Shown here in pieces: positions 1 through 64,000 of a DNA stretch of 64,000 bases (the first letter of the stretch is position 1; every line of letters starts with the position of its first letter). A program made the position numbers and the translations under genes. Source of the stretch: a virus (taxonomy: Duplodnaviria; Caudoviricetes); the IMG/VR virus record IMGVR_UViG_3300025608_000006, one strand, 5' to 3'. The notes beneath the pieces were generated by a model. The model was given only the letters and a program-made list of their open reading frames with translations. It did no database searches and was not told the origin of the DNA.

Positions 1-1
1 C

Positions 2-817
2 CCAACTGTTATCCAGTTGCGTTACATGGCTGAACTCCTTGGGATCGACATTGGAATCGGTGGTCTTTGGCATGCTGGTAGTTATGATCCTCATGATTTC
101 CTGGGTCGTCTCATAGGAGATGCTCCTTGGGTAAGACATGCTGAAAAGAGCATGTACTATACATACGACGATAACTTTTTTGCTACAGACTTTCATATTG
201 AAATGTTTGTACGCACATTGTTTGCCGATGATCCGTTTGTAGAAGACATGGTGCAAGAAGCACTTAACGGCGAAGAAGAACGTATTTCTCGTGTAGGCTG
301 GCCTATGGAGTATCTTAAAGATAGTCTTACTAGTTACAAAGGAATGGACAAACGCAACCTTATCTTGTTCCCACATCGTGTAGCGCCAGAGAAGCAAGTT
401 GACATATTCCGTGACTTAGCAGAACAACTTCCTGAATATGAGTTTATAGTTTGTCAAGAGCGTGAACTTACAAAGAATGAGTATCACAACTTGTTAGGTG
501 AAGCTAAAATGGTGTTTTCAGCTAATCTGCAAGAAACACTTGGTATCAGTTGGTATGAAGGTGCGCTTGTAGATGCTATTCCTATGGTGCCTGATAGACT
601 GAGCTACAGTGAAATGGCTGTGCCTGAGTTTACATATCCTAGCAAATGGACAGAAGACTACAGCGCATATCGTCAGCATCGCGGTGAGCTTGTTGCTAAG
701 ATTCGTGACTACATGGAAAACTATGATGATTATCTTGTGAGTCTTGAAAAGCAACGCACAAAACTAAACAAAGAATTTTTTAGCGGAGCAGCATTGTATG
801 ACGCAATCAAAGGATGA
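2..817 (+). CDS. Glycosyltransferase, GT-B fold-like (5'-truncated; frame open to window edge)
   Basis: Frame is open from nt 2 (PTVIQLRYMAELL). The C-terminal half has LFPHRVAPEKQ, ANLQETLGISWYEG and AIPMVPDRLSYSE, resembling the GT-B nucleotide-sugar binding region. Confidence 0.65.
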   Translation, partial: PTVIQLRYMAELLGIDIGIGGLWHAGSYDPHDFLGRLIGDAPWVRHAEKSMYYTYDDNFFATDFHIEMFVRTLFADDPFVEDMVQEALNGEEERISRVGWPMEYLKDSLTSYKGMDKRNLILFPHRVAPEKQVDIFRDLAEQLPEYEFIVCQERELTKNEYHNLLGEAKMVFSANLQETLGISWYEGALVDAIPMVPDRLSYSEMAVPEFTYPSKWTEDYSAYRQHRGELVAKIRDYMENYDDYLVSLEKQRTKLNKEFFSGAALYDAIKG

Positions 818-1157
818 CAATGAATATACAATTGATTTGTCTAATATGAACGGAACTACAGATACAATTACTATCACAGGTACAACTGATATGGACAGTA
901 GTTGGGTATCTGTAGGAGATATTACTACATCTACTATAGATATCTCTAGTATACTCTCAGATGATAACATCACATTTGATTGGGATACTATTAACATTTC
1001 GCCAACACTGTGGCAAGACACCTTGCCCGATGTTGAAACTGTTAATAAAATGTGTCAAGAATATCCAGCACTTGCAAAAGCATATGAAAACTTTCAAACA
1101 GTGTATAAACTGGTAGAACAAGATTACAAAGGCAAACAAGAGGACGACAGCCTATGA
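798..1157 (+). CDS. Hypothetical protein, 119 aa
   Basis: ORF overlaps upstream stop and downstream start (ATGA); Thr/Asp/Ser-rich N-terminus. Confidence 0.6.
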   Translation: MTQSKDDNEYTIDLSNMNGTTDTITITGTTDMDSSWVSVGDITTSTIDISSILSDDNITFDWDTINISPTLWQDTLPDVETVNKMCQEYPALAKAYENFQTVYKLVEQDYKGKQEDDSL

Positions 1158-1342
1158 GCATGAACCACGATGCGAAACCCAAAGACGAAGAACTAGAACG
1201 CATGAAAGCAGAGTTCCTTGCTAAAGGCGGTACTGTTACTAAGGGCGAAACTAAAGCTATGCCCAGTGAACTTGGCATTAGTAACAATCAATGGAACAAT
1301 AAATTAACTAAAGCAGAAAAAGATGCAAAGGCGGGCAAATGA
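1154..1342 (+). CDS. Hypothetical protein, 62 aa
   Basis: ATGA overlaps at both ends suggest translational coupling. Confidence 0.65.
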   Translation: MSMNHDAKPKDEELERMKAEFLAKGGTVTKGETKAMPSELGISNNQWNNKLTKAEKDAKAGK

Positions 1343-1881
1343 TTAAAAAACATTACTACAGCTGGCAAGACGTTGAGAACGCTTGTACTAACATTGCACT
1401 ACAGATGTACAAAGATGCGTGGCGTCCTGACTACATTGTAGGCATTACACGTGGTGGCAACATTCCTGCCACTATCCTTAGCAACATGCTGGACATCCGT
1501 TGTGAAGCACTGAAGGTTAGTTTGCGTGATGACGAACAGGGTCCTGAAAGTAATCTTTGGATGAGCGAAGATGCAGTTGGCTATGTAGCAGAAGATGCAT
1601 TAAAAGTTACTGGCGGCCCATTAGAAAAAAAGATTTTGATTGTAGATGATATCAACGATACCGGTGCCACGTTCAACTGGATCAAACAGGATTGGCAGAG
1701 TAGTTGTTTGCCTAATGATCCTAAGTGGGAGAAAATTTGGCATAGTAATGTTCGCTTCGCAACATTAACAGATAATTTAGCAAGTGACTTTGACGGAACA
1801 GTAGACTATACTGTACACGAAATTAACAAAGCAGAAGAAGATGTTTGGCTAGTTTATCCTTGGGAAAACGTCGGACAATAA
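1339..1881 (+). CDS. Type I phosphoribosyltransferase (purine PRTase/Gpt-like)
   Basis: PRPP-binding motif ILIVDDINDTGAT and N-terminal IVGITRGG loop. Confidence 0.85.
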   Translation: MIKKHYYSWQDVENACTNIALQMYKDAWRPDYIVGITRGGNIPATILSNMLDIRCEALKVSLRDDEQGPESNLWMSEDAVGYVAEDALKVTGGPLEKKILIVDDINDTGATFNWIKQDWQSSCLPNDPKWEKIWHSNVRFATLTDNLASDFDGTVDYTVHEINKAEEDVWLVYPWENVGQ

Positions 1882-1905
1882 CAAATCATAACATAGGAAA
1901 GGAAT

Positions 1906-2112
1906 ATGGATTTGAAAGAACAATTAGTAAAAGCAGCACGTATGCATGCTGAAGGAGAGCTCGAAAGAGCAAAGACTAACATTATGGTATATATGAATCA
2001 AAGTGTTGGTATCGGCGAACACTCAGATATTGTAGAAGCTATTCAAACAGAACTTGACACAATGGCAACTGCTAATGATCGTATCGAAATGCTTGAAAAG
2101 TTTTTTGTATAA
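1906..2112 (+). CDS. Hypothetical protein, 68 aa
   Basis: Strong SD (AGGAAAGGA) before ATG; helical-looking sequence with GIGEHSDIVEAI. Confidence 0.7.
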   Translation: MDLKEQLVKAARMHAEGELERAKTNIMVYMNQSVGIGEHSDIVEAIQTELDTMATANDRIEMLEKFFV

Positions 2113-2117
2113 TATAC

Positions 2118-2146
2118 TTGACAAAAGCCTAAATATATGGTATACT
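2118..2146 (+). promoter_or_regulatory. Sigma70-type promoter upstream of folE
   Basis: TTGACA (2118-2123), 17-bp spacer, TATACT (2141-2146). Confidence 0.85.
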
Positions 2147-2202
2147 TATAATATGAGTGTACCATATTTTATGACATCCTCGTCAATAACTCGGAGAAAC
2201 AA

Positions 2203-2886
2203 ATGAAAAAACACGAAGAAATTATCGAACGCTGTAAGAACGCAGACAAGCGTTACTGGGCAGGCGATAACATTGCTCGCTTGCTACAAGACGGCGACAA
2301 AGAACAACTGATTGACGAAGCTACAGAAGCTTTTGAAACTGTACTAGACACACTGATTATTGATCGACATACTGATCCTAATAGCCAAGGCACAGCACGT
2401 CGACTGGCCAAAATGTACTTTAATGAAATTATGGCAGGACGTTACGACTATCGTCCAGATGCAACTGCATTTCCTAATGATTCAGAAGATCGCTATGAAG
2501 GTATGCTTGTGGTACGCTCAGAACTTAAAAGTATGTGTAGTCATCACCACCAGCCAGTAAGCGGCGTAGCGTACATTGGTATTATTGCAGCAGACAAACT
2601 TATTGGACTTAGCAAGTACACACGTATTGCACAGTGGTGCGCTCGACGTGGTACACTGCAAGAAGAACTTGCAAATGATATTGCTCGCGAGATTGCTTAT
2701 TCAACAGGTGCAGAACACTTGGGTGTTTACATTCAAGCTACACATGGCTGTTGTGAAAATCGTGGCATTATGGCACACAGCAGTCTTACACAAACAACTG
2801 TACTCAAAGGTGCGTTTAAAGAAGATGCAGGCACAAAAAAAGAGTTCTTTGACAACATTAAACTACAACAGGAGTTTAGTTGCTAA
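2203..2886 (+). CDS. folE: GTP cyclohydrolase I
   Basis: SMCSHHHQP, GLSKYTRI, LQEEL and HGCCENRG Zn-binding/active-site motifs; SD GGAGA. Confidence 0.95.
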   Translation: MKKHEEIIERCKNADKRYWAGDNIARLLQDGDKEQLIDEATEAFETVLDTLIIDRHTDPNSQGTARRLAKMYFNEIMAGRYDYRPDATAFPNDSEDRYEGMLVVRSELKSMCSHHHQPVSGVAYIGIIAADKLIGLSKYTRIAQWCARRGTLQEELANDIAREIAYSTGAEHLGVYIQATHGCCENRGIMAHSSLTQTTVLKGAFKEDAGTKKEFFDNIKLQQEFSC

Positions 2887-2996
2887 TGGGTGATTATATT
2901 GCAGTGCGTATGGCACAAGTTTTTATTGTGGTGGTATTTGTATTGGGCATGATTAGTCTAGGAATTGAACTTTATACAGGAAGGCTACCGCTATGA
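2886..2996 (+). CDS. Small hydrophobic (single TM-like) protein, 36 aa; not in supplied ORF track
   Basis: MGDYIAVRMAQVFIVVVFVLGMISLGIELYTGRLPL*. The start overlaps the folE stop (TAATG) and the stop overlaps the queE start (ATGA), exactly filling the gap. Confidence 0.65.
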   Translation: MGDYIAVRMAQVFIVVVFVLGMISLGIELYTGRLPL

Positions 2997-3889
2997 AACT
3001 AAGGTATTCAGAAGCATTTTACAGCGTACAAGGTGAAGGTAAGTTTGTAGGAGTACCCAGTGTATTCCTACGTACATTTGGTTGTAACTTTCGTTGCATG
3101 AACTTTGGACTGGGCAAAGGCGAACCTAGTCGTGCAGAGAAACATGCAAACGGACAACGATATAATGAAGAAGTAAAAGCATTGCTGGACGACGGCATTA
3201 TTGCTAAGACCAAAACATTCGAAGACTTGCCTATTATTCACACAGGCTGTGATACATATGCAAGCATTTATCCAGAGTTTAAAGACTTCAACAAGTTAGC
3301 AGAAGTAGACGAAGTGGTTGATCACTTGCTTAGTTTGCTGCCAGAAGGTAAATGGACTATGGATAACGGACAAGACATCCACTTGATTTTAACAGGCGGA
3401 GAACCGTTGTTGGCGTGGCAACGACTGTATGTTGACTTGTTCGAGCACCCACGTATGAAGGATTTAAAAAATGTCACAATTGAAACAAACACTACGCAAC
3501 GCTTACACGAAGATTTCTACAAGTACATCAATGGCCACACAAGACTTACTTTTACCTTCAGTTGCTCACCTAAGCTATCCGTTAGTGGAGAATCTTGGGA
3601 GGACGCTATTAGGCCCGATATTGCTCGCCAATATTTTGATGTGGACGGTAGTGATACTTATTTTAAATTTGTTGTTGCTGATCGTGCAGATATTGATGAA
3701 GCTGGTAGAGCTGTGCAAGCCTATCGCGATGCGGGTGTGGACTGCCCTGTGTACCTTATGCCGATGGGCGGACGTTCGGAAGAGTATAACCTCAATGTAC
3801 AAGAAGTTGCTAACATCTGTATGGAAAAAGGATGGCGATTCACTCCCCGACTCCACATTAGCTTATTCGGAAATGCCTGGGGGACTTGA
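2993..3889 (+). CDS. queE: 7-carboxy-7-deazaguanine synthase (radical SAM) with ~50-aa insertion in the Cys motif
   Basis: FYSVQGEG, VFLRTFGCNFRC...GCDT, LTGGEPLL, ETN, SCSPKL, FKFVV, YLMP and PRLHISLFG are typical QueE motifs; adjacent to folE. Confidence 0.9.
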   Translation: MKLRYSEAFYSVQGEGKFVGVPSVFLRTFGCNFRCMNFGLGKGEPSRAEKHANGQRYNEEVKALLDDGIIAKTKTFEDLPIIHTGCDTYASIYPEFKDFNKLAEVDEVVDHLLSLLPEGKWTMDNGQDIHLILTGGEPLLAWQRLYVDLFEHPRMKDLKNVTIETNTTQRLHEDFYKYINGHTRLTFTFSCSPKLSVSGESWEDAIRPDIARQYFDVDGSDTYFKFVVADRADIDEAGRAVQAYRDAGVDCPVYLMPMGGRSEEYNLNVQEVANICMEKGWRFTPRLHISLFGNAWGT

Positions 3890-3965
3890 TGACGAGGCGT
3901 TAAAAATATTGCGCAATAAAGTCATTACTGAAGAACAGTACGAAACTATAAGGAAACAAATATGA
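3873..3965 (+). CDS. Possible small protein, 30 aa (MPGGLDDEALKILRNKVITEEQYETIRKQI)
   Basis: Fills the gap between queE and the next gene; stop overlaps the next ATG (ATGA). Start uncertain. Confidence 0.4.
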   Translation: MPGGLDDEALKILRNKVITEEQYETIRKQI

Positions 3966-4366
3966 AAAAGTTCTTGAAAGATATAACAGGTATTACTGCT
4001 AAAGAACAAGCACTTGCTGCTGAAAAGGCAGAAGTTGAACAAAAAGAACTAGAGATTCTAAAACAGCGTGATCCTAAAGAATATCACACACGCAAAAAAG
4101 AACCGTGGGTAAATGTAATTGATGTTAAAGTTAATGAAGAGAATGTGCGTAATGGCTTCTTTGAGCTGGACTGGAACGAGTTCTTTATCGCACAATTAGT
4201 CCAAGAAGGCTACGGTGTAGCTAACGATCCAGAAGAAGAAATTGTAGATCGCTGGTTCCGTGACATTGTATATAATATGCTCGACGAAGAAGGACAAGAT
4301 ACTAATCGTGGCGCGGGCTATATTAACGTAGTTCCTATCTCTAAAGGCAAGTCAGAAGTTAGTTGA
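3962..4366 (+). CDS. Hypothetical protein, 134 aa
   Basis: Long ORF in operon context; contains GFFELDWNEFF. Confidence 0.75.
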   Translation: MKKFLKDITGITAKEQALAAEKAEVEQKELEILKQRDPKEYHTRKKEPWVNVIDVKVNEENVRNGFFELDWNEFFIAQLVQEGYGVANDPEEEIVDRWFRDIVYNMLDEEGQDTNRGAGYINVVPISKGKSEVS

Positions 4367-4391
4367 CAACTGTACACAAGGATGTTATACT
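4363..4391 (+). promoter_or_regulatory. Sigma70-type promoter with extended -10
   Basis: TTGACA (4363-4368), 17 bp, TG-N-TATACT (4386-4391); the -35 overlaps the TGA stop of the previous gene. Confidence 0.85.
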
Positions 4392-4423
4392 ATATTTAAA
4401 ATAAAACAATATAAGGCAATACA

Positions 4424-5407
4424 ATGGCAACTTATGTACTAGTAGACACTGCTAACACGTTCTTTAGAGCTCGACACGTTGTACGTGGCGACATTGATAC
4501 AAAAGCAGGTATGGCAATTCATATTACACTTAACAGTGTTAAAAAGGCTTGGACTGACTTTAATGCAGATCATGTTGTATTCTGTTTAGAAGGTCGTAGC
4601 TGGCGTAAAGACTATTATGAACCCTATAAGCGCAACAGACAAGTAGCTCGCGATGCACTTACTCCGCAACAACAAGAAGAAGACACTGTGTTTTGGGAGT
4701 TGTTTGATGAGTTCAAAGACTTTGTAAGTGAGAAAACTAACTGTACTGTTATGCGGCATCCGCAACTCGAAGCAGATGATCTTATTGCAGGTTGGGTACA
4801 ATCACACCCCAATGACAATCATGTTATTATCTCTACAGATGGTGACTTTGCACAACTTATTGCTCCTAATGTACGTCAGTATAACGGAGTAAGTAATGTT
4901 ACAATTACACACGAAGGCTACTTTGACGACAAAGGCAAGCCTGTAATCGACAAGAAAACTAAAGAAGCAAAGCCTGCACCTGAGCCCGACTTTATGTTGT
5001 TTGAAAAGTGTATGCGTGGCGACACAAGTGATAACGTGTTCAGTGCTTATCCAGGTGTGCGCAAGAAAGGTACTAAGAACAAAGTCGGATTGATCGAAGC
5101 ATACGAAGACAAAGGCACTAAAGGATTTAACTGGAATAACATGATGCTACAACGTTGGACTGATCACAACGGCGATGAGCATCGTGTGTTAGATGATTAC
5201 AATCGTAATGTCGTGCTATGTGATCTAACTGCACAACCTGAAGACATTAGAGAGATAATTGACAACACTATTGCAGAAGTTGAACCTAAAAACGTTACAC
5301 AAGTTGGCATGCGTCTTATGAAGTTCTGTGCTAAGTGGGATATGCAACGTATTGCAGATCAGGCACAACAATATGCACAAGCATTACAAGCGAGGTACCC
5401 TAAATGA
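4424..5407 (+). CDS. rnh: RNase H / 5'-3' exonuclease (T4 RNase H, FEN-1 superfamily)
   Basis: LVDTAN, EADDLIA, ISTDGDFAQL and GDTSDNV acidic metal-binding motifs. Confidence 0.9.
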   Translation: MATYVLVDTANTFFRARHVVRGDIDTKAGMAIHITLNSVKKAWTDFNADHVVFCLEGRSWRKDYYEPYKRNRQVARDALTPQQQEEDTVFWELFDEFKDFVSEKTNCTVMRHPQLEADDLIAGWVQSHPNDNHVIISTDGDFAQLIAPNVRQYNGVSNVTITHEGYFDDKGKPVIDKKTKEAKPAPEPDFMLFEKCMRGDTSDNVFSAYPGVRKKGTKNKVGLIEAYEDKGTKGFNWNNMMLQRWTDHNGDEHRVLDDYNRNVVLCDLTAQPEDIREIIDNTIAEVEPKNVTQVGMRLMKFCAKWDMQRIADQAQQYAQALQARYPK

Positions 5408-5877
5408 CACTAAAAGCGAAACCAGTATTAAAAGATAAGTTTTGGATTGTAGAACAAGACGAAAAACGTATCGGAACATTATCATGGAACGATGATAGAT
5501 ATATGTTTTCTAATCATATTGAAACATGTTTCTTTGATAATAAACGACAAATGAAAAAACGATTTGGTACAGATATTGTATGGAGCGATGCAGATACTGT
5601 AGCAGAAATTTCTAAAGAAAAATTCGTTGTACACGGTCTGCCAACTAGTGTTAAGCCATATAATACCATGTATGACATAAAACGTAAACTTCCACTTTTT
5701 ACTAAAAGTGACAAAAGTAAAAGTGTTTATTGTGCAGGATACTACATTATCCGATTTGAAAAATCATGGACTAAAAGTTTTTGTCCTAAGCTAATCACAT
5801 TGGATCGTTACGAAAGTAAAGGGCCGTTTAAGACAGAAATAGAAATGCGTGAGGAACTACGCCGTGCAAAATCTTGA
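5404..5877 (+). CDS. Hypothetical protein, 157 aa
   Basis: Start overlaps rnh stop; basic protein. Confidence 0.75.
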   Translation: MTLKAKPVLKDKFWIVEQDEKRIGTLSWNDDRYMFSNHIETCFFDNKRQMKKRFGTDIVWSDADTVAEISKEKFVVHGLPTSVKPYNTMYDIKRKLPLFTKSDKSKSVYCAGYYIIRFEKSWTKSFCPKLITLDRYESKGPFKTEIEMREELRRAKS

Positions 5878-6106
5878 ACCATTAAACACTATTCCGCTAC
5901 AGCAGTTTTTAAATGCTGTAAAGGCTGCTGAACAAAGTCGTGCAAGAGAAGTTAAACTTGATATCGCTACTGCTAAAACATTAGCATTTACATTAGGTGC
6001 TGTTATGAGCAGACTACACGGAGACTTAGAAAAGCTTGTTGCAGAATCTAAAGGCAATGGCGACGAAACTATTGAAATTAATTTAGATGGTGGATCTAAG
6101 TTTTAA
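5864..6106 (+). CDS. Hypothetical protein, ~80 aa (GTG start)
   Basis: SD GAGGA at ~5851-5855 favours GTG at 5864 over the ORF-track start. Confidence 0.65.
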   Translation: MQNLEPLNTIPLQQFLNAVKAAEQSRAREVKLDIATAKTLAFTLGAVMSRLHGDLEKLVAESKGNGDETIEINLDGGSKF

Positions 6107-6132
6107 TATACGTAGATAACTTTTAAAAGAGA

Positions 6133-6151
6133 TAAATATATGCGTAGTTAA
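6133..6151 (+). promoter_or_regulatory. Late-type promoter hexamer TAAATA followed by motif ATATGCGTAGTTAA
   Basis: TAAATA at 6133-6138. The 14-bp motif at 6138-6151 recurs exactly on the minus strand at 27734-27721. Confidence 0.55.
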
Positions 6152-6168
6152 TTAAAAGGATTATGCAT

Positions 6169-6459
6169 ATGAGCAGACCAAAGCCTAATGTACTATTAGA
6201 GAACATTAATAATAAAACGTACAAAAGTGAGCAAGTTTTAGAAGCAGAAGCTATCTGGGCTGTATTCTATAAAGAAGCGGCATTTAACCTTAAGAGTGCA
6301 AATGCGTTAACTAACTATCCAGGTCCAAAGTATAAGAAAACAAGCTTTAGTAATCCAGGTCATGCACACAATCTTGCTAAAAAACTAAACGAAATGTTTA
6401 AATGCGAAGATTTTGCAGTTTATAAACTTACCACTGGCGAGTTAGTTACAGAAGAATGA
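6169..6459 (+). CDS. Hypothetical protein, 96 aa
   Basis: MSRPKP...YPGPKYKKTSFSNPGHA; SD AAGGA upstream. Confidence 0.75.
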   Translation: MSRPKPNVLLENINNKTYKSEQVLEAEAIWAVFYKEAAFNLKSANALTNYPGPKYKKTSFSNPGHAHNLAKKLNEMFKCEDFAVYKLTTGELVTEE

Positions 6460-6839
6460 ACTGGAAAGAAACATATACCAGACTCTTTTTGAAAGAGCTT
6501 GGAAAAAGTACAAATCCAGCTTCAGTAAAAGAGTACATGCCTCTATGGTGGAAGAACAATAGAGAAAAGGACGAAGGTGGTCTGCGTCTTACAGAAGCTG
6601 GTTTTGATATATTAACAGAAATAAACTTGACAACATATGACATACCATATCCAAGAGATGTACCATTATCTACTCAAGTGATCATACATCTTGACAAGTT
6701 TATTGACTGTCCTTACTATCTTACAAATAGAAGTATTGTAGTAACGAACGAAAAGAAAGCAGTTGAGCTTACTCTTTTCAGTGGCGATTTACGCAAATAT
6801 GGTCTAACCAAAGCGGTTAATAGACAAAAAAAATCCTAA
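6456..6839 (+). CDS. Hypothetical protein, 127 aa
   Basis: ATGA overlap with upstream gene. Confidence 0.75.
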   Translation: MNWKETYTRLFLKELGKSTNPASVKEYMPLWWKNNREKDEGGLRLTEAGFDILTEINLTTYDIPYPRDVPLSTQVIIHLDKFIDCPYYLTNRSIVVTNEKKAVELTLFSGDLRKYGLTKAVNRQKKS

Positions 6840-6877
6840 GTTATTGATAATTAACAAGTTCTTTTTTTAGAAAACAG

Positions 6878-6905
6878 TTGACAAATCCTGTAGATATGTT
6901 ATTAT
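6878..6905 (+). promoter_or_regulatory. Sigma70-type promoter upstream of AAA+ ATPase
   Basis: TTGACA (6878-6883), 16 bp, TG-N-TATTAT (6900-6905). Confidence 0.75.
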
Positions 6906-6956
6906 ATATGTATAGTTTAAATAAACACGCTGATGTAAACAAAGAGGGAATACACA

Positions 6957-8042
6957 ATGGATACTTCAACACGCACAGTTAGCCCAAACGGCGCAAAAAA
7001 CAGCATCAAACATGCGCTTAAAAAGCAACGTCCTATCTTCTTATGGGGTCCTCCAGGTATTGGTAAGAGTGATATTGTACGTCAAGTTAACGACACATTT
7101 TCAAACTCACATCTCATTGACATTCGTTTGAGTCTTTGGGAGCCTACAGACATCAAAGGTATTCCGTACTTTGACAGCAACTCAGGTACAATGGTATGGG
7201 GTGCGCCTAACGAACTTCCTTCAGAAGAGTTTGCAGCACAGTATGACCATATCACACTGTTTTTGGATGAGATGAACTCAGCAGCGCCAAGTGTACAGGC
7301 AGCAGCATATCAGCTTATTCTTAACCGTCGTGTAGGTACTTACAAGTTGCCAGACAATGTTTCAGTTGTTGCGGCAGGCAACCGTGAAGCAGACAAAGGT
7401 GTTACATATCGTATGCCTGCTCCGTTGGCTAACCGCTTTATTCACTTGGAACTTGCTGTTAACTTTGATGATTGGTTCAACTGGGCAGTTGCTAACAATG
7501 AGCACACAGATGTTGTAGGCTACTTGACTTTTGCTAAGAAAGACTTGTATGACTTTGACCCTAGGAGCTCATCACGTTCGTTTGCAACACCTCGTTCGTG
7601 GTCATTTGTAAGTGAGTTGTTGGAAGACGAGTTGGACGAAAACACCACTACAGATCTTGTAGCAGGTGCAGTAGGTGAAGGCTTGGCTGTCAAGTTTATG
7701 GCTCACCGCAAGGTAGCTGCTAACATGCCTAATCCTACTGACATATTAACAGGCAAAGTAAAAGAGTTGAAAACTAAAGAAATTAGTGCTATGTACTCTT
7801 TGACAGTGTCTTTGTGCTACGAACTTAAAGAGTCCTGTGACGCAGGTGATAAGAAGTTTGATGACAAAGTGAACAACTTCTTGCGCTTTTCAATGGATAA
7901 CTTTGACACTGAGCTTGTTGTTATGGGCATTAAGCTTGCACTAACACAATACGGCTTGCCAATTGACCCAGACGAAGTAGAGTGCTTTGATGAGTTCCAC
8001 GACCGTTATGGCAAATATATTAAGGCTGCAAACGCTGCCTAA
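6957..8042 (+). CDS. MoxR-like AAA+ ATPase
   Basis: Walker A GPPGIGKS, Walker B LFLDEMN, sensor AAGNR, ANRF Arg finger, ATPRSW. Confidence 0.9.
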   Translation: MDTSTRTVSPNGAKNSIKHALKKQRPIFLWGPPGIGKSDIVRQVNDTFSNSHLIDIRLSLWEPTDIKGIPYFDSNSGTMVWGAPNELPSEEFAAQYDHITLFLDEMNSAAPSVQAAAYQLILNRRVGTYKLPDNVSVVAAGNREADKGVTYRMPAPLANRFIHLELAVNFDDWFNWAVANNEHTDVVGYLTFAKKDLYDFDPRSSSRSFATPRSWSFVSELLEDELDENTTTDLVAGAVGEGLAVKFMAHRKVAANMPNPTDILTGKVKELKTKEISAMYSLTVSLCYELKESCDAGDKKFDDKVNNFLRFSMDNFDTELVVMGIKLALTQYGLPIDPDEVECFDEFHDRYGKYIKAANAA

Positions 8043-8048
8043 AGAACA

Positions 8049-8085
8049 GAAAGAACGAGTTCTTTTGAGCTTGTTCTTTCCTTTT
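8049..8085 (+). terminator. Rho-independent terminator
   Basis: 14-bp stem GAAAGAACGAGTTC / GAGCTTGTTCTTTC (with G-U pairs), TTTT loop, then CTTTT. Confidence 0.75.
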
Positions 8086-8099
8086 GATTTAAATAATGG

Positions 8100-8127
8100 T
8101 TGACATATACACTACTGATGCTATAAT
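8100..8127 (+). promoter_or_regulatory. Sigma70-type promoter with extended -10
   Basis: TTGACA (8100-8105), 16 bp, TG-C-TATAAT (8122-8127). Confidence 0.85.
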
Positions 8128-8157
8128 ATATGTATAAGTTAGATAAAGGGCAATGAT

Positions 8158-9468
8158 ATGAGCACTAAAGATACAGCAAGTAAACTAAAAAACTTTACTC
8201 CAGATCCTGACATTACACCCGAAGCATTAGAAACAATGCGTGTAGAAGTTATGGATCGTATTATTACTGCACGTATTGGTTTGCTACTGCGTCATCCTTT
8301 CTTTGGCAATATGGCAACACGTTTAAAAATTATTGCTGCCGATGACTGGCTTCCTACTGCGGCTGTAGATGGTCGCAACCTATACTACAACACACAATTC
8401 TTTAATGCAATGAACAATAAAGAAATTGAGTTCGTTGTTGCACACGAAATCCTACACATGGTGTTTGATCACTTGGGACGTCGAGAAGATCGCAATCCTA
8501 TGATCTACAACATCAGCGCAGACTATATTGTAAACAATACACTTGTGCGTGATCGTATTGGTGCAATTCCGAGCATTGTTAGTTGCTACCAAGACTTTAA
8601 GTACGAAGGTTGGACTTCAGAAGAAGTATACGATGACGTATTTGAAGAGGCTAAAAAGAACGGTGAAGAATACTTAAAACAACTTGGCGAAATGTTAGAC
8701 GAACACCTTGACATGGATGAAGGTGACGAAGGCAGTTCAGATGGTGATGTAGACGAAGACGGCAACGGTAATGCTACAAGCAAAAGCAAGCCCAAGTACT
8801 CTAAAGAAGATATGAAGCAGATCAAGGATGAGATCAAAGAGAATATGATTAGTGCGGCACAGAGTGCTGGCGCTGGCAATGTTCCAGGTGCTGTACAGCG
8901 CATTATCAAAGAGCTTACTGAACCCAAGATGAACTGGCGTGAGATTATTCGCCAGTCTGTACAAAGCACAATTAGAAGCGATTATACATTTACTCGTCCG
9001 AGCCGCAAAGGTCAAATGAGCGGTGCTATATTGCCCAGCATGGACTTTGAAGATACCATTGATATTGCAGTTTGCATTGACATGAGTGGGTCAATTGGTG
9101 AAATACAAGGCAAAGACTTTTTAGGCGAAGTCAAAGGTATTATGGAAGAATTTCCAGACTACAACATTAAAGTATGGTGCTTTGACACAGATGTTTACAA
9201 CGAAGAAGACTTTGAAGCTAATGACGGTAAAGACCTGTTGGACTACCAGCTAATGGGCGGTGGCGGCACTGACTTTATGGCAAATTGGAAGTATATGAAA
9301 GAGCAGGATTATGTTCCTAAGAAGCTCATTATGTTTACAGACGGCTATGCTTGGGATAGCTGGGGCGACCCAGACTACTGCGATACAGTATTTCTTATCC
9401 ACAGCAACCGTGACAAGAATTTAGAAGGACCGTTTGGTACAACTGTACACTACGATGCAGCGGCATGA
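8158..9468 (+). CDS. Metallopeptidase-like (HExxH) plus VWA-domain protein, likely partner of the MoxR ATPase
   Basis: VVAHEILH; acidic linker; MIDAS IDMSGS, GGGTDF and MFTDG. Confidence 0.85.
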   Translation: MSTKDTASKLKNFTPDPDITPEALETMRVEVMDRIITARIGLLLRHPFFGNMATRLKIIAADDWLPTAAVDGRNLYYNTQFFNAMNNKEIEFVVAHEILHMVFDHLGRREDRNPMIYNISADYIVNNTLVRDRIGAIPSIVSCYQDFKYEGWTSEEVYDDVFEEAKKNGEEYLKQLGEMLDEHLDMDEGDEGSSDGDVDEDGNGNATSKSKPKYSKEDMKQIKDEIKENMISAAQSAGAGNVPGAVQRIIKELTEPKMNWREIIRQSVQSTIRSDYTFTRPSRKGQMSGAILPSMDFEDTIDIAVCIDMSGSIGEIQGKDFLGEVKGIMEEFPDYNIKVWCFDTDVYNEEDFEANDGKDLLDYQLMGGGGTDFMANWKYMKEQDYVPKKLIMFTDGYAWDSWGDPDYCDTVFLIHSNRDKNLEGPFGTTVHYDAAA

Positions 9469-9746
9469 TTAAGAATAAAAAGATAAATCCATTAAATGTA
9501 TTTGAAGTGAGGCAAGTAAAGTCTGCTCCGCCTCACTTTGAGTACGTTAATTTACCTATGAAATATAATTTAGAAGACAGTCTGATCAAATGGATCAAAC
9601 AACACCTAAAAAATAGATTTTATGTAGGCAAGAATGTATCACTTGACAGTGACAACAAATTAGCACAAGTACTAACTGTTGGATTTGAAGAGACAAAGGA
9701 CATGAGTTATTTCATGTTGGCTTGTCCACATTTAAAGTACAAATAA
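9465..9746 (+). CDS. Hypothetical protein, 93 aa
   Basis: ATGA overlap with the VWA gene. Confidence 0.7.
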   Translation: MIKNKKINPLNVFEVRQVKSAPPHFEYVNLPMKYNLEDSLIKWIKQHLKNRFYVGKNVSLDSDNKLAQVLTVGFEETKDMSYFMLACPHLKYK

Positions 9747-9783
9747 ATAAACTGCGCATATATAATATAACAAGGAGATAATT

Positions 9784-10017
9784 ATGAGCGAAGATACAAC
9801 CGTTGAAGCACAAGTTGCAGAAACACCTGAAACAAGTGAAGCACAAGGTCCTGATCTAACTGTACAAGATCTACAAGCACTAAAGAGCATTATTGATGTT
9901 GCAAGCCAACGTGGTGCATTTAAGCCAAATGAAATGATGACAGTTGGTCAAACCTATAGTAAATTAGAAGCATTTTTAGGTGCAGTTGCACAACAACAGC
10001 CTGCACAAGGAGCATAA
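9784..10017 (+). CDS. Hypothetical protein, 77 aa
   Basis: SD AAGGAG; contains ASQRGAFKPNEM. Confidence 0.75.
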   Translation: MSEDTTVEAQVAETPETSEAQGPDLTVQDLQALKSIIDVASQRGAFKPNEMMTVGQTYSKLEAFLGAVAQQQPAQGA

Positions 10018-10018
10018 T

Positions 10019-10642
10019 ATGTTAAAACACGTGGGCCGGATGGCTAATAATCAAAGACGAGTAATTGTTGCATACAAAGTACTTCCTGGTGATCCAGATC
10101 ATTGTGTTGTAGTAACGACAGAAAATTTAGAAGCAGGTGATCACGATGCACTTATTCAACTTGTCGAATCTCCCGCAGGACAAGAAGCAGATGACTTGGC
10201 AACTGTTATGATGCGTACACAACTATCCGATGGTAGTAACATGCTTGCACGTTTCCATACAACTGGTAAAATGGTTAAGGCAAAAACTTCTGAGATTGAA
10301 ATGATTCCTAATCAGAATACTTCTATTAAACTGAGCGAACTCAATGAAGTTATTGCACAACAAAAAGGCGTAACTGTTGCTGATTTGGCTGTTAAAGGCC
10401 CGGACGGACAAACAGTACAGCCTGCTAATGCAGAGCCTACAATTACTGCTGATCAAATGGCAGCAGAAATTGTACAACCTGTTGCAGAAGATGGAGTAAT
10501 TAGCGACGAAGCACTTGCTAAAAAATACCGTAGCGATGCAGATCGGTTAAGCAAAGAAGCTGCTGAACTGCGCAGACAGGCTGAAGAATTAGTCCCAACT
10601 AAAAAGAAAGCATCTACAAAGAAGACTTCGCAAAGTGCCTAA
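10019..10642 (+). CDS. Hypothetical protein, ~207 aa
   Basis: SD AAGGAG favours ATG at 10019 (MLKHVGRM); C-terminal coiled-coil/basic tail. Confidence 0.75.
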   Translation: MLKHVGRMANNQRRVIVAYKVLPGDPDHCVVVTTENLEAGDHDALIQLVESPAGQEADDLATVMMRTQLSDGSNMLARFHTTGKMVKAKTSEIEMIPNQNTSIKLSELNEVIAQQKGVTVADLAVKGPDGQTVQPANAEPTITADQMAAEIVQPVAEDGVISDEALAKKYRSDADRLSKEAAELRRQAEELVPTKKKASTKKTSQSA

Positions 10643-10943
10643 AAATAAACTTCCTGAAGAAGTAATCAAACATTGGCCTGAAATATTTAAAGATGTTGAA
10701 ATTACTGCAATACCGATAGAGTATATCAATAATATATACGTATACTTTCATGACGGTAAGGTTTGGCAAATAGATATGGATAGTCAATCTAACAACGATG
10801 TTTCCCCATTAGAGGAAAGCCTTGAAGCGTTTTTAGAACAATACAATGACGAAATTGAACATGTTGACTTTCGCTTACATACTTCTAAAATAGTAAAAGA
10901 TATTAAAAATCGAACCAAAAGTTTCATGAAGAAAAGGAAATAG
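10635..10943 (+). CDS. Hypothetical protein, 102 aa (GTG start)
   Basis: Overlaps upstream stop. Confidence 0.65.
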   Translation: MPKNKLPEEVIKHWPEIFKDVEITAIPIEYINNIYVYFHDGKVWQIDMDSQSNNDVSPLEESLEAFLEQYNDEIEHVDFRLHTSKIVKDIKNRTKSFMKKRK

Positions 10944-10966
10944 ATTTCAGGATATCTTTAAAAATG

Positions 10967-10974
10967 TATAAATA
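10967..10974 (+). promoter_or_regulatory. T4-type late promoter TATAAATA
   Basis: Perfect consensus 29 nt upstream of the tail-fibre ATG, with SD AGGAG between. Confidence 0.8.
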
Positions 10975-11003
10975 CTAATAATAGATATTCTAGGAGTATA
11001 TAC

Positions 11004-12212
11004 ATGGCATTACGTCTAAGACGCGGCACAGATGCAGAACGCTTGCAAATAACACCCGCACAGGGTGAATTAATCTACACCACTGATACTAAAGTTCTTT
11101 ATGTAGGAGACGGTAGTACAGTTGGCGGGACGCTCGTTACAGGCGGCGCTGGCAGCGGCTCCGCTACACTAGACGGGCTGATAGATACAGATCTTACCAA
11201 TGCAGAAAATGGTGATGCACTAGTATTTAATTCAGGAACCAATAGATGGGAAGCTGCCGAGATCCCTGGACTTTCAGACTTTGGCCTAGACGATTTAGAA
11301 GATGTGTTCATTGACATTAATACAAGAAACACAGGCGATTTTTTAGTACTCGATTCTGCTGGAAACTTTACCAATCAACCCTTAAGAGAAACCTTTGCAG
11401 AAGATGCAAACTGGCGAATTAATATTATCGGAGACGATAGTACAATTCTTGTTAATACAGACAATAATACACTAAGTGGTACATTAGTCGGAGATGTTTT
11501 AGGTGATGTTGATGGTGATGTTACGGGTAATTTAACTGGTGATGTTACGGGTAATTTAAATGGTGATGTTTTTGGGAATGTTTTTGGGAATGTTATCGGC
11601 GACCTTCAAGGTGATTTAAGTGGTAGTGTGTTTAGTGAAGACAGTTCACTAATAGTAGACGGTACAACCAATACTATTACTGCGGACTCAGTAAATACAA
11701 ATCTACTTAATAGTTCGATCAATACCCCGATTGTTTTGCAAAATGTTGATAGAACTCCAGTGCGGATTTCAGCAATTACAGATGGCAATCCCGGCGGCTT
11801 TCCTTATACAGAATATCTATCTATTAAAGGAACATTTTTAACTCCAGAATCAGTAGCTCCAGGCGATATAGTAGGTGGTTGGAAGATATCTGGTTATGAC
11901 GCTGCTGCCGGTATCGGTAAATCAACAACTATATTGGCTGCTCGCTTGATGGCTGATGCTGTGATAACTGACACAAGTCCCAATTCTCTTACATCTATGC
12001 TTGTTAGTGGCGGTGGTACTAATACTTCTAGTTTCGACTTTTATGGCAGTGGTCAGTTTAAATCACCAGGTGCCATTACTCCTGGAGTATATGCTGATGC
12101 TGCTGCACGTGATGCAGCTATTACAACTCCGACAGCAGGTATGATGGTATTTGTAACTGACATTGCTAAGTTCCAAGGTTACGACGGTAGCGCCTGGGTT
12201 AACTTAAACTAA
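11004..12212 (+). CDS. Tail fibre / receptor-binding-like virion protein
   Basis: N-terminal MALRLRRGT...GELIYTTDTKVLYVGDG (Mtd-N/hyaluronidase-N-like), G(D/N)(V/L)x repeats, C-terminal GMMVFVTD..FQGYDGSAW; late promoter. Confidence 0.75.
   Translation: MALRLRRGTDAERLQITPAQGELIYTTDTKVLYVGDGSTVGGTLVTGGAGSGSATLDGLIDTDLTNAENGDALVFNSGTNRWEAAEIPGLSDFGLDDLEDVFIDINTRNTGDFLVLDSAGNFTNQPLRETFAEDANWRINIIGDDSTILVNTDNNTLSGTLVGDVLGDVDGDVTGNLTGDVTGNLNGDVFGNVFGNVIGDLQGDLSGSVFSEDSSLIVDGTTNTITADSVNTNLLNSSINTPIVLQNVDRTPVRISAITDGNPGGFPYTEYLSIKGTFLTPESVAPGDIVGGWKISGYDAAAGIGKSTTILAARLMADAVITDTSPNSLTSMLVSGGGTNTSSFDFYGSGQFKSPGAITPGVYADAAARDAAITTPTAGMMVFVTDIAKFQGYDGSAWVNLN
11513..11594 (+). repeat. Tandem 24-bp and 12-bp coding repeats in the tail fibre
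   Basis: TGGTGATGTTACGGGTAATTTAA(C/A) x2 plus a partial copy, then GTTTTTGGGAAT x2; encodes GDVTGNLT GDVTGNLN GDVFGNVFGNV. Confidence 0.85.
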
Positions 12213-12231
12213 TAGCTTAAAATATTAAAAT

Positions 12232-12263
12232 AAAATGCCAGTTTTAGAGCTGGTATTTTTTTT
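12232..12263 (+). terminator. Rho-independent terminator after the tail fibre
   Basis: AAAATGCCAG...CTGGTATTTT stem followed by a T-run. Confidence 0.75.
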
Positions 12264-12281
12264 GACTGCATATATATTATT

Positions 12282-12929
12282 ATGTCATTAACTTTATTAA
12301 CTTCCGGAACAACAAAAGCACCCAAGACTGTTAATCATACTTGGAGAGATCTAAATACTGCTATAGATCGTAGTATTAAAGAAATAGGTCTTACAAGCAA
12401 CGACATAGTCTTAGACGTCTTTCCTGCTAATACTATTGCACACTATACCATAACTGCTATGCCTGCTTACAGGGCTAATGCAACGCTTGTAAGTGCTAAA
12501 TTTGAAGCTAATTATTATATTAAATTATTTAAAGAAACACAGCCTACTTACATTGCTCTCATTCCTAGACACTGGGAATTGCTTAAAGAAGTAGATAGCT
12601 GGAACAATCTCAATATGTCTAGTGTTCGTTACATGGTTACTGGAAGCGGACCAGTTCCTCAAGAAATGATAGACGACTTTAAAAGCAAAGGTGTGCAAAC
12701 TGTTGCTAATTGGTACGGGATGACAGAAATGCCGCCGCCGGTGTTTATAGGTTATAACTCTGAAGAATTTGATTTTGAACCAAAAGAAGGTTACGATGTA
12801 GACTTTTTAGACGACGGCGAATGTATTATTAATGGATTTGCTACAGGCGATATTTTTGATGTACAATCTAAAAAATTTTTAAAAAGAAAACTTAGTAATT
12901 CTATTAACAGTACATGGAAGAATATTTAA
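12282..12929 (+). CDS. Minimal ANL-superfamily adenylating (AMP-binding) enzyme
   Basis: LLTSGTTKAPK (A3 P-loop), VTGSGPVP, NWYGMTE (A5) and ATGD (A7), in only 215 aa. Confidence 0.75.
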   Translation: MSLTLLTSGTTKAPKTVNHTWRDLNTAIDRSIKEIGLTSNDIVLDVFPANTIAHYTITAMPAYRANATLVSAKFEANYYIKLFKETQPTYIALIPRHWELLKEVDSWNNLNMSSVRYMVTGSGPVPQEMIDDFKSKGVQTVANWYGMTEMPPPVFIGYNSEEFDFEPKEGYDVDFLDDGECIINGFATGDIFDVQSKKFLKRKLSNSINSTWKNI

Positions 12930-14440
12930 TTGTATATATTCTTCTTTAACCACTGATACGTATTCTCGCAACCTGCACTTATCTGCTGATGTTTGTTAAA
13001 TTCACTTATAAAATAATCATATGTGCGGTTAACGTTATCGTCATCAATATCAGTTCTGTTCCATGTAGACAAGTCTACACCCCATGCTTTAGCAACCTGT
13101 CCCCACAAGAAGTCAGGAAAGCCTGAGGACTGTCCGAATTTAAGTTGTTCAAATTTATCTTTAATCATTTCTAAGTGGTTGTCTTTGCGTCCTATCTCTT
13201 GCATATCTTTCCAAAAATCAGTATCATCTCTATTGCTAAGGGTGTAGTGAACAATAATAAAATCATAGATGTTATCTAATAGACCTGTGATTTTATCATT
13301 ATAACTCGATAATGATTTTTCTCCTGCAAGCACATCACTTATAGTTTTAATTGATTCTGTAACTACTAATAATGATGTAGCTTCTAAAGCTTCGACGAAT
13401 CCAATACTTAGACCAATTAATGCAACGTTACCTTTCGCAGGGGTTTCAATTCTGCCCGGGGTCCATGAAATTAATCTAGGTTCCATCATTCTGTTATCTG
13501 TGCGTTCTTTAAAATATTCTAATACTGCTTCATCTGATACATGCGATGGACTAAAACTATAACCAGTTCCCATCCTGTGATACAAGCATACTTTAAATCG
13601 CCAGCCAAACGGCTCAGCTATACTTTGAGTATGGTTAACAAGTTCAGTAGTAGGATCACCATAGGAACGCTGGCATACCCAAGTTTTCCTTATAGGATAG
13701 TCTGCATATTCTTTATACTTCCAACCTAATTTTGTTGCAAGCACACGCCTAAATCCTGTAGCATCGATAAAGAAGTCGGCAGACTGTGTAGTATCATCTG
13801 CTAGTATTAGAGATTTAATAGTATCTCCTTCTGCTACAACATCTTTAACTTCGCCTAACACATGTATTACACCGCTTGGTATTGCATGTTTGTCTTTGAT
13901 AAAGCTTGCTGCTTTTTCTGCGTTTATATGCTGGCTCCAACTATATAACGGACTTAGTGTATATTCGCCGGTTTTATACGGCATAACATTGTTGTTCATA
14001 TAATGATATTGTGTATTAAAATACTTGTCAAACTTATCTAGTTTTTCATTAGATAGAAGATGCATAAGAACATCAGATGTGCTGATCTTATCTTTCCCTA
14101 AAAACAATTCAGATACATCTGACTCGGCTGTATTTAATCTAGTAATATCTCTTGGATAGTTGAAACTCGAATATTCAATCTTATTTTCTTTTGAATTCCA
14201 ATCTACAAACTTGTTGCCGAATTTGTAGATTGCTCCTGTTTCCTTCATCCAAACTTTATCGTCAATGCCCAGCTGTTTAAAAAACTGTGCTACGTGAGGT
14301 GTAACAGTTTCTCCAACTCCTATCTTAGGTATGTTTGGAGATTCTATCAATGTAATTATTAAATTAGGATGATATTTTGCTAGCCATGCAGCAGCAAACC
14401 ATCCGGCGGTACCACCCCCTACAATCGTTACTTTTTTCAT
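12926..14440 (-). CDS. Flavin-dependent tryptophan-halogenase-family protein
   Basis: IVGGGTAGW FAD motif, IGVGET, AIYKFGNKF (catalytic Lys position), FFIDATGF, GFVEALEAT, DTDFW. Confidence 0.85.
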   Translation of the reverse strand: MKKVTIVGGGTAGWFAAAWLAKYHPNLIITLIESPNIPKIGVGETVTPHVAQFFKQLGIDDKVWMKETGAIYKFGNKFVDWNSKENKIEYSSFNYPRDITRLNTAESDVSELFLGKDKISTSDVLMHLLSNEKLDKFDKYFNTQYHYMNNNVMPYKTGEYTLSPLYSWSQHINAEKAASFIKDKHAIPSGVIHVLGEVKDVVAEGDTIKSLILADDTTQSADFFIDATGFRRVLATKLGWKYKEYADYPIRKTWVCQRSYGDPTTELVNHTQSIAEPFGWRFKVCLYHRMGTGYSFSPSHVSDEAVLEYFKERTDNRMMEPRLISWTPGRIETPAKGNVALIGLSIGFVEALEATSLLVVTESIKTISDVLAGEKSLSSYNDKITGLLDNIYDFIIVHYTLSNRDDTDFWKDMQEIGRKDNHLEMIKDKFEQLKFGQSSGFPDFLWGQVAKAWGVDLSTWNRTDIDDDNVNRTYDYFISEFNKHQQISAGCENTYQWLKKNIYN

Positions 14441-14901
14441 AAACGTCTTTTAAGTGTTGACATAGTTAATACTATTCTAGGCGGATTCGGAATAGTAACA
14501 CTATGGAAGTTAGCTACATTTAGTCGATGCCAACGTCCTACATCGATAGTATGTTCTTCGTAAATAGTATCATCTGTTTTATCTGTATGAAATCTAGTCA
14601 CGCCGTCGCCTGATTTAATAACGTAGTTAAACGCAACGTCTCTTACTTCAAGATTATCTATGTGTGGCGGAATGTGATCAGATAAAACAAAAATGTGTGC
14701 ATCGTGTTTAAAATTAAACAGACTGTTTGTAAATTCTTTTAGTTTATCACTAGCATTAATACTAGCAAAATGTTTATAGCTAGATGCTTCTGTATTGCCT
14801 TTTGAACTGTAACGTTCGCCAATTTCTACTGTGGTTAGAATATCGTCTACTAACTCGTCAGGAATAGTAGAAAGATGATCTAAATATTCTAGGTTATTCA
14901 T
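14437..14901 (-). CDS. 2OG-Fe(II) oxygenase-like protein
   Basis: IPPHID (HxD), NFHSV (distal His), PRIVL; start at MNNLEY overlaps the upstream stop. Confidence 0.6.
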   Translation of the reverse strand: MNNLEYLDHLSTIPDELVDDILTTVEIGERYSSKGNTEASSYKHFASINASDKLKEFTNSLFNFKHDAHIFVLSDHIPPHIDNLEVRDVAFNYVIKSGDGVTRFHTDKTDDTIYEEHTIDVGRWHRLNVANFHSVTIPNPPRIVLTMSTLKRRL

Positions 14902-15457
14902 ACACTGTGTCCAATTCAAATTTATCGTACTCAAAATCTCCAAAGACTCTTATACTCATTTGTGTACCTGTTGCATTAGGAAACCCGTGAGGAATACTAT
15001 CGTTAAAAAATACATTCTTTTCTTTAACTTGAACATCGTCTGGCATTGTCATAGGTACTTCTAATTTAGATGCTATAGTTAATGCTAAATTATAATCAAG
15101 ATTCGTAGGCGTAGACTCATTACTGTCAACATGTATAGGCAATGGCCCAGTTAAAATAAATGCGCGGATCATTCCTACTGTTTTAATAGGTAAAGATTCT
15201 ACTAAAGATTTTATATAAGGTATAGTTAAATCATCTCTCCACTTCCACTCTGAGTGCGAAATGCTTTTTGCTAGTTTAAAATCAGGAAATTCTGCAACGT
15301 CATTTGTACGTATCCAAATTGTATTCCAGGAAGTATTAGATTCATGATCTACTCCGCTATCCCATAACTCTTTTGGGATAGACTCTAATTCTTGTGTTAG
15401 CTGTTTAGTATCGACATCGATATTAACTGCTGCTGCTTTAATATTGTTCCAATCCAT
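14894..15457 (-). CDS. 2OG-Fe(II) oxygenase-like (Asp/Asn beta-hydroxylase-like) protein
   Basis: LPIHVD (HxD), FNDSIPHG, SIRVF; start set 5 nt after TAAATA. Confidence 0.65.
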   Translation of the reverse strand: MDWNNIKAAAVNIDVDTKQLTQELESIPKELWDSGVDHESNTSWNTIWIRTNDVAEFPDFKLAKSISHSEWKWRDDLTIPYIKSLVESLPIKTVGMIRAFILTGPLPIHVDSNESTPTNLDYNLALTIASKLEVPMTMPDDVQVKEKNVFFNDSIPHGFPNATGTQMSIRVFGDFEYDKFELDTVYE

Positions 15458-15500
15458 AACGATATTTATCATGTTAGTCTGGCATATAAATAGCATTATG
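15455..15500. promoter_or_regulatory. Divergent late promoters, each 5 nt before an ATG
   Basis: Minus: TAAATA (15468-15463), tcgtt, ATG (15457). Plus: TATAAATA (15485-15492), gcatt, ATG (15498). Confidence 0.75.
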
Positions 15501-16271
15501 AACTATATAGAAGATAAGTTACAACAGTTTCTTAACAGCACGTTAGTATCAGATGTTATGGTAACTAACAGCACTCTTAGTGATTATAATATAAGATATA
15601 ACAATCTAGACTATTTAAATGATACACTATTTGAAAAAGGGTCTATGATTCATGTTCCCAACTTTCAAGATTCTCCTAACAGAATATTTATAGGAGCGTA
15701 TTCAAGTATACGAGACGGTGGCTACATGCGATCTAATATTTTTATGGGAAGACATAGTGGACTAGGCAGACGTTGTACTGTTGCTGCTGGGATGCACAAT
15801 ATCACTGGCGTTAGTATTAATTCTGACACAATTATGGCAAAGAAGTCAAATTATTCTGACGACGAACTTGCTCGATTAAATATTAGAAGAGATCAAACTG
15901 ATGTAAAAGAAATGAATAGCAAGCCAGTAATTATAGGCAATGATGTTTTTCTCGGAGACAACATTATTATAATGCCAGGTGTTACTATTGGCACTGGAAG
16001 TGTTATTGCTGCTAATTCAGTTGTATCTCGAGATATTCCGCCGTATGTAGTTGCAGGAGGAACACCTTGTGTTCCTATTAGAGATAGATTTCCTGATGAT
16101 GTAAAAGAAATGCTACTAGATACTAAATGGTGGAATGCTAAATTAGACATCTTAAAATCTCTACCTGTTGATAATGTATTTCGTTTTGTTGATGAATTTA
16201 AAAAGACTAAAGATAATATCGGAGATCAAGTATGGGACTTAATACCTACGTTAGGATATACTCATGAATAA
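15498..16271 (+). CDS. Hexapeptide-repeat O-acetyltransferase (CatB/Vat-like)
   Basis: IIGNDVFLG, IMPGVTIGTGSVIAANSVVSRDIPPY, GTPC..IRDRF, KWWN. Confidence 0.85.
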   Translation: MNYIEDKLQQFLNSTLVSDVMVTNSTLSDYNIRYNNLDYLNDTLFEKGSMIHVPNFQDSPNRIFIGAYSSIRDGGYMRSNIFMGRHSGLGRRCTVAAGMHNITGVSINSDTIMAKKSNYSDDELARLNIRRDQTDVKEMNSKPVIIGNDVFLGDNIIIMPGVTIGTGSVIAANSVVSRDIPPYVVAGGTPCVPIRDRFPDDVKEMLLDTKWWNAKLDILKSLPVDNVFRFVDEFKKTKDNIGDQVWDLIPTLGYTHE

Positions 16272-17064
16272 TTGGATAGCTACTGTTGATTTAGATTTAA
16301 TGACTGCATCCGATAACGACTTATTAGAGTTAGTTAAGCTATGTGCCATTCATACTTGCGTTAAAATACCTAGTCAAAAGCTTACAATAGAACGAGAAGC
16401 TGAAATTGTAAAGTCTTTTCCTAACCCGTATGTGCTGTTTACACCTGATAGTCCAAACTTTGAGCGCAGTGCTCTAGACGCTGAAGGATATATAGGACTC
16501 GTGTCTGAAAATAGTATAGCAGGACACAAAGAAGAAATGTTATGGCACAACGAAAGTCCACATGCTAGATTGGGGTCTAGTGTTGCTTGGTTGTATGGCG
16601 AACAAGGTATGGAAGGCAGTACAACAGTATGGAATAATACTTTGCTTGCATATGCTGACTTAGACTCTGATACAAAAGAAAAAATAAAAGATTTAAAGTG
16701 TATAACGTTTGGCAATGTTAATCATAGCGTAGCACGAACAGACGAAAACTTTAAAAATAGATCTATATACAATAACGTTCCTACTCCGCTAATACAAACT
16801 AACTATGCAGGAAAAACAGGATTATTTTTAAGCTTGCATCAGTTTGAACGATTTGAAGGAATGACTAGAGAAGAAAGTTTAGAGATAGCAGAACCTTTAT
16901 TTGATTTTATCACACAAGACAAATATTGCTATACACATCAGTGGAAAGACGGTGATGTTTCACTAAGTGATCAATGGTTAGGAGTACATCGAAGACTGGA
17001 GTTTAGTAAAATGCAGGATAGAATTGTGCATCGAGCTACTTTTGATTATCCGGCTTTTGTATAA
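16264..17064 (+). CDS. TauD/TfdA-family 2OG dioxygenase
   Basis: WHNE (HxD/E), GSTTVW, HQWKDGDV..DQ..VHRR, HRAT. Confidence 0.8.
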   Translation: MNNWIATVDLDLMTASDNDLLELVKLCAIHTCVKIPSQKLTIEREAEIVKSFPNPYVLFTPDSPNFERSALDAEGYIGLVSENSIAGHKEEMLWHNESPHARLGSSVAWLYGEQGMEGSTTVWNNTLLAYADLDSDTKEKIKDLKCITFGNVNHSVARTDENFKNRSIYNNVPTPLIQTNYAGKTGLFLSLHQFERFEGMTREESLEIAEPLFDFITQDKYCYTHQWKDGDVSLSDQWLGVHRRLEFSKMQDRIVHRATFDYPAFV

Positions 17065-17782
17065 CAAAACTTTGATTTTCTAAAGGTTCTAGCGTAACAG
17101 CATATAGTTTCCAATTGTTAATTACAACAAATTCGTGTACTGCACTCATTACTCCGTATGAAAACCCATTTGATACACCAACCTGAAAGTAGTCATGACC
17201 TGAGATGAATCCGCCTGGTTTTATTTTATCTGCAAATGAATTTAGTTCTGCTTTGGTTCTTTCATACGTGTGAGTAGTATCTATATAGATCCAATCAAAA
17301 TACTCGTCATTAAACAAATTTCCTGCTTCTGCAGAGTCTATTTGATGTATTTCTATGTTTTCTTTTTTACCTAGTATACTGTTCACTGAATTTAATTGAT
17401 AATCGAATTGAAAAATATCAATAAGATGTAACTTTTGTGGTTGTGTAACCTCGTATATACGTTCTGCAAAACGACCTCTATCAACACCTATCTCTGCTAC
17501 TACAGCATTTTTTGGCATTTGTCCTAGTAAACTCATACGGTCGAGAATTGCTTTACAGCCATCTACATGATGCGGTTCAAGAAACCGTAAAGTTTTAATA
17601 GAATCAAAAATTCTTTGATCAGTTTTACTATCAAATAGTTTACCTAAGTATTCGTCAAAAAACTTATCAATATCTTCTATATGACCTATTTTAAAAGATC
17701 GAGTTTTTTCTTTAAAAGCATCTATATGCTGATGTAAATCTATCTTTAGCTGTTTTAAAAACTCTTCTGCACTTTCTTGCAC
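17036..17782 (-). CDS. Class I SAM-dependent methyltransferase (Methyltransf_24-like)
   Basis: AEIGVDRG, DWIYIDTTHTYE, GGFISGHDY; GTG start with SD GAGGT. Confidence 0.8.
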   Translation of the reverse strand: MQESAEEFLKQLKIDLHQHIDAFKEKTRSFKIGHIEDIDKFFDEYLGKLFDSKTDQRIFDSIKTLRFLEPHHVDGCKAILDRMSLLGQMPKNAVVAEIGVDRGRFAERIYEVTQPQKLHLIDIFQFDYQLNSVNSILGKKENIEIHQIDSAEAGNLFNDEYFDWIYIDTTHTYERTKAELNSFADKIKPGGFISGHDYFQVGVSNGFSYGVMSAVHEFVVINNWKLYAVTLEPLENQSFVIQKPDNQK

Positions 17783-17795
17783 AACTTACCTCACT

Positions 17796-18350
17796 TTACC
17801 ATCTAGGATGTTTGTTTAATTCTTCAAAAAATTTGTCTGGGAAAATTTCCCACACTGTTTGATTGGTGCCTCTATAAAACACATCTTTTATACGTTTCAT
17901 TTGCCCTGTCTTTTCCATAGCAGGAGCAAATACTCTGTGTACTATACGCTGTGTACCTGCTTCGTTTTCATTAGAGGTTATAAATGCCCTGGCGCCTTCT
18001 GGAAGCCATTCTAAACAAGCAGGAATTAAAAATTGTCCAGTGGCATGTTGATGTGTGACAATCTGATTACGTGTTCGTAAACTGACTAGCGGTAATTTAT
18101 CTGTAAACACGCATGTTCTAGCAGCAACCCTAAATGTATTAGGGCCCATTACATCGTCGAATGTATGTGCTGCTACACTACCTATTGCTTCATTATTATA
18201 ATATAAAATCCAAGTTTGCCATTTAGCTTCTTTATGAAAACAATCTACAAGCATATGCTGCGATGCATTATTTTCAAAACCTCGGGCTTCTGCGTTTTTA
18301 TAAAAATCTTCTAAATCTAAGTCTTCTGACCAAGGTATAATATTATACAT
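17796..18350 (-). CDS. Putative GNAT-like acyltransferase
   Basis: WILYYNNEAIGSV...FRVAARTC beta pattern resembles a GNAT core; no decisive motif. Confidence 0.4.
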   Translation of the reverse strand: MYNIIPWSEDLDLEDFYKNAEARGFENNASQHMLVDCFHKEAKWQTWILYYNNEAIGSVAAHTFDDVMGPNTFRVAARTCVFTDKLPLVSLRTRNQIVTHQHATGQFLIPACLEWLPEGARAFITSNENEAGTQRIVHRVFAPAMEKTGQMKRIKDVFYRGTNQTVWEIFPDKFFEELNKHPRW

Positions 18351-19023
18351 TAAGTGCGTTCTCTATAAAATCAGCTGGATAATTTGTTCTAAAACTGTTC
18401 CAACATAGTTTGTCCATTACTGCCCAAGGCTGCGGTGTATTCCACTCTATGCCTAAACTTTCTAAATGTTTGCGCATTTCGGCTTGACGTGTACTGTATA
18501 TATGACTTTCAACTTCTGCAATACTTACACAAGGCTCATCCTCATGATATGTAAAAAAGTAATTCATACTTTTTAATTTGCCGTCAACAATAAAATAACT
18601 GCTAGGATGCATACTATACTTGTGAAACCCTAAACTTTTATGTGCTTTAATTATTTCAAGCATTTGATCTTGCCAATCTGGTAATACACTATCGTAATTT
18701 TCTGTTAAGCAGCCTGCACTATTCCAAAAGTCTTTTCCGTCTATACTTAAAAAGATTTTTTTATTTTCTGTATCTAATTCAAACTCAGGAACTAAGTTTG
18801 GAAATTTTTCTGCCATTAATGAGAGATATTTAACTTCTCTTTTAAATTTTTCTTCCATTAGTGCAGGATCGACTACTTGATTTTGTCCTTTATGATACTC
18901 GCCGTCATTATAATACCATTGCACAAATGTTGTTAAATCTTTATCAGCTAAACTTGTGTAAATTAAGTTGTTTCTACACAATCCAATACCTGGTACGTTG
19001 TTCCAATAATATTCATAGTCCAT
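18343..19023 (-). CDS. Protein-kinase-fold-like protein with degenerate catalytic loop
   Basis: REVKYL..M...P..VP (alphaC-like), HKYSMHPSSYF, KLKSMNYFF; paralog of 23609-24286. TATAAATA and SD GAGGA upstream. Confidence 0.45.
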   Translation of the reverse strand: MDYEYYWNNVPGIGLCRNNLIYTSLADKDLTTFVQWYYNDGEYHKGQNQVVDPALMEEKFKREVKYLSLMAEKFPNLVPEFELDTENKKIFLSIDGKDFWNSAGCLTENYDSVLPDWQDQMLEIIKAHKSLGFHKYSMHPSSYFIVDGKLKSMNYFFTYHEDEPCVSIAEVESHIYSTRQAEMRKHLESLGIEWNTPQPWAVMDKLCWNSFRTNYPADFIENALNV

Positions 19024-19041
19024 AATGATATTCCTCAGTGT

Positions 19042-19057
19042 TATTTATAGGTAAATA
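19042..19057. promoter_or_regulatory. Back-to-back late promoters
   Basis: Minus TATAAATA (19049-19042) and plus TAAATA (19052-19057) at a divergent gene junction. Confidence 0.7.
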
Positions 19058-19086
19058 GTAGCATATAATTAAAATGTGAGTACTTA

Positions 19087-20133
19087 ATGAATACACTATT
19101 AGACACACTATCAATGTGCGAACACTGTTATCGACATATTCCTGCTGTTAGATTTGAAAAAGATAATCAAATATGGCTAGGAAAAACGTGTCCCGAACAC
19201 GGTTATCACGAATGCTTGGTAGAAATAGACGCAGATTTTTATCTTAATTTTAAGTACGAACGCAGAAAGCCTAATACGTTTTGGTTTGAAATAACTAACC
19301 GTTGCAATTTAGACTGTCCGCATTGTTATCAGATGCCGGATAATTTATCAATAGATCCTACTGTTGCTTCAATAATAGAACAAACTAAAAAACTACCGGA
19401 TGATATGGCTATTGCGTTAGTAGGAGCAGAGCCTACAACACGTAAAGACCTAGCAGATATTGTAAAGAATATACAGTCGCTAACAGAACAGCCTCGGTGG
19501 TTAATGGTTGTAACTAACGGAATAAACTTAGGCAAGCGAGCATATGCAGAAAAATTTGTTGGGATAGAAGGGTTAACTTGGACTATTGGGCTCAACCATC
19601 CTGATTATAATGGCGGCGTTATTAGAAAAAAACAACAAGTGGGAATCGATAACTGCATTGAACTAGGCCTCACTATTAAGAACTTTACTTACACTTTAGG
19701 AACTATGGATCAATTAGATGACGTATTAGAAGAAATACAAGAATGGGATCGTAAAGGAGTATGTAGCGATGCAAGAATACAACTAGGTGTTGAAATTGGG
19801 CGCACTCCAGACGAAGACGAACCAGAACATTACTTGTCAGAGTTAGTTAAAGCAGCAGAGGCACTATGTAAGAAAAAGGGATGGGAGTGGGAAGTAAATG
19901 AAACGCACGGCAATCGCACTCATTTCTTAGTAAAAATAAACGGTATTACGCACAGGTTTATAAAATGGTGCGATGTTAAAACTATAGATTTTGAAGAAGT
20001 GTATTCTGAATCTTGGGCCACTGTAGTTCCAGGAAAACCAAAAAGTCCACTATTACATCAAGTTATATTGAGAGATAGAGCAGTTAACGAAAGAAAACCG
20101 TTGTTTGATACATTGCCAGAGAAATATCGATGA
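19087..20133 (+). CDS. Radical SAM protein with Tes/MJ0619-type N-terminal CxxC...CxxH domain (paralog 1)
   Basis: TLSMCEHC...KTCPEHG; EITNRCNLDCPHCY; GAEPTTRKDL; VTNG. Confidence 0.85.
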   Translation: MNTLLDTLSMCEHCYRHIPAVRFEKDNQIWLGKTCPEHGYHECLVEIDADFYLNFKYERRKPNTFWFEITNRCNLDCPHCYQMPDNLSIDPTVASIIEQTKKLPDDMAIALVGAEPTTRKDLADIVKNIQSLTEQPRWLMVVTNGINLGKRAYAEKFVGIEGLTWTIGLNHPDYNGGVIRKKQQVGIDNCIELGLTIKNFTYTLGTMDQLDDVLEEIQEWDRKGVCSDARIQLGVEIGRTPDEDEPEHYLSELVKAAEALCKKKGWEWEVNETHGNRTHFLVKINGITHRFIKWCDVKTIDFEEVYSESWATVVPGKPKSPLLHQVILRDRAVNERKPLFDTLPEKYR

Positions 20134-21188
20134 ATAATATTAAAAATACATTGTCGATATGTCACCATTGTTATAGACACGTTTCGGCAACTAGATTTGA
20201 AAGAGACGGAAGTATATGGTTAACTAAAACGTGTCCGGAACACGGAGAATCAACACATCTAGTAGAACCAGATGCAGATTTTTATAACAATTATGTTTAC
20301 CGTAGACATGCCCTACAAAGTTATTTTATTGAAATTACTAATAGATGTAATTTAACTTGTCCGCATTGCTATCAAATGCCCGATAACAAATCCACCGATC
20401 CAGCAATTGATACTATGCTTAACAAAATTCAATCTTGGCCCGATGACGGCTATCCTGTTGCGCTTGTTGGTGCTGAACCTACAGTAAGACAAGACTTGCC
20501 TGAAATTATCAATCGCATACACACTCTCCCCGGCAAGAAGCGAACTGTAATGGTATTAACTAACGGTGTTAATATGCATAAGGAAGATTATGCAAGAAAG
20601 TTTGAAGGTATCGATAATTTAATGTGGACTATTGGCTTAAATCATACAGACTACCAAGGTCCTGTAGTGCGAAGAAAACAGATGCAAGGTATAGAAAATA
20701 TGATGAAGTATAAACTTCCAATTAAAAATATTTCTTATACCTTACTAAATCTTACACAACTAGAAGACTGCATAGACGAACTTATTGGGTTTGATAATAA
20801 GTATTGCAGTCAGTTTAGAATTCGATGTGGCGTAGATATCGGAAGGTCTCCGGAAGATAACGAACAAGTGTTTTTAAGTGATTTGCTTAATGCTACAGAA
20901 GAAATTTGTAAATCTAAAGGATATACTTTTGAAAGAGAGCCAGAATCAGGCAATAGAGCACATTATCCAGTAAGGATCAACGGCCTAGCTACTAAAATTA
21001 TACAGTGGCCTAGTGCAGAAACACTAGACTTGAGCGAAGTACAAACAGAAGCAATTGCAGATATATTACCTGGGCAGCCTCCGAGTCCGCTAGTACACCA
21101 AGTGTTACTTAGAGACGGCGCAATTAATAAAAGACTCCCACTACTAGATACAATACCAAAGGAATGGATAGACAATTATGGCAAATAG
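20130..21188 (+). CDS. Radical SAM protein with Tes/MJ0619-type N-terminal CxxC...CxxH domain (paralog 2)
   Basis: TLSICHHC...KTCPEHG; EITNRCNLTCPHCY; GAEPTVRQDLPEII; LTNG. Confidence 0.85.
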   Translation: MNNIKNTLSICHHCYRHVSATRFERDGSIWLTKTCPEHGESTHLVEPDADFYNNYVYRRHALQSYFIEITNRCNLTCPHCYQMPDNKSTDPAIDTMLNKIQSWPDDGYPVALVGAEPTVRQDLPEIINRIHTLPGKKRTVMVLTNGVNMHKEDYARKFEGIDNLMWTIGLNHTDYQGPVVRRKQMQGIENMMKYKLPIKNISYTLLNLTQLEDCIDELIGFDNKYCSQFRIRCGVDIGRSPEDNEQVFLSDLLNATEEICKSKGYTFEREPESGNRAHYPVRINGLATKIIQWPSAETLDLSEVQTEAIADILPGQPPSPLVHQVLLRDGAINKRLPLLDTIPKEWIDNYGK

Positions 21189-21987
21189 AGGAATTAACGG
21201 AACACCGTATTTTGATATGGAACAATATATCGATATGGAAGGATTTGAAAAGTTACAGCCTGAGATTGTAACAGGCTTCGCTCTAGCAAGAGAATATGCA
21301 AAAGAAGCAACTTGGATGACTCCTGGATTTACATTTGAAAATATGAGCTATATTCATAATTGGAAACCTATATACCAAGCACTACAGGAATGGCAACAGT
21401 TGCCTGATGATGATCCAATTAAACAAGCTGGTGCAAAAATTATGCCTCAAGACTTTAGTGATTATAAACAGCGTAATATCTTTACTCGTTTTCTAAAAAT
21501 GGCAATGGGTGCATACGATCCTTACATTTATTATTTCTTATGGGAGGAAGGTAGTTGGGATGACAGAACTGCTGAAAGAACATTAACCGAAGAAGCAAGG
21601 TATTTTCCTGAAACAGTCAAATGGGTTGAAGATTTAATCGATCAAAAGATATTTAAACATATTGGCAGAGTTATTTTCTTCCATTGCGATGCAGACGGTA
21701 TTCCATTCGAACACAGAGATTTGGATGCTAAGAATGGTATGAACGAAAGCTTTCCACATAAAAACGAGTTTATACATATTCGTCCTAACACTAAAAAATC
21801 ATTTTATATATGGGATCCTAAAACTAAGAATAAAACATACTTAAATACTAGAGCTGCTTGGTGGAACGATCAAGACTGGCACGGCGGAGAGCGCATTATG
21901 GAACAAAGTTATGCATTACGCATTGACGGTGAGTTTACAGAAGAGTTTCGTAAAACGCTTGGCATTAACAATATAGAGAGTTATTAA
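21178..21987 (+). CDS. 2OG-Fe(II) oxygenase-like protein
   Basis: GRVIFF..FEHRD (HxD), WWNDQDWHG, YALRID. Confidence 0.6.
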   Translation: MANRGINGTPYFDMEQYIDMEGFEKLQPEIVTGFALAREYAKEATWMTPGFTFENMSYIHNWKPIYQALQEWQQLPDDDPIKQAGAKIMPQDFSDYKQRNIFTRFLKMAMGAYDPYIYYFLWEEGSWDDRTAERTLTEEARYFPETVKWVEDLIDQKIFKHIGRVIFFHCDADGIPFEHRDLDAKNGMNESFPHKNEFIHIRPNTKKSFYIWDPKTKNKTYLNTRAAWWNDQDWHGGERIMEQSYALRIDGEFTEEFRKTLGINNIESY

Positions 21988-21988
21988 T

Positions 21989-22597
21989 ATGAAAATGTAT
22001 CAAAAATTAAATGTTCCAGAACTACCATTAATTCAAAAAGAGTTATTAGAATATATTAACAAATATCCCGATAATGTTTTTGACGAGACAGCGACATCAG
22101 AATATTGCCACTCAGTAGGTATAAAAGATTTTCCAACTCTTAGCGGGTTTTTACTTCCGAGATTAAAACTGCCTTTACAATATACTAATATTTTGATTGT
22201 TCCGCCTGTGAGTAACTTTAACATTCATTTAGACGGGAACAACGAGTTACATCAAAAAGTTGTTATTACTATACCGATAAAAAATTATGAAGAGTCTGTA
22301 ACACATTGGTATGATCATAAGGATATTAAAGAAGAATATATTTGGTCTAAATTTTGTGCAAATGAGCAGCCGCCTTATAATGGATACACAATTAATTTTA
22401 TTAAGGAAGAAATTGTTTTACAGCCTATTGCAAGTACTACCGTCGACAGGATTACTTTAATGAGAGCTGACTGGTATCATGGCGTTGAAAATAGTATGAA
22501 CGAAAATAGAATAGTAATAGTGATTAGGTGTGGAGACACAATGATGGATGAAAATGTTAGTTTTGAAGATCTTATGGAGTTTCAAGATTTAATATGA
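21989..22597 (+). CDS. 2OG-Fe(II) oxygenase-like protein
   Basis: FNIHLD (HxD), RADWYHGVEN, RIVIVIR. Confidence 0.65.
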   Translation: MKMYQKLNVPELPLIQKELLEYINKYPDNVFDETATSEYCHSVGIKDFPTLSGFLLPRLKLPLQYTNILIVPPVSNFNIHLDGNNELHQKVVITIPIKNYEESVTHWYDHKDIKEEYIWSKFCANEQPPYNGYTINFIKEEIVLQPIASTTVDRITLMRADWYHGVENSMNENRIVIVIRCGDTMMDENVSFEDLMEFQDLI

Positions 22598-23091
22598 AAT
22601 ATTTAGGCAATTACGCAGACTGGATACAACCAGAATGGATCGACTTTATAAAAGATAACGATGGCACATGTCGACCTGGAGGTGGCAGAAATCCTGACAG
22701 TGAAGAATTTAGAAAAGCAGCAGAACACGGATACGATTTAACACAAACGTATTGGTATATTTACGAGCCCGATACGTTTCCGTTTGATGTTAAGTCGCCT
22801 ATTCCGTTGGATGGTGAGTTTTTGTGGTGGTTTATAAAAATGAATCCAGGTGATAAAATGCCAATGCATAAAGATCCGCATGCTCTTATAGAGAAAAATA
22901 GCAAACGCTATTGGATGGCATTACAAGACTACGAACCAGGGCATGTGTTTATCTATGAAGATAAACTTGCAACAGGATACAAAAAAGGAGACTTATTTGT
23001 ATATGACGATAGTAAAGCACTGCACGGTGCATGTAATATAGGATGGAGCACAAGAATGATTGCATGTTTTAGCTCTTATGATCTGCAATGA
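22594..23091 (+). CDS. 2OG-Fe(II) oxygenase-like protein (paralog of next gene)
   Basis: MNPGDKMPMHKD, ALHGACN, RMIA; starts MKYLGNYADWI. Confidence 0.65.
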   Translation: MKYLGNYADWIQPEWIDFIKDNDGTCRPGGGRNPDSEEFRKAAEHGYDLTQTYWYIYEPDTFPFDVKSPIPLDGEFLWWFIKMNPGDKMPMHKDPHALIEKNSKRYWMALQDYEPGHVFIYEDKLATGYKKGDLFVYDDSKALHGACNIGWSTRMIACFSSYDLQ

Positions 23092-23612
23092 ATTATATAG
23101 GCAATTACGCAGATTGGATTAATGATAATAACATTATAGAAATGTTAAACAGTAAACAAGGCGAGAAGACTCCAGTATGGCAACCTGATCGCTGGACAGG
23201 CAATGAAACATTAGAAAAGTTTAGAGAAATGGCAAGACCAGGATACTCAAATAATAAGTGTTTCTTCCATCAGCTTAACGCAGGATCTCCTGAAATGGAA
23301 GGATACAACTTTGTGTATCCTGATTTACCAGATACTAGAGAATATCAGTTTTGGTGGTTTGTAAAACTATATCCTGGGGAATTTCAAGCAATGCATGTCG
23401 ATCCGCATTTAACCGAGCTTACTAATTTTGTAAGATATACTATGTTCTTACAAGATTGGGAACCTGGTCATATATTTGCGTATGATGACAAAATGCTGTC
23501 CAACTATAAGGCAGGCGATTTATACGAATGGAGTGATCCTGAGTGCATACATGGGCCTGCTAACATAGGTTACAATCCAAGACTTACATTACAAATTACA
23601 TTACACGATTAA
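23088..23612 (+). CDS. 2OG-Fe(II) oxygenase-like protein (paralog of previous gene)
   Basis: LYPGEFQAMHVD, CIHGPAN, PRLTLQ; starts MNYIGNYADWI. Confidence 0.65.
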   Translation: MNYIGNYADWINDNNIIEMLNSKQGEKTPVWQPDRWTGNETLEKFREMARPGYSNNKCFFHQLNAGSPEMEGYNFVYPDLPDTREYQFWWFVKLYPGEFQAMHVDPHLTELTNFVRYTMFLQDWEPGHIFAYDDKMLSNYKAGDLYEWSDPECIHGPANIGYNPRLTLQITLHD

Positions 23613-24286
23613 TATAATTTATTAAAAATCTCTGGGAATGGACAGTCAGGCCAACACTTCGGCAAGTGTACATTCATTGTAAGATTAAAGAAATTTCTGA
23701 GATCAATTACGCCGTCAGCTTCTGACTGATCAAATCTATAAGAACCTTCGTCTCCAATCATGCCTGCAATTGATTTTCTTTCAATAAAATAATCGTCATG
23801 CGGCACAACTGAGTAATAATCAATAATTTTTAAAATACCGTCTTTGTTTATAAAGAAACAATGTGGATAGAGTGCTAATTTATAATGTTTACTATTTTTA
23901 AATTCTTTTACAACACCATACAATCGATCCTTCCAATCAGGAATTTCTTTATCAATTGACCTAGATGGATCAAATATTATTTGCGATAATGTTTCTGTGT
24001 TCCATTCTATAAAAACTTTATTATTAGCACGATCAATTTCTAAAAGTTTAGGAGTGCAGCTTAAATGTTGTAGCTCTTCTAAAAAACGTACTTCTCTTTC
24101 AAAAAAGAAATCTATTATCTCTTGTGTCATTCCAGGCTGAGAGCCTTGATAATCTTCGTTAATACAATAGTGTTTGCATAAAATATCTTTATTTGGATTC
24201 ATCAGAGCTGTGTATAACATATTAGATGACGCCGTTACAGCATCAGCTGTTCTTTTGTAATAATAATTCCAATTACTTGTATTCAT
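23609..24286 (-). CDS. Protein-kinase-fold-like protein with degenerate catalytic loop
   Basis: EREVRFLEEL...TPKLLEID..NKVFIEW, YKLALYPHCFF, LKIIDYY (DFG position). Confidence 0.5.
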   Translation of the reverse strand: MNTSNWNYYYKRTADAVTASSNMLYTALMNPNKDILCKHYCINEDYQGSQPGMTQEIIDFFFEREVRFLEELQHLSCTPKLLEIDRANNKVFIEWNTETLSQIIFDPSRSIDKEIPDWKDRLYGVVKEFKNSKHYKLALYPHCFFINKDGILKIIDYYSVVPHDDYFIERKSIAGMIGDEGSYRFDQSEADGVIDLRNFFNLTMNVHLPKCWPDCPFPEIFNKLY

Positions 24287-24330
24287 AAACATACTTATCA
24301 TACATTTACAATCGATAAGTATGTTTATGA
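24283..24330. repeat. 17-bp perfect inverted repeat forming a bidirectional promoter/start site
   Basis: TCATAAACATACTTATC (24283-24299) and GATAAGTATGTTTATGA (24314-24330); each arm reads TAAGTA-N5-ATG. Confidence 0.9.
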
Positions 24331-24926
24331 TACATAAGTTAAATTTAAAATATAATATAGATGACGCTGTTGAATATTTTAATATATTAAAAACAGACTT
24401 TAATTATTTACACTGGGATTATTTGAAACATCATAATCAACCGACATTTATTGATGCTAAAAATACAATTGATAGTGTTAATGGCTGGGGACTACAAACA
24501 ATATACAACGATCCTACATTTCCGTATCACCCTGATTTAGACCCGCATGACGAAGGTCCTGAATATTTTAAAGATACTCCAATGGTATTTGGATTCTTTA
24601 AGAGATTAAAAAATTTATTAAAACAGCCGTATCGGTCATTTTTATTTAATTATCCGCCTAACCAAAAATTAGGAAAATGGCATTCTCATAACCGAGACCA
24701 TGTTACTATTGTAATTCCTATTATAACCAACGACAAAGTTTGTATAATTAGTCATCAAGAAAATATTCAAACCGTTGTACTAGAAGAAGGCAACGTATAC
24801 TTATTAGATACAACAAAATACCCTGCTGAATTTCAAAACAATAGTCAAGGAGAAATAACTATAATAATTATTAGTGTTCTAATAGAATATAAGCAAGAAG
24901 TATTAGACATGATAGGAATCATATAA
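24327..24926 (+). CDS. Asp/Asn beta-hydroxylase-like cupin protein, metal ligands degenerate
   Basis: NYPPNQKLGKWHSH, IVIPIITN, YLLDTTKY; distal His not evident. Alternative start at 24321. Confidence 0.45.
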   Translation: MIHKLNLKYNIDDAVEYFNILKTDFNYLHWDYLKHHNQPTFIDAKNTIDSVNGWGLQTIYNDPTFPYHPDLDPHDEGPEYFKDTPMVFGFFKRLKNLLKQPYRSFLFNYPPNQKLGKWHSHNRDHVTIVIPIITNDKVCIISHQENIQTVVLEEGNVYLLDTTKYPAEFQNNSQGEITIIIISVLIEYKQEVLDMIGII

Positions 24927-25513
24927 TGGATAATCCTGGCGCAGCCTACGACAGAAGATTACTAACTTTAAAAAGTTGTGCGTTTCTAAATGCATATAGA
25001 CGCATAAATTTAAAAGAATTAACCGAATCATTAAAGGACAAACAAGGCTCAGATGTTACCACTGAGCCAAGCCGCTGGAACTTAGATAATAGCGACTATG
25101 GAAAAATACATGCTATTTGGAAAGAAGCTAATTTTAATTCTTCTGCTATGAAGTGGACAAACTACTATCCTGGAGGAGAGTTCTCACAGGAGTTTGTCGA
25201 TGATGTTGCATTTTATTTACGATTAAAAGGTGTGCATCGCGCTTGGATTAGCAGAGTTGATCCCGGATACTATGCTCCGTGGCATTGGGACGTCGATGAT
25301 AATGAACAGGAATATTTAAAGTATGGTGAGATTAAACGCTACAGTATTATGATGGGAGATAAAACTCCCGGACATATTTTTATGCTAGGGGAAGATTATT
25401 TGTACGACTGTGTTCAAGGATCAATATTTCGTTGGAATAATCATAACGAGTGGCACAGTGGCATTAATGCAGGTATGACTCCAAAGTTTATGTTTCACAT
25501 AATCGGATATTAA
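24926..25513 (+). CDS. 2OG-Fe(II) oxygenase-like protein
   Basis: RVDPGYYAPWHWD (HxD), NEWHSGINAG, KFMFH; TAATG coupling. Confidence 0.65.
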   Translation: MDNPGAAYDRRLLTLKSCAFLNAYRRINLKELTESLKDKQGSDVTTEPSRWNLDNSDYGKIHAIWKEANFNSSAMKWTNYYPGGEFSQEFVDDVAFYLRLKGVHRAWISRVDPGYYAPWHWDVDDNEQEYLKYGEIKRYSIMMGDKTPGHIFMLGEDYLYDCVQGSIFRWNNHNEWHSGINAGMTPKFMFHIIGY

Positions 25514-27054
25514 TTACTAGTTGACCAACTTAGTTTTTTATTAATATAATTTTGTACAAAAGTTTTAAACTTAGGATCGTTAGTATCTGTTTGTGACATA
25601 TTTATATCGTAAATATCTTCATATCGTTCTGCTTCTGTTAGAACAAATAATCTATCTGATAAGAATGGATTGCAGCCTCGAAGTCCAGTAAAGCCGTTAT
25701 CTGAATAAAACTCTTGAACTAAACTTTCTGCTTCATACCAATTCATAGTGTCGTGATCCCAAATAACAATATCGTTTCTAGTGCTGCCAACGCCGCCTCC
25801 TCGAGGAGTAGTAGACTGGAATACTACATTGTTATTTTTATCTTTGTATACATTGTAACCTTCGTTTTGTCGTGCTTCTAATTTTACAAGTCCGTTATCA
25901 GTTAGTTGCTTTGTAAATCTACTTTGATTAGTAAGACTTAGATCATAATCACCAATTTCTAATATGTGAGCACTTGCACTTTGTCTATTCCATTTAGTGT
26001 TTAACCAATTAACTGAATCGTACCATGACTCTTTTGTTTCTCCGGGAATGCCGCAGATAAGTTGTATATTTGCTCGATACCTTTTAGGAGCATGTATATC
26101 TGTGTATGCTTGAAATTCTAATAGACCTTCTTTTACTTGATCGGGGTCCATGCCTTTACGCACAAGCTTTCCTGCTTCTTGATTGAATGTTTCAAGACCC
26201 ATGCTATGCCCAAGAAAGCCTAATCTAATGTAAGTATCCCAGTGCTCTTTGTGTTTAACAACTAAATCTCCGCGGGCAAACCCGCACATCCAAGGATTAT
26301 AATTTAACTCGTCTACTGCTTCAGCATATTTTTGTAATTTTGACGGACGATCATTAAACGTTTCGTCCATAACTCGCCAGTTTTTAATTCCCCATTTTTC
26401 ATATCCAGTCTGTAGCTGACGCTTAAACTCTTCTTTGCTTACACTAACATCTTTAGCTTGACCTAACAATGGAAAATTACAATAGCTGCAATTAAACATA
26501 CATCCTCGTGCAGTTTCAATTTGCGGCATTTCATAAGGTTTTATAAAATCTCTAGCTTCGTAATCAGTTAAGTAGCTGTCTAATGGCGTAGAAGGATAAT
26601 GATGCAATCCTCTAATAACACGTTTATCGGTAATAACTGTATCAGTTTTTAAAGGCGCACCTAAAGTGCCAATTAAATGTCTGCATAAAGCTAATACTGC
26701 ATTTTCTCCGTAACTGTCTACCCAATAGTCAACGTTCTCAGCCGGAGTAACAAGAGCATTTTGTCCTCCTACTACAACAGGTATATCAGGATATTCTTTT
26801 TTTAACCAAGCAATAAATTCATTTAAAAACGGGCTCCATGGATTTAAAAATGCAGTTCCAAAACAAAACATAACAGTACTCGACGATGCACGAGAACGTA
26901 CAAATTCTTGTAATTCTTCTAGTTTCCAAAATGCAGTAAAGTCTACTACTTCTGCATCCCAGTCGTGCATCCTTAAATACGTAGCAACTCGATGAGGCCA
27001 TATGGATCTCTCCCATCGTTTACCAGTAAGTGAAAAGAATATTACATTATTCAT
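25510..27054 (-). CDS. Cobalamin-binding radical SAM protein (class B methyltransferase-like)
   Basis: N-terminal B12-binding-type region (VVVGGQNA), ETARGCMFNCSYC, DETFN, GLETF, ICGIPGET. Confidence 0.85.
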   Translation of the reverse strand: MNNVIFFSLTGKRWERSIWPHRVATYLRMHDWDAEVVDFTAFWKLEELQEFVRSRASSSTVMFCFGTAFLNPWSPFLNEFIAWLKKEYPDIPVVVGGQNALVTPAENVDYWVDSYGENAVLALCRHLIGTLGAPLKTDTVITDKRVIRGLHHYPSTPLDSYLTDYEARDFIKPYEMPQIETARGCMFNCSYCNFPLLGQAKDVSVSKEEFKRQLQTGYEKWGIKNWRVMDETFNDRPSKLQKYAEAVDELNYNPWMCGFARGDLVVKHKEHWDTYIRLGFLGHSMGLETFNQEAGKLVRKGMDPDQVKEGLLEFQAYTDIHAPKRYRANIQLICGIPGETKESWYDSVNWLNTKWNRQSASAHILEIGDYDLSLTNQSRFTKQLTDNGLVKLEARQNEGYNVYKDKNNNVVFQSTTPRGGGVGSTRNDIVIWDHDTMNWYEAESLVQEFYSDNGFTGLRGCNPFLSDRLFVLTEAERYEDIYDINMSQTDTNDPKFKTFVQNYINKKLSWSTSN

Positions 27055-27698
27055 ATATTGCTCTCAAATTTAAATTCGTTAGGAACTATAGATTTTAATT
27101 CTTCTAACGATGACTGTTCTACATCAAAATAAACCGATGTTTCAGATTGTTTAAAATTACTTATAGTTTTATTTTTAGACGCACGGTTTAACCAAACACT
27201 CATAGTATTATCAAAACTATACCTAGGATTGCTGCCGCCGGCTGTTATTTTTACAGACACAGAATCATTTAATACATTGCGTGTTAATAATTTTCGAACT
27301 ACTAGCTGCATCCGAGTATGCTCGCCTACACTAATTGCAGTGTGCAATCTTCCTGCATCCATTTCGTACCATACTCCGTCTTTTACAAGTTTATGCATTT
27401 GTTGATTATCAAGATCAATAAGGTAGTCTTGATCTCCTGACAAATTTAAATGATACCTATCGTCGATGTCAGCATGTTGTGTGTAACAACTAGGCGACTC
27501 CATTACAATAATTCTTGCTTGTCCAGTGTCAATAGGAAGGCTATTCCAAATACTTTCCCACACTGTGTTTTTATATTCTTCTAATAATACCCAAGGATCA
27601 TAAAAAAAGTCTCCAGAAGGTGCTGTTAAATCGTGCTTTCCTTTTTCAAGTAATGGCATGTCATCAATAGATGCAGTATATGGTGTTTTAACAAGCAT
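27051..27698 (-). CDS. 2OG-Fe(II) oxygenase-like (Asp/Asn beta-hydroxylase-like) protein
   Basis: YTQHAD (HxD), YHLNL, DAGRLHTA, RMQLVVR; start 5 nt after TAAATA. Confidence 0.65.
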   Translation of the reverse strand: MLVKTPYTASIDDMPLLEKGKHDLTAPSGDFFYDPWVLLEEYKNTVWESIWNSLPIDTGQARIIVMESPSCYTQHADIDDRYHLNLSGDQDYLIDLDNQQMHKLVKDGVWYEMDAGRLHTAISVGEHTRMQLVVRKLLTRNVLNDSVSVKITAGGSNPRYSFDNTMSVWLNRASKNKTISNFKQSETSVYFDVEQSSLEELKSIVPNEFKFESNI

Positions 27699-27702
27699 AT
27701 GC

Positions 27703-27748
27703 ATATTTACCAAGACTAAGTTAACTACGCATATTTCTTGGTAAATAT
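27703..27748. repeat. 12-bp perfect inverted repeat carrying divergent TAAATA promoters
   Basis: ATATTTACCAAG (27703-27714) and CTTGGTAAATAT (27737-27748); the spacer contains TTAACTACGCATAT. Confidence 0.9.
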
Positions 27749-27752
27749 CATT

Positions 27753-28430
27753 ATGAATCTAACTATAGATAAAAAATGGAAGCGTATAGGCATTAGTTTA
27801 AGCGGGGGTGCTGATAGTGCATTGCTTGCATATCTTGTATTGTCACAAACCAATGCCGACATATATTTTACTACACAAATACGCTTATGGAAAACTAGGC
27901 CGTGGCAACGTTATATTGCACAGGAAGTAGTAGAATGGTTCCGTAATCGTTTTGATAATCGTATAGAGCACATAGAAGGGTTTATTCCGCCCGAAATGGA
28001 AGAACCGCATACAACGTATATTACAGACGAGTACGAAAAAACAAAACCAGGTAACAGAATTATACTTAGAGCACATAACGAGTTTATTGCACATACACAT
28101 AAGTTGGATGCGTGGTTTGCAGGTGTTAACAAAAATCCAGACATAGATATTCCAGGTGCATTAGCAGAACGTAACGAAGGTGTGTTGCCATTACACACTA
28201 CACATATGGGAGTTGACATTTGTCATCCTTTCGTGTATACTACTAAAGACTGGATCATTAAACAATACTATGATAACAACATAGAAGATTTATTAAATTT
28301 AACACGTAGCTGCGAAGGAGAATTTGCAGAGTTAGATTATACAACATACACACCTAGGCAATTTGTTCCTATATGCAATGAATGTTTTTGGTGTAAGGAA
28401 AGAGAGTGGGCTATTGAACAAGTCAAATAG
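27753..28430 (+). CDS. QueC-like N-type ATP pyrophosphatase
   Basis: PP-loop SLSGGADS; C-terminal TRSC...CNECFWCKER, a QueC-type Zn motif. Confidence 0.75.
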   Translation: MNLTIDKKWKRIGISLSGGADSALLAYLVLSQTNADIYFTTQIRLWKTRPWQRYIAQEVVEWFRNRFDNRIEHIEGFIPPEMEEPHTTYITDEYEKTKPGNRIILRAHNEFIAHTHKLDAWFAGVNKNPDIDIPGALAERNEGVLPLHTTHMGVDICHPFVYTTKDWIIKQYYDNNIEDLLNLTRSCEGEFAELDYTTYTPRQFVPICNECFWCKEREWAIEQVK

Positions 28431-29685
28431 TTGTACATTCTGTATGCATCCTTTTACAGGATTAGCTACAAGAGAAGACGGCGCGATTAAAGTTTGCTGT
28501 CGTAGTCAACCCATTGGGTTCATACAAAATGAAACATTAGAAGAAGTTTGGAACGGTGATGCAATGCGTGAAGTGCGCAGGCAAGTACTAAATGACGAAC
28601 GCCCAGATGTGTGCAAGCCCTGCTTTGACCTTGAAGATCAGGGGGTACAGAGCTTACGACAGCGTCATACAGCAGGTGTTATACCCGAAGCTAGGGTCAA
28701 CTTATACCCAGACGCACTAGACGCACTAGAAGACGATTACACTATGCCGTTCGAGCTTCCTACTATGGAAATTAAATTAAACAACTTATGCAACTTGAAA
28801 TGTCGTATGTGTAATCCACTGGACAGTACTAGTTGGAAGGACTGGGAAGAAGTAAAACCGTTCTACGAAAAAGAAAACAACATTCTTATTCCTATTGTAG
28901 ACAATCTTACTACCAAACCTGGACAATACATCGGACCATTTGATAACAGTGACAACTGGTGGGAATCGTTTGAAAAGCTATTGCCGTTTTTTAGACGTGT
29001 AGAGTTTGCTGGCGGGGAACCTTTAATGGATCCCTATCATTACAAAATACTAGACAAGCTAGCAGAGTACGGTGATCAGATAGAATTAAAGTACGCTACA
29101 AACGGTACTACGCTAGGCATTAAGGGTGGACGTACTATACACGACTACTGGCCCAAGTTTAAAAGAATTGCTGTAAACGTAAGCATAGACGGGTTACACG
29201 ATGTCTACGAGTACATTAGAGGCAATGGTAAGTTTAGCGAAATAGAAGCTAACATCGAAGTTTTTAAAAGCTTTCCTAATGTAAGTCGTGTGGTAGGTGC
29301 GTTTACTGTACAAGCAAACAATATTATGCAGATTTGTAATGTTATCGATTACTTTATTAACAATCTGGGCATTGTATTTTATTCTCATCGGGTAACTTAC
29401 CCCATGGCATTAAGTGCGCAGGTATTACCTCCTGATCTAAAGAAAAAAATAATAGCACAATTAGAAGAAATGAAAACATCAGTATTAACATACCCAATGG
29501 TTAAACAGCATAAACTATTAGAAACAGTAACATTACAACAGATACAAGATAATATTAATTTTTTAGAAGCAAAGTGCATGCATAATACACATTGGCAAGA
29601 CTGCATAAATTTCAATCGTGCGTTAGACAAGACTCGTAATCAAGACTTTCTTGCAGCAAATCCAGAGTTTAAACTGTATGTTTAA
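28414..29685 (+). CDS. Radical SAM protein with N-terminal twitch/SPASM-like domain (probable TTG start)
   Basis: CMHPF..DGAIKVCC..CKPC; LNNLCNLKCRMC; FAGGEPLM. Confidence 0.85.
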   Translation: MNKSNSCTFCMHPFTGLATREDGAIKVCCRSQPIGFIQNETLEEVWNGDAMREVRRQVLNDERPDVCKPCFDLEDQGVQSLRQRHTAGVIPEARVNLYPDALDALEDDYTMPFELPTMEIKLNNLCNLKCRMCNPLDSTSWKDWEEVKPFYEKENNILIPIVDNLTTKPGQYIGPFDNSDNWWESFEKLLPFFRRVEFAGGEPLMDPYHYKILDKLAEYGDQIELKYATNGTTLGIKGGRTIHDYWPKFKRIAVNVSIDGLHDVYEYIRGNGKFSEIEANIEVFKSFPNVSRVVGAFTVQANNIMQICNVIDYFINNLGIVFYSHRVTYPMALSAQVLPPDLKKKIIAQLEEMKTSVLTYPMVKQHKLLETVTLQQIQDNINFLEAKCMHNTHWQDCINFNRALDKTRNQDFLAANPEFKLYV

Positions 29686-30583
29686 AGTAGAGAGTCGTTG
29701 GGGACATCAAAACAGCATACACGTTGAATGGAATATAGGCAAACGTTGTAATCTAGATTGCGCTTACTGTCCTGCAGAAATACACGATAACTTTAGTCCA
29801 CACACTGATTTAGATGTTATGGTTAATACTATATACGAATTAGAAAAAATTGGTAAACCAATACGTATGAGTTTAACAGGTGGCGAGCCTACTGTACATC
29901 CTAAAATTAATGATATATTGGAATGTGCTAGAGCAAGATTAGAATGGCTAAGTGTTACTACTAATGGTTTACGTAGTGCAGAATGGTACATCAAACAACC
30001 AGTAAATCAATGGGTGTTCAGTTTGCATTTTGACAATGAGCACAGTCAACGAGCAGCAGAAAATATTGTTAGATATAGCCAGCTATTAGACATGGAAGGT
30101 ATGCCTACTCTATATCAAGTTAATCTAATGGCGCATCACGGACACATGGATGCAGTAAGAGCCGCTGCTATTCTTTTAGAAGGTCATAATATTCCATATG
30201 TGTGCAGGCGTATACGCTGGACCGAAGCAGATGATCGAGAATGGTTCGACGACATGCGCTATAAAGAAAAAGATTTAGAATGGGTACTAAGTAAAACTGC
30301 AACTGTAAAGGCAAACTGTGTTATAGATGGTAAAGATATGCTTCATGCAAGTGACATTATCAAACATAAAATTAATCAATTCGAAGGATGGAAGTGTAAT
30401 GCTGGACTAGAAAGTCTTATGATCAATTGGGACGGTGAAGTACATCGTGCTACATGTAGAGTAGGCGGAAGTTTAGGCAATATTTATAATGGCACGTTTG
30501 AATCACCTGTTGCTCCTGTTAATTGCACACGCAAGTGGTGTACGTGTGCAGCCGACATTCCATTAACTAAAGTTTCCACTTAG
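29678..30583 (+). CDS. Radical SAM protein with C-terminal twitch/SPASM-like domain
   Basis: GKRCNLDCAYC; LTGGEPT; CNAG..INWDGEVHRATC..GNI..CTRKWCTC. Confidence 0.85.
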   Translation: MFKVESRWGHQNSIHVEWNIGKRCNLDCAYCPAEIHDNFSPHTDLDVMVNTIYELEKIGKPIRMSLTGGEPTVHPKINDILECARARLEWLSVTTNGLRSAEWYIKQPVNQWVFSLHFDNEHSQRAAENIVRYSQLLDMEGMPTLYQVNLMAHHGHMDAVRAAAILLEGHNIPYVCRRIRWTEADDREWFDDMRYKEKDLEWVLSKTATVKANCVIDGKDMLHASDIIKHKINQFEGWKCNAGLESLMINWDGEVHRATCRVGGSLGNIYNGTFESPVAPVNCTRKWCTCAADIPLTKVST

Positions 30584-31538
30584 TCATTAGTTGCTCAGGT
30601 TGACACCAACAGTGTTTCTTAGTACAGACACTAGGAATTAATTTAGGATTAAATTTAGTAACAAAATCAGTATCATAAAGATTATACAGCTTATCTTCTC
30701 CGTATACTAGATTTCCACAAACGCCGGTTATTTGCCCTGACTTTTGTATATTAATATTCTCAAGTCCAATATTACACATCCATCCTTCAAATCGATTTAG
30801 GTCGTTTGTCGAAAGATAGTTGCGTTCTACTCGTTTCTTAGTCCCGTCGTCAAATATTATTTGCGGTTTGCCTTTTAGTATATTTTCGTATTCGTCTTTT
30901 ATAAGTCTATGTAACGGGGGGTTGCGTTTTACATGTTTTTTAAATATTTTTCTTTGATCGAGCGTGTACTTCGGTGGATGAATTTCCGCAGCACAAATGA
31001 ACCAAGGATATTTGCTTTGTTTCATGAGTTCGATTGCATCTAGACAAGCATCCCATTGTGTAGGATCCATCATTACTAACGTGTTTACTGCAACTCTTTG
31101 ATTATAAACATTATCAATTACATTTATATAATGAGTTAGATTTGCTTGCCCGGGATGATAACTAAACAACACTTTGTCAAATGCTGTAGCATTTTTCTCC
31201 CACCATCGAATTGTCCTGCTGCCGTTAGTAGTAATAGTAACTTTTACATTATATAACGCCTTTAAGTCTCTTGCAAAGTCAGCAACTTTTGGCCATAATG
31301 TTGGTTCGCCGCCTAGCAAGTTAACTTCAAACTTATTCCTACCGTTGCGTGTATAAAAGTCTAGTAAATGTTTAAAGTTTTTCATTAGCGCATTGTAATC
31401 TTTTGGCCATCTAGTGTCGCCGCCGTTTGCATATGGACCGCAGTATGTACATTTAAAATTGCAATAATTTCCTACCATATATTCTATACGCAGCCTATTG
31501 TTAGGTTCCATTGTTTTTATTTTAATAATTTCCTTCAT
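30567..31538 (-). CDS. Radical SAM protein with C-terminal twitch/SPASM-like domain
   Basis: GNYCNFKCTYC; LLGGEPT; TTNGSR; CNIG..GVC..CTKKHCWC. Confidence 0.85.
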   Translation of the reverse strand: MKEIIKIKTMEPNNRLRIEYMVGNYCNFKCTYCGPYANGGDTRWPKDYNALMKNFKHLLDFYTRNGRNKFEVNLLGGEPTLWPKVADFARDLKALYNVKVTITTNGSRTIRWWEKNATAFDKVLFSYHPGQANLTHYINVIDNVYNQRVAVNTLVMMDPTQWDACLDAIELMKQSKYPWFICAAEIHPPKYTLDQRKIFKKHVKRNPPLHRLIKDEYENILKGKPQIIFDDGTKKRVERNYLSTNDLNRFEGWMCNIGLENINIQKSGQITGVCGNLVYGEDKLYNLYDTDFVTKFNPKLIPSVCTKKHCWCQPEQLMTKWKL

Positions 31539-32941
31539 AGTAAATGTGCCAATTCTGGAAATATAGTTGTAGCGTCTAATCTACGAATTGCATCTAACTT
31601 GTTTACATACTCTTTAAATCCTGGTAATAAGTGACTGTTGTCTCGACTATCCATATGTTTTAATAGCCCTTCCCACTGTCGCCAGCCTTTAGGATTATGT
31701 ATCCAAAATTCATCTTCTTGTGTATAGTTATCCCATAACCATGTTTTAAGTTCTGCAAAACGCTCACGTACATCTTGCTTGTCTGCTTCAGGCAAGATTG
31801 TAATGTTAAGGAATGTAGGTATGTGTACTAAGTGTGCATTGACTAATCCGCCGCCCATTGTTACTCCATTTATTAATCCAACATTCATTTTCTTAAATTT
31901 GCTGTTTACTTTCCACTTTATAAAGTCCGGTATATGTTTGATGTTGAATATCTGTACTGCTGTTGCCATACTAACATGTATATTATCAGGAGTATTGTCT
32001 AGCATATGCAAAGTGCGCTCAACTTCTTCAAACTTTCCAGGGAAGCGTATATAATCATCGCGTTCAAAACTTGCATCAACACTAACAGCAAATTTAACTT
32101 TGCGAAATTTACTCCATAATTCGATCAGTTCGTCGTCTACAAGAATACCATTTGAATTATAACGTAACAATACATTGTCTTGATAACCTTGCCTAATGAT
32201 TTCTTCAATAAACATTTTATGTTCTTTAATCATTAAAGGTTCTCCGCCTGCAAAATAAACTTGTTTTAGGTTAGGAACTTGTGCATATAACTCTTTCCAA
32301 AATGATTCTTTTTCGTGCCACTTGTTGTTAAATTCTTTTTTGTCCCATGTCATCTGTTGCTTTACAGATTCATTTTCTAATTGCGGGACTAGTTTTTTCC
32401 AATCTGCTACCCACTTTGAGCTATCATGCGGACTACACATAACACATTTAATATTACAAGTATGTCCTAATCGTAAGTCTAGGTATTGCAATTGTTCAGG
32501 TACTGTGCCATCTTCTGCTGTTTGCGCAATAAGTTCTTCTACATCAATACCTTCGTCATTCATCCACGTAGCAGTTTCCCAAATACGTTTACTAACAATA
32601 CCTTGCGCTTCTTCATCAAAGCAACCTGTGCAACTAGCAGGTATGTTGCCTTCAAGCATGGTAGTACGAACGTTTTTCATAAAGTTACTATTCCATGCTT
32701 CCATAGGAGTTACCTTACCAAAGTTAGCGTTACTACCGTCATTGTTTTTAATCAATCCAACCGTATGATTATCACCTGCGCCGCTGGCATTTGCAGTACA
32801 GCAAAGTCGCATATCGCCATTAGGGCGTGTTGCCAAGTGTATCCAAGGAAGCACACAAAAGGTACAACTTGATTTAGTTTCTAAGTCGCGCTGAAACTTA
32901 CCAAGTCTTGTGTCGGCGCTTGCATACCAGTATTTAGACAT
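31535..32941 (-). CDS. Radical SAM protein with N-terminal twitch/SPASM-like domain
   Basis: CVLPW..NGDMRLCC..CTGC; GHTCNIKCVMC; FAGGEPLM; paralog of 28414-29685. Confidence 0.85.
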   Translation of the reverse strand: MSKYWYASADTRLGKFQRDLETKSSCTFCVLPWIHLATRPNGDMRLCCTANASGAGDNHTVGLIKNNDGSNANFGKVTPMEAWNSNFMKNVRTTMLEGNIPASCTGCFDEEAQGIVSKRIWETATWMNDEGIDVEELIAQTAEDGTVPEQLQYLDLRLGHTCNIKCVMCSPHDSSKWVADWKKLVPQLENESVKQQMTWDKKEFNNKWHEKESFWKELYAQVPNLKQVYFAGGEPLMIKEHKMFIEEIIRQGYQDNVLLRYNSNGILVDDELIELWSKFRKVKFAVSVDASFERDDYIRFPGKFEEVERTLHMLDNTPDNIHVSMATAVQIFNIKHIPDFIKWKVNSKFKKMNVGLINGVTMGGGLVNAHLVHIPTFLNITILPEADKQDVRERFAELKTWLWDNYTQEDEFWIHNPKGWRQWEGLLKHMDSRDNSHLLPGFKEYVNKLDAIRRLDATTIFPELAHLL

Positions 32942-34007
32942 CTAATCTTTCTCCTTGCACAAACTGATCTTTAGGCTTACTAAGTTTGTTTACTCCGCAG
33001 GTTCTTGCACAAGTAATTAATTTATGTGTGTTCCAGTATTTGTACCAAACTGTTTGCCAAGAATTAGAATCTATTATATCTTTTATAGAATAATCAAGCG
33101 CATTAGTATTTCCTAAATCTTTAATAAGACTAGAGTACTGTGATTTCATCTTTTGTCTAATATCTTTAGCTAAATCATTAGGATGTATATAATTATATGG
33201 AGTACTTGCTAAAAAGCAACAAGGCATAATGTTTCTTTGTGCGGTTATATAAATTTCTTTTGTTTTTTGTACAAAGCAATCTATTTCACTAGTATCGACT
33301 ATATGTTTATAATTATCGATTGTTTCTTGAGTTATTAGAGTCAGATTGCTTCCTGTTGGCGGTTCTAAATAATATTCAAGTTGTCCTGTTTTATCTAATA
33401 CTTCAAAGTTAGACGAAGCAACAAATCTTGCACTATCTTTTTGTGTAAAATTTGCAAATCCTAATTCTTTGGCGCGACTAGCTGCTTCATTTACTTGATG
33501 CTCGTTGTGTTTAAATTTGATAAATGCCCATTCTGCTATGCCGCCGGCAGCAATAAATGCCTGGGCATTTTTTATTATTGTATTGTAATTTGTACCTATA
33601 CGGTAGAGACTATGTGTATCTTCTAGTCCGTCGATTGCAAATATAACTTTATGACATTTAGGCAGTGATTTAGCAAGCTGTGTCCACCACGAAGACGTTC
33701 GTGCGCTTCCGTTTGTGTGTATTCTAATATTTAGATTTGGATTAACGCCTTTACTATACTGACACATATCTATCAAATTATTATTAATAATAGGGTCGCC
33801 AAAATTGCCACAAAAATAAAATCCTTCAAGTTGATGTAAAATTTCTTTAGTTAGAATTTTTTTAAAATCTTCTATAGTCCAGTCAGTATTTTTAATAAGT
33901 GGGTTTTCTAGTCCGCCATGATAATTTCTACTACACATAGGACAACTTGCCTGACATCTATTAGTTATTTCAAGATGTATATTTTTCAATTCATTAAATT
34001 TAAACAT
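32934..34007 (-). CDS. Radical SAM protein with C-terminal SPASM-like Cys cluster
   Basis: EITNRCQASCPMC; CGNFGDP; HTNGS; C..MPCCF..CARTC. Confidence 0.85.
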   Translation of the reverse strand: MFKFNELKNIHLEITNRCQASCPMCSRNYHGGLENPLIKNTDWTIEDFKKILTKEILHQLEGFYFCGNFGDPIINNNLIDMCQYSKGVNPNLNIRIHTNGSARTSSWWTQLAKSLPKCHKVIFAIDGLEDTHSLYRIGTNYNTIIKNAQAFIAAGGIAEWAFIKFKHNEHQVNEAASRAKELGFANFTQKDSARFVASSNFEVLDKTGQLEYYLEPPTGSNLTLITQETIDNYKHIVDTSEIDCFVQKTKEIYITAQRNIMPCCFLASTPYNYIHPNDLAKDIRQKMKSQYSSLIKDLGNTNALDYSIKDIIDSNSWQTVWYKYWNTHKLITCARTCGVNKLSKPKDQFVQGERLDV

Positions 34008-34605
34008 TTTTCTTTTTGCCTATAATCATATACCGTGTGTATTTAGATGTTTCAAATTCGCCGCGCCAGTAAGGCTTAATACCACTCATGCGCATAAAAT
34101 CGTCTAAGTCTGTTGCACAACGAATATGCTCGTCTAGTTCAAAATAGTTATTGCTTTGTACTACAAATAGTGCATTGTCTGGCTGATTGTTTAGCCACTG
34201 CTCATATTGTTCTTGTGTAATGTGTTCGCAACTTGTGTTAATAACAATGTTAGCAGGTTCTGTATAGGTACACATGTCTGCTGTTACTGCATCAAATCTT
34301 CCTGCTATTTCATAATTTTTATTAACAGTGTATGCAGTTTCTTGACAGTCTTCATCAATATCTACGCTTGTGATATGTTCTATACTAAGGCTGCTGTTAA
34401 AAAGTATACTTGCAAGCACACCATTCCAACCACCGTAAATTACAATGCGAGCATCGTCGTCTGCATAGTTTACACGTAGAGCATCAGCAAGCCATACTTT
34501 GCTGTTGACTTGTCCTTTCCAAAAACTTTCAAGTGTACGATATCGGTCATTGCTGTTGCGAATTGCATCCATCCAAAATAGTACATCTTGTATATCAACT
34601 CTCAT
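34000..34605 (-). CDS. Putative class I SAM-dependent methyltransferase
   Basis: IVIYGGWNG (motif I-like), SVDID, TADM, INTSCEH; start MRVDIQ overlaps the upstream stop. Confidence 0.55.
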   Translation of the reverse strand: MRVDIQDVLFWMDAIRNSNDRYRTLESFWKGQVNSKVWLADALRVNYADDDARIVIYGGWNGVLASILFNSSLSIEHITSVDIDEDCQETAYTVNKNYEIAGRFDAVTADMCTYTEPANIVINTSCEHITQEQYEQWLNNQPDNALFVVQSNNYFELDEHIRCATDLDDFMRMSGIKPYWRGEFETSKYTRYMIIGKKKNV

Positions 34606-35329
34606 TTCGAACCTTTTTATTGTATTCAATTGCTTCACGTAAGATACTCAGCTCAACGTTATTGCGGTGGGCTGTTTTTATGATTGCATTTGTATCTTTA
34701 GGAAAGCAATGTCCACCAAAGCCACGTTCATCTGTAATGAATGTATGACTGTCGCCAATGCGTTCGTCCATGCTTGTATAGTGCGCAACTGCTGAATACT
34801 CTACATCAAGTGCATCGCACAAATCATACAGTTGATTGAAGTATGCAACTTTAAGTGCAAGAAAACTATTGCGAGCATACTTGGCTAAGATAAGTTCACG
34901 AGGCTCTGCAATTTCAATGTTCACTTCGAACACATCTTTCCAAAAGCAGGTATTGGTTCCGCCTATGAGCATTAAACGCATGTTCTGTAGATCTTCTACT
35001 GCACTTGCTGCACGTAGGAACTCTGGGGAGAAGTTTAGCATACGATCAGGAAACGCATCTACTAGCATATCCCAGCCTTCTACAGAAATTGTGCTTTTGA
35101 TTAGTACGGGCACATCTGGTGCTGCTTCGATTACTTCGTACACATTGTCCATGTGACAACTGCCGTCTGGTCGCGGTGGTGTGCTTACACAGACAATTAC
35201 TGCATCAACATCGTCGTAAGAATTAGTATACCCTAATGCCGGGTCATTGATTACAACATCGTGTTTAAACTTTAGAACTTCGTAATGTGCTTTGCCAACG
35301 AACCCATAACCTGCTATTAATATTTTCAT
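34595..35329 (-). CDS. UDP-glucose/GDP-mannose 6-dehydrogenase family protein (short, no C-terminal domain)
   Basis: IAGYGFVG, VCVSTP, IKSTI, SPEFLR, KYARNSFLALKVAYFN, GFGGHCFPKD. Confidence 0.9.
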   Translation of the reverse strand: MKILIAGYGFVGKAHYEVLKFKHDVVINDPALGYTNSYDDVDAVIVCVSTPPRPDGSCHMDNVYEVIEAAPDVPVLIKSTISVEGWDMLVDAFPDRMLNFSPEFLRAASAVEDLQNMRLMLIGGTNTCFWKDVFEVNIEIAEPRELILAKYARNSFLALKVAYFNQLYDLCDALDVEYSAVAHYTSMDERIGDSHTFITDERGFGGHCFPKDTNAIIKTAHRNNVELSILREAIEYNKKVRNES

Positions 35330-36324
35330 ATTTTCCTCTTTGGTATTTTACTATCTGCACTGCTTACACAACTAGGTGTAACGCATTTCTTTGGTGTCTT
35401 AAACAGCGTAAAACCGCCGTCTAACGTGCCTAAAGCTTCGTCATGACAACTGTAGCTGCGCTTTACTTCGTTCTCTCTTATAACGCATCCTTGATAGCCT
35501 GCATTACATTCCCAGCCCTCGAACTTGTTAAAACCAAACGCATTAAATCGTTCTGCTTGATCTATGTAGTAGGTATTTCCGCCTGTGTCTTGCAATTCTA
35601 CTTGTAGTAAAGGTATTATTCCTTTAAATGCTTCTGGGATCGTTTGCGGGAATCCTGTTTGCATTTTGTGTACTTGTTCATCTGTGTATCCGTGTACAAC
35701 GTAGGAGGCAGTAGGGTCGGATTGGGGCTTGAGAGTGACATTAATACCTCTGGAGGCAAATCGTTCAAGACGTTGATAAAGTTCGTCAAACATTTCTGGC
35801 ACCATGACTTGATTGATTGTAACATATACACCTGCTTTCATAAGTTGAAGACATTTGTCTCCAAACTCTTGCTCGTTAGCAAACTCTGAATGATAGCTTG
35901 CTGTAATACTTCTACGTTGCAAACTGCTCGTAGTTTCTATCCATTTGTTCCACCATTTGCTTCCTGGGCTGAGATTGGTCGTCATGTGGATACTCTGGTA
36001 CTCGGGAGTTGCATCACTGCAATAATGGTCTATAACCTTCCCAAAGTATTTATAAGCTGTGGGTTCGCCGCCGCTAAAACTAAAGTGAAAATCTTTAAAA
36101 CCATTTGCACGGGCCTGACGTTTTATTTCATCTATTGTACGAGTGTAAACTTCTAAATCTTGATGGTCAGGAGTGCTGCTGCGAGCATAGGGCCAGCAGT
36201 AGCTACAGTTGTAATTACAAAATCTTGCAAGTATCCAAGACACTGTAAACAAGTTTGTATTTAATAGAGTCTTTTGACCAAAGCTTGTTATATCTTTAAA
36301 TGGTATGTTTTGAAAATTGTTCAT
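35326..36324 (-). CDS. Radical SAM protein with C-terminal twitch-like domain
   Basis: ARFCNYNCSYC; FSGGEPT; CNAGYQ..SC..CVTPSC; start MNNFQ or 36336. Confidence 0.85.
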   Translation of the reverse strand: MNNFQNIPFKDITSFGQKTLLNTNLFTVSWILARFCNYNCSYCWPYARSSTPDHQDLEVYTRTIDEIKRQARANGFKDFHFSFSGGEPTAYKYFGKVIDHYCSDATPEYQSIHMTTNLSPGSKWWNKWIETTSSLQRRSITASYHSEFANEQEFGDKCLQLMKAGVYVTINQVMVPEMFDELYQRLERFASRGINVTLKPQSDPTASYVVHGYTDEQVHKMQTGFPQTIPEAFKGIIPLLQVELQDTGGNTYYIDQAERFNAFGFNKFEGWECNAGYQGCVIRENEVKRSYSCHDEALGTLDGGFTLFKTPKKCVTPSCVSSADSKIPKRKI

Positions 36325-36970
36325 GCAACCACTCAAAATTGTTTATAAGGCTAATGTCACTCTTATTAGAAATCCCAAACTTCCTACCAGCATTAGCACC
36401 AGCAAGAGCGTAATTGCCGTAGCGTTTCTCAGAGACTTTTGTACACCACGTATCGAGTCTCTTTTCGGTTTCTTCGTTGTTTTGTCTTGTAATTGTTTTA
36501 CTACTTAGTTTGGCACATTCTCTAAATGCACTACGCCATGTTTCAAATGGACTTGTGTTAAATGCTGTAGTATTTGCAACTTCATCCATAGCAATAAAAT
36601 GTTCACTTATGCTTGTAGTCATATCCGCCTTACTTGTATCCATTTCTATTGTAAGTTTGCGGGGAAATAACTTTACTCCTCCATAGCCATATTCTAATCC
36701 ATTAATAGGATTATTTGCTCTCCATACATGTACATGATCTAATTGATGGTCCGGGACAACATAATCAAAATTAAATGTATTTTTAATAATTGCATCGCCG
36801 TCGACTATCCAAAACATCTTAGTAAAGCATTTCTTTGCTGCCTTTATGTGTGCTTGATGTATTCCTTTAACTCCGTGTACACGTTTAGCCATAGGAAATC
36901 GTGCCTTTAGTGCAGCATAGTTTTCATCTGCAGAAGGCTCTTGGTAACTAATAAAGACTATATCGTACAT
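36296..36970 (-). CDS. Putative GT-A glycosyltransferase (paralog of 44173-45090)
   Basis: YDIVFISYQEP, WIVDGD (DxD), YGYGGVKL, WRSAFRE. Confidence 0.6.
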   Translation of the reverse strand: MYDIVFISYQEPSADENYAALKARFPMAKRVHGVKGIHQAHIKAAKKCFTKMFWIVDGDAIIKNTFNFDYVVPDHQLDHVHVWRANNPINGLEYGYGGVKLFPRKLTIEMDTSKADMTTSISEHFIAMDEVANTTAFNTSPFETWRSAFRECAKLSSKTITRQNNEETEKRLDTWCTKVSEKRYGNYALAGANAGRKFGISNKSDISLINNFEWLHEQFSKHTI

Positions 36971-36976
36971 TGTATT

Positions 36977-37005
36977 ATTGTAACACCGTGTTTAATAAAT
37001 GTCAA
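36977..37005 (-). promoter_or_regulatory. Sigma70-type promoter, probably giving a leaderless mRNA
   Basis: TTGACA (37005-37000), 17 bp, TACAAT (36982-36977), 6 nt, ATG (36970); no SD. Confidence 0.8.
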
Positions 37006-38522
37006 GAAGAGTATCGATTATATAGTTCAGCAAATTCTGGAAATGTTTCGCAGAAATTAGTGTTTCTACGGGCATCATGCTGATCAAAATATTTAACTAG
37101 GTTATAACGATTTCTTTCAACTGCTTCATCGTTATTCAAGTGACGTGCTTTTAATACTGCTAGATTGCGTTCTGCTTTTTTAATTTCAAAGTCATAAAAG
37201 CCTACAAAATCGTCAGTATTTGCATTTGCTTTCATAAATTCAATTGCATCTTCTAAATAATGATCAAACTCTTTAGGTAGTATTTGTATTGCTTGCCATG
37301 CTGGATTTCTTAGTAACGGAATATCAAACCAAATTCGCTGCCTTGGGTGGATTTCGTAGTCGTCATGTGTATTGTACTGATCATATATAGGAATATATTT
37401 TGTTCCTTGATTGCCTTTACTGTACTCGGCTCTTAGAGAAAGTATATATTCTAAAAAGCTTTTAAATTTAGGAACACTCAATGCGTTGAATGTATTGATA
37501 AATGTCATTGTTGTATTATTGGTTTCTGCTAAAAATCTATCTACATTACTTTGCATTGCACTGTAATCTAATCCTGTTCTGATATATTCGGCTTGTTCTT
37601 CTACACTGTCAACACTAACAAATACTGCGACATTTTTTAATGCCATGTTAACATACCAGTTGTTACCTGAGCCAGGATTAAAACGTTCGTCGTCTTTCCA
37701 TATTTGTATTTCTTCTAGTTTCTTCAACTTGGTAATAAATTTGTCCATTAATTCAGATTTTGGAGGTGAAAAGTTACTGGTTACGCTAACCTCTAACCAT
37801 GCGTTAGGATTTTCGTAGATATAATCCAATACTTTAAATGTATTAACGTCCATTAGCGGCTCTCCGCCTGTGATACGAAATACTTCAAGTTTTTTGTATA
37901 ACTCCGGCCACCATTTCCAAAATGCTGTTACATAGGGATTATCGGCTTGCGGAACTTTTAGTGGCATTAATCCATCTTTTGCTAGATACTCGGTATTATT
38001 ATGTTCTGCCTTTTCGCCTTTGTCATTTATAATACTATAAGATCCGAACTTGTTGATTTCTTCTTCCCATGCTGTGCTAAGGTGCGGACTACAATATGAA
38101 CATTTAAGATTACATGCTTGATTAAAGTTTACTTCTACGTAACGCGGAGTTATATCTCCGGTATCTAATGCTTCAAAAACATCCGTTTTAGAATTTTGTG
38201 CCCATTGCTCGCCGCTGCGATAAATTCTATCACTGCGTCCGCCTTGATCTTCAATTTTCCAACAGTAATTACATCCTTCAGGACGTTTACCTGCGAGCAT
38301 CTCTTTGCGTTCTTGTTTCTTTTGTTTTGTATTATGTAGAGCACTTGGATTTTCTTTAATTTCTTCCGCATCAATTTTATGCAAGGGAGGATGATAACAA
38401 CTATGTGTTGTGCCGTTGGTCAAGTGCATGGACATCTGTGCCCATTTTGCATAGCACATGCTTGACGAAATACGTTTTAATTGGGATTCTGCTACATCAG
38501 CAGCATCATTATAATTACTCAT
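37002..38522 (-). CDS. Radical SAM protein with N-terminal twitch-like domain (paralog of 42776-44176)
   Basis: CYAKW..HSCYHP..CNYC; NQACNLKCSYC; ITGGEPLM. Confidence 0.85.
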   Translation of the reverse strand: MSNYNDAADVAESQLKRISSSMCYAKWAQMSMHLTNGTTHSCYHPPLHKIDAEEIKENPSALHNTKQKKQERKEMLAGKRPEGCNYCWKIEDQGGRSDRIYRSGEQWAQNSKTDVFEALDTGDITPRYVEVNFNQACNLKCSYCSPHLSTAWEEEINKFGSYSIINDKGEKAEHNNTEYLAKDGLMPLKVPQADNPYVTAFWKWWPELYKKLEVFRITGGEPLMDVNTFKVLDYIYENPNAWLEVSVTSNFSPPKSELMDKFITKLKKLEEIQIWKDDERFNPGSGNNWYVNMALKNVAVFVSVDSVEEQAEYIRTGLDYSAMQSNVDRFLAETNNTTMTFINTFNALSVPKFKSFLEYILSLRAEYSKGNQGTKYIPIYDQYNTHDDYEIHPRQRIWFDIPLLRNPAWQAIQILPKEFDHYLEDAIEFMKANANTDDFVGFYDFEIKKAERNLAVLKARHLNNDEAVERNRYNLVKYFDQHDARRNTNFCETFPEFAELYNRYSS

Positions 38523-39442
38523 TTAAATCTCTCATGTAAATATTCTGCAACTTCTATACTGATAACTTCGCCCGGGTGTTGTAGATCTCTTGCAGTTTTA
38601 TCAATCTTAAAGTGTTTTTCGGCATTTAGGATTTGGGCAGTAGAATAAAAAAAGGATATACTAGAATACTTGCTGCGTTCTTTCCATAACCACTTTCCAA
38701 TTAATCCTTGATTATAAGTAAGGCCTATTTCGTGGGAAGGATCTGCATATGTAAGTTGCCATAATTTACTAACGTCAGTTTCTTGACTCGTGTGAGGAGC
38801 TTTGTGTCGTCCGTCCCAAGGCCCAGATTTGTGTCTGCCGATCTTTGAAAAAAATTCAAATCTATCCGTAGGAGTCCAAATAGTAGCTACTGCGTATGGT
38901 GTTTCAAAGCTTTCCAATATTTTTGTAGAATTATATAAAATTAAACTATTCGAACCTCCTGGAACTCCTAAATTAATTACTGGGCGCCCGGATAGTCGTT
39001 CTAAATGAAATGATATTGTCTCGTCGTCCGATAGGCCAATGCCGTATGTACAAGAACAACCTAATAATACAATAGAGTTTTTCCAATCAATTTGATCCCA
39101 TTCTAGAGTACGGAAACCTGAACTATTAACTGTATATGTAACCTCTTTTGTTAGATATTTCCAATCTTTACCTTTTTTTCTTTTACTACTGTTAAATCTA
39201 TTTTCGTCGTCTCCTTGCAACCATAGATATTTTCCAGAAACTTCTGGAGAATCAATTTTATTAAATGTGCCGACTGGATTTATTCCGAAAGGGTGCTCTG
39301 TATCCGTTAGATACAATGGAAAATTGTCATCTATCTGTTTATCATCAAATAAAGGAGGTGATTTATTAGATTTTTCATTCGTATTTTGGCTTTGAGTGAC
39401 CGAACGAAATCTTGCCATCATTTTTTTATTTTTTTTACTCAT
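38519..39442 (-). CDS. SGNH-hydrolase-like protein
   Basis: LLGCSCTYG (block I, GCS), INLGVPGGSN (block II), RDLQHP (DxxH). Confidence 0.55.
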   Translation of the reverse strand: MSKKNKKMMARFRSVTQSQNTNEKSNKSPPLFDDKQIDDNFPLYLTDTEHPFGINPVGTFNKIDSPEVSGKYLWLQGDDENRFNSSKRKKGKDWKYLTKEVTYTVNSSGFRTLEWDQIDWKNSIVLLGCSCTYGIGLSDDETISFHLERLSGRPVINLGVPGGSNSLILYNSTKILESFETPYAVATIWTPTDRFEFFSKIGRHKSGPWDGRHKAPHTSQETDVSKLWQLTYADPSHEIGLTYNQGLIGKWLWKERSKYSSISFFYSTAQILNAEKHFKIDKTARDLQHPGEVISIEVAEYLHERFK

Positions 39443-39450
39443 ATTAGCCT

Positions 39451-40461
39451 TTAAATATTGTTTATATAGTTATATAAGTGTTTTGCAAATAAGTCATGTC
39501 CTTTCTGACTAGGATGCGAACACGGTGTCATCCATCCGTTATATGAACCTTTTCCTAAAAACTGAAAATAATGATCATGTTTATCATCTAACTTATCTTC
39601 TTGAGCAATAACTAAGTCAGCAAATGTAGTGTGTCCGTCAGGTTTAAACATGTTGTTCCATGGAAATAACTCCAACAAATTTGTTTTATCTGATGCAGAC
39701 TTGCTTAGGATAGGCTTGGTAGATTTTACAAATAACTCATCTTTTCTTGTTACTTCTTTTGATAAACATTCTCGAAAATAGTCCTTGTCGTATCTTCTAT
39801 CAAAACCCGGTGTAATTATTAATTTTGCCTTTTTAGACTTACACCAAGACATTAGTTCTTGCACATGGGCAAGTTGTTCTATTACCTCAAATTTATCACT
39901 TGACAGAGTTTTAGCATACCCTTCCCATAGCGTTTTACGCGGACTCTCTTCCATATCTTTATAATGGGGCCACATGCATTTCCAATTAAAATGGTCAACT
40001 GCTACATCATTAACAAAATCAAATCTTTCAAGACCGCTAGGCATATATAGCACTATAATTTCTTTTAATTCGTTATAGTTAATTTCAGGATACATATATA
40101 ATTCTTTGATTGACGCTCTATTGCCACATCCTCGAAGTCCTAGATTAATTGGAGTATATTTTCCGTTAAAATACTTGTTGCACAAAACACTAACAAAGGC
40201 ATTTTTGTATTCCATCATAGTAAAATCCATTCCATGCATTGAATTGGAAACACCTTGATAATTTTTTGATATTCTTTTACGCTCTTTTGAAGATGCATCT
40301 ATAACAAGTGGAAGTCCTTCAGTATACTTCCATTTAAAATTTTCATATAGCTCATCATCAAATGCGCCTTGGCCTTGTACAAAGGAACACCCAATTGCAA
40401 TAATGGCCCTTTTAGTATTTTTTAAATCTTTGTTTATTCTAGTAACTTGCGATTTATACAT
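39451..40461 (-). CDS. SGNH-hydrolase-like protein
   Basis: AIGCSFVQG, INLGLRGCGN, CSHPSQKGH. Confidence 0.5.
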   Translation of the reverse strand: MYKSQVTRINKDLKNTKRAIIAIGCSFVQGQGAFDDELYENFKWKYTEGLPLVIDASSKERKRISKNYQGVSNSMHGMDFTMMEYKNAFVSVLCNKYFNGKYTPINLGLRGCGNRASIKELYMYPEINYNELKEIIVLYMPSGLERFDFVNDVAVDHFNWKCMWPHYKDMEESPRKTLWEGYAKTLSSDKFEVIEQLAHVQELMSWCKSKKAKLIITPGFDRRYDKDYFRECLSKEVTRKDELFVKSTKPILSKSASDKTNLLELFPWNNMFKPDGHTTFADLVIAQEDKLDDKHDHYFQFLGKGSYNGWMTPCSHPSQKGHDLFAKHLYNYINNI

Positions 40462-41777
40462 TATGTTTCCTTATCGACATAATCTTCTATAACTTTTAAA
40501 TACGGTGAAGGATGTTTATTAGTCCTAGACTTTAAAATGTTATAATTATGATTTAAAATATCTTCTAAGCCTCGAAACCATTCTAATTTATCATCAACAG
40601 ACATACTGTTTATTCTAGAAATTTCATTAGTAATTGCTTGCATACGTGGCCAAGTACTTAATTTATCATAACTTTCATCGATAAAGGGACTAAATGTTTT
40701 ATAGCCTAATTCACGCAATCTAGATAAAGATCCTTTGTTTCCAGCTATTATAAAAGGATGACAGCATGCTATAGGTTTAAATGTTTTTTCACTAAGAAAA
40801 CATTCGTGCTCACTGTCTCCAAACGATGCTTCGCTAACAACTGTAACCCAGGTGTCTAACATTATTTGTTCGTTAAACATAGTCAAATAGTTTCCGCAAT
40901 CGTGATCGGCAAATTTTTTTAATCCTGAGTTGTTCGGAGGTAGTAACGGTAATTTACCAATTATATTAGAATAGTCGCTTTCTGTCATTGTTTTGTCTTC
41001 GTAGTAAGACTGATTCAATTTAAAGACATTCATACTGTTTATTCCACAGTCTAATAATCCAGCATCTGATAGATGCTTAAAAAACCAAGCACGATGAGCT
41101 CTTGGGCGCTTCTGTAATGCACTATATGTTTTTATGGTAGACAAGTTAGTTTCTTTATACGTTAATTGTTGTTCAAAATTTGGATATGTATCAGTTGCAG
41201 CATGGGATAAAATGTTTGCAATCGAAGTTTCAAAATGTGGATAAGGAACTACAAAAATTTTATTATCTGGAAGTCGATCTTTAGCCCAGTTATTATATTG
41301 ATCTCTACTATCTAAATTGCCAGTAACATATATAATTTGCGTAGGAGGTATTCTATACTTTTCAAGATTATTGTGAAACCATGCCCAAAGCCATTCGGTT
41401 TGATACCCTTCATGACACTGATCTATTAGTAAGTATGCATTTTTTCGGCTTAATGATTTACGTTGTTTTTTACTTAGGTGTCCAAATAAAGTAACTCTAT
41501 TAGGATTTTCTTTATCAAGACCTAACCCAGTATCGTCTGGACCGCACCAATCCCACGGGGCATGGGCTACACCAGTTGCAATAATATGTTTCTGATTTTT
41601 TTCTCGAGTTGTAGAGAATGTGTGGTATCCGTGTTCTTGTTGTCCTCGACGCTGATGATAATCAATTACGATAGGACTAGGAGTAAATCTACGTATTCCG
41701 GATAGATTTTTATCACGGCATTTAATAAAATTTGTAAATAATCCGTGCGTGCCTATAGATTCGAATAAAAAATGCAT
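40461..41777 (-). CDS. Putative glycosyltransferase (C-terminus reminiscent of GT10-type motif)
   Basis: FLSEKTFKP...PFIIAG...LRELGYKTF..IDESYD; located in a sugar-modifying cluster. Confidence 0.4.
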   Translation of the reverse strand: MHFLFESIGTHGLFTNFIKCRDKNLSGIRRFTPSPIVIDYHQRRGQQEHGYHTFSTTREKNQKHIIATGVAHAPWDWCGPDDTGLGLDKENPNRVTLFGHLSKKQRKSLSRKNAYLLIDQCHEGYQTEWLWAWFHNNLEKYRIPPTQIIYVTGNLDSRDQYNNWAKDRLPDNKIFVVPYPHFETSIANILSHAATDTYPNFEQQLTYKETNLSTIKTYSALQKRPRAHRAWFFKHLSDAGLLDCGINSMNVFKLNQSYYEDKTMTESDYSNIIGKLPLLPPNNSGLKKFADHDCGNYLTMFNEQIMLDTWVTVVSEASFGDSEHECFLSEKTFKPIACCHPFIIAGNKGSLSRLRELGYKTFSPFIDESYDKLSTWPRMQAITNEISRINSMSVDDKLEWFRGLEDILNHNYNILKSRTNKHPSPYLKVIEDYVDKET

Positions 41778-42779
41778 TTAAATTAACCGATCCGTCCATG
41801 TTTTTGGAGTTTTGTAATTTACAATCTCTAGTGGAAATGTGTAGTCAAACGGCTTTGTGCCTCGTTTTTTAATATAGTCAACAGTATATTCAACTGCTGT
41901 TTCTAAATTGGTAGTTGTTTTATAATTTAATAACTTGCGAGCTTTATCTGCACTACACATTGCATGTTTAACTTCTTGAGGACGGTCATCGACATGTATA
42001 GGATCTAAATTACAACCTGTTTTATTGGCTACTAGTTTTGCTAAATTTTTGATATTTATTGTTCCTTCATCTGGTCCAATATTTACTATTTGGCTTGATA
42101 TATTTTTATCTAATGCGAGTTTTTCAAGACACTGAATACAGTCATCAATGTAACTAAAGCATCGTGTTTGTTCGCCATCGCCGTATATAATAGCAGGATT
42201 GCCTTGTAAATTTCTATTGATCATAATACTCATTACATTTCGGAATGGATCATCATAACGCTGCCTTGGTCCAACAATGTTGTGCGGCACAGCAATATTC
42301 CATTCCATACCGTGTACTTCACTTAGCGTAGTCAGTACTTGTTCGCCTGCTACTTTAGCAATGCCGTAAGGATCAACTGGGGCAGGTGTCTGTGTTTCAA
42401 CAAACGGAATCTGTTGATTTCCGTAACGTGCCATACTAGTACAGTATACAAAACGTTTTACCTTGTTTTCAAGTGCTGCACTAATTGTAGATACCGTTGC
42501 TTGAAATATATTCTTAGTAATAAAATCTGGGCTTACTACACTTAGACCTTCATGAGCAGTTGCAGCAGTGTGTATAACAATATCTATATCTTTCATTATA
42601 TCTGCCATGCGTTCTCTGTCGCAACAATCTACTTTGTACAAAGTAGCTTTGTGATGTACATTATCCTCATAACCGCCAATCAGTGTATCGTTGCCAGATA
42701 CTTCGTGACCAAGTTCTATCATACGATCTGCTAAATGACTTCCTAGAAATCCTGCAATGCCTGTTATAAAAATTTTCAT
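41778..42779 (-). CDS. NAD-dependent nucleotide-sugar epimerase/dehydratase (SDR)
   Basis: ITGIAGFLG, HTAA, TSMARYG, PYGIAK (YxxxK), HNIVGP, GDGEQTRCF. Confidence 0.9.
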   Translation of the reverse strand: MKIFITGIAGFLGSHLADRMIELGHEVSGNDTLIGGYEDNVHHKATLYKVDCCDRERMADIMKDIDIVIHTAATAHEGLSVVSPDFITKNIFQATVSTISAALENKVKRFVYCTSMARYGNQQIPFVETQTPAPVDPYGIAKVAGEQVLTTLSEVHGMEWNIAVPHNIVGPRQRYDDPFRNVMSIMINRNLQGNPAIIYGDGEQTRCFSYIDDCIQCLEKLALDKNISSQIVNIGPDEGTINIKNLAKLVANKTGCNLDPIHVDDRPQEVKHAMCSADKARKLLNYKTTTNLETAVEYTVDYIKKRGTKPFDYTFPLEIVNYKTPKTWTDRLI

Positions 42780-44176
42780 AGTTTTCCTAAATTTTGTTCA
42801 CTTGCTAAAGACTTACAATGATTCCAAAAATTATCCATTTCAGGAAAAGTTTCTAAAAAGTTTGTATTTCTTCTACGATCCATCTCTGTAAACCAATTAT
42901 AAAAATCTGCACGACCTTCTTGTACTCGGGTTTCGTCATAATTAGCTGTTGCAAAGTAATCTCGAACTCGACGAAACTTTTGATATTCTAACTCTGTAAA
43001 TTTGGTCGGATCGTAATCGTCTTTGTTATCGTTAATAAATTGTAAAATTTTATCAAAATACGGCAAAAATTCTTCTTTTGGTAAAATCATCATATCATAC
43101 TGTAAAGGTTCTTTTAAATACGGTGTGTCAAATCTAATGCGCCGGCCATATCCTCCTGGATTCATTGTTGGTTGATATTTTGTTCGCCAGTCTAAAATCT
43201 TTTGTAAAAAATCTGTAAACGAAGTCACACTTAAAATATTAAATGTACACATAATACTAACAGGTGCATTTGTAGTTGCTATATAGGTTTCTAAATTTTG
43301 TTCCCACAACTCTGTTTTAAGTCCAGTACGAATATATTCGGCTTTTTTGCCCCAAGAGTCTAAACTTGAAAATAATTTAAAGTTTTTAATCTTTTTATTT
43401 TCCACTAGGCTTTTTACATTTGTTGCTAGTTTTTCTACAAGTGCTGGCTTAACACCTAGATTGCTATTTAAATTTAATTCTAATTTAGGCTTTGCTTCTT
43501 CTTGTAAAAGGTCAAATAGTCTCCAAGTACTACGGTGCATCAAAGGTTCGCCGCCGGTGAGACGTAAAATGTTTAGTGTTTTACTAACTTCTGGCCACCA
43601 TTTCCACCAAGCAGCAATATACGGATTTTCTTCTTCAGCATATGGTTTAAACCAGTCAACATTTAATGTATGATTTTTAACTGGCATTGGCCCGTGTTTT
43701 TTTATTTCTGCATCATACGAACTACTTGCCATAGGATGACAGTATCCACATTTAAAATTACATTCGTTACTAAACGCCAATTCAATATATTCAGGATTAA
43801 TATTAAAATCCCAAGGACTATTAACAATTTCTTCTAATCTATGCTGATTATAAATGCCTGCATTACGTTCGTGCCTATCACTAATATGTGTATCACTAAG
43901 ACCTTCAACATTCCAGCAGTATTGACAGCCTTTGGGCTTTTCGCCTACCAGCATTAAAGCACGTTCTTTTTTCTTTTCTATCGTATTATGAAGTGCAGAA
44001 GGATCCTTTTCAATTTCTTCAAGAGGTATATGATGAGGTGCTGGATGATAACAACTATGTGTGTCACCAGTATGCAAATAAATTGTAGTATGATGCCACT
44101 TTGCTAAACAGAAAGTAGGACTAATCTTATTTGTAATCTCTTTAGTTTGTGTTATTCTGTCAGTTTCATTACTCAT
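42776..44176 (-). CDS. Radical SAM protein with N-terminal twitch-like domain
   Basis: CLAKW..HSCYHP..CQYC; NECNFKCGYC; LTGGEPLM. Confidence 0.85.
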   Translation of the reverse strand: MSNETDRITQTKEITNKISPTFCLAKWHHTTIYLHTGDTHSCYHPAPHHIPLEEIEKDPSALHNTIEKKKERALMLVGEKPKGCQYCWNVEGLSDTHISDRHERNAGIYNQHRLEEIVNSPWDFNINPEYIELAFSNECNFKCGYCHPMASSSYDAEIKKHGPMPVKNHTLNVDWFKPYAEEENPYIAAWWKWWPEVSKTLNILRLTGGEPLMHRSTWRLFDLLQEEAKPKLELNLNSNLGVKPALVEKLATNVKSLVENKKIKNFKLFSSLDSWGKKAEYIRTGLKTELWEQNLETYIATTNAPVSIMCTFNILSVTSFTDFLQKILDWRTKYQPTMNPGGYGRRIRFDTPYLKEPLQYDMMILPKEEFLPYFDKILQFINDNKDDYDPTKFTELEYQKFRRVRDYFATANYDETRVQEGRADFYNWFTEMDRRRNTNFLETFPEMDNFWNHCKSLASEQNLGKL

Positions 44177-45090
44177 AGTTTTTCTATAAACCTTTGATTG
44201 TCAGTTCTTGACGGATGCTGGTACACTGCTTTAAAAAATTTACTTTGCTGTGCATCTAATGGTTGTTCTGCGATAGGTATATCTAGTTGACTGATTAACT
44301 TAATACCGTATTCTTCAATTTCATAATCGACATCTTCAATTGATTCAAACGACACTTTCCATAAATCGTTCAAGTATTCAAAGTCACGTACTTGCACGTA
44401 ATCCCAGTCTGTACACATTGTCATATACAATCCTGCTCGTGTTCCAAGTATTGCCCAGTCACCGTTTTCTACATCTTTGCCTATCATACTCCATATGTAT
44501 AGCCAGTGCAAGCAACGCCAGTGATTATTCTTTAGTTCTTCTTTTGAAATTCTTACGCCGCGATCAGTTGCAAGTTTAACACCTTCTCTAAAACCTGCTC
44601 TCCATGCTTGTGCAGGAGTTTCGTTGTTGTACACGTCAGAATAACAACTATTCATTTGAATGTATTGTGCATCCCAGCAAAAGTCTACTTGAGCATGTGC
44701 ATTATCAGGGTCTGCATTTTCATGTGTTTTCATATTCAATACATACTCACGAGGCCAACATTTAAGTCCGCCGTTGCCGTACATTAGTCCATTAATCTCA
44801 TTACGGCCGCACCAGCTGATAACAGTATTTTTCAAATCTGCATGTTCATCGAAGTCAATTTCTTGATTTAAAAAATCTTCACGTATACGGTTGTCACCGT
44901 CTACTGTAATAAATCTATCTGTCTCGCTTAGTTCTGCACAAGCTTTGTGTGCGGCGTCTGAGCCTTCTACACCGTGTACACGTTTAGCCCACGGAACTTT
45001 TTTACACAAGTCAGCGTAGTTTTTTTCTGCATTAGGTTCGTCATAACTAAGATAGATAATATCGTAGTCAATTGGTTTAAATTTTGCCAT
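44173..45090 (-). CDS. Putative GT-A glycosyltransferase
   Basis: YDIIYLSYDEP, ITVDGD (DxD), YGNGGLKC, WRAGFRE. Confidence 0.6.
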   Translation of the reverse strand: MAKFKPIDYDIIYLSYDEPNAEKNYADLCKKVPWAKRVHGVEGSDAAHKACAELSETDRFITVDGDNRIREDFLNQEIDFDEHADLKNTVISWCGRNEINGLMYGNGGLKCWPREYVLNMKTHENADPDNAHAQVDFCWDAQYIQMNSCYSDVYNNETPAQAWRAGFREGVKLATDRGVRISKEELKNNHWRCLHWLYIWSMIGKDVENGDWAILGTRAGLYMTMCTDWDYVQVRDFEYLNDLWKVSFESIEDVDYEIEEYGIKLISQLDIPIAEQPLDAQQSKFFKAVYQHPSRTDNQRFIEKL

Positions 45091-46430
45091 TATATAATCT
45101 CATGAGCATAACTTTCAAAATATTTTGCTGTGTATATACTTACATCAGTATCACTACTTTCAGACTCGAATATGAACGGAATTGCCGTTAGACTATCTGA
45201 TAATAATTCTCCAACAGTAAATTCTAGACTTCTAAAAAGTACATTTGGATCATATTTTGATGTTACACTAAAATATAATACTTCCGTAGGTTTATATCCA
45301 CTAGTTAATAGGAATTTTTTAGTATGTGGATTTAATAAAATACTCCAATAATTTCCAAAAGTGTTTTGTTGAATAATTATGTCGTATTCTTTATCAACTT
45401 GTACTTGATGAAGTTGTTTTCCTGATAGAATAATTTGTCCATTTTTTAAATTTACCGGCATATGCAAGTCTAATTGTATATCTCGATATGTAATTTTTTC
45501 AGTTAAGTCAACTAAATCAACTTCTGCACACATATCATCAACATAATACAAAAGTGTAGTAGGATTAGAATAGAAAAAGATACTTGTTTTATCTTTACTA
45601 AAATCCTGCATTACAAGTTGTATGCTGTATATACTGTTATCGTTAAGTACAACGTCTCCAGGAGTAATAGTTTTAACTACCGGAAGTTTTTTATTTGCAT
45701 CTGAATATAATTTTACATTGCTAACAACAATTTCTGCATTATCCATAGTAAATTCAGTATATGCTGGTTGATCTTCTAAGAGTCTATAAACTACTCCGTT
45801 AATCCAAACATGCTGTCCTGACAAATGAGATAATTCCTTATACCAAACATCTACGTGTATACCCACGTATTCTGGAATCATGGTTAGTTTTTCTGCTGAA
45901 TGGGTTTGTGTAGGCAACGAAGTTATTAGTACGTCCTCTACAAAAAGAATATGTTCATCTTTGTCAAATACCTCAGAAGGAACTAGATCTGTCTTTAATT
46001 TATAAACATTATCTTTAAACCAAACACACTGGTTTTTACTATAACTATGATTATCGTTATACATATAAATGTCAACACCATCGTAAACTTTTTCTATAGA
46101 AAAATGCTCATCATGTGTATGCTTAATTACAGGCAATTGATAACACATTGTATCAGCTGTTCGATGAGAGTCGTCGTATGCTACTTCTTTTAGTCTTATT
46201 TCTTTAACACTGACATCATAAAAAATAGCATACTCATCTGTACGGCGTTCGCCAGTAAGTATAGACTGAACTTCGTTCGTATCAATAGGAAAAATCTTGT
46301 ACTCTTCATCAGGAATATTCTTACTGCTAATTTTGTATATTTTTCCGTTATCGCTGTCATAATAGACATAGGATTTTGTCCTATCACTGCTAACTTGTAT
46401 TCTTTTAATTAAATTTTGTAAATCAGACAT
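45090..46430 (-). CDS. Hypothetical protein, 446 aa
   Basis: Long ORF coupled to both neighbours; no motif recognised. Confidence 0.75.
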   Translation of the reverse strand: MSDLQNLIKRIQVSSDRTKSYVYYDSDNGKIYKISSKNIPDEEYKIFPIDTNEVQSILTGERRTDEYAIFYDVSVKEIRLKEVAYDDSHRTADTMCYQLPVIKHTHDEHFSIEKVYDGVDIYMYNDNHSYSKNQCVWFKDNVYKLKTDLVPSEVFDKDEHILFVEDVLITSLPTQTHSAEKLTMIPEYVGIHVDVWYKELSHLSGQHVWINGVVYRLLEDQPAYTEFTMDNAEIVVSNVKLYSDANKKLPVVKTITPGDVVLNDNSIYSIQLVMQDFSKDKTSIFFYSNPTTLLYYVDDMCAEVDLVDLTEKITYRDIQLDLHMPVNLKNGQIILSGKQLHQVQVDKEYDIIIQQNTFGNYWSILLNPHTKKFLLTSGYKPTEVLYFSVTSKYDPNVLFRSLEFTVGELLSDSLTAIPFIFESESSDTDVSIYTAKYFESYAHEII

Positions 46431-47265
46431 TTGTTAGACTCCTGTATCTTTCTATTGCAGGCGATTTTGTTACGAAGTCATTTTCAGTATAGTGCAGAAT
46501 TCCTGTTTGTGCATAATTGCCTATTTTTATACTACCATCTTTAGAAATATACACACCTACACGATCTTGCCAGCTAGATTGTATTTCATTCCATCCTTGG
46601 CAGTAAGGTTTCATATGTGTAAAATTAGGAAACTTAGCAATTTTATTTGTAATTGCATCTTCACAATCTAGTATACTAGTAACGATAGCAGCACATACAT
46701 CAATACTTAGATGTGTAGGGCGAGATGTAGCCACTAAATGTTGTTCGTAAAACGCTTGCCAATTGTTTACTATTAGTTCTAACCAAGCATAAAACTCTTG
46801 TGCAAATTTGCATTTCTTAAAATAATGAAATCCGCTAAACAAGTTTGGTAAATTGTTTTCTATAAATGTTTTTCTATAGTAACTAGTATCTGCTGCTTCG
46901 CCTCTATAATTTAGTACATTGCTAACAAAAAACATTTCATAATTAGACAAAAACTTCCACCACATGTCAATGTTTTGTAACACTAACATATCTGTATCCA
47001 TTACAATTGTTTCGTCATACGGACTAGCATGATATAATTTCCATCTATTTTCAATTTTCCAGTCAGTGTCTTTGGCTGCATCGTTAAACGGAATAGGAAT
47101 AATTTTATCAAAGAGTTTTTGATATTCTTCTGGCACAATATTATTTGTTACTAAACTAATAGGAGTATCATTATGCGCTCGTAAACTCATTGCTAATAAT
47201 GATGCTTGTTCAACGTAGTTGTCTATTTCATTATTTTGCGCAAGAACCATTATACCTTTACTCAC
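46423..47265 (-). CDS. Putative GT-A (GT8-like) nucleotide-diphospho-sugar transferase
   Basis: SPYDETIVMDTD (DxD), NLFSGFHYF, HMKP; tandem paralog of next gene. Confidence 0.55.
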   Translation of the reverse strand: MSKGIMVLAQNNEIDNYVEQASLLAMSLRAHNDTPISLVTNNIVPEEYQKLFDKIIPIPFNDAAKDTDWKIENRWKLYHASPYDETIVMDTDMLVLQNIDMWWKFLSNYEMFFVSNVLNYRGEAADTSYYRKTFIENNLPNLFSGFHYFKKCKFAQEFYAWLELIVNNWQAFYEQHLVATSRPTHLSIDVCAAIVTSILDCEDAITNKIAKFPNFTHMKPYCQGWNEIQSSWQDRVGVYISKDGSIKIGNYAQTGILHYTENDFVTKSPAIERYRSLTNV

Positions 47266-48109
47266 CAGTGAACTCCTTATCGATAATTCTATTAAGACTA
47301 ATTTTATTCATGACATGAATTGTTTGTCCTTGTGTTTTTAATGCTGTGTATTCTCCAAGATAGTCTTCCTTTTCTACTAAAAACAGCATTTCATCATCTA
47401 CAAGTTTCCACAAAATGTCTTTATCTGTAGTATACAACATAGTTCCTGGTAGTTGTTGTGCAAAATCTCCCTTTGTAAAGCCATTTAACATATGTATAGC
47501 GATACTAAATGCAAAATCATTCCTAAACAAACTAGAAGTAATTTGATATGCCCTTCTATAATGATTCCATTCTTGCTCTATATGAGCAACAAGATCAAAA
47601 AACACTTTGTTTATTTCTGTTTTTCTAAAAAACACAACAGTAGCCCAGTAAAAGTCGACACTAGGATCACTTATTTTATCAAATTCAGTTTCGTCTCTAA
47701 CTTTTGCAATATCGCTGGAGTTTTTATAAATTAAAAAATCTGAGGTAGAATTAAAACAATCTTTCAACAAACTGTTTGATACAATATAATCTGTATCCAT
47801 TAATAGAGTTTCGTCATATGGCGTAAGGTCATATACACTTGCACGATTATTATTTTTAAAGTTAGCTGTTTTTTTAGTCAAGCCGCCGTCGAAAAAATAT
47901 CGCATATTAGATGCGCTGGTATACTCTAATTCGATAATATTATCAAAGTCATCAGTGCCGAATGTTGTGGTTAGATATTCAGCACTATCAGTAGCAACTG
48001 TTACCGGAATATCTAAATATTTTTTTATACGCTTTGCAAGAAATACTGCTTGTTTAACATAGTCAATATGTCCATTATTTCGTGCAATTAAAAATACACC
48101 TTTACTCAT
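47258..48109 (-). CDS. Putative GT-A (GT8-like) nucleotide-diphospho-sugar transferase
   Basis: TPYDETLLMDTD, YWATVVFF, RNDFAFS, HVMNK. Confidence 0.55.
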   Translation of the reverse strand: MSKGVFLIARNNGHIDYVKQAVFLAKRIKKYLDIPVTVATDSAEYLTTTFGTDDFDNIIELEYTSASNMRYFFDGGLTKKTANFKNNNRASVYDLTPYDETLLMDTDYIVSNSLLKDCFNSTSDFLIYKNSSDIAKVRDETEFDKISDPSVDFYWATVVFFRKTEINKVFFDLVAHIEQEWNHYRRAYQITSSLFRNDFAFSIAIHMLNGFTKGDFAQQLPGTMLYTTDKDILWKLVDDEMLFLVEKEDYLGEYTALKTQGQTIHVMNKISLNRIIDKEFTGE

Positions 48110-48452
48110 AATTGACTAGTTTCTCTACACTTCTATTCTTTTTAAGTTTAGCATATGCAGTATAATAGCTGTTAGATGCTACAGTGTATTTGTTTATAAT
48201 TTCGCCATAAAATTCTTCAAGATTTTCAATCATACACGGAATATTATTGTCATCAGTAATTACAACTTCGTCTTGATCAGCAGATACCATTGCACTTACA
48301 AAGGTAATTAGTTCACGAGTAAGCGTAAACTGTGATCCTTTGTAAAAATGAATTAATTCTTCTTGATATTTTTCTGCTAACAGTCTTTTTTGATTATTGA
48401 GGGTTAGCATATAATTAGAAAAGTCTAGTGCTTTTTCTAAACGTTCGTCCAT
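48102..48452 (-). CDS. Hypothetical protein, 116 aa
   Basis: SD GGAG; first gene after a sigma70 promoter. Confidence 0.75.
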   Translation of the reverse strand: MDERLEKALDFSNYMLTLNNQKRLLAEKYQEELIHFYKGSQFTLTRELITFVSAMVSADQDEVVITDDNNIPCMIENLEEFYGEIINKYTVASNSYYTAYAKLKKNRSVEKLVNYE

Positions 48453-48478
48453 AGTTAAACTCCTAGTTTATTGTTACT

Positions 48479-48507
48479 AGTATATATTAAGTTTTAGGAT
48501 TTGTCAA
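48479..48507 (-). promoter_or_regulatory. Sigma70-type promoter heading the glycosyltransferase/radical SAM operon
   Basis: TTGACA (48507-48502), 17 bp, TATACT (48484-48479). Confidence 0.85.
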
Positions 48508-48518
48508 GTGGAGTTTGG

Positions 48519-49502
48519 TTAAGAAAGGGTACGTATAGTAGTACCTACAGGTACATTATCAATCACAACTGCATCGTGTAATACACCATTGATTGTTACT
48601 TGGCTATCAGGAGTCGCTGTTTCTACAACACTATTAAATGTTCCAAATACCGGTTCGTCGATGCCATAAGTAGGATCATTTGGCGCACCATCTACAAATT
48701 CTACTTTAAATTGTATAGCAGACGTATCATCTCCTGTGGCATATTCAGCAGCGTATATATTATATCTATTTCTAGCATACACTGCTCCGCCTGTTCTAGA
48801 ATACAACAACTGATAACTTGATGTTAGATCATAATTTCCAAGATTTGATCCAGTACCAATTCCTGCATTATTAATAGTTTCTGTTGCCTTAAAGCTCGTC
48901 GAACCCATTGCATTTAATATCGATTGCCAATCAACTGTTTTAGCTTGACTTCCTGTATAACCTACATTAGCACTAATTCTAATTTGGCCTCCGGCATTGA
49001 AAAAGTGTCTGCGTTCAATAGCAGTATTAAATGTTATTGTAAAAATGTGAGAAATAGCACTAACCCAGGTAGTTGTATCTGGGCGTGTGCTGGATGCTGC
49101 TGAGACTGCTGCAATTGTTAAATTATTAGGATCTACAATTAATTTATCTGTATTAATATTAGTTGCTAAAGATTCTAACCCTTGTACATACGCTTCTTCA
49201 ATTTTGTCAGCGTTTGCCAAGTTTGTGTCGTAATCTCCAATTACAAATTCATCAATTGTAACGGCGGCGCCCACTTGGTGGAATCTAGTTCTTACTAAGT
49301 CAATATATAAATCTTCATAATCTTGAGCAGTAATTTTATCAGCATCGGCTGGAGAAGTTACCGAACGTGTACCAACTACGCTATTAGTGCTGAATAATTG
49401 CCCGTAACCAAACTCAGGAGAGGCAGTATTAGATTCACCTAGAATTAAATTTACATTATCTCGGAGAGTATTATATCTACTGGCTAATATTGTTGTTGGC
49501 AT
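48519..49502 (-). CDS. Virion structural protein (paralog of 49564-50487)
   Basis: RRHFFNAGGQIR motif shared with neighbour; T/S/A/G-rich; TAAATA upstream. Confidence 0.65.
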   Translation of the reverse strand: MPTTILASRYNTLRDNVNLILGESNTASPEFGYGQLFSTNSVVGTRSVTSPADADKITAQDYEDLYIDLVRTRFHQVGAAVTIDEFVIGDYDTNLANADKIEEAYVQGLESLATNINTDKLIVDPNNLTIAAVSAASSTRPDTTTWVSAISHIFTITFNTAIERRHFFNAGGQIRISANVGYTGSQAKTVDWQSILNAMGSTSFKATETINNAGIGTGSNLGNYDLTSSYQLLYSRTGGAVYARNRYNIYAAEYATGDDTSAIQFKVEFVDGAPNDPTYGIDEPVFGTFNSVVETATPDSQVTINGVLHDAVVIDNVPVGTTIRTLS

Positions 49503-49526
49503 CAATTATCTCTTTACTGTTAAGTA

Positions 49527-49547
49527 TATTTATTTAAAAAATATTTA
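49527..49547 (-). promoter_or_regulatory. Cluster of three late-promoter hexamers TAAATA
   Basis: TATTTA on + strand at 49527-49532, 49531-49536 and 49542-49547. Confidence 0.6.
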
Positions 49548-49563
49548 GAAAATTAAATGCTGA

Positions 49564-50487
49564 TTATGTCAATGTCTGACTATTAAAATATGCAGGAGCA
49601 GGAACTGTTACGTCACCGTTAGCACGGTAATGTTGTAGTACACTTTCTAGTCTGCCGTCAACATTATTGTCAATGTTGTTATCAAACACTACATCATTGA
49701 ACTCAACTCTAAAAATAATACGTGTATCGATATCCGAACGTGCTTTAACAGTGTAAATATTGCCTGCGTATATTGCACTATATGTGCCTGATCCTATTTT
49801 TTGATATATATCTTGATACGAGGCTGTTAAACTATAGTTGCCAATTGATGTGCCGCCGCCTGTTGTTGAAGTTGTAGAGTCTGAACCAAATTTAATTGTT
49901 CCTACTTGAGAACATAACTGGCTCCAATCTAGACCTTTAGGAGTACTTGCGCTAGTGTTATTAGCACTTAATCTAATTTCTCCGCCTGTGTTAAAAAAGA
50001 ATCGTCTAGCAGATGCAGAAGAGAAAGTAACTTGAATTTCGTGTACTATTAACCCGTTCCAAGAACTTGATCTTACATTAGATATACCAGGTTCTAAAGC
50101 AGCTTGACTAGGATGTATCAATGCTTTATCTGCTTGCACCTGTGTCATTAAATTTTCAAAATCTACAATTCCTTTTTTAATACCGTCTGGATCAATTGAT
50201 GTTACGCCATCATTATCTATAAAAGAACTTGTATTTTCAGCAACAATATTTAAATTTTGTAAAACTTCAGCAATTCCAATATCGCCAGGACCTACTTGGT
50301 GTACTCTTGCTTTAAGAATGTCAGTATAAATGGCATTCATATCCGCTGCTTCAACTACATCACCTGTATTAGAAACTGGAACACTAGTAACTACTTGTCC
50401 GTATCCGTTTTGTCCGGAGCCATTGCCTAATATAAGTGCAATGCTTGATTGCAAGTTGTTAATTCGTGCTGCTGTAATATCTGCCAT
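49564..50487 (-). CDS. Virion structural protein
   Basis: RRFFFNTGGEIR; SD AAGGA; lies within the tail module. Confidence 0.65.
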   Translation of the reverse strand: MADITAARINNLQSSIALILGNGSGQNGYGQVVTSVPVSNTGDVVEAADMNAIYTDILKARVHQVGPGDIGIAEVLQNLNIVAENTSSFIDNDGVTSIDPDGIKKGIVDFENLMTQVQADKALIHPSQAALEPGISNVRSSSWNGLIVHEIQVTFSSASARRFFFNTGGEIRLSANNTSASTPKGLDWSQLCSQVGTIKFGSDSTTSTTGGGTSIGNYSLTASYQDIYQKIGSGTYSAIYAGNIYTVKARSDIDTRIIFRVEFNDVVFDNNIDNNVDGRLESVLQHYRANGDVTVPAPAYFNSQTLT

Positions 50488-50496
50488 GATGATTCC

Positions 50497-51981
50497 TTAA
50501 ACTTTTAGTACACATTCTACTAGTTTTTCGCCCTCATCGCTGTTGCTTTCTAATGCAACACCAACTAAACTGCCGCCGTTAATTTCTGTGCTTGCACAAC
50601 CATTAGCGTTGACATAAACTGCTTGCCCTTTCTTAACTGCACCTATAATGCGAACTGGTAAGCGCCCTTTAAGACCAATGTATTGACCTTCTGCTTCACT
50701 GTTCATCATTACAGCTGGATCCGTTGATACAACACCAATTGCAATTGCGCCTACACTTGCTGCTTCAACTTCGTGATCTTCGTGTGCGCACACTGTAACT
50801 ACTGTACCTGGCGCTAGTTCTTCGCCTGTTGAATACTTTTCTGCAAGGTCAGCATAACGTGCTTGTGTTGCAACACCTTGGAATAAGTTTGCTGCTATGT
50901 TTCCTGTTGCATCTCTAACTGCTACTGTATTATTAGTTGCGCTCGAACTTGCACTACGGAAATCGCTACCCACTCTTAGTGTAGCAGCTTTAGTTGCTTC
51001 GCCTGTAAAGTTAGCAGCATAAACATTTGACCATCCTAGGCTAGCACTGCCTAATGTAAATGTGTTGTCTGCTGCTGGTACAAATCCAGTTGATGTAACT
51101 GTGGCAACATGTGTTAGTACACCTGCGCCACTGGTAACTTTTAATTTAATTACACCATTGTTAGTAATATTTTGGATTATGCCATCAAATCCATTAGTAT
51201 CTATTTTAACTTGGAAATCGTTCGATTCACCAATTAACGCTCCTTCGTCTGGAAATTCAACTGCACTAGTAAATACTGTATTGCCTACTCCAGTTTTAAC
51301 ATAGTTATCTGCTGTAAATCCGCCGAGCTTTTCAGCGTTTGTTGCTGTTCCATGGAATCTGTCTTCTCCAGTAGTAACACCAGCTGTTGCTAGTTTAGTA
51401 TTACGCAGTGTAATACCTTTGTTAATTCTATCGAATCCTTGTGCAATTAATGCAGTTTCACTTGCATTTAGATCAAACTGTGTAGGACTAATAACAAAAA
51501 TTGTTTCGTCTTCAATAACACTAGATATCAATCCTCTAGTAGCACTTGTAGAATCAAGAACTTCAAGGCTTTGCATTTGGGTTACGCCTTCACCTGCGTT
51601 CTGTGGTCCTATAAGTACAAAGTTTGTACCGTTATACACATAAAGTTGATCATTGCCATTATCCCACCAAAAATCAGCAGTGGCTAATCCTGTTGGTTCT
51701 GTTGCACCTACTTCTGCTCCGCCTGTTGTACGCCATTGTGTACCATCATAAAACTTTAGTTTGCTTGTGCCACTGTCAAACCATACCTGACCGCTAATCG
51801 GTCTACTTGGCTGATTTGCTCCGCTAAAGTTTTCTAACAAAAACAAGAAGTTTTCGTTTTGAATTTCACCGTACCCTGCGTAGTTTTTACCGATGAATTT
51901 AAGGTCAGTTGTTTGATCAACTGTACCATCTTCCACTGTAGTTAACAGTGTGTTATTATATCTGTCTATTGCATATGCCAT
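50497..51981 (-). CDS. Tail fibre/spike with C-terminal intramolecular-chaperone (peptidase G2-like) domain
   Basis: Shared N-terminal GKNYAGYGEIQNENFLFLLENF domain; C-terminal YADLAEKY..PGTVV..IGVVSTDPA..GLKGRLPV. Confidence 0.7.
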   Translation of the reverse strand: MAYAIDRYNNTLLTTVEDGTVDQTTDLKFIGKNYAGYGEIQNENFLFLLENFSGANQPSRPISGQVWFDSGTSKLKFYDGTQWRTTGGAEVGATEPTGLATADFWWDNGNDQLYVYNGTNFVLIGPQNAGEGVTQMQSLEVLDSTSATRGLISSVIEDETIFVISPTQFDLNASETALIAQGFDRINKGITLRNTKLATAGVTTGEDRFHGTATNAEKLGGFTADNYVKTGVGNTVFTSAVEFPDEGALIGESNDFQVKIDTNGFDGIIQNITNNGVIKLKVTSGAGVLTHVATVTSTGFVPAADNTFTLGSASLGWSNVYAANFTGEATKAATLRVGSDFRSASSSATNNTVAVRDATGNIAANLFQGVATQARYADLAEKYSTGEELAPGTVVTVCAHEDHEVEAASVGAIAIGVVSTDPAVMMNSEAEGQYIGLKGRLPVRIIGAVKKGQAVYVNANGCASTEINGGSLVGVALESNSDEGEKLVECVLKV

Positions 51982-52008
51982 TTATGTAACCCCTAGTGCT
52001 ATTAGTAT

Positions 52009-52014
52009 TATTTA
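52009..52014 (-). promoter_or_regulatory. Late promoter hexamer TAAATA
   Basis: Lies upstream of 51981, with SD GGGG between. Confidence 0.65.
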
Positions 52015-52020
52015 TCGTTT

Positions 52021-53931
52021 TTACGAATACACCAGAGTTGACTGGTGTTCCCAAGCAGTGCCGCTAGATTTGTATGTCATCATTGTTCTAGCAGGAGTTA
52101 GAATAACATTACCGCTTGCGCCTTCTGCGTCAAACACCACATCCTGAACAACTGATTCGTTTTGTGTGCCGTTGCTGTCGACATCAATATAACTTATGAC
52201 TTTTGCACTCTCAACATCAACACCTTCAACAGTTGCTCCAGCATATGAAGTTGTATGTATCCTAGCAATTTTATTTGTATTAAGCGAAATAGCAGGATAT
52301 AAATCATTTAAGTAAGAAGATACAGTTGATTCTAATACTGCGCCAGTACCTAAACCAGTAATATCCATACTAAATGCAATTGCTTCAGTTACAATTTCTT
52401 CATCTACGTATTCTTTTGTAGTTACAGTATTACTTACTGATTCGTCTACGGCAAGCTCTGCTGCTTTTCTAGAACTTATTGCTTTAGCAACCCCAGTAAT
52501 GCTTTGATTATCTGTAATATTGATATCAGCGCCTGCTGTAATTGCAATGCCGTTTGTTGAAGTGATAGCCATATCATTCGTAGAGCTAATTATTTTGCCG
52601 TTGATGTTAATTTCGTCAACTTGCAATACAGTTAACGTGCCAATTTGATCTAGATCTAACGCTTTAGTAACATTAACTAACGTATCATTTGTTAGTTTGT
52701 CAACTCCGCCAATTTTGTAAGTAGAAGTACTATTCAATAAATCAAAGTTTACATTTGAAGTAAACGAGTTAGTAGCAACTTTCCAAAGTATATCCTTACT
52801 GCCATTACTACTATTAACTTGTATACCCGAACTGTCGGCTTGTGCATCAGTAAGTTCTGTACTATCATTTAGCACACCAATTTCGATAATTTTATCTTCA
52901 ACTCTCAGTGTTTGCACATCTAATGCAACTCTGTCGCCTTCGACAATTAAGTCGCCTGTTACTCTTAAGTCGCCTTCTACATCAAGTGTGTATTCCGGTA
53001 GCCTGTCAGTTGTAAATATACCTACTCGTGCAGTGCTTGCATCAATATAAATTGCATCTACTGAAATTGCGCCGAACTCAGTAGACTTAACACGCAGACT
53101 TAAATCGTGATCAGTAAGCTGGTTTTCAATATAAAAGCGAGGTCCAACAACTTTCTGTACGTTGTTTTGTGACAATCCAATTGTTAAACCACCTGAGTTT
53201 TGAATTGTTAGTGTACCTGTTGTAATACCGTTTGCTGTAGATGGAAGGAAACTATCAGCTGTTCTAACTATACCGCCTGCTGTTACAAGTGCGTTTGCAG
53301 AATCTGCAATTCCTCTATATTTAAAATTATCAGTGTCAATAATATTATACCCAGATTTGATAATTCCATTTGGATTTGCATCTGTGACTAGACCTAAAAT
53401 ACGCTGTGCATATTGAGGTGTAAATTCAATATTACTAATAACTGCTGATAGTGTGCCGGCTACATATAGGTATACCACTGTTCTCGAACGGCTCTGGGAG
53501 TCAAGAATACTACCAACTTCAAATCCGCTCTTTCCTTGAGACTCTGTATACTGTGGACCCATTAACATTAAGTCCGTGCCGTCAAATGCATACACCTGAT
53601 TGTTTAGGTTGTCAATCCACAAGTCGCCTGCAACCATTTGTGGACGAGTATTTTGTACAATTGGTCCGCCACTGGACTTCCATACAGTGCCGTCATAAAC
53701 TTTCAAACGCTGTTCATTGCTATCCCACCAAAGCTGTCCAGTGATCGGATTGCTAGGTGCAGCAGTATTTGAGAAATTTTCTAATAGCTTAATAAAGTTT
53801 TCGTTAAAATATTCGCCGTAACCTGAATAATTTCTACCAACTAATACTAAATTAGTACTAGTAGTATCTATTTGTCCATCAATTAGGTCTGTTAGCAGTG
53901 TGCCGTCTGTCTTATTTAATTGATAGCTCAT
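52021..53931 (-). CDS. Tail fibre-like structural protein
   Basis: Shared N-terminal GRNYSGYGEYFNENFIKLLENF domain; GQLWWD..LKVYDG repeats; RVGIFT..P.YTLDV. Confidence 0.7.
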   Translation of the reverse strand: MSYQLNKTDGTLLTDLIDGQIDTTSTNLVLVGRNYSGYGEYFNENFIKLLENFSNTAAPSNPITGQLWWDSNEQRLKVYDGTVWKSSGGPIVQNTRPQMVAGDLWIDNLNNQVYAFDGTDLMLMGPQYTESQGKSGFEVGSILDSQSRSRTVVYLYVAGTLSAVISNIEFTPQYAQRILGLVTDANPNGIIKSGYNIIDTDNFKYRGIADSANALVTAGGIVRTADSFLPSTANGITTGTLTIQNSGGLTIGLSQNNVQKVVGPRFYIENQLTDHDLSLRVKSTEFGAISVDAIYIDASTARVGIFTTDRLPEYTLDVEGDLRVTGDLIVEGDRVALDVQTLRVEDKIIEIGVLNDSTELTDAQADSSGIQVNSSNGSKDILWKVATNSFTSNVNFDLLNSTSTYKIGGVDKLTNDTLVNVTKALDLDQIGTLTVLQVDEININGKIISSTNDMAITSTNGIAITAGADINITDNQSITGVAKAISSRKAAELAVDESVSNTVTTKEYVDEEIVTEAIAFSMDITGLGTGAVLESTVSSYLNDLYPAISLNTNKIARIHTTSYAGATVEGVDVESAKVISYIDVDSNGTQNESVVQDVVFDAEGASGNVILTPARTMMTYKSSGTAWEHQSTLVYS

Positions 53932-53932
53932 T

Positions 53933-56008
53933 TTATTCTCCGGTATATATAATGTAATTGACTGCTAAGAAGGGATTCATTACATCGATCGGAGTGCCTA
54001 ACGTAGTGTCTGTTTTTATTCCGCCGCTGCTTGCAATACCTTGTGTACCGCCCAACCCTGGTTCTATCGGCAGAGATATTGCATTATCGTCAACAGGTTC
54101 GCCTGCTCCTACTCTAACTCCGTAAAACTGTGTTCCGCTAGCACCTTCTAAATCGTGTTCGTGTTCTGGTAAATTATCTGTTGTAATTGTTTTTGTTTCT
54201 GTTCCAGCATTTCCGCCAATAGCATCAGCAGCAATGTCTGTAACACGGTTAGCAGCTGGGCCGCCCATATTGTCAAGACCTAATGCAAATCTACCTCTAA
54301 AGTCAGGCAACGTAAATTTAGCAACACCATTATCGCTTACTAAACTAGCATCTTTAAAGTTGTGTCCTATTGCTATCCATAATTCATTATAATCTGATTT
54401 ATTAACTTCTTGGCCATCACAGAGCAACCATCCGTCTGGCGCTTCTTCTCCGCCGAACGGCATCATCGCACCGGCTGGTACAAGCGGAATTGTTTTTAAG
54501 AAGTTGCGTTTGGTAATTCTATAAACACCAGTTGTTCCAGTAGTTACGTTTAATAACAATTCGTCTGCATTTCCTGCATCGTAAGTAACATCTTTATTAC
54601 TAATAAAACTATTTGCAATACTTACTGCGAAGGTTTTTGTACTACCACCAGTTTGTCCATCAAATTCAAAGCTGTTTGGTTCTACGTCACCACTTAGTGC
54701 AAATGTAGTAGCACTAGCTAGTCTATCTGCACTACCTGCTCGTCCACTAACTGTGCCACTTACGTTGCCTTGAATGTTTCCGAAGAATGTAGTAGCATGT
54801 ATTTGTTCGTATTTGTTAATTGCTGTACCAATACTCCTTGATGCATTTTGATCTGGAGCAATATTACCTGTTTGTAATGTGCCTGCCGCAAGGTCACCGT
54901 TACCCTTCATCAGAATGTCGCCGCCTACAACTAAGTTTTGACTGATGCCTACTCCGCCCGATGTTACTAGACTACCATCACTAATAGCTGTAGTGTTTTC
55001 AGTGCTAGTAAGAGTTAATACTCCTGTTTCTGCTTCGCCAGTTTTGGGAGATATTTTAATATTACCTTTAACATCTATTGCTTCTTCTGGAGCACTATTG
55101 TTGAAACCTACATTACCGTCGCCTGTAATACTCATAACAGTTGGTGTTAGGTTTCCGTTTCTCATTCTAATATCAATACTCGAACCACTAGTGTTGTGCT
55201 GAATAACACCAGTCTCGCCATCGATACCTAAACTTAATTGTCCGCCTGTGCCAACTTTAATACCATCATTACTTTTAACACTTAGTTGGTAATCTGTACT
55301 ACTTGCTGCATTTCCTCTTAAAAAATTACTAGCTGCAATAGTTGTACTACCAACAACCAATGCTTCGGCTTTTTCAGCAGTTCCGTAATATTTTAACGGC
55401 TGTAAGTTTACAATAGCCTCGTCTGCAATATTCATGCCAGGATTTATGCCTGTTCTAAATCCCTTGATTGCAATTTTAGGTATAAAACTTTGACTACTGA
55501 TAATAATTACAGGCTGATCTTCAACCTTAATTGTTAATACGTTATAGGTTACGTCATCAATACCTACTAGTGCATCTGCTTGGGCTCCAGTTAAAAGTCC
55601 GTCACTAAAGTCTGGGCCTACTAGTACCCATGCGCTACCTGTAAACAAATATAGTTGTTGACTATCTGTATTAACCCACAAATCTCCAGCACTTGAATTT
55701 GCAACTGCTGGTGCAGAACTTGCTTTTTTAAGGCCGCCGCTTGCAACCCAATTAGTTCCGTCATAAACTTTAAGTTGATCCACTCCGTCTGTCGAATCAT
55801 ACCAAAGCTGCCCTTCTACAGGACGTTCAGGAGCTGTAGTATTTGCAAAGTTTTCTAATAAATGTAAGAAATTTTCGTTTACTGCTTGACCGTATGCTGT
55901 TGTGCCACGACCTGGAAATTTTAATGTTGTTTCGTTATTAAGCGTGTTATCTTGGACATTGATTGTACCTTTATTAACAGTGTCAGTGTAACTTATTGTA
56001 TATGGCAT
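53933..56008 (-). CDS. Tail fibre with phage tail-collar domain
   Basis: VPAGAMMPFGG..APDGWLLCDG..LWIAIG..FTLPDFRGRF and NPFLAVNYIIY collar motifs; shared N-terminal NENFLHLLENF. Confidence 0.85.
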   Translation of the reverse strand: MPYTISYTDTVNKGTINVQDNTLNNETTLKFPGRGTTAYGQAVNENFLHLLENFANTTAPERPVEGQLWYDSTDGVDQLKVYDGTNWVASGGLKKASSAPAVANSSAGDLWVNTDSQQLYLFTGSAWVLVGPDFSDGLLTGAQADALVGIDDVTYNVLTIKVEDQPVIIISSQSFIPKIAIKGFRTGINPGMNIADEAIVNLQPLKYYGTAEKAEALVVGSTTIAASNFLRGNAASSTDYQLSVKSNDGIKVGTGGQLSLGIDGETGVIQHNTSGSSIDIRMRNGNLTPTVMSITGDGNVGFNNSAPEEAIDVKGNIKISPKTGEAETGVLTLTSTENTTAISDGSLVTSGGVGISQNLVVGGDILMKGNGDLAAGTLQTGNIAPDQNASRSIGTAINKYEQIHATTFFGNIQGNVSGTVSGRAGSADRLASATTFALSGDVEPNSFEFDGQTGGSTKTFAVSIANSFISNKDVTYDAGNADELLLNVTTGTTGVYRITKRNFLKTIPLVPAGAMMPFGGEEAPDGWLLCDGQEVNKSDYNELWIAIGHNFKDASLVSDNGVAKFTLPDFRGRFALGLDNMGGPAANRVTDIAADAIGGNAGTETKTITTDNLPEHEHDLEGASGTQFYGVRVGAGEPVDDNAISLPIEPGLGGTQGIASSGGIKTDTTLGTPIDVMNPFLAVNYIIYTGE

Positions 56009-56018
56009 AATTTACTCC

Positions 56019-56621
56019 TTAACCTGCTAAACTTTGTACACGCACTGTGTAATCAATCTGAATTAATCTGTTGAGTGACTTTTGTACTGGATGGAAAATA
56101 ACATGAGTAATTAATCTGCCTGTACCGCTTGTACTATAACTGCGCAATCCTAATTCGTCAAATACATACGGACTGTCGGTTGCACTTGCAGTATCAAATG
56201 CATCTTGTCCATTTGGCTCTCCGTAATCTAACAAACAACTTACAACAATATCAGTATAGTTAGTACCACTTACATGACGTGTTTCTAATTTATTACGTGC
56301 AGGATCAGTATTATTCACACTTCTATCATCAACAACTTTGGTATAGGTTTGGTTGTATAGACTTGCATTTGTGCCTGTGCTGTTAGGTGTTAGGTATGTA
56401 ATAATACCTGTTGGGTCAACACTTGTGCCGCCGTTGCCAAAACTCATTTCATATATAAATCCTTGCCCAGCATTACTTAAACTCTCTGCAAGTGCAAGAC
56501 TCATATTTTCATAATGAATTGCATTGCGCTTGTCAATATATACTTTTTGTGACTCGGGATCGAATATTTTGATATGTCCCTGAACCAATACTCCATTTGT
56601 GTCTTGCATGTTATCGCTCAT
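56019..56621 (-). CDS. Virion structural (baseplate/tail-associated) protein
   Basis: Lies between tail genes; TAAATA at 56646-56641 upstream; LITHVIFHPVQKSLNR. Confidence 0.6.
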   Translation of the reverse strand: MSDNMQDTNGVLVQGHIKIFDPESQKVYIDKRNAIHYENMSLALAESLSNAGQGFIYEMSFGNGGTSVDPTGIITYLTPNSTGTNASLYNQTYTKVVDDRSVNNTDPARNKLETRHVSGTNYTDIVVSCLLDYGEPNGQDAFDTASATDSPYVFDELGLRSYSTSGTGRLITHVIFHPVQKSLNRLIQIDYTVRVQSLAG

Positions 56622-56643
56622 TTAATTTTTTCCTATACTGTAT

Positions 56644-59600
56644 TTATTCAGGCAGCGCACTTGTTCCTGCACGTAAGAACCTTGCAATTGAATTTTCTGA
56701 ATCACTTAATGATACGCCGTCATCTGTCCAGGCTCGGCCAACTTTTTTAACAACTGTTACTCTTGTATCTTGTGCAGGAGCAGTAGCTAGAGTAATTTCG
56801 TTTGTATCTGCATCAAACGTAAAGTCTGCTACTATTGTTGTATCGCCTTCTGGACTATCTAGTGCTGCGGTGTAATCAAAGACATCTAATGGTGTCTTAC
56901 GCATACGTGTTCCTGCAACAAACACTTCAATTTCGTTAATTGACGATACTGGGTAACTAACTTCAAAAGTAGTTGTTAGTCCGTCTGCTGTAGTGTTAGA
57001 TACCAATGTTTGATCTTTATATGGAACAGTTTTGCCTATATTTTGGTCAAACACATCGGTATTTACATCATATGTATCTTTGACTCCTGTCCCCAATGTT
57101 CCTCTACGAAGTTGACGTAATGTATTTTCTTCTTTAACAAAATATTCAATACGCTCACCTTCGATAAAGATTACGCCTGGCAAATTTCGACTTTTATTTG
57201 GTTCTGATAAATTAAATGCATTATCTAACTCAATTCTTAAATCATAATAATTTAGTGCCTGTGCTAGTTTAGCAGTTGATTTTTCTAAACGTTTGAAATG
57301 TGTTCTATTAAGCATATCTTTAAACTGTCGGTAAGCAAACTTAGGCTTGCTTGCTGCAGATGTAAAGTGAATAACGTCTATAACAGCATCTGCATCCGGA
57401 CGCCTAACTAATTGTAATTTTAATTTATCGTCTGTAATATAATAATCAACGCTAGGCGATAATAGTTCACCATTTACAGCAACCCAGACATACTGTGCAT
57501 CAATTGCAGGCGATCTTAGTGTAATTTCTCCAACTGTCAGTCTATTATAAGTGATGTAATCTACATCTTCTGGAATCAACGTAGTTCTCGATACAACATC
57601 ATAATTAATACGTTCAATTCCTAATAAATTATGATTAGTAAATTGAATTATTTCAATCGTTGAATTGTCAGCAGGAACATCGTCTAATGTAATAGTAGAT
57701 CCATTTATTCTATAATCTCCATCAGTAATTACATACATTTCTAGTGTATCTCCTGGTGAGCCAATATCATCAGAAAGTGTAATATTACTATTTGCAATTT
57801 CAAAACGCCAGTCTAATGGTGTTGATAGTTCTGATCCGTTTAAAAATACCTTAACATCTTGAACATCTAAACTACCCTGTGGCATTTGGAATATCTCAAA
57901 CGGGTATTCACGCTGACTATTTTGAGGTATTGTATATTTGACATTGTATCCTGCATTTAAAATTAAGTTATCAACTTTAACCAGAACGTTGTGTTCTGAT
58001 GGAATTGCGTAAAGAGGAGCATTTGATAAGTTGAACTCATTGGTTACACCGTCACCTGTAAAGGTGTCTTTGGTAATTTGACTATAATTAACTTGCTCAT
58101 CTGCTGAGAATACTGTGTAATTAATTACAGCACCGTCGGCAACAACTTCTTCAAATCTGATAACAGTTTTAGGTGTTGTTTCTGATGCAAATGCTGCAAC
58201 TGTTTGTTGTACACCGTTAATACTTGCATACACACTTGCTCCATCTTCCCAGTCGACTGTTGTCTCAAATTCAGTAGTCGATCCGTCGCCTAGTAATTTT
58301 CCAAAGTCTAACAAATTTTGTGTGCCTTGAGATACTGTTACAATATTCAGTTCTGCTCCGACTGTTGCACTATCAAGTGTTACAGTGTTTGCACTCCAAT
58401 CAATAGTATAATCAGTCTGCGGAAGTATAACATCTGCAACTTTTACAATCACTGCATTGCTGCTATTCGGAATAACACCTAAATCATAAGTTAGTGTGCT
58501 ATCCATAATGTAGCTCTGACTGTTGATAACGCCTTGACCTTCACTGTCTCTTGTGTAAACTTTAATATCTAGTGTGTCAAGAATTTGTCCTGGAACAACT
58601 TCTTCAGGACCGCTGCTTGTAGTAGGTGTAACAAATCCATCACCATCTACAATAATTTCTTCTGCTGCAATACCACGTGCTGATGTATAAGCTAAGTCGC
58701 CGCCTGTAAGTGCTGTATCGTAACTTTCTAGATCAGGTATAACACTGCCGTCGCTGGTTGTTTTTCTTACTACAAAAACATCGCCGTCTAACAAGCTTAT
58801 GCCAAGATCCTGTACATATACAACGTCAGTAGTGCCGTCGCCTGTAATACTGTTTGTGATAGCATATACGTTTGTTGGTGTTCCTTCATCATAATTTGGA
58901 TCGTCAATTCTTACACCGTTCTTGTAAAGGTTATAAACAACGCCATCTTCTAAAGGTTCGCTAAGTTGTACTGCAATTGTCGATCCGTCTGCTGTAAACA
59001 CTTCGTCTTCAAAAGTGTCATCAAACTCGTCCCAATTATCAGTGTACCAAGGCTGACTGTCAAACCCGCTTGGGCTCGAAAAATCAAAGCTACGCACTTC
59101 AACGCCACCGTAATCAACACCAGACATCAGTTGTGCTAAGTCATTGCCGTACATTCCTGCAATCGGAGTGTACGCAAATTTAATTCTGTCTTCTGCACTT
59201 AGCATACTCAACGGAATAACATATTCGATACGAATTACTGAATTTAATTTTGGAGGAGTTGTAAATAGTACTTTACCCTGTTCTCTAGCATAAGATTTAT
59301 CAGTATTTTCAATATTTTCGTATGTATATTTGCTACGTAGTTGTAAAATATTATCCACATATACCTTAATTTTCGTGTTACTAAGATCCATTGGCCATTC
59401 GAGGAAGAATCTATTTTCGAATCCAGTACCTGTGAATGTTTCTGTTTTAGCAAGAGTGTCAAATGTAAATGTTCCACTTGTTCTATCGAATTTAATTTTA
59501 ACAAGAGGACTTCTTACCAATCCATTACCTAACACTGCTGTTGCTCTTGCAGGTGTTCCAGTTTCTAACTGTGAGCCAGAAATTACAACAGTTGGTGCAG

Positions 59601-62600
59601 TAGTATATCCGGTTCCTGGATTGGTTATTTTGATACTAGTTATAGATCCATAACCTAAATACGCTTTAGCAGTTGCTCCGGTGCCGCCTCCGCCTACTAA
59701 TGTAATAATCGGTTCAAATGTAAATCCTGAGCCACCGTCTCCGATTTTGATTTCTGTTATTTGATAGCCGATATTGTCTTTCCAATGTTTGCGAGGGTAC
59801 GTTGTAGTATCTAAATTTTCATCAACTATTTCACCGTTAACTATTTTTGCGTTACTAGCTTCGATTGTTTTAGAAGTTTTATTGTATACTGGAGAAAGAT
59901 CAAAGTCACTAATACTGCTATTTGTAGGATCAATAGCATTATATTCGCTAACAAACTCTCTAATCTTTGTCGAATACGGTTTAAATTCTTCTACAAAATC
60001 TTGATAGCTTTGTAAATTATCATTATTAAATGTTATGTCTTGCTTACTCAACGATTCTCTGTTATGTGTTGCTTTTACAAAACTAGTTTTAAACATCCAA
60101 TCTACAGATTGCTGCTCTGCCATTACATAACGTAATGCAGCTATAAATAATTGATTATACTCTGTTTCTAAATCTCCAACAAAAATATTATCTCTAATAG
60201 TTTCAAGTATGATTCTTATTTCTATACTAGGAGTATTATCATAAAAATTACTATCAAAACTTCTGTTGTCAAAACCTACAGTGTTTTTACCATAGTCATA
60301 CAAGGTATCATTAAATTGTATTGTACCGTTTTGTCTGCCAATAACATCGTAGTTAATTGTATAATCTTCACTATCTTGATCATCTATTTTTTGCAACAAT
60401 AGCCAGCCGCCGCTACCTACTGTTTCAATTTTGACAATATCGCCAATATTATTTTGTAGACTAGGCAGTTCATAAGACCCTTGAATTATATCATTAATAT
60501 TAGTAAATTGATTATATCCGTCTGCAAACCAATCTGTATATCTCCAATAAGATTCTACATTATAACTTTGTAATTTTCTTCTATACCATTCCTTACCGTC
60601 CCACGAGTACAACGCCCACTTGTCTTGTATAGTTTCATCTGCATTTACTAATACTGTAAATGGGCGAACAGTTATTGTAGTATTACTATTATAACCTTCT
60701 CCTGTATTAGTAAGTTGCACATCGATTATTTGTCCTAAATTATTAATTTCAATATCGAAATCAACGTTTGAACCAGTGCCATTAACTTTGAAACTAGGAG
60801 CAACTTTGTAGCCTCTGCCAGGATCTGTGATATTAATTCTAGAAATACGACCATTAATTACTACAGGTGTTAGTATTGCAGGAACAATTTTATTTGTACT
60901 TACAAATGCAAGTTCTGAGAATGTATCAATTGTTAAGTCGTACTCTCTAGAAATTTCTGTAGGCGCTGCATCTAGCTGTGTTAGTGCAGATATGTCGTAT
61001 TCGTCAACTACTAAAGTTTCTAACAATTTTAGGTTTATTCTTTCAATTGTCTGCTTTAGTGCTTCAAAGCGGTTAACAAACATGCTCTGTCTTGGACGAT
61101 TTTGTACGCCGTAACGATTTTTAACAGTAATAGTAGGATCTGGTACAATTCTGTTGTTGTCGTCAAAACCAATTAAACTATCAAACCATTTGCGCTCGAT
61201 ATCAGGATCAGGTTTGCTTGTCTTTAATCCATCTGATATTAATTTGTATTGACTATGAACATTTTGAGTTTTCTTTGGACCCGTTGAATATTTAATGTTT
61301 AGTACTAAGTCGTCGTTGTCGACAAATGTATCAAAATTGTTAAGCACAAACTTATTGTTAGAAAGTAGACTCAAGAATGGATATCCTTGAGTTCTTGGAT
61401 TTTCTATAAGAGCAGCAATATCTCTAATGCTTAACCTTCTGTTTTCCATTACAGGAACAGTAACTTTGTTAACTACCCAGAAGTAATATTTGTTGCTAAA
61501 TGTTTTGCTTACTTCATCGTATATAATTTTGGTAGAATATCTAGTATCGCCAAACAAACTTGTTCCGCTAATTTTAGATACAATTCCACTAGGTGTATCT
61601 GCAATACTATCCCAGATACTAGGAATATAATTACTTTCAACCCATTCATAAACGTCAATTCTTGATCCAGGCACTAGCTTATTCCAATTATTTTTTTGGA
61701 ATGTTGTAGATCCTTGATACGCATGTGTAAATTTAGCAGTTCCAATATTCCACCAAACTTGTCCTGTATGTTTATCTGTCCAAGCTCTGTTTGGATCAAC
61801 TGAACTGTCCGATGTATTTCCTGTATTATATACTGCTGGATCGAAAGAAGTTTTAAATGTAATTTCTTGATCTGCTGGGCCTGCTATTTTTCCTTGTACT
61901 GGATCAATATAATCAATATAACTTACAAGTTTATTCTCACGCTTGTTATATAAAAATGCTCCTCTAATGTTATCTACATCTACTGGAGTTATTCCTTCAC
62001 TTATAACGTTCCATGCAAATGTATTTGCATTTTTTCTAAAGTCGAGTAATGTTCCTTTATTTTCGTTGCTTACTTGGTCTGGCATTCCGATGTAAACGTG
62101 GTTGCCGTTAGCATAAACGTTTTCGCCGAATGTTGTTTGTGTTAGTGGGTATACAAACTGCTCTGAGTATATTAAGTTTTCGTTAACAGTTTCGTAAACG
62201 TAAACAACACCTTTGTCTAGTTTAATGTTTCTAAAGTTTGTAAATTCGTTATCAAACGTAGTTGCGGTTTCTTCAGTGTCAGCATATACTGCAACGTCAA
62301 ACGTAGTTGGAATTGTTTGATCGCCGTTTAAACTCGACACTACCAAGTTGTCTGCGCCAAAATCTAATCCAAATCCAAAGCCTTCGCTTTCTTCGTTGTT
62401 AGGCGGTGTTAGTGTTTGTGTCAGTACAAATACACCGTCCGTTTGTGTGTAGACATATACAACACCTTGATTAATTTTATTAGTATCTACTAACATTGAA
62501 CTAATTGCAATCTGTGTTCCCGCAGGATTTATTGCAACTTTGTCTGCCCAGCCTGTGACATTATCAGGAGCAGATATTATTTGGTCTATTTGGAACTGAT

Positions 62601-63999
62601 CACCAACTGCACGATAAATTGCTATTTTGGTGTCTGTTGTACTATCTGTTTGTACTTGCTTAGTAGTTACAACTAATACTTGCGAATCTTCGCTTATGCT
62701 AAAACTTTTACTAAACTCGATTAAATTGTCAATCGGATCAAAGACTTCTTCATTATAAAATCTAGTGGATGTTAAGTTTGGCAAGTAACCTAAATAATCA
62801 ATATTTGTACTTATTGACTCCCATAAATCATTTGTATCGGAAGGCTCAGTGGCTCCTATTGATATGTTTGTTAGTGCTTTCCAAAGTTTATTGTTTCTTG
62901 AAACAATACTACCCAATCTGTAAGAATATGTATTATCAAATTCACCACGATAATTAGAATCTTTTCCGTGTTTCCAACTAATTTTATCCCAATAAATCGG
63001 ATCTAGTATAACATTTTGTGCGTTGCTAGTTGCTTTGCGGCAAATATAGTAATCATCCCTATATATTACAATGTCGCCGATTTGATAAGAGGTTAATTTA
63101 TATTCGCCTTTAAAGCTATCTGTAGACTTAGTACCATGACGGAAAATTTCGATTGCACCAGGATGCGTTCTTCTAAGATTGTCCGGGCCTATATCAGCAA
63201 TACTGTCACTGCCTACTAATAACGTGTAATAGTTTCCTGTTTGTGTAATAGAAACTTTGGAGCCAAAATATCTATTCGGAGCTCTGTATTCAGAAACAAA
63301 TAGATTTTGGAATCTATAACTACCGTCAGGCAATTTTCTATAAATTGCAACAGCGCCTTCATTTGTTAGTGCAGGACTTGTTCCAAATTTATCAGCAGGA
63401 ATGTGATAAATTTGTGTATAGTCTTTATTTAAACTATACGGAGGATTAGATAGTCTCTGTATTCCAGATTCTGTAGTTTCGTCAAAGAACCAGTATTCTT
63501 CATCAAGTATACTCGGATTATCAACTATATTAAAATCACTAGTGTTTTCAAATACTAGTAATTTTCCAACTATTTGATTTCCTAATATAATATTATTGTT
63601 TATATCTGATACTGTTCCAATTGTACGATCAACATCAGTTACGCCGCGCAGTGCAGTATTTGCTGTTCTACGTATTTGATAGCGACCAATATTAGATTGT
63701 TCTAGCCATTCTCCTGTTAGCACTTTTAGGTAAACTCTAACACTGTTAAAATTACGTTTTAAAAACACTACTTCGGCACTACTTGTAGTAATTGTAGTTA
63801 ATGCTAGGCCACCTTGACCGTCACGCGGTGTTTGCACATCTTCAATTACATCTCCAACTTGTGGCTCAAATGCAAATCCTGAGAAATCAAATTCAGTTAA
63901 GTCGAAATCAATATAACCGTCCCAAATATCAACAATTGTTTGTTGCTTGTTTAAGATATCATATGAAAATCCTGCAGATGCAACGTCGATAATTCTATT
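56644..63999 (-). CDS. Very large virion protein, baseplate-wedge-like (>2450 aa, 5'-truncated)
   Basis: Frame stays open from 63837 to the window edge (NRIIDVASAG...). Contains FG-x-S-V beta-propeller-like blades, GGSG..A.A Ig-like repeats and a C-terminal EGERIEY..LRRGTLGT motif. Confidence 0.7.
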   Translation of the reverse strand, partial: NRIIDVASAGFSYDILNKQQTIVDIWDGYIDFDLTEFDFSGFAFEPQVGDVIEDVQTPRDGQGGLALTTITTSSAEVVFLKRNFNSVRVYLKVLTGEWLEQSNIGRYQIRRTANTALRGVTDVDRTIGTVSDINNNIILGNQIVGKLLVFENTSDFNIVDNPSILDEEYWFFDETTESGIQRLSNPPYSLNKDYTQIYHIPADKFGTSPALTNEGAVAIYRKLPDGSYRFQNLFVSEYRAPNRYFGSKVSITQTGNYYTLLVGSDSIADIGPDNLRRTHPGAIEIFRHGTKSTDSFKGEYKLTSYQIGDIVIYRDDYYICRKATSNAQNVILDPIYWDKISWKHGKDSNYRGEFDNTYSYRLGSIVSRNNKLWKALTNISIGATEPSDTNDLWESISTNIDYLGYLPNLTSTRFYNEEVFDPIDNLIEFSKSFSISEDSQVLVVTTKQVQTDSTTDTKIAIYRAVGDQFQIDQIISAPDNVTGWADKVAINPAGTQIAISSMLVDTNKINQGVVYVYTQTDGVFVLTQTLTPPNNEESEGFGFGLDFGADNLVVSSLNGDQTIPTTFDVAVYADTEETATTFDNEFTNFRNIKLDKGVVYVYETVNENLIYSEQFVYPLTQTTFGENVYANGNHVYIGMPDQVSNENKGTLLDFRKNANTFAWNVISEGITPVDVDNIRGAFLYNKRENKLVSYIDYIDPVQGKIAGPADQEITFKTSFDPAVYNTGNTSDSSVDPNRAWTDKHTGQVWWNIGTAKFTHAYQGSTTFQKNNWNKLVPGSRIDVYEWVESNYIPSIWDSIADTPSGIVSKISGTSLFGDTRYSTKIIYDEVSKTFSNKYYFWVVNKVTVPVMENRRLSIRDIAALIENPRTQGYPFLSLLSNNKFVLNNFDTFVDNDDLVLNIKYSTGPKKTQNVHSQYKLISDGLKTSKPDPDIERKWFDSLIGFDDNNRIVPDPTITVKNRYGVQNRPRQSMFVNRFEALKQTIERINLKLLETLVVDEYDISALTQLDAAPTEISREYDLTIDTFSELAFVSTNKIVPAILTPVVINGRISRINITDPGRGYKVAPSFKVNGTGSNVDFDIEINNLGQIIDVQLTNTGEGYNSNTTITVRPFTVLVNADETIQDKWALYSWDGKEWYRRKLQSYNVESYWRYTDWFADGYNQFTNINDIIQGSYELPSLQNNIGDIVKIETVGSGGWLLLQKIDDQDSEDYTINYDVIGRQNGTIQFNDTLYDYGKNTVGFDNRSFDSNFYDNTPSIEIRIILETIRDNIFVGDLETEYNQLFIAALRYVMAEQQSVDWMFKTSFVKATHNRESLSKQDITFNNDNLQSYQDFVEEFKPYSTKIREFVSEYNAIDPTNSSISDFDLSPVYNKTSKTIEASNAKIVNGEIVDENLDTTTYPRKHWKDNIGYQITEIKIGDGGSGFTFEPIITLVGGGGTGATAKAYLGYGSITSIKITNPGTGYTTAPTVVISGSQLETGTPARATAVLGNGLVRSPLVKIKFDRTSGTFTFDTLAKTETFTGTGFENRFFLEWPMDLSNTKIKVYVDNILQLRSKYTYENIENTDKSYAREQGKVLFTTPPKLNSVIRIEYVIPLSMLSAEDRIKFAYTPIAGMYGNDLAQLMSGVDYGGVEVRSFDFSSPSGFDSQPWYTDNWDEFDDTFEDEVFTADGSTIAVQLSEPLEDGVVYNLYKNGVRIDDPNYDEGTPTNVYAITNSITGDGTTDVVYVQDLGISLLDGDVFVVRKTTSDGSVIPDLESYDTALTGGDLAYTSARGIAAEEIIVDGDGFVTPTTSSGPEEVVPGQILDTLDIKVYTRDSEGQGVINSQSYIMDSTLTYDLGVIPNSSNAVIVKVADVILPQTDYTIDWSANTVTLDSATVGAELNIVTVSQGTQNLLDFGKLLGDGSTTEFETTVDWEDGASVYASINGVQQTVAAFASETTPKTVIRFEEVVADGAVINYTVFSADEQVNYSQITKDTFTGDGVTNEFNLSNAPLYAIPSEHNVLVKVDNLILNAGYNVKYTIPQNSQREYPFEIFQMPQGSLDVQDVKVFLNGSELSTPLDWRFEIANSNITLSDDIGSPGDTLEMYVITDGDYRINGSTITLDDVPADNSTIEIIQFTNHNLLGIERINYDVVSRTTLIPEDVDYITYNRLTVGEITLRSPAIDAQYVWVAVNGELLSPSVDYYITDDKLKLQLVRRPDADAVIDVIHFTSAASKPKFAYRQFKDMLNRTHFKRLEKSTAKLAQALNYYDLRIELDNAFNLSEPNKSRNLPGVIFIEGERIEYFVKEENTLRQLRRGTLGTGVKDTYDVNTDVFDQNIGKTVPYKDQTLVSNTTADGLTTTFEVSYPVSSINEIEVFVAGTRMRKTPLDVFDYTAALDSPEGDTTIVADFTFDADTNEITLATAPAQDTRVTVVKKVGRAWTDDGVSLSDSENSIARFLRAGTSALPE

Positions 64000-64000
64000 G

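Follow-up and report, generated by a model that had tools for sequence, protein, structure and literature searches.

Gene organization of the locus

The window, which is the whole stretch of 64,000 nucleotides analyzed here, comes from an uncultured marine T4-like phage. It carries two adjacent genes, rA and rB, and both open reading frames of the original prediction are present on the plus strand (Table 1). They are joined by an ATGA stop/start overlap, and their products are 51% identical across the full length (E 1e-135), so that they are paralogues, in agreement with the predicted duplication. In the short region between rA and the divergent gene w226, the motifs TATAAATA and TATAATTA may represent T4-type late promoters.

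Table 1. Coordinates of the features at the rA/rB locus
Feature	Position (nt)	Strand	Size	Description
Mtd_N-type tail-fibre gene	11004..12212	+		PF18454, E 7.8e-12; island edge
w184	17796..18350	-	184 aa	GNAT/FeeM-like acyltransferase candidate; conserved partner
w226	18343..19023	-	226 aa	Protein-kinase-like; conserved radical SAM partner
Divergent intergenic region w226 (-) / rA (+)	19024..19086		63 bp	Read directly
TATAAATA	19047-19040	-		Within the 63-bp intergenic region; putative late promoter
TATAATTA	about 19065-19072	+		Within the 63-bp intergenic region; putative late promoter
rA	19087..20133	+	348 aa	Radical SAM paralogue A
rA rubredoxin-type site	19117-19200			C11, C14, C35, H38
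rA CX3CX2C	19303-19326			C73, C77, C80
rB	20130..21188	+	352 aa	Radical SAM paralogue B, constant copy
rB rubredoxin-type site	20160-20243
rB CX3CX2C	20346-20369
w269	21178..21987	+		Conserved protein; overlaps the end of rB by 11 nt
Module remainder	23088..27713			cup174 to w220b; synteny across 42 loci and Pfam
cup174	23088-23612	+		Cupin
w230	23609-24301	-		Kinase-like paralogue
cup201 + cup195	24321-25513	+		Cupins
B12-binding radical SAM	25510-27054	-
w220b	27051-27713	-

Sequence motifs and fold of rA and rB

Tes/GDGT-MAS is an archaeal enzyme that joins membrane lipid tails. The motifs on which a likeness to it had been proposed, TLS(M/I)CxxC, KTCPEHG, DADFY, EITNRCNLxCPHCY, GAEPT(T/V)RxDL and TNG, were found in rA and rB alike, and the motifs quoted for the archaeal protein MJ0619 were also correct, the 7TOL alignment reading TLSLCPIC, KTCPEHG, DVTNRCNLNCPIC and GGEPTVRSDLPELI. 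In terms of domains, both proteins showed the Pfam architecture of PF23545 (Zn_ribbon_HMPTM, the HMPTM/Tes N-terminal zinc ribbon; E 6e-15 for rA and 7.5e-16 for rB, 55 and 57.9 bits against a gathering score of 27) followed, in that order, by PF04055 (42.7 and 44.1 bits against 29.5). The predicted N-terminal rubredoxin-like Cys-x2-Cys...Cys-x2-His site and radical SAM core are thus confirmed in both, and chance is excluded as an explanation for the likeness to Tes/MJ0619.

Across 50 aligned family sequences, the metal-site residues C11, C14, C35 and H38 are invariant, as are C73, C77, C80, G114-A115-E116 and N145 of the SAM core. The invariant cysteines number six only (C11, C14, C35, C73, C77 and C80). 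Beyond the SAM motifs, the same sequences share a set of invariant charged or polar residues, namely R16, H17, K33, N171, H172, R230, R239, H278, E303, H323, Q324, R328 and D329. We also considered a pair made of a pseudo-enzyme and an enzyme, and rejected it because all catalytic motifs are kept in both copies and dN/dS is low in both (0.05 for rA and 0.056 for rB), which indicates strong purifying selection.

In the PDB sequence search, 7TOL was the sole match (E 4.5e-21), and in Swiss-Prot MJ0619 alone aligned from residue 4. We compared a predicted model of rB (AF2, pLDDT 93, pTM 0.90) with crystal structures. Foldseek matched it to 7TOL/7TOM with E 9e-18 and TMq 0.72, compared with 1e-9 and 0.53 for MoaA; with VIA-align, 7TOL (GDGT-MAS) gave Z 29.5 over 329 residues at rmsd 3.4, covering model residues 1-335, whereas MoaA gave Z 17.3 over residues 59-332 only. 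The best structural match was therefore GDGT-MAS with the N-terminal domain aligned, rather than MoaA or PqqE, as the original prediction of a stripped-down Tes/GDGT-MAS fold had anticipated. PHROGs returned weak generic radical SAM families only, and the BFVD viral structures generic radical SAM matches only (TMq <=0.50). We consider it very probable that rA and rB are stripped-down members of the Tes/GDGT-MAS fold and family.

Loss of the auxiliary clusters and of the lipid pocket

As predicted, the CPxDCGLC cluster and the C-terminal cysteine ligands are both missing, judging from cysteine conservation and from alignments with 7TOL and a Methanocaldococcus Tes. The [4Fe-4S]N insert (C73, C77, C80 and a His in Tes) is absent from both proteins in both alignments, and no spare invariant cysteine is present. 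In the alignment to the Methanocaldococcus Tes, the CPFDCGLCPNH insert is missing and about 130 residues of cysteine-bearing Tes helices have no counterpart. The C-terminal cysteine positions of Tes are replaced in the phage proteins at W293 and in the H323-Q324 region, where the alignment is approximate; the absence of conserved cysteines is independent of this alignment. No Cys, Met or Tyr beyond residue 203 is invariant in the 50 sequences.

The Tes mechanism requires the C-terminal cluster [4Fe-4S]C, which carries a C-S intermediate (PMC9433317, PMC13459092). Met439, which ligates this cluster together with three cysteines, and Tyr459 are completely conserved among archaeal Tes homologues, and GDGT-MAS carries bound lipid. 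Because the first substrate radical is parked on the C-terminal cluster, rA and rB, which lack it, cannot run the Tes reaction. Accordingly, we are highly confident that they are not a tetraether synthase, and the lipid-coupling role first suggested for them is unlikely, both [4Fe-4S]C and the amphipathic helical lipid pocket being absent.

A different form of lipid chemistry would be the modification of a single fatty-acyl tail by way of a pocket inherited from Tes; the tail could, for example, be that of lipid A or of an N-acyl amino acid produced by w184, the FeeM-like protein. The closest fold to that of rA and rB is that of a lipid enzyme, w184 shows weak matches to FeeM (an N-acyl amino acid synthase), w226 has a Kdo/WaaP kinase lead, and the host-recognition island holds a hexapeptide acyltransferase; the AspH-family cupins, moreover, include the lipid A hydroxylase LpxO. 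On the other hand, rA and rB have neither the cluster that holds the first lipid radical nor Met439, Tyr459 or the amphipathic helices that form the second lipid pocket, and many invariant charged residues are present. These losses and charged residues make the coupling of two chains tail to tail very unlikely and leave single-chain modification as at most possible; overall, we regard acyl-chain chemistry as improbable.

Distribution of the family and history of the two copies

A word-index search yielded 577 relatives, all of about 350 aa with the same two domains, and profile hits number roughly 12,000. The family is thus large and was observed here on phage contigs only, and the matching Atlas clusters are labelled viruses. 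In the cellular genomes of 185,579 species, no match exceeded 34% identity, and the best ones, which are Tes-type archaeal and a few bacterial proteins, cover the N-terminal 150-260 residues only. The 50,697 records of cultured and GenBank phages gave no DNA or tblastn match, and in the literature Tes-like enzymes were not linked to phages. The view that such an enzyme is unexpected in a phage is corrected accordingly, as the family is seen here in phage contexts only.

In the phylogenetic tree, the A clade is monophyletic with a support of 100/100, and the sister clade is single-copy. Of the 42 loci, 9 have B alone. Four distinct singletons were placed in the tree, and three of them fall within the B clade. 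One single-copy enzyme (L013) is sister to the B protein of a phage that retains A (L017). The alleles also reassort: between the window and L017, A is 91% and B 64% identical. From these results we conclude that B is the constant core copy and that A is a duplicate secondarily lost in some lineages.

This history bears on the heterodimer that had been suggested as possible, and on its strict form, in which pairing is obligate and one subunit is catalytic while the other acts as a scaffold or regulator. The tandem layout with the ATGA overlap is kept in most loci, and the pairwise distances of A and B correlate (r = 0.80). However, this correlation is about equal to that with unrelated neighbours (0.57-0.78), every catalytic motif is found in both copies under equally low dN/dS, and GDGT-MAS was purified as a monomer. 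The loss of A and the reassortment of alleles, together with a sister clade that has a single copy, argue against obligate pairing, and we judge the heterodimer to be decidedly improbable.

Conserved neighbours of the radical SAM genes

To define the conserved neighbourhood, we took 41 distinct single-copy enzymes that share 40% or more identity with A/B and counted the w226-like and w184-like genes within three genes of each. At least one of the two was found in 38 of the 41 and both in 33; the other three enzymes are located close to the end of their contig or right at it, and their upstream side is truncated. The order and orientation of the trio vary among these relatives, and none of 27 relatives below 40% identity has a w226-like or w184-like gene. 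A Mtd_N gene lies within the same distance in 18 of the 41. We consider it likely that w184, w226 and the radical SAM enzyme constitute a functional unit.

w226 matched protein kinases among PDB sequences with a profile E of 5e-6, its AF2 model (pLDDT 89) matched kinase/Bud32 folds at TMq 0.38-0.46, and its Atlas leads are the Kdo/WaaP, RIO and APH families. It has no obvious HRD/DFG Asp and hence may not phosphorylate anything. w184 had no match among PDB sequences and a GNAT lead in the Atlas; its orthologues gave weak matches to FeeM in 4 of 17 (best E 0.0096) and to GNAT in 3 of 17. w269, which comes after rB in almost every A/B locus and is 62-92% identical among them, is probably an Asp/Asn beta-hydroxylase-type cupin, with PF05118 as its Atlas feature lead. 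Pfam returned nothing significant for w226, w230 or w269.

More distantly related enzymes occur in several other settings. Two (L125, L130) stand directly after tail genes. In a phage relative (L129), translational coupling links the gene to an NDP-sugar 4,6-dehydratase/epimerase gene on one side and a nucleotidyltransferase gene on the other, and a DegT aminotransferase and a B12 radical SAM enzyme are encoded in the vicinity. An archaeal contig (L128) has two PF23545 radical SAM genes in tandem, in the company of epimerase, GT2, SIS protein and methyltransferase genes. Another relative (L127) has a PD-(D/E)XK nuclease on one side and an SNF2 helicase on the other, with DNA polymerase A adjacent, and yet another (L131) among Thy1, MazG, a ssDNA-binding protein and an Acb2/Tad1-like sponge. 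With NDP-sugar, archaeal glycan and DNA-metabolism settings among them, the context of the distant relatives does not converge on one substrate class.

The last two solo relatives, found in DNA-replication or early modules, could be taken to indicate the modification of nucleotides or nucleic acids, or counter-defence, with a substrate supplied by the host and no dedicated partner. They are less than 31% identical and without the trio, whereas the A/B clade occurs in a structural and host-recognition island with apparent late-type promoters. Such a role is very improbable for rA and rB.

The sugar settings bear on an alternative in which a hydrogen atom would be abstracted from a sugar carbon, in an epimerization, dehydration or deamination-type reaction as by DesII or BtrN, and the resulting unusual sugar would remodel the host LPS or glycosylate the virion. 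Besides the coupled phage relative and the archaeal pair in its glycan cluster, genes for a UDP-glucose dehydrogenase, an SDR epimerase and a glycerophosphotransferase-like protein lie in the same island, 10 of the 41 relatives have small SDR/epimerase-like flanking genes, and the Atlas leads of w226 include Kdo/WaaP LPS kinases. Kinase-like and AspH-like folds are known in LPS enzymes (WaaP/Kdo kinase, LpxO). The host-recognition clusters of pelagimyophages are rich in LPS genes (PMC7029224). The constant neighbours, in all 42 A/B loci as well as in the clade with 40% or more identity, are, however, kinase-like and GNAT-like and not sugar-nucleotide enzymes; in the window, the sugar genes form an operon of their own on the opposite strand, at a distance of more than 13 kb, and no nucleotide-binding motif was identified. 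On balance, we hold nucleotide-sugar or glycan tailoring to be rather unlikely.

Proposed role of rA and rB

We put at roughly 40% the explanation as a whole that rA and rB are separate radical SAM enzymes that tailor a component of the virion used in host recognition. Judging from their sequences, both are catalytically intact and very probably belong to a branch of the Tes/GDGT-MAS fold that is, as seen here, phage-only. They retain the N-terminal CX2CX20CX2H site, the barrel with the SAM-cleaving CX3CX2C [4Fe-4S] cluster and the C-terminal beta domain, whereas the helical lipid pocket and the two auxiliary [4Fe-4S] clusters are gone. Most likely, each enzyme generates one 5'-deoxyadenosyl radical and abstracts one hydrogen atom. 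The substrate may have polar features, the polarity of the pocket being suggested by residue conservation alone, and the N-terminal metal site may serve as an electron entry or as a structural module. We expect that rA and rB work independently, as monomers, each at its own position or step. B is presumably the ancestral and indispensable enzyme, and A a later duplicate that may have specificity residues of its own.

The working unit would be the trio of the GNAT/FeeM-like acyltransferase w184, the protein-kinase-like w226 and the radical SAM enzyme. It is placed in a putatively late-expressed host-recognition island beside tail-fibre genes, followed by the candidate cupin hydroxylases and the B12 radical SAM protein. 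This island is the T4-like 'host recognition cluster', for which radical SAM cassettes are on record (PMC7029224). What rA and rB act on is probably something used in host recognition and not tetraether lipids. As a guess, the substrate could belong to a protein of the virion that recognizes the host (a tail-fibre protein), being either one of its residues or an acyl or glycan group attached to it; we favour the tail-fibre residue, with glycan or LPS close behind. That the substrate is protein-borne is a tentative reading, and neither a precursor peptide nor a RiPP recognition element was seen. In a more specific and unlikely scenario, the trio would be an undescribed phage pathway that chemically modifies the receptor-binding tail fibre of Mtd_N type encoded next to it, for instance through acylation and subsequent radical C-H functionalization or cross-linking, and the extra paralogues (A, C) and exchangeable cupin, methyltransferase and B12 radical SAM cassettes would diversify the chemistry of host recognition.

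Tes/GDGT-MAS is, to our knowledge, the sole characterized representative of this fold, and the auxiliary clusters are presumably essential to its chemistry. The phage family would represent a natural minimal version, in which the rubredoxin-type site is kept and both auxiliary clusters and the lipid pocket are shed; it must catalyze a different chemistry, and it could reveal the purpose of the N-terminal metal site. If the tail-fibre reading is true, rA and rB would show a use of the Tes fold with the rubredoxin site alone, in the absence of auxiliary clusters. In addition, a fixed trio by tail-fibre genes, in the hypervariable host-recognition islands of marine T4-like phages that are abundant, points to a so far unstudied level at which enzymes tailor the recognition between phage and host. 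As a defined unit of three genes, it also lends itself to expression and assay.

Comparison with known systems

In the NCBIfam collection, the marginally top match of rA and rB was TrsS (radical SAM (seleno)protein, NF045646; 78.9 and 84.9 bits), which also has an N-terminal ribbon and a radical SAM core. These scores lie far below its cut-off of 490 bits, good alignment is confined to about residues 60-160 of the core, and the Sec/Cys C-terminal part of TrsS has no equivalent in the phage proteins; in the one paper found, TrsS is a table entry only, with its function not given.

The next-best barrel matches (Z 15-17) were MoaA, the GTP 3',8-cyclase, and the SPASM/twitch peptide maturases SkfB and SuiB. 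These matches begin at about residue 59; those systems are without the ribbon domain, and their C-terminal auxiliary clusters have no counterpart in rA and rB. The MoaA profiles (TIGR02666, TIGR02668 and NF001199) gave 37-46 bits against cut-offs of 231-325, no C-terminal cysteine motif corresponds to the second [4Fe-4S] cluster of MoaA, and the SPASM/twitch domain PF13186 had no match, conserved C-terminal cysteines being absent as well.

Short cellular PF23545 radical SAM proteins have the same two domains and likewise lack the N-terminal auxiliary insert. They are uncharacterized and only about 21% identical, and include the AFDB cluster B5EC24 (316 aa; TM 0.71/0.78 over residues 5-327) and the archaeal proteins of L128, whose genes also form a tandem pair among tailoring enzymes. 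Unlike rA and rB, the L128 proteins have 415-426 aa and still contain the helical insert, and the C-terminal cysteines are retained in one of the two (P0239) or in both.

The closest known system is GDGT-MAS itself (MJ0619, Q58036; PDB 7TOL, 7TOM; NCBIfam NF045702). Its published metal-site spacing, C9X2C12X20C33X2H36, is identical to the CX2CX20CX2H of rA and rB, the overall fold is the same (329 of the 352 rB residues aligned at 22% identity), and the CX3CX2C radical SAM core, G(G/A)EPT, TNG and the C-terminal beta domain are shared. On the other hand, the phage proteins are about 130-140 residues shorter (348-352 against 493-506 aa) and score 75.4 (rA) and 81.2 bits (rB) against the NF045702 cut-off of 450. 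Finally, rA and rB are phage-borne, duplicated and linked to kinase-like and GNAT-like genes, not to archaeal lipid genes.

Sequence features and fold of A and B

The tandem genes rA and rB, which encode the phage radical SAM paralogues A and B, are tightly packed: the stop codon of rA shares bases with the start codon of rB in an ATGA overlap, and the start of the neighbouring gene w269 overlaps the 3' end of rB by 11 nt. A and B share 51% full-length identity. In both, two Pfam domains exceed the gathering score, namely PF23545, the N-terminal zinc ribbon of HMPTM (MJ0619/Tes), at residues ~5-45, and PF04055 (radical SAM) at residues ~67-197. The motifs quoted in the original prediction are all present in A and in B, and alignment to 7TOL bore out the MJ0619 motifs given there. 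In an alignment of B, A and 48 relatives (alignment A1, 50 sequences), the only invariant Cys residues are C11, C14 and C35 (with H38) and C73, C77 and C80. The catalytic motifs are intact in both proteins, and dN/dS values of 0.05 and 0.056 show strong purifying selection on each gene.

Features of the window discussed in the text
Feature	Position	Strand	Remarks
AAA/MoxR-like ATPase, then DUF2201 metallopeptidase/VWA protein	6957-9468	+	Upstream of the island
AMP-binding protein, fragment-sized	12282-12929	+	215 aa; adjoins halogenase
Flavin-dependent tryptophan halogenase	12926-14440	-	PF04820, E 5e-83
w226	18343-19023	-	Kinase-like; 22% identical to its paralogue w230 (alignment A5)
Putative late-promoter word TATAAATA	19040-19047	-	Exact; 16 nt ahead of w226 start codon
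Putative late-promoter word TATAATTA	~19065-19072	+	~14 nt ahead of rA start codon
rA	19087-20133	+	ORF, 348 aa
rB	20130-21188	+	ORF, 352 aa
w230	23609-24301	-	Kinase-like paralogue of w226
Giant ORF	56644-63837	-	At least 2397 aa; CBM_5_12 carbohydrate-binding module, E 1.7e-5; weak FG-GAP repeat

The only solved structure reached by sequence search was that of the archaeal tetraether lipid synthase Tes (GDGT-MAS; 7TOL/7TOM, E 4.5e-21). The AlphaFold2 model of B built from alignment A1 (mean pLDDT 93, pTM 0.90) also ranked 7TOL/7TOM first in a Foldseek search of the PDB (E 9e-18, TMq 0.72-0.73), with MoaA far behind (E 1e-9, TMq 0.53). VIA-align paired 329 residues of the model (residues 1-335) with GDGT-MAS (Z 29.5, rmsd 3.4 Å, 22% identity); MoaA reached Z 17.3, and all alignments other than that with GDGT-MAS begin near residue 59. 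Similarly, MJ0619 (Q58036) is the only Swiss-Prot entry whose alignment starts at residue 4. An unrelated radical SAM family as best match, with an N-terminal domain that fails to superpose on that of Tes, is thus not what we found, which supports the predicted fold assignment.

Probably two enzymes rather than an obligate heterodimer

A then B is the usual order among 42 syntenic loci, nine of which carry a single copy within 6 kb, as confirmed by tblastn; three have an additional paralogue, C (375-390 aa), that branches deeper. By maximum likelihood, A forms a clean clade (support 100/100), and the single copies of L007, L013 and L018 nest within the B clade. The L013 copy is sister to the B of L017, a phage that still carries A, indicating that A was lost secondarily. 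A fourth single copy (L022) lies, with weak support (89/78), at the base of the A clade. Alleles have also reassorted: between the window and L017, A is 91% and B 64% identical, and between L011 and L012 the values are 64% and 85%. The A-B distance correlation of 0.80 is about equal to that with unrelated neighbours. Residues specific to the A and B clades (e.g., YNG vs YQG, RIQ vs RIR, KW vs QWP) lie in barrel strands and the loops that follow them.

The possibility that A and B form an obligate heterodimer is disfavoured by the single-copy loci, the secondary loss of A, the allele reassortment and the fact that GDGT-MAS was purified as a monomer. Together with the purifying selection and intact motifs, these observations favour A and B being independent enzymes whose specificities are related but distinct.

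In L004, whose A and B are 90-93% identical to those of the window, rA and rB are separated by a precisely inserted cassette of three genes (L004:3487-6001), which encode a class I SAM methyltransferase (205 aa), an opposite-strand HxD...H cupin (248 aa) and paralogue C (390 aa). This suggests that tailoring cassettes move as units inside the island.

Distribution and conserved partners

A word-index search found 577 relatives on metagenomic contigs of up to 253 kb, all of ~350 aa with PF23545 and radical SAM domains. The full profile search of 50%-identity representatives returned 12,025 proteins at E < 1e-3, of which 164 reached E < 1e-30. IMG/VR yielded 39 loci with a B orthologue and, under a looser pattern, 324 relatives; ESM Atlas clusters matching the family carry a virus label. 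Among 185,579 prokaryote species (one genome each), no close cellular homologue was found, the best matches being at most 34% identical over the N-terminal 150-260 residues only and mostly archaeal Tes. The family was not found in GenBank phage records or BFVD.

All A/B loci share a module of divergent w184 and w226, then rA, rB and w269, cupins, and w230, a B12 radical SAM gene and w220b. A second IMG/VR scan revealed a sister clade of single-copy enzymes (40-53% identity to A/B), in which an orthologue of w226 or w184 lies at most three genes away for 38 of 41 distinct proteins, and both for 33. In the other three, the gene lies close to or at the end of its contig and the upstream side is truncated. 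Lineages differ in how the trio is ordered and oriented, and neither orthologue was found beside any of 27 relatives less than 40% identical. The enzymes are a minimal Tes-fold form, found here only in phages, within a conserved three-gene unit.

The w226 profile matches TTK kinases (E 5e-6), and its AF2 model (pLDDT 89) has kinases and Bud32 as fold matches. On these grounds w226 is protein-kinase-like, with the usual catalytic Asp residues not evident. Where HRD and DFG are expected, w226 reads KYSMHPSSYF with SMNYFF and w230 LYPHCFF with IIDYY, and the two may either be pseudokinases or rely on non-canonical catalytic residues. w184 shows weak signals of FeeM (N-acyl amino acid synthase) and of GNAT, and a language model gave a lead from w269 to Asp/Asn beta-hydroxylases.

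The host-recognition island and the substrate

The island extends from an Mtd_N fibre gene (11004) to the tail collar and giant ORFs (53933-63837). By resemblance, it would correspond to the "host recognition cluster" of pelagimyophages, in which radical SAM cassettes were noted and not analysed (PMC7029224). The giant ORF may be a VrlC-like fibre protein of the kind bounding such clusters in pelagi- and cyanomyophages. The genes upstream of the island are a CobS/CobT-like or MoxR-VWA pair. The halogenase and AMP-binding protein, unusual phage cargo, are kept in L001 and L002. Across window positions 17036-29685, w269, MT24, w184, cup174, cup195, B12rS and SPASM1 are 86-92% identical to L001, whereas rA and rB reach 67% and the halogenase and some cupins 48-58%. 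Certain genes of the island thus seem to have recombined or evolved faster.

Both promoter words sit in the 63-bp divergent region separating w226 and rA, and as sequence words they would fit T4-type late promoters. An Mtd_N tail-fibre gene lies at most three genes away in 18 of the 41 sister-clade proteins. Enzyme types typical of protein tailoring are nearby, namely AspH-like cupins, the Trp halogenase, and SPASM and B12 radical SAM enzymes. In view of these enzyme types, the link to tail fibres and the promoter words of late type, our preferred substrate for the A/B clade is a protein-borne one, carried by a host-recognition protein, at a probability of roughly one in three.

Distant relatives occur in several contexts: two (L125 and L130) immediately follow tail genes, and two (L127 and L131) lie within DNA-metabolism modules. 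One in an NDP-sugar operon (L129) and others in an archaeal glycan cluster (L128) speak for glycan or LPS tailoring, which ranks next after the protein-borne substrate and which we consider somewhat unlikely. Single-chain acyl chemistry, ranked below it, appears improbable.

The archaeal contig L128 carries two genes in tandem, each with PF23545 and radical SAM domains (426 and 415 aa; L128:3038-5553), adjoining ribosomal protein L15e. Around them lie genes for an NDP-sugar epimerase, a methyltransferase, a GT2 and a SIS protein, along with two SPASM radical SAM genes. Here the Tes-type fold has been duplicated independently, in a cellular genome and in a glycan-type cluster. Two distant copies of the enzyme, at 27-32% identity to A/B, occur three genes from each other in the IMG/VR contigs L177 (221 kb) and L181 (127 kb). 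Their flanks hold B12 radical SAM genes together with an SDR and a class III aminotransferase, a set that looks like aminosugar or amino-acid tailoring.

Comparison with Tes

These enzymes are of interest for both radical SAM enzymology and phage host-recognition biology. We mapped losses against a Methanocaldococcus Tes (L101:8007-9485). On the one hand, C11, C14, C35 and H38 of the phage proteins exactly reproduce the rubredoxin-type motif of GDGT-MAS, C9X2C12X20C33X2H36 (PMC9433317), and the C-terminal beta hairpins are retained. On the other hand, the phage proteins lack the insert CPFDCGLCPNH that binds the N-terminal auxiliary cluster, together with ~130 residues comprising helices and Cys of the second lipid pocket and C-terminal cluster; the C-terminal Cys positions of Tes align with the phage W293 and H323-Q324 regions. 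Nor are Met439 and Tyr459, fully conserved among the archaeal homologues, matched by conserved residues in the phage proteins. In Tes, a C-S bond on the C-terminal cluster stores the first lipid radical ahead of the second hydrogen abstraction (PMC9433317, PMC13459092). Since this cluster is absent, Csp3-Csp3 coupling of the Tes type is not available to the phage proteins, and tetraether-type coupling by A or B is very unlikely. The earlier interpretation is partly supported: the minimal Tes-type fold holds, and a lipid-coupling role is unlikely. Against the NCBIfam models of Tes and TrsS, whose cut-offs are 450 and 490 bits, A and B score 75-85 bits. They have the fold of Tes without being Tes.
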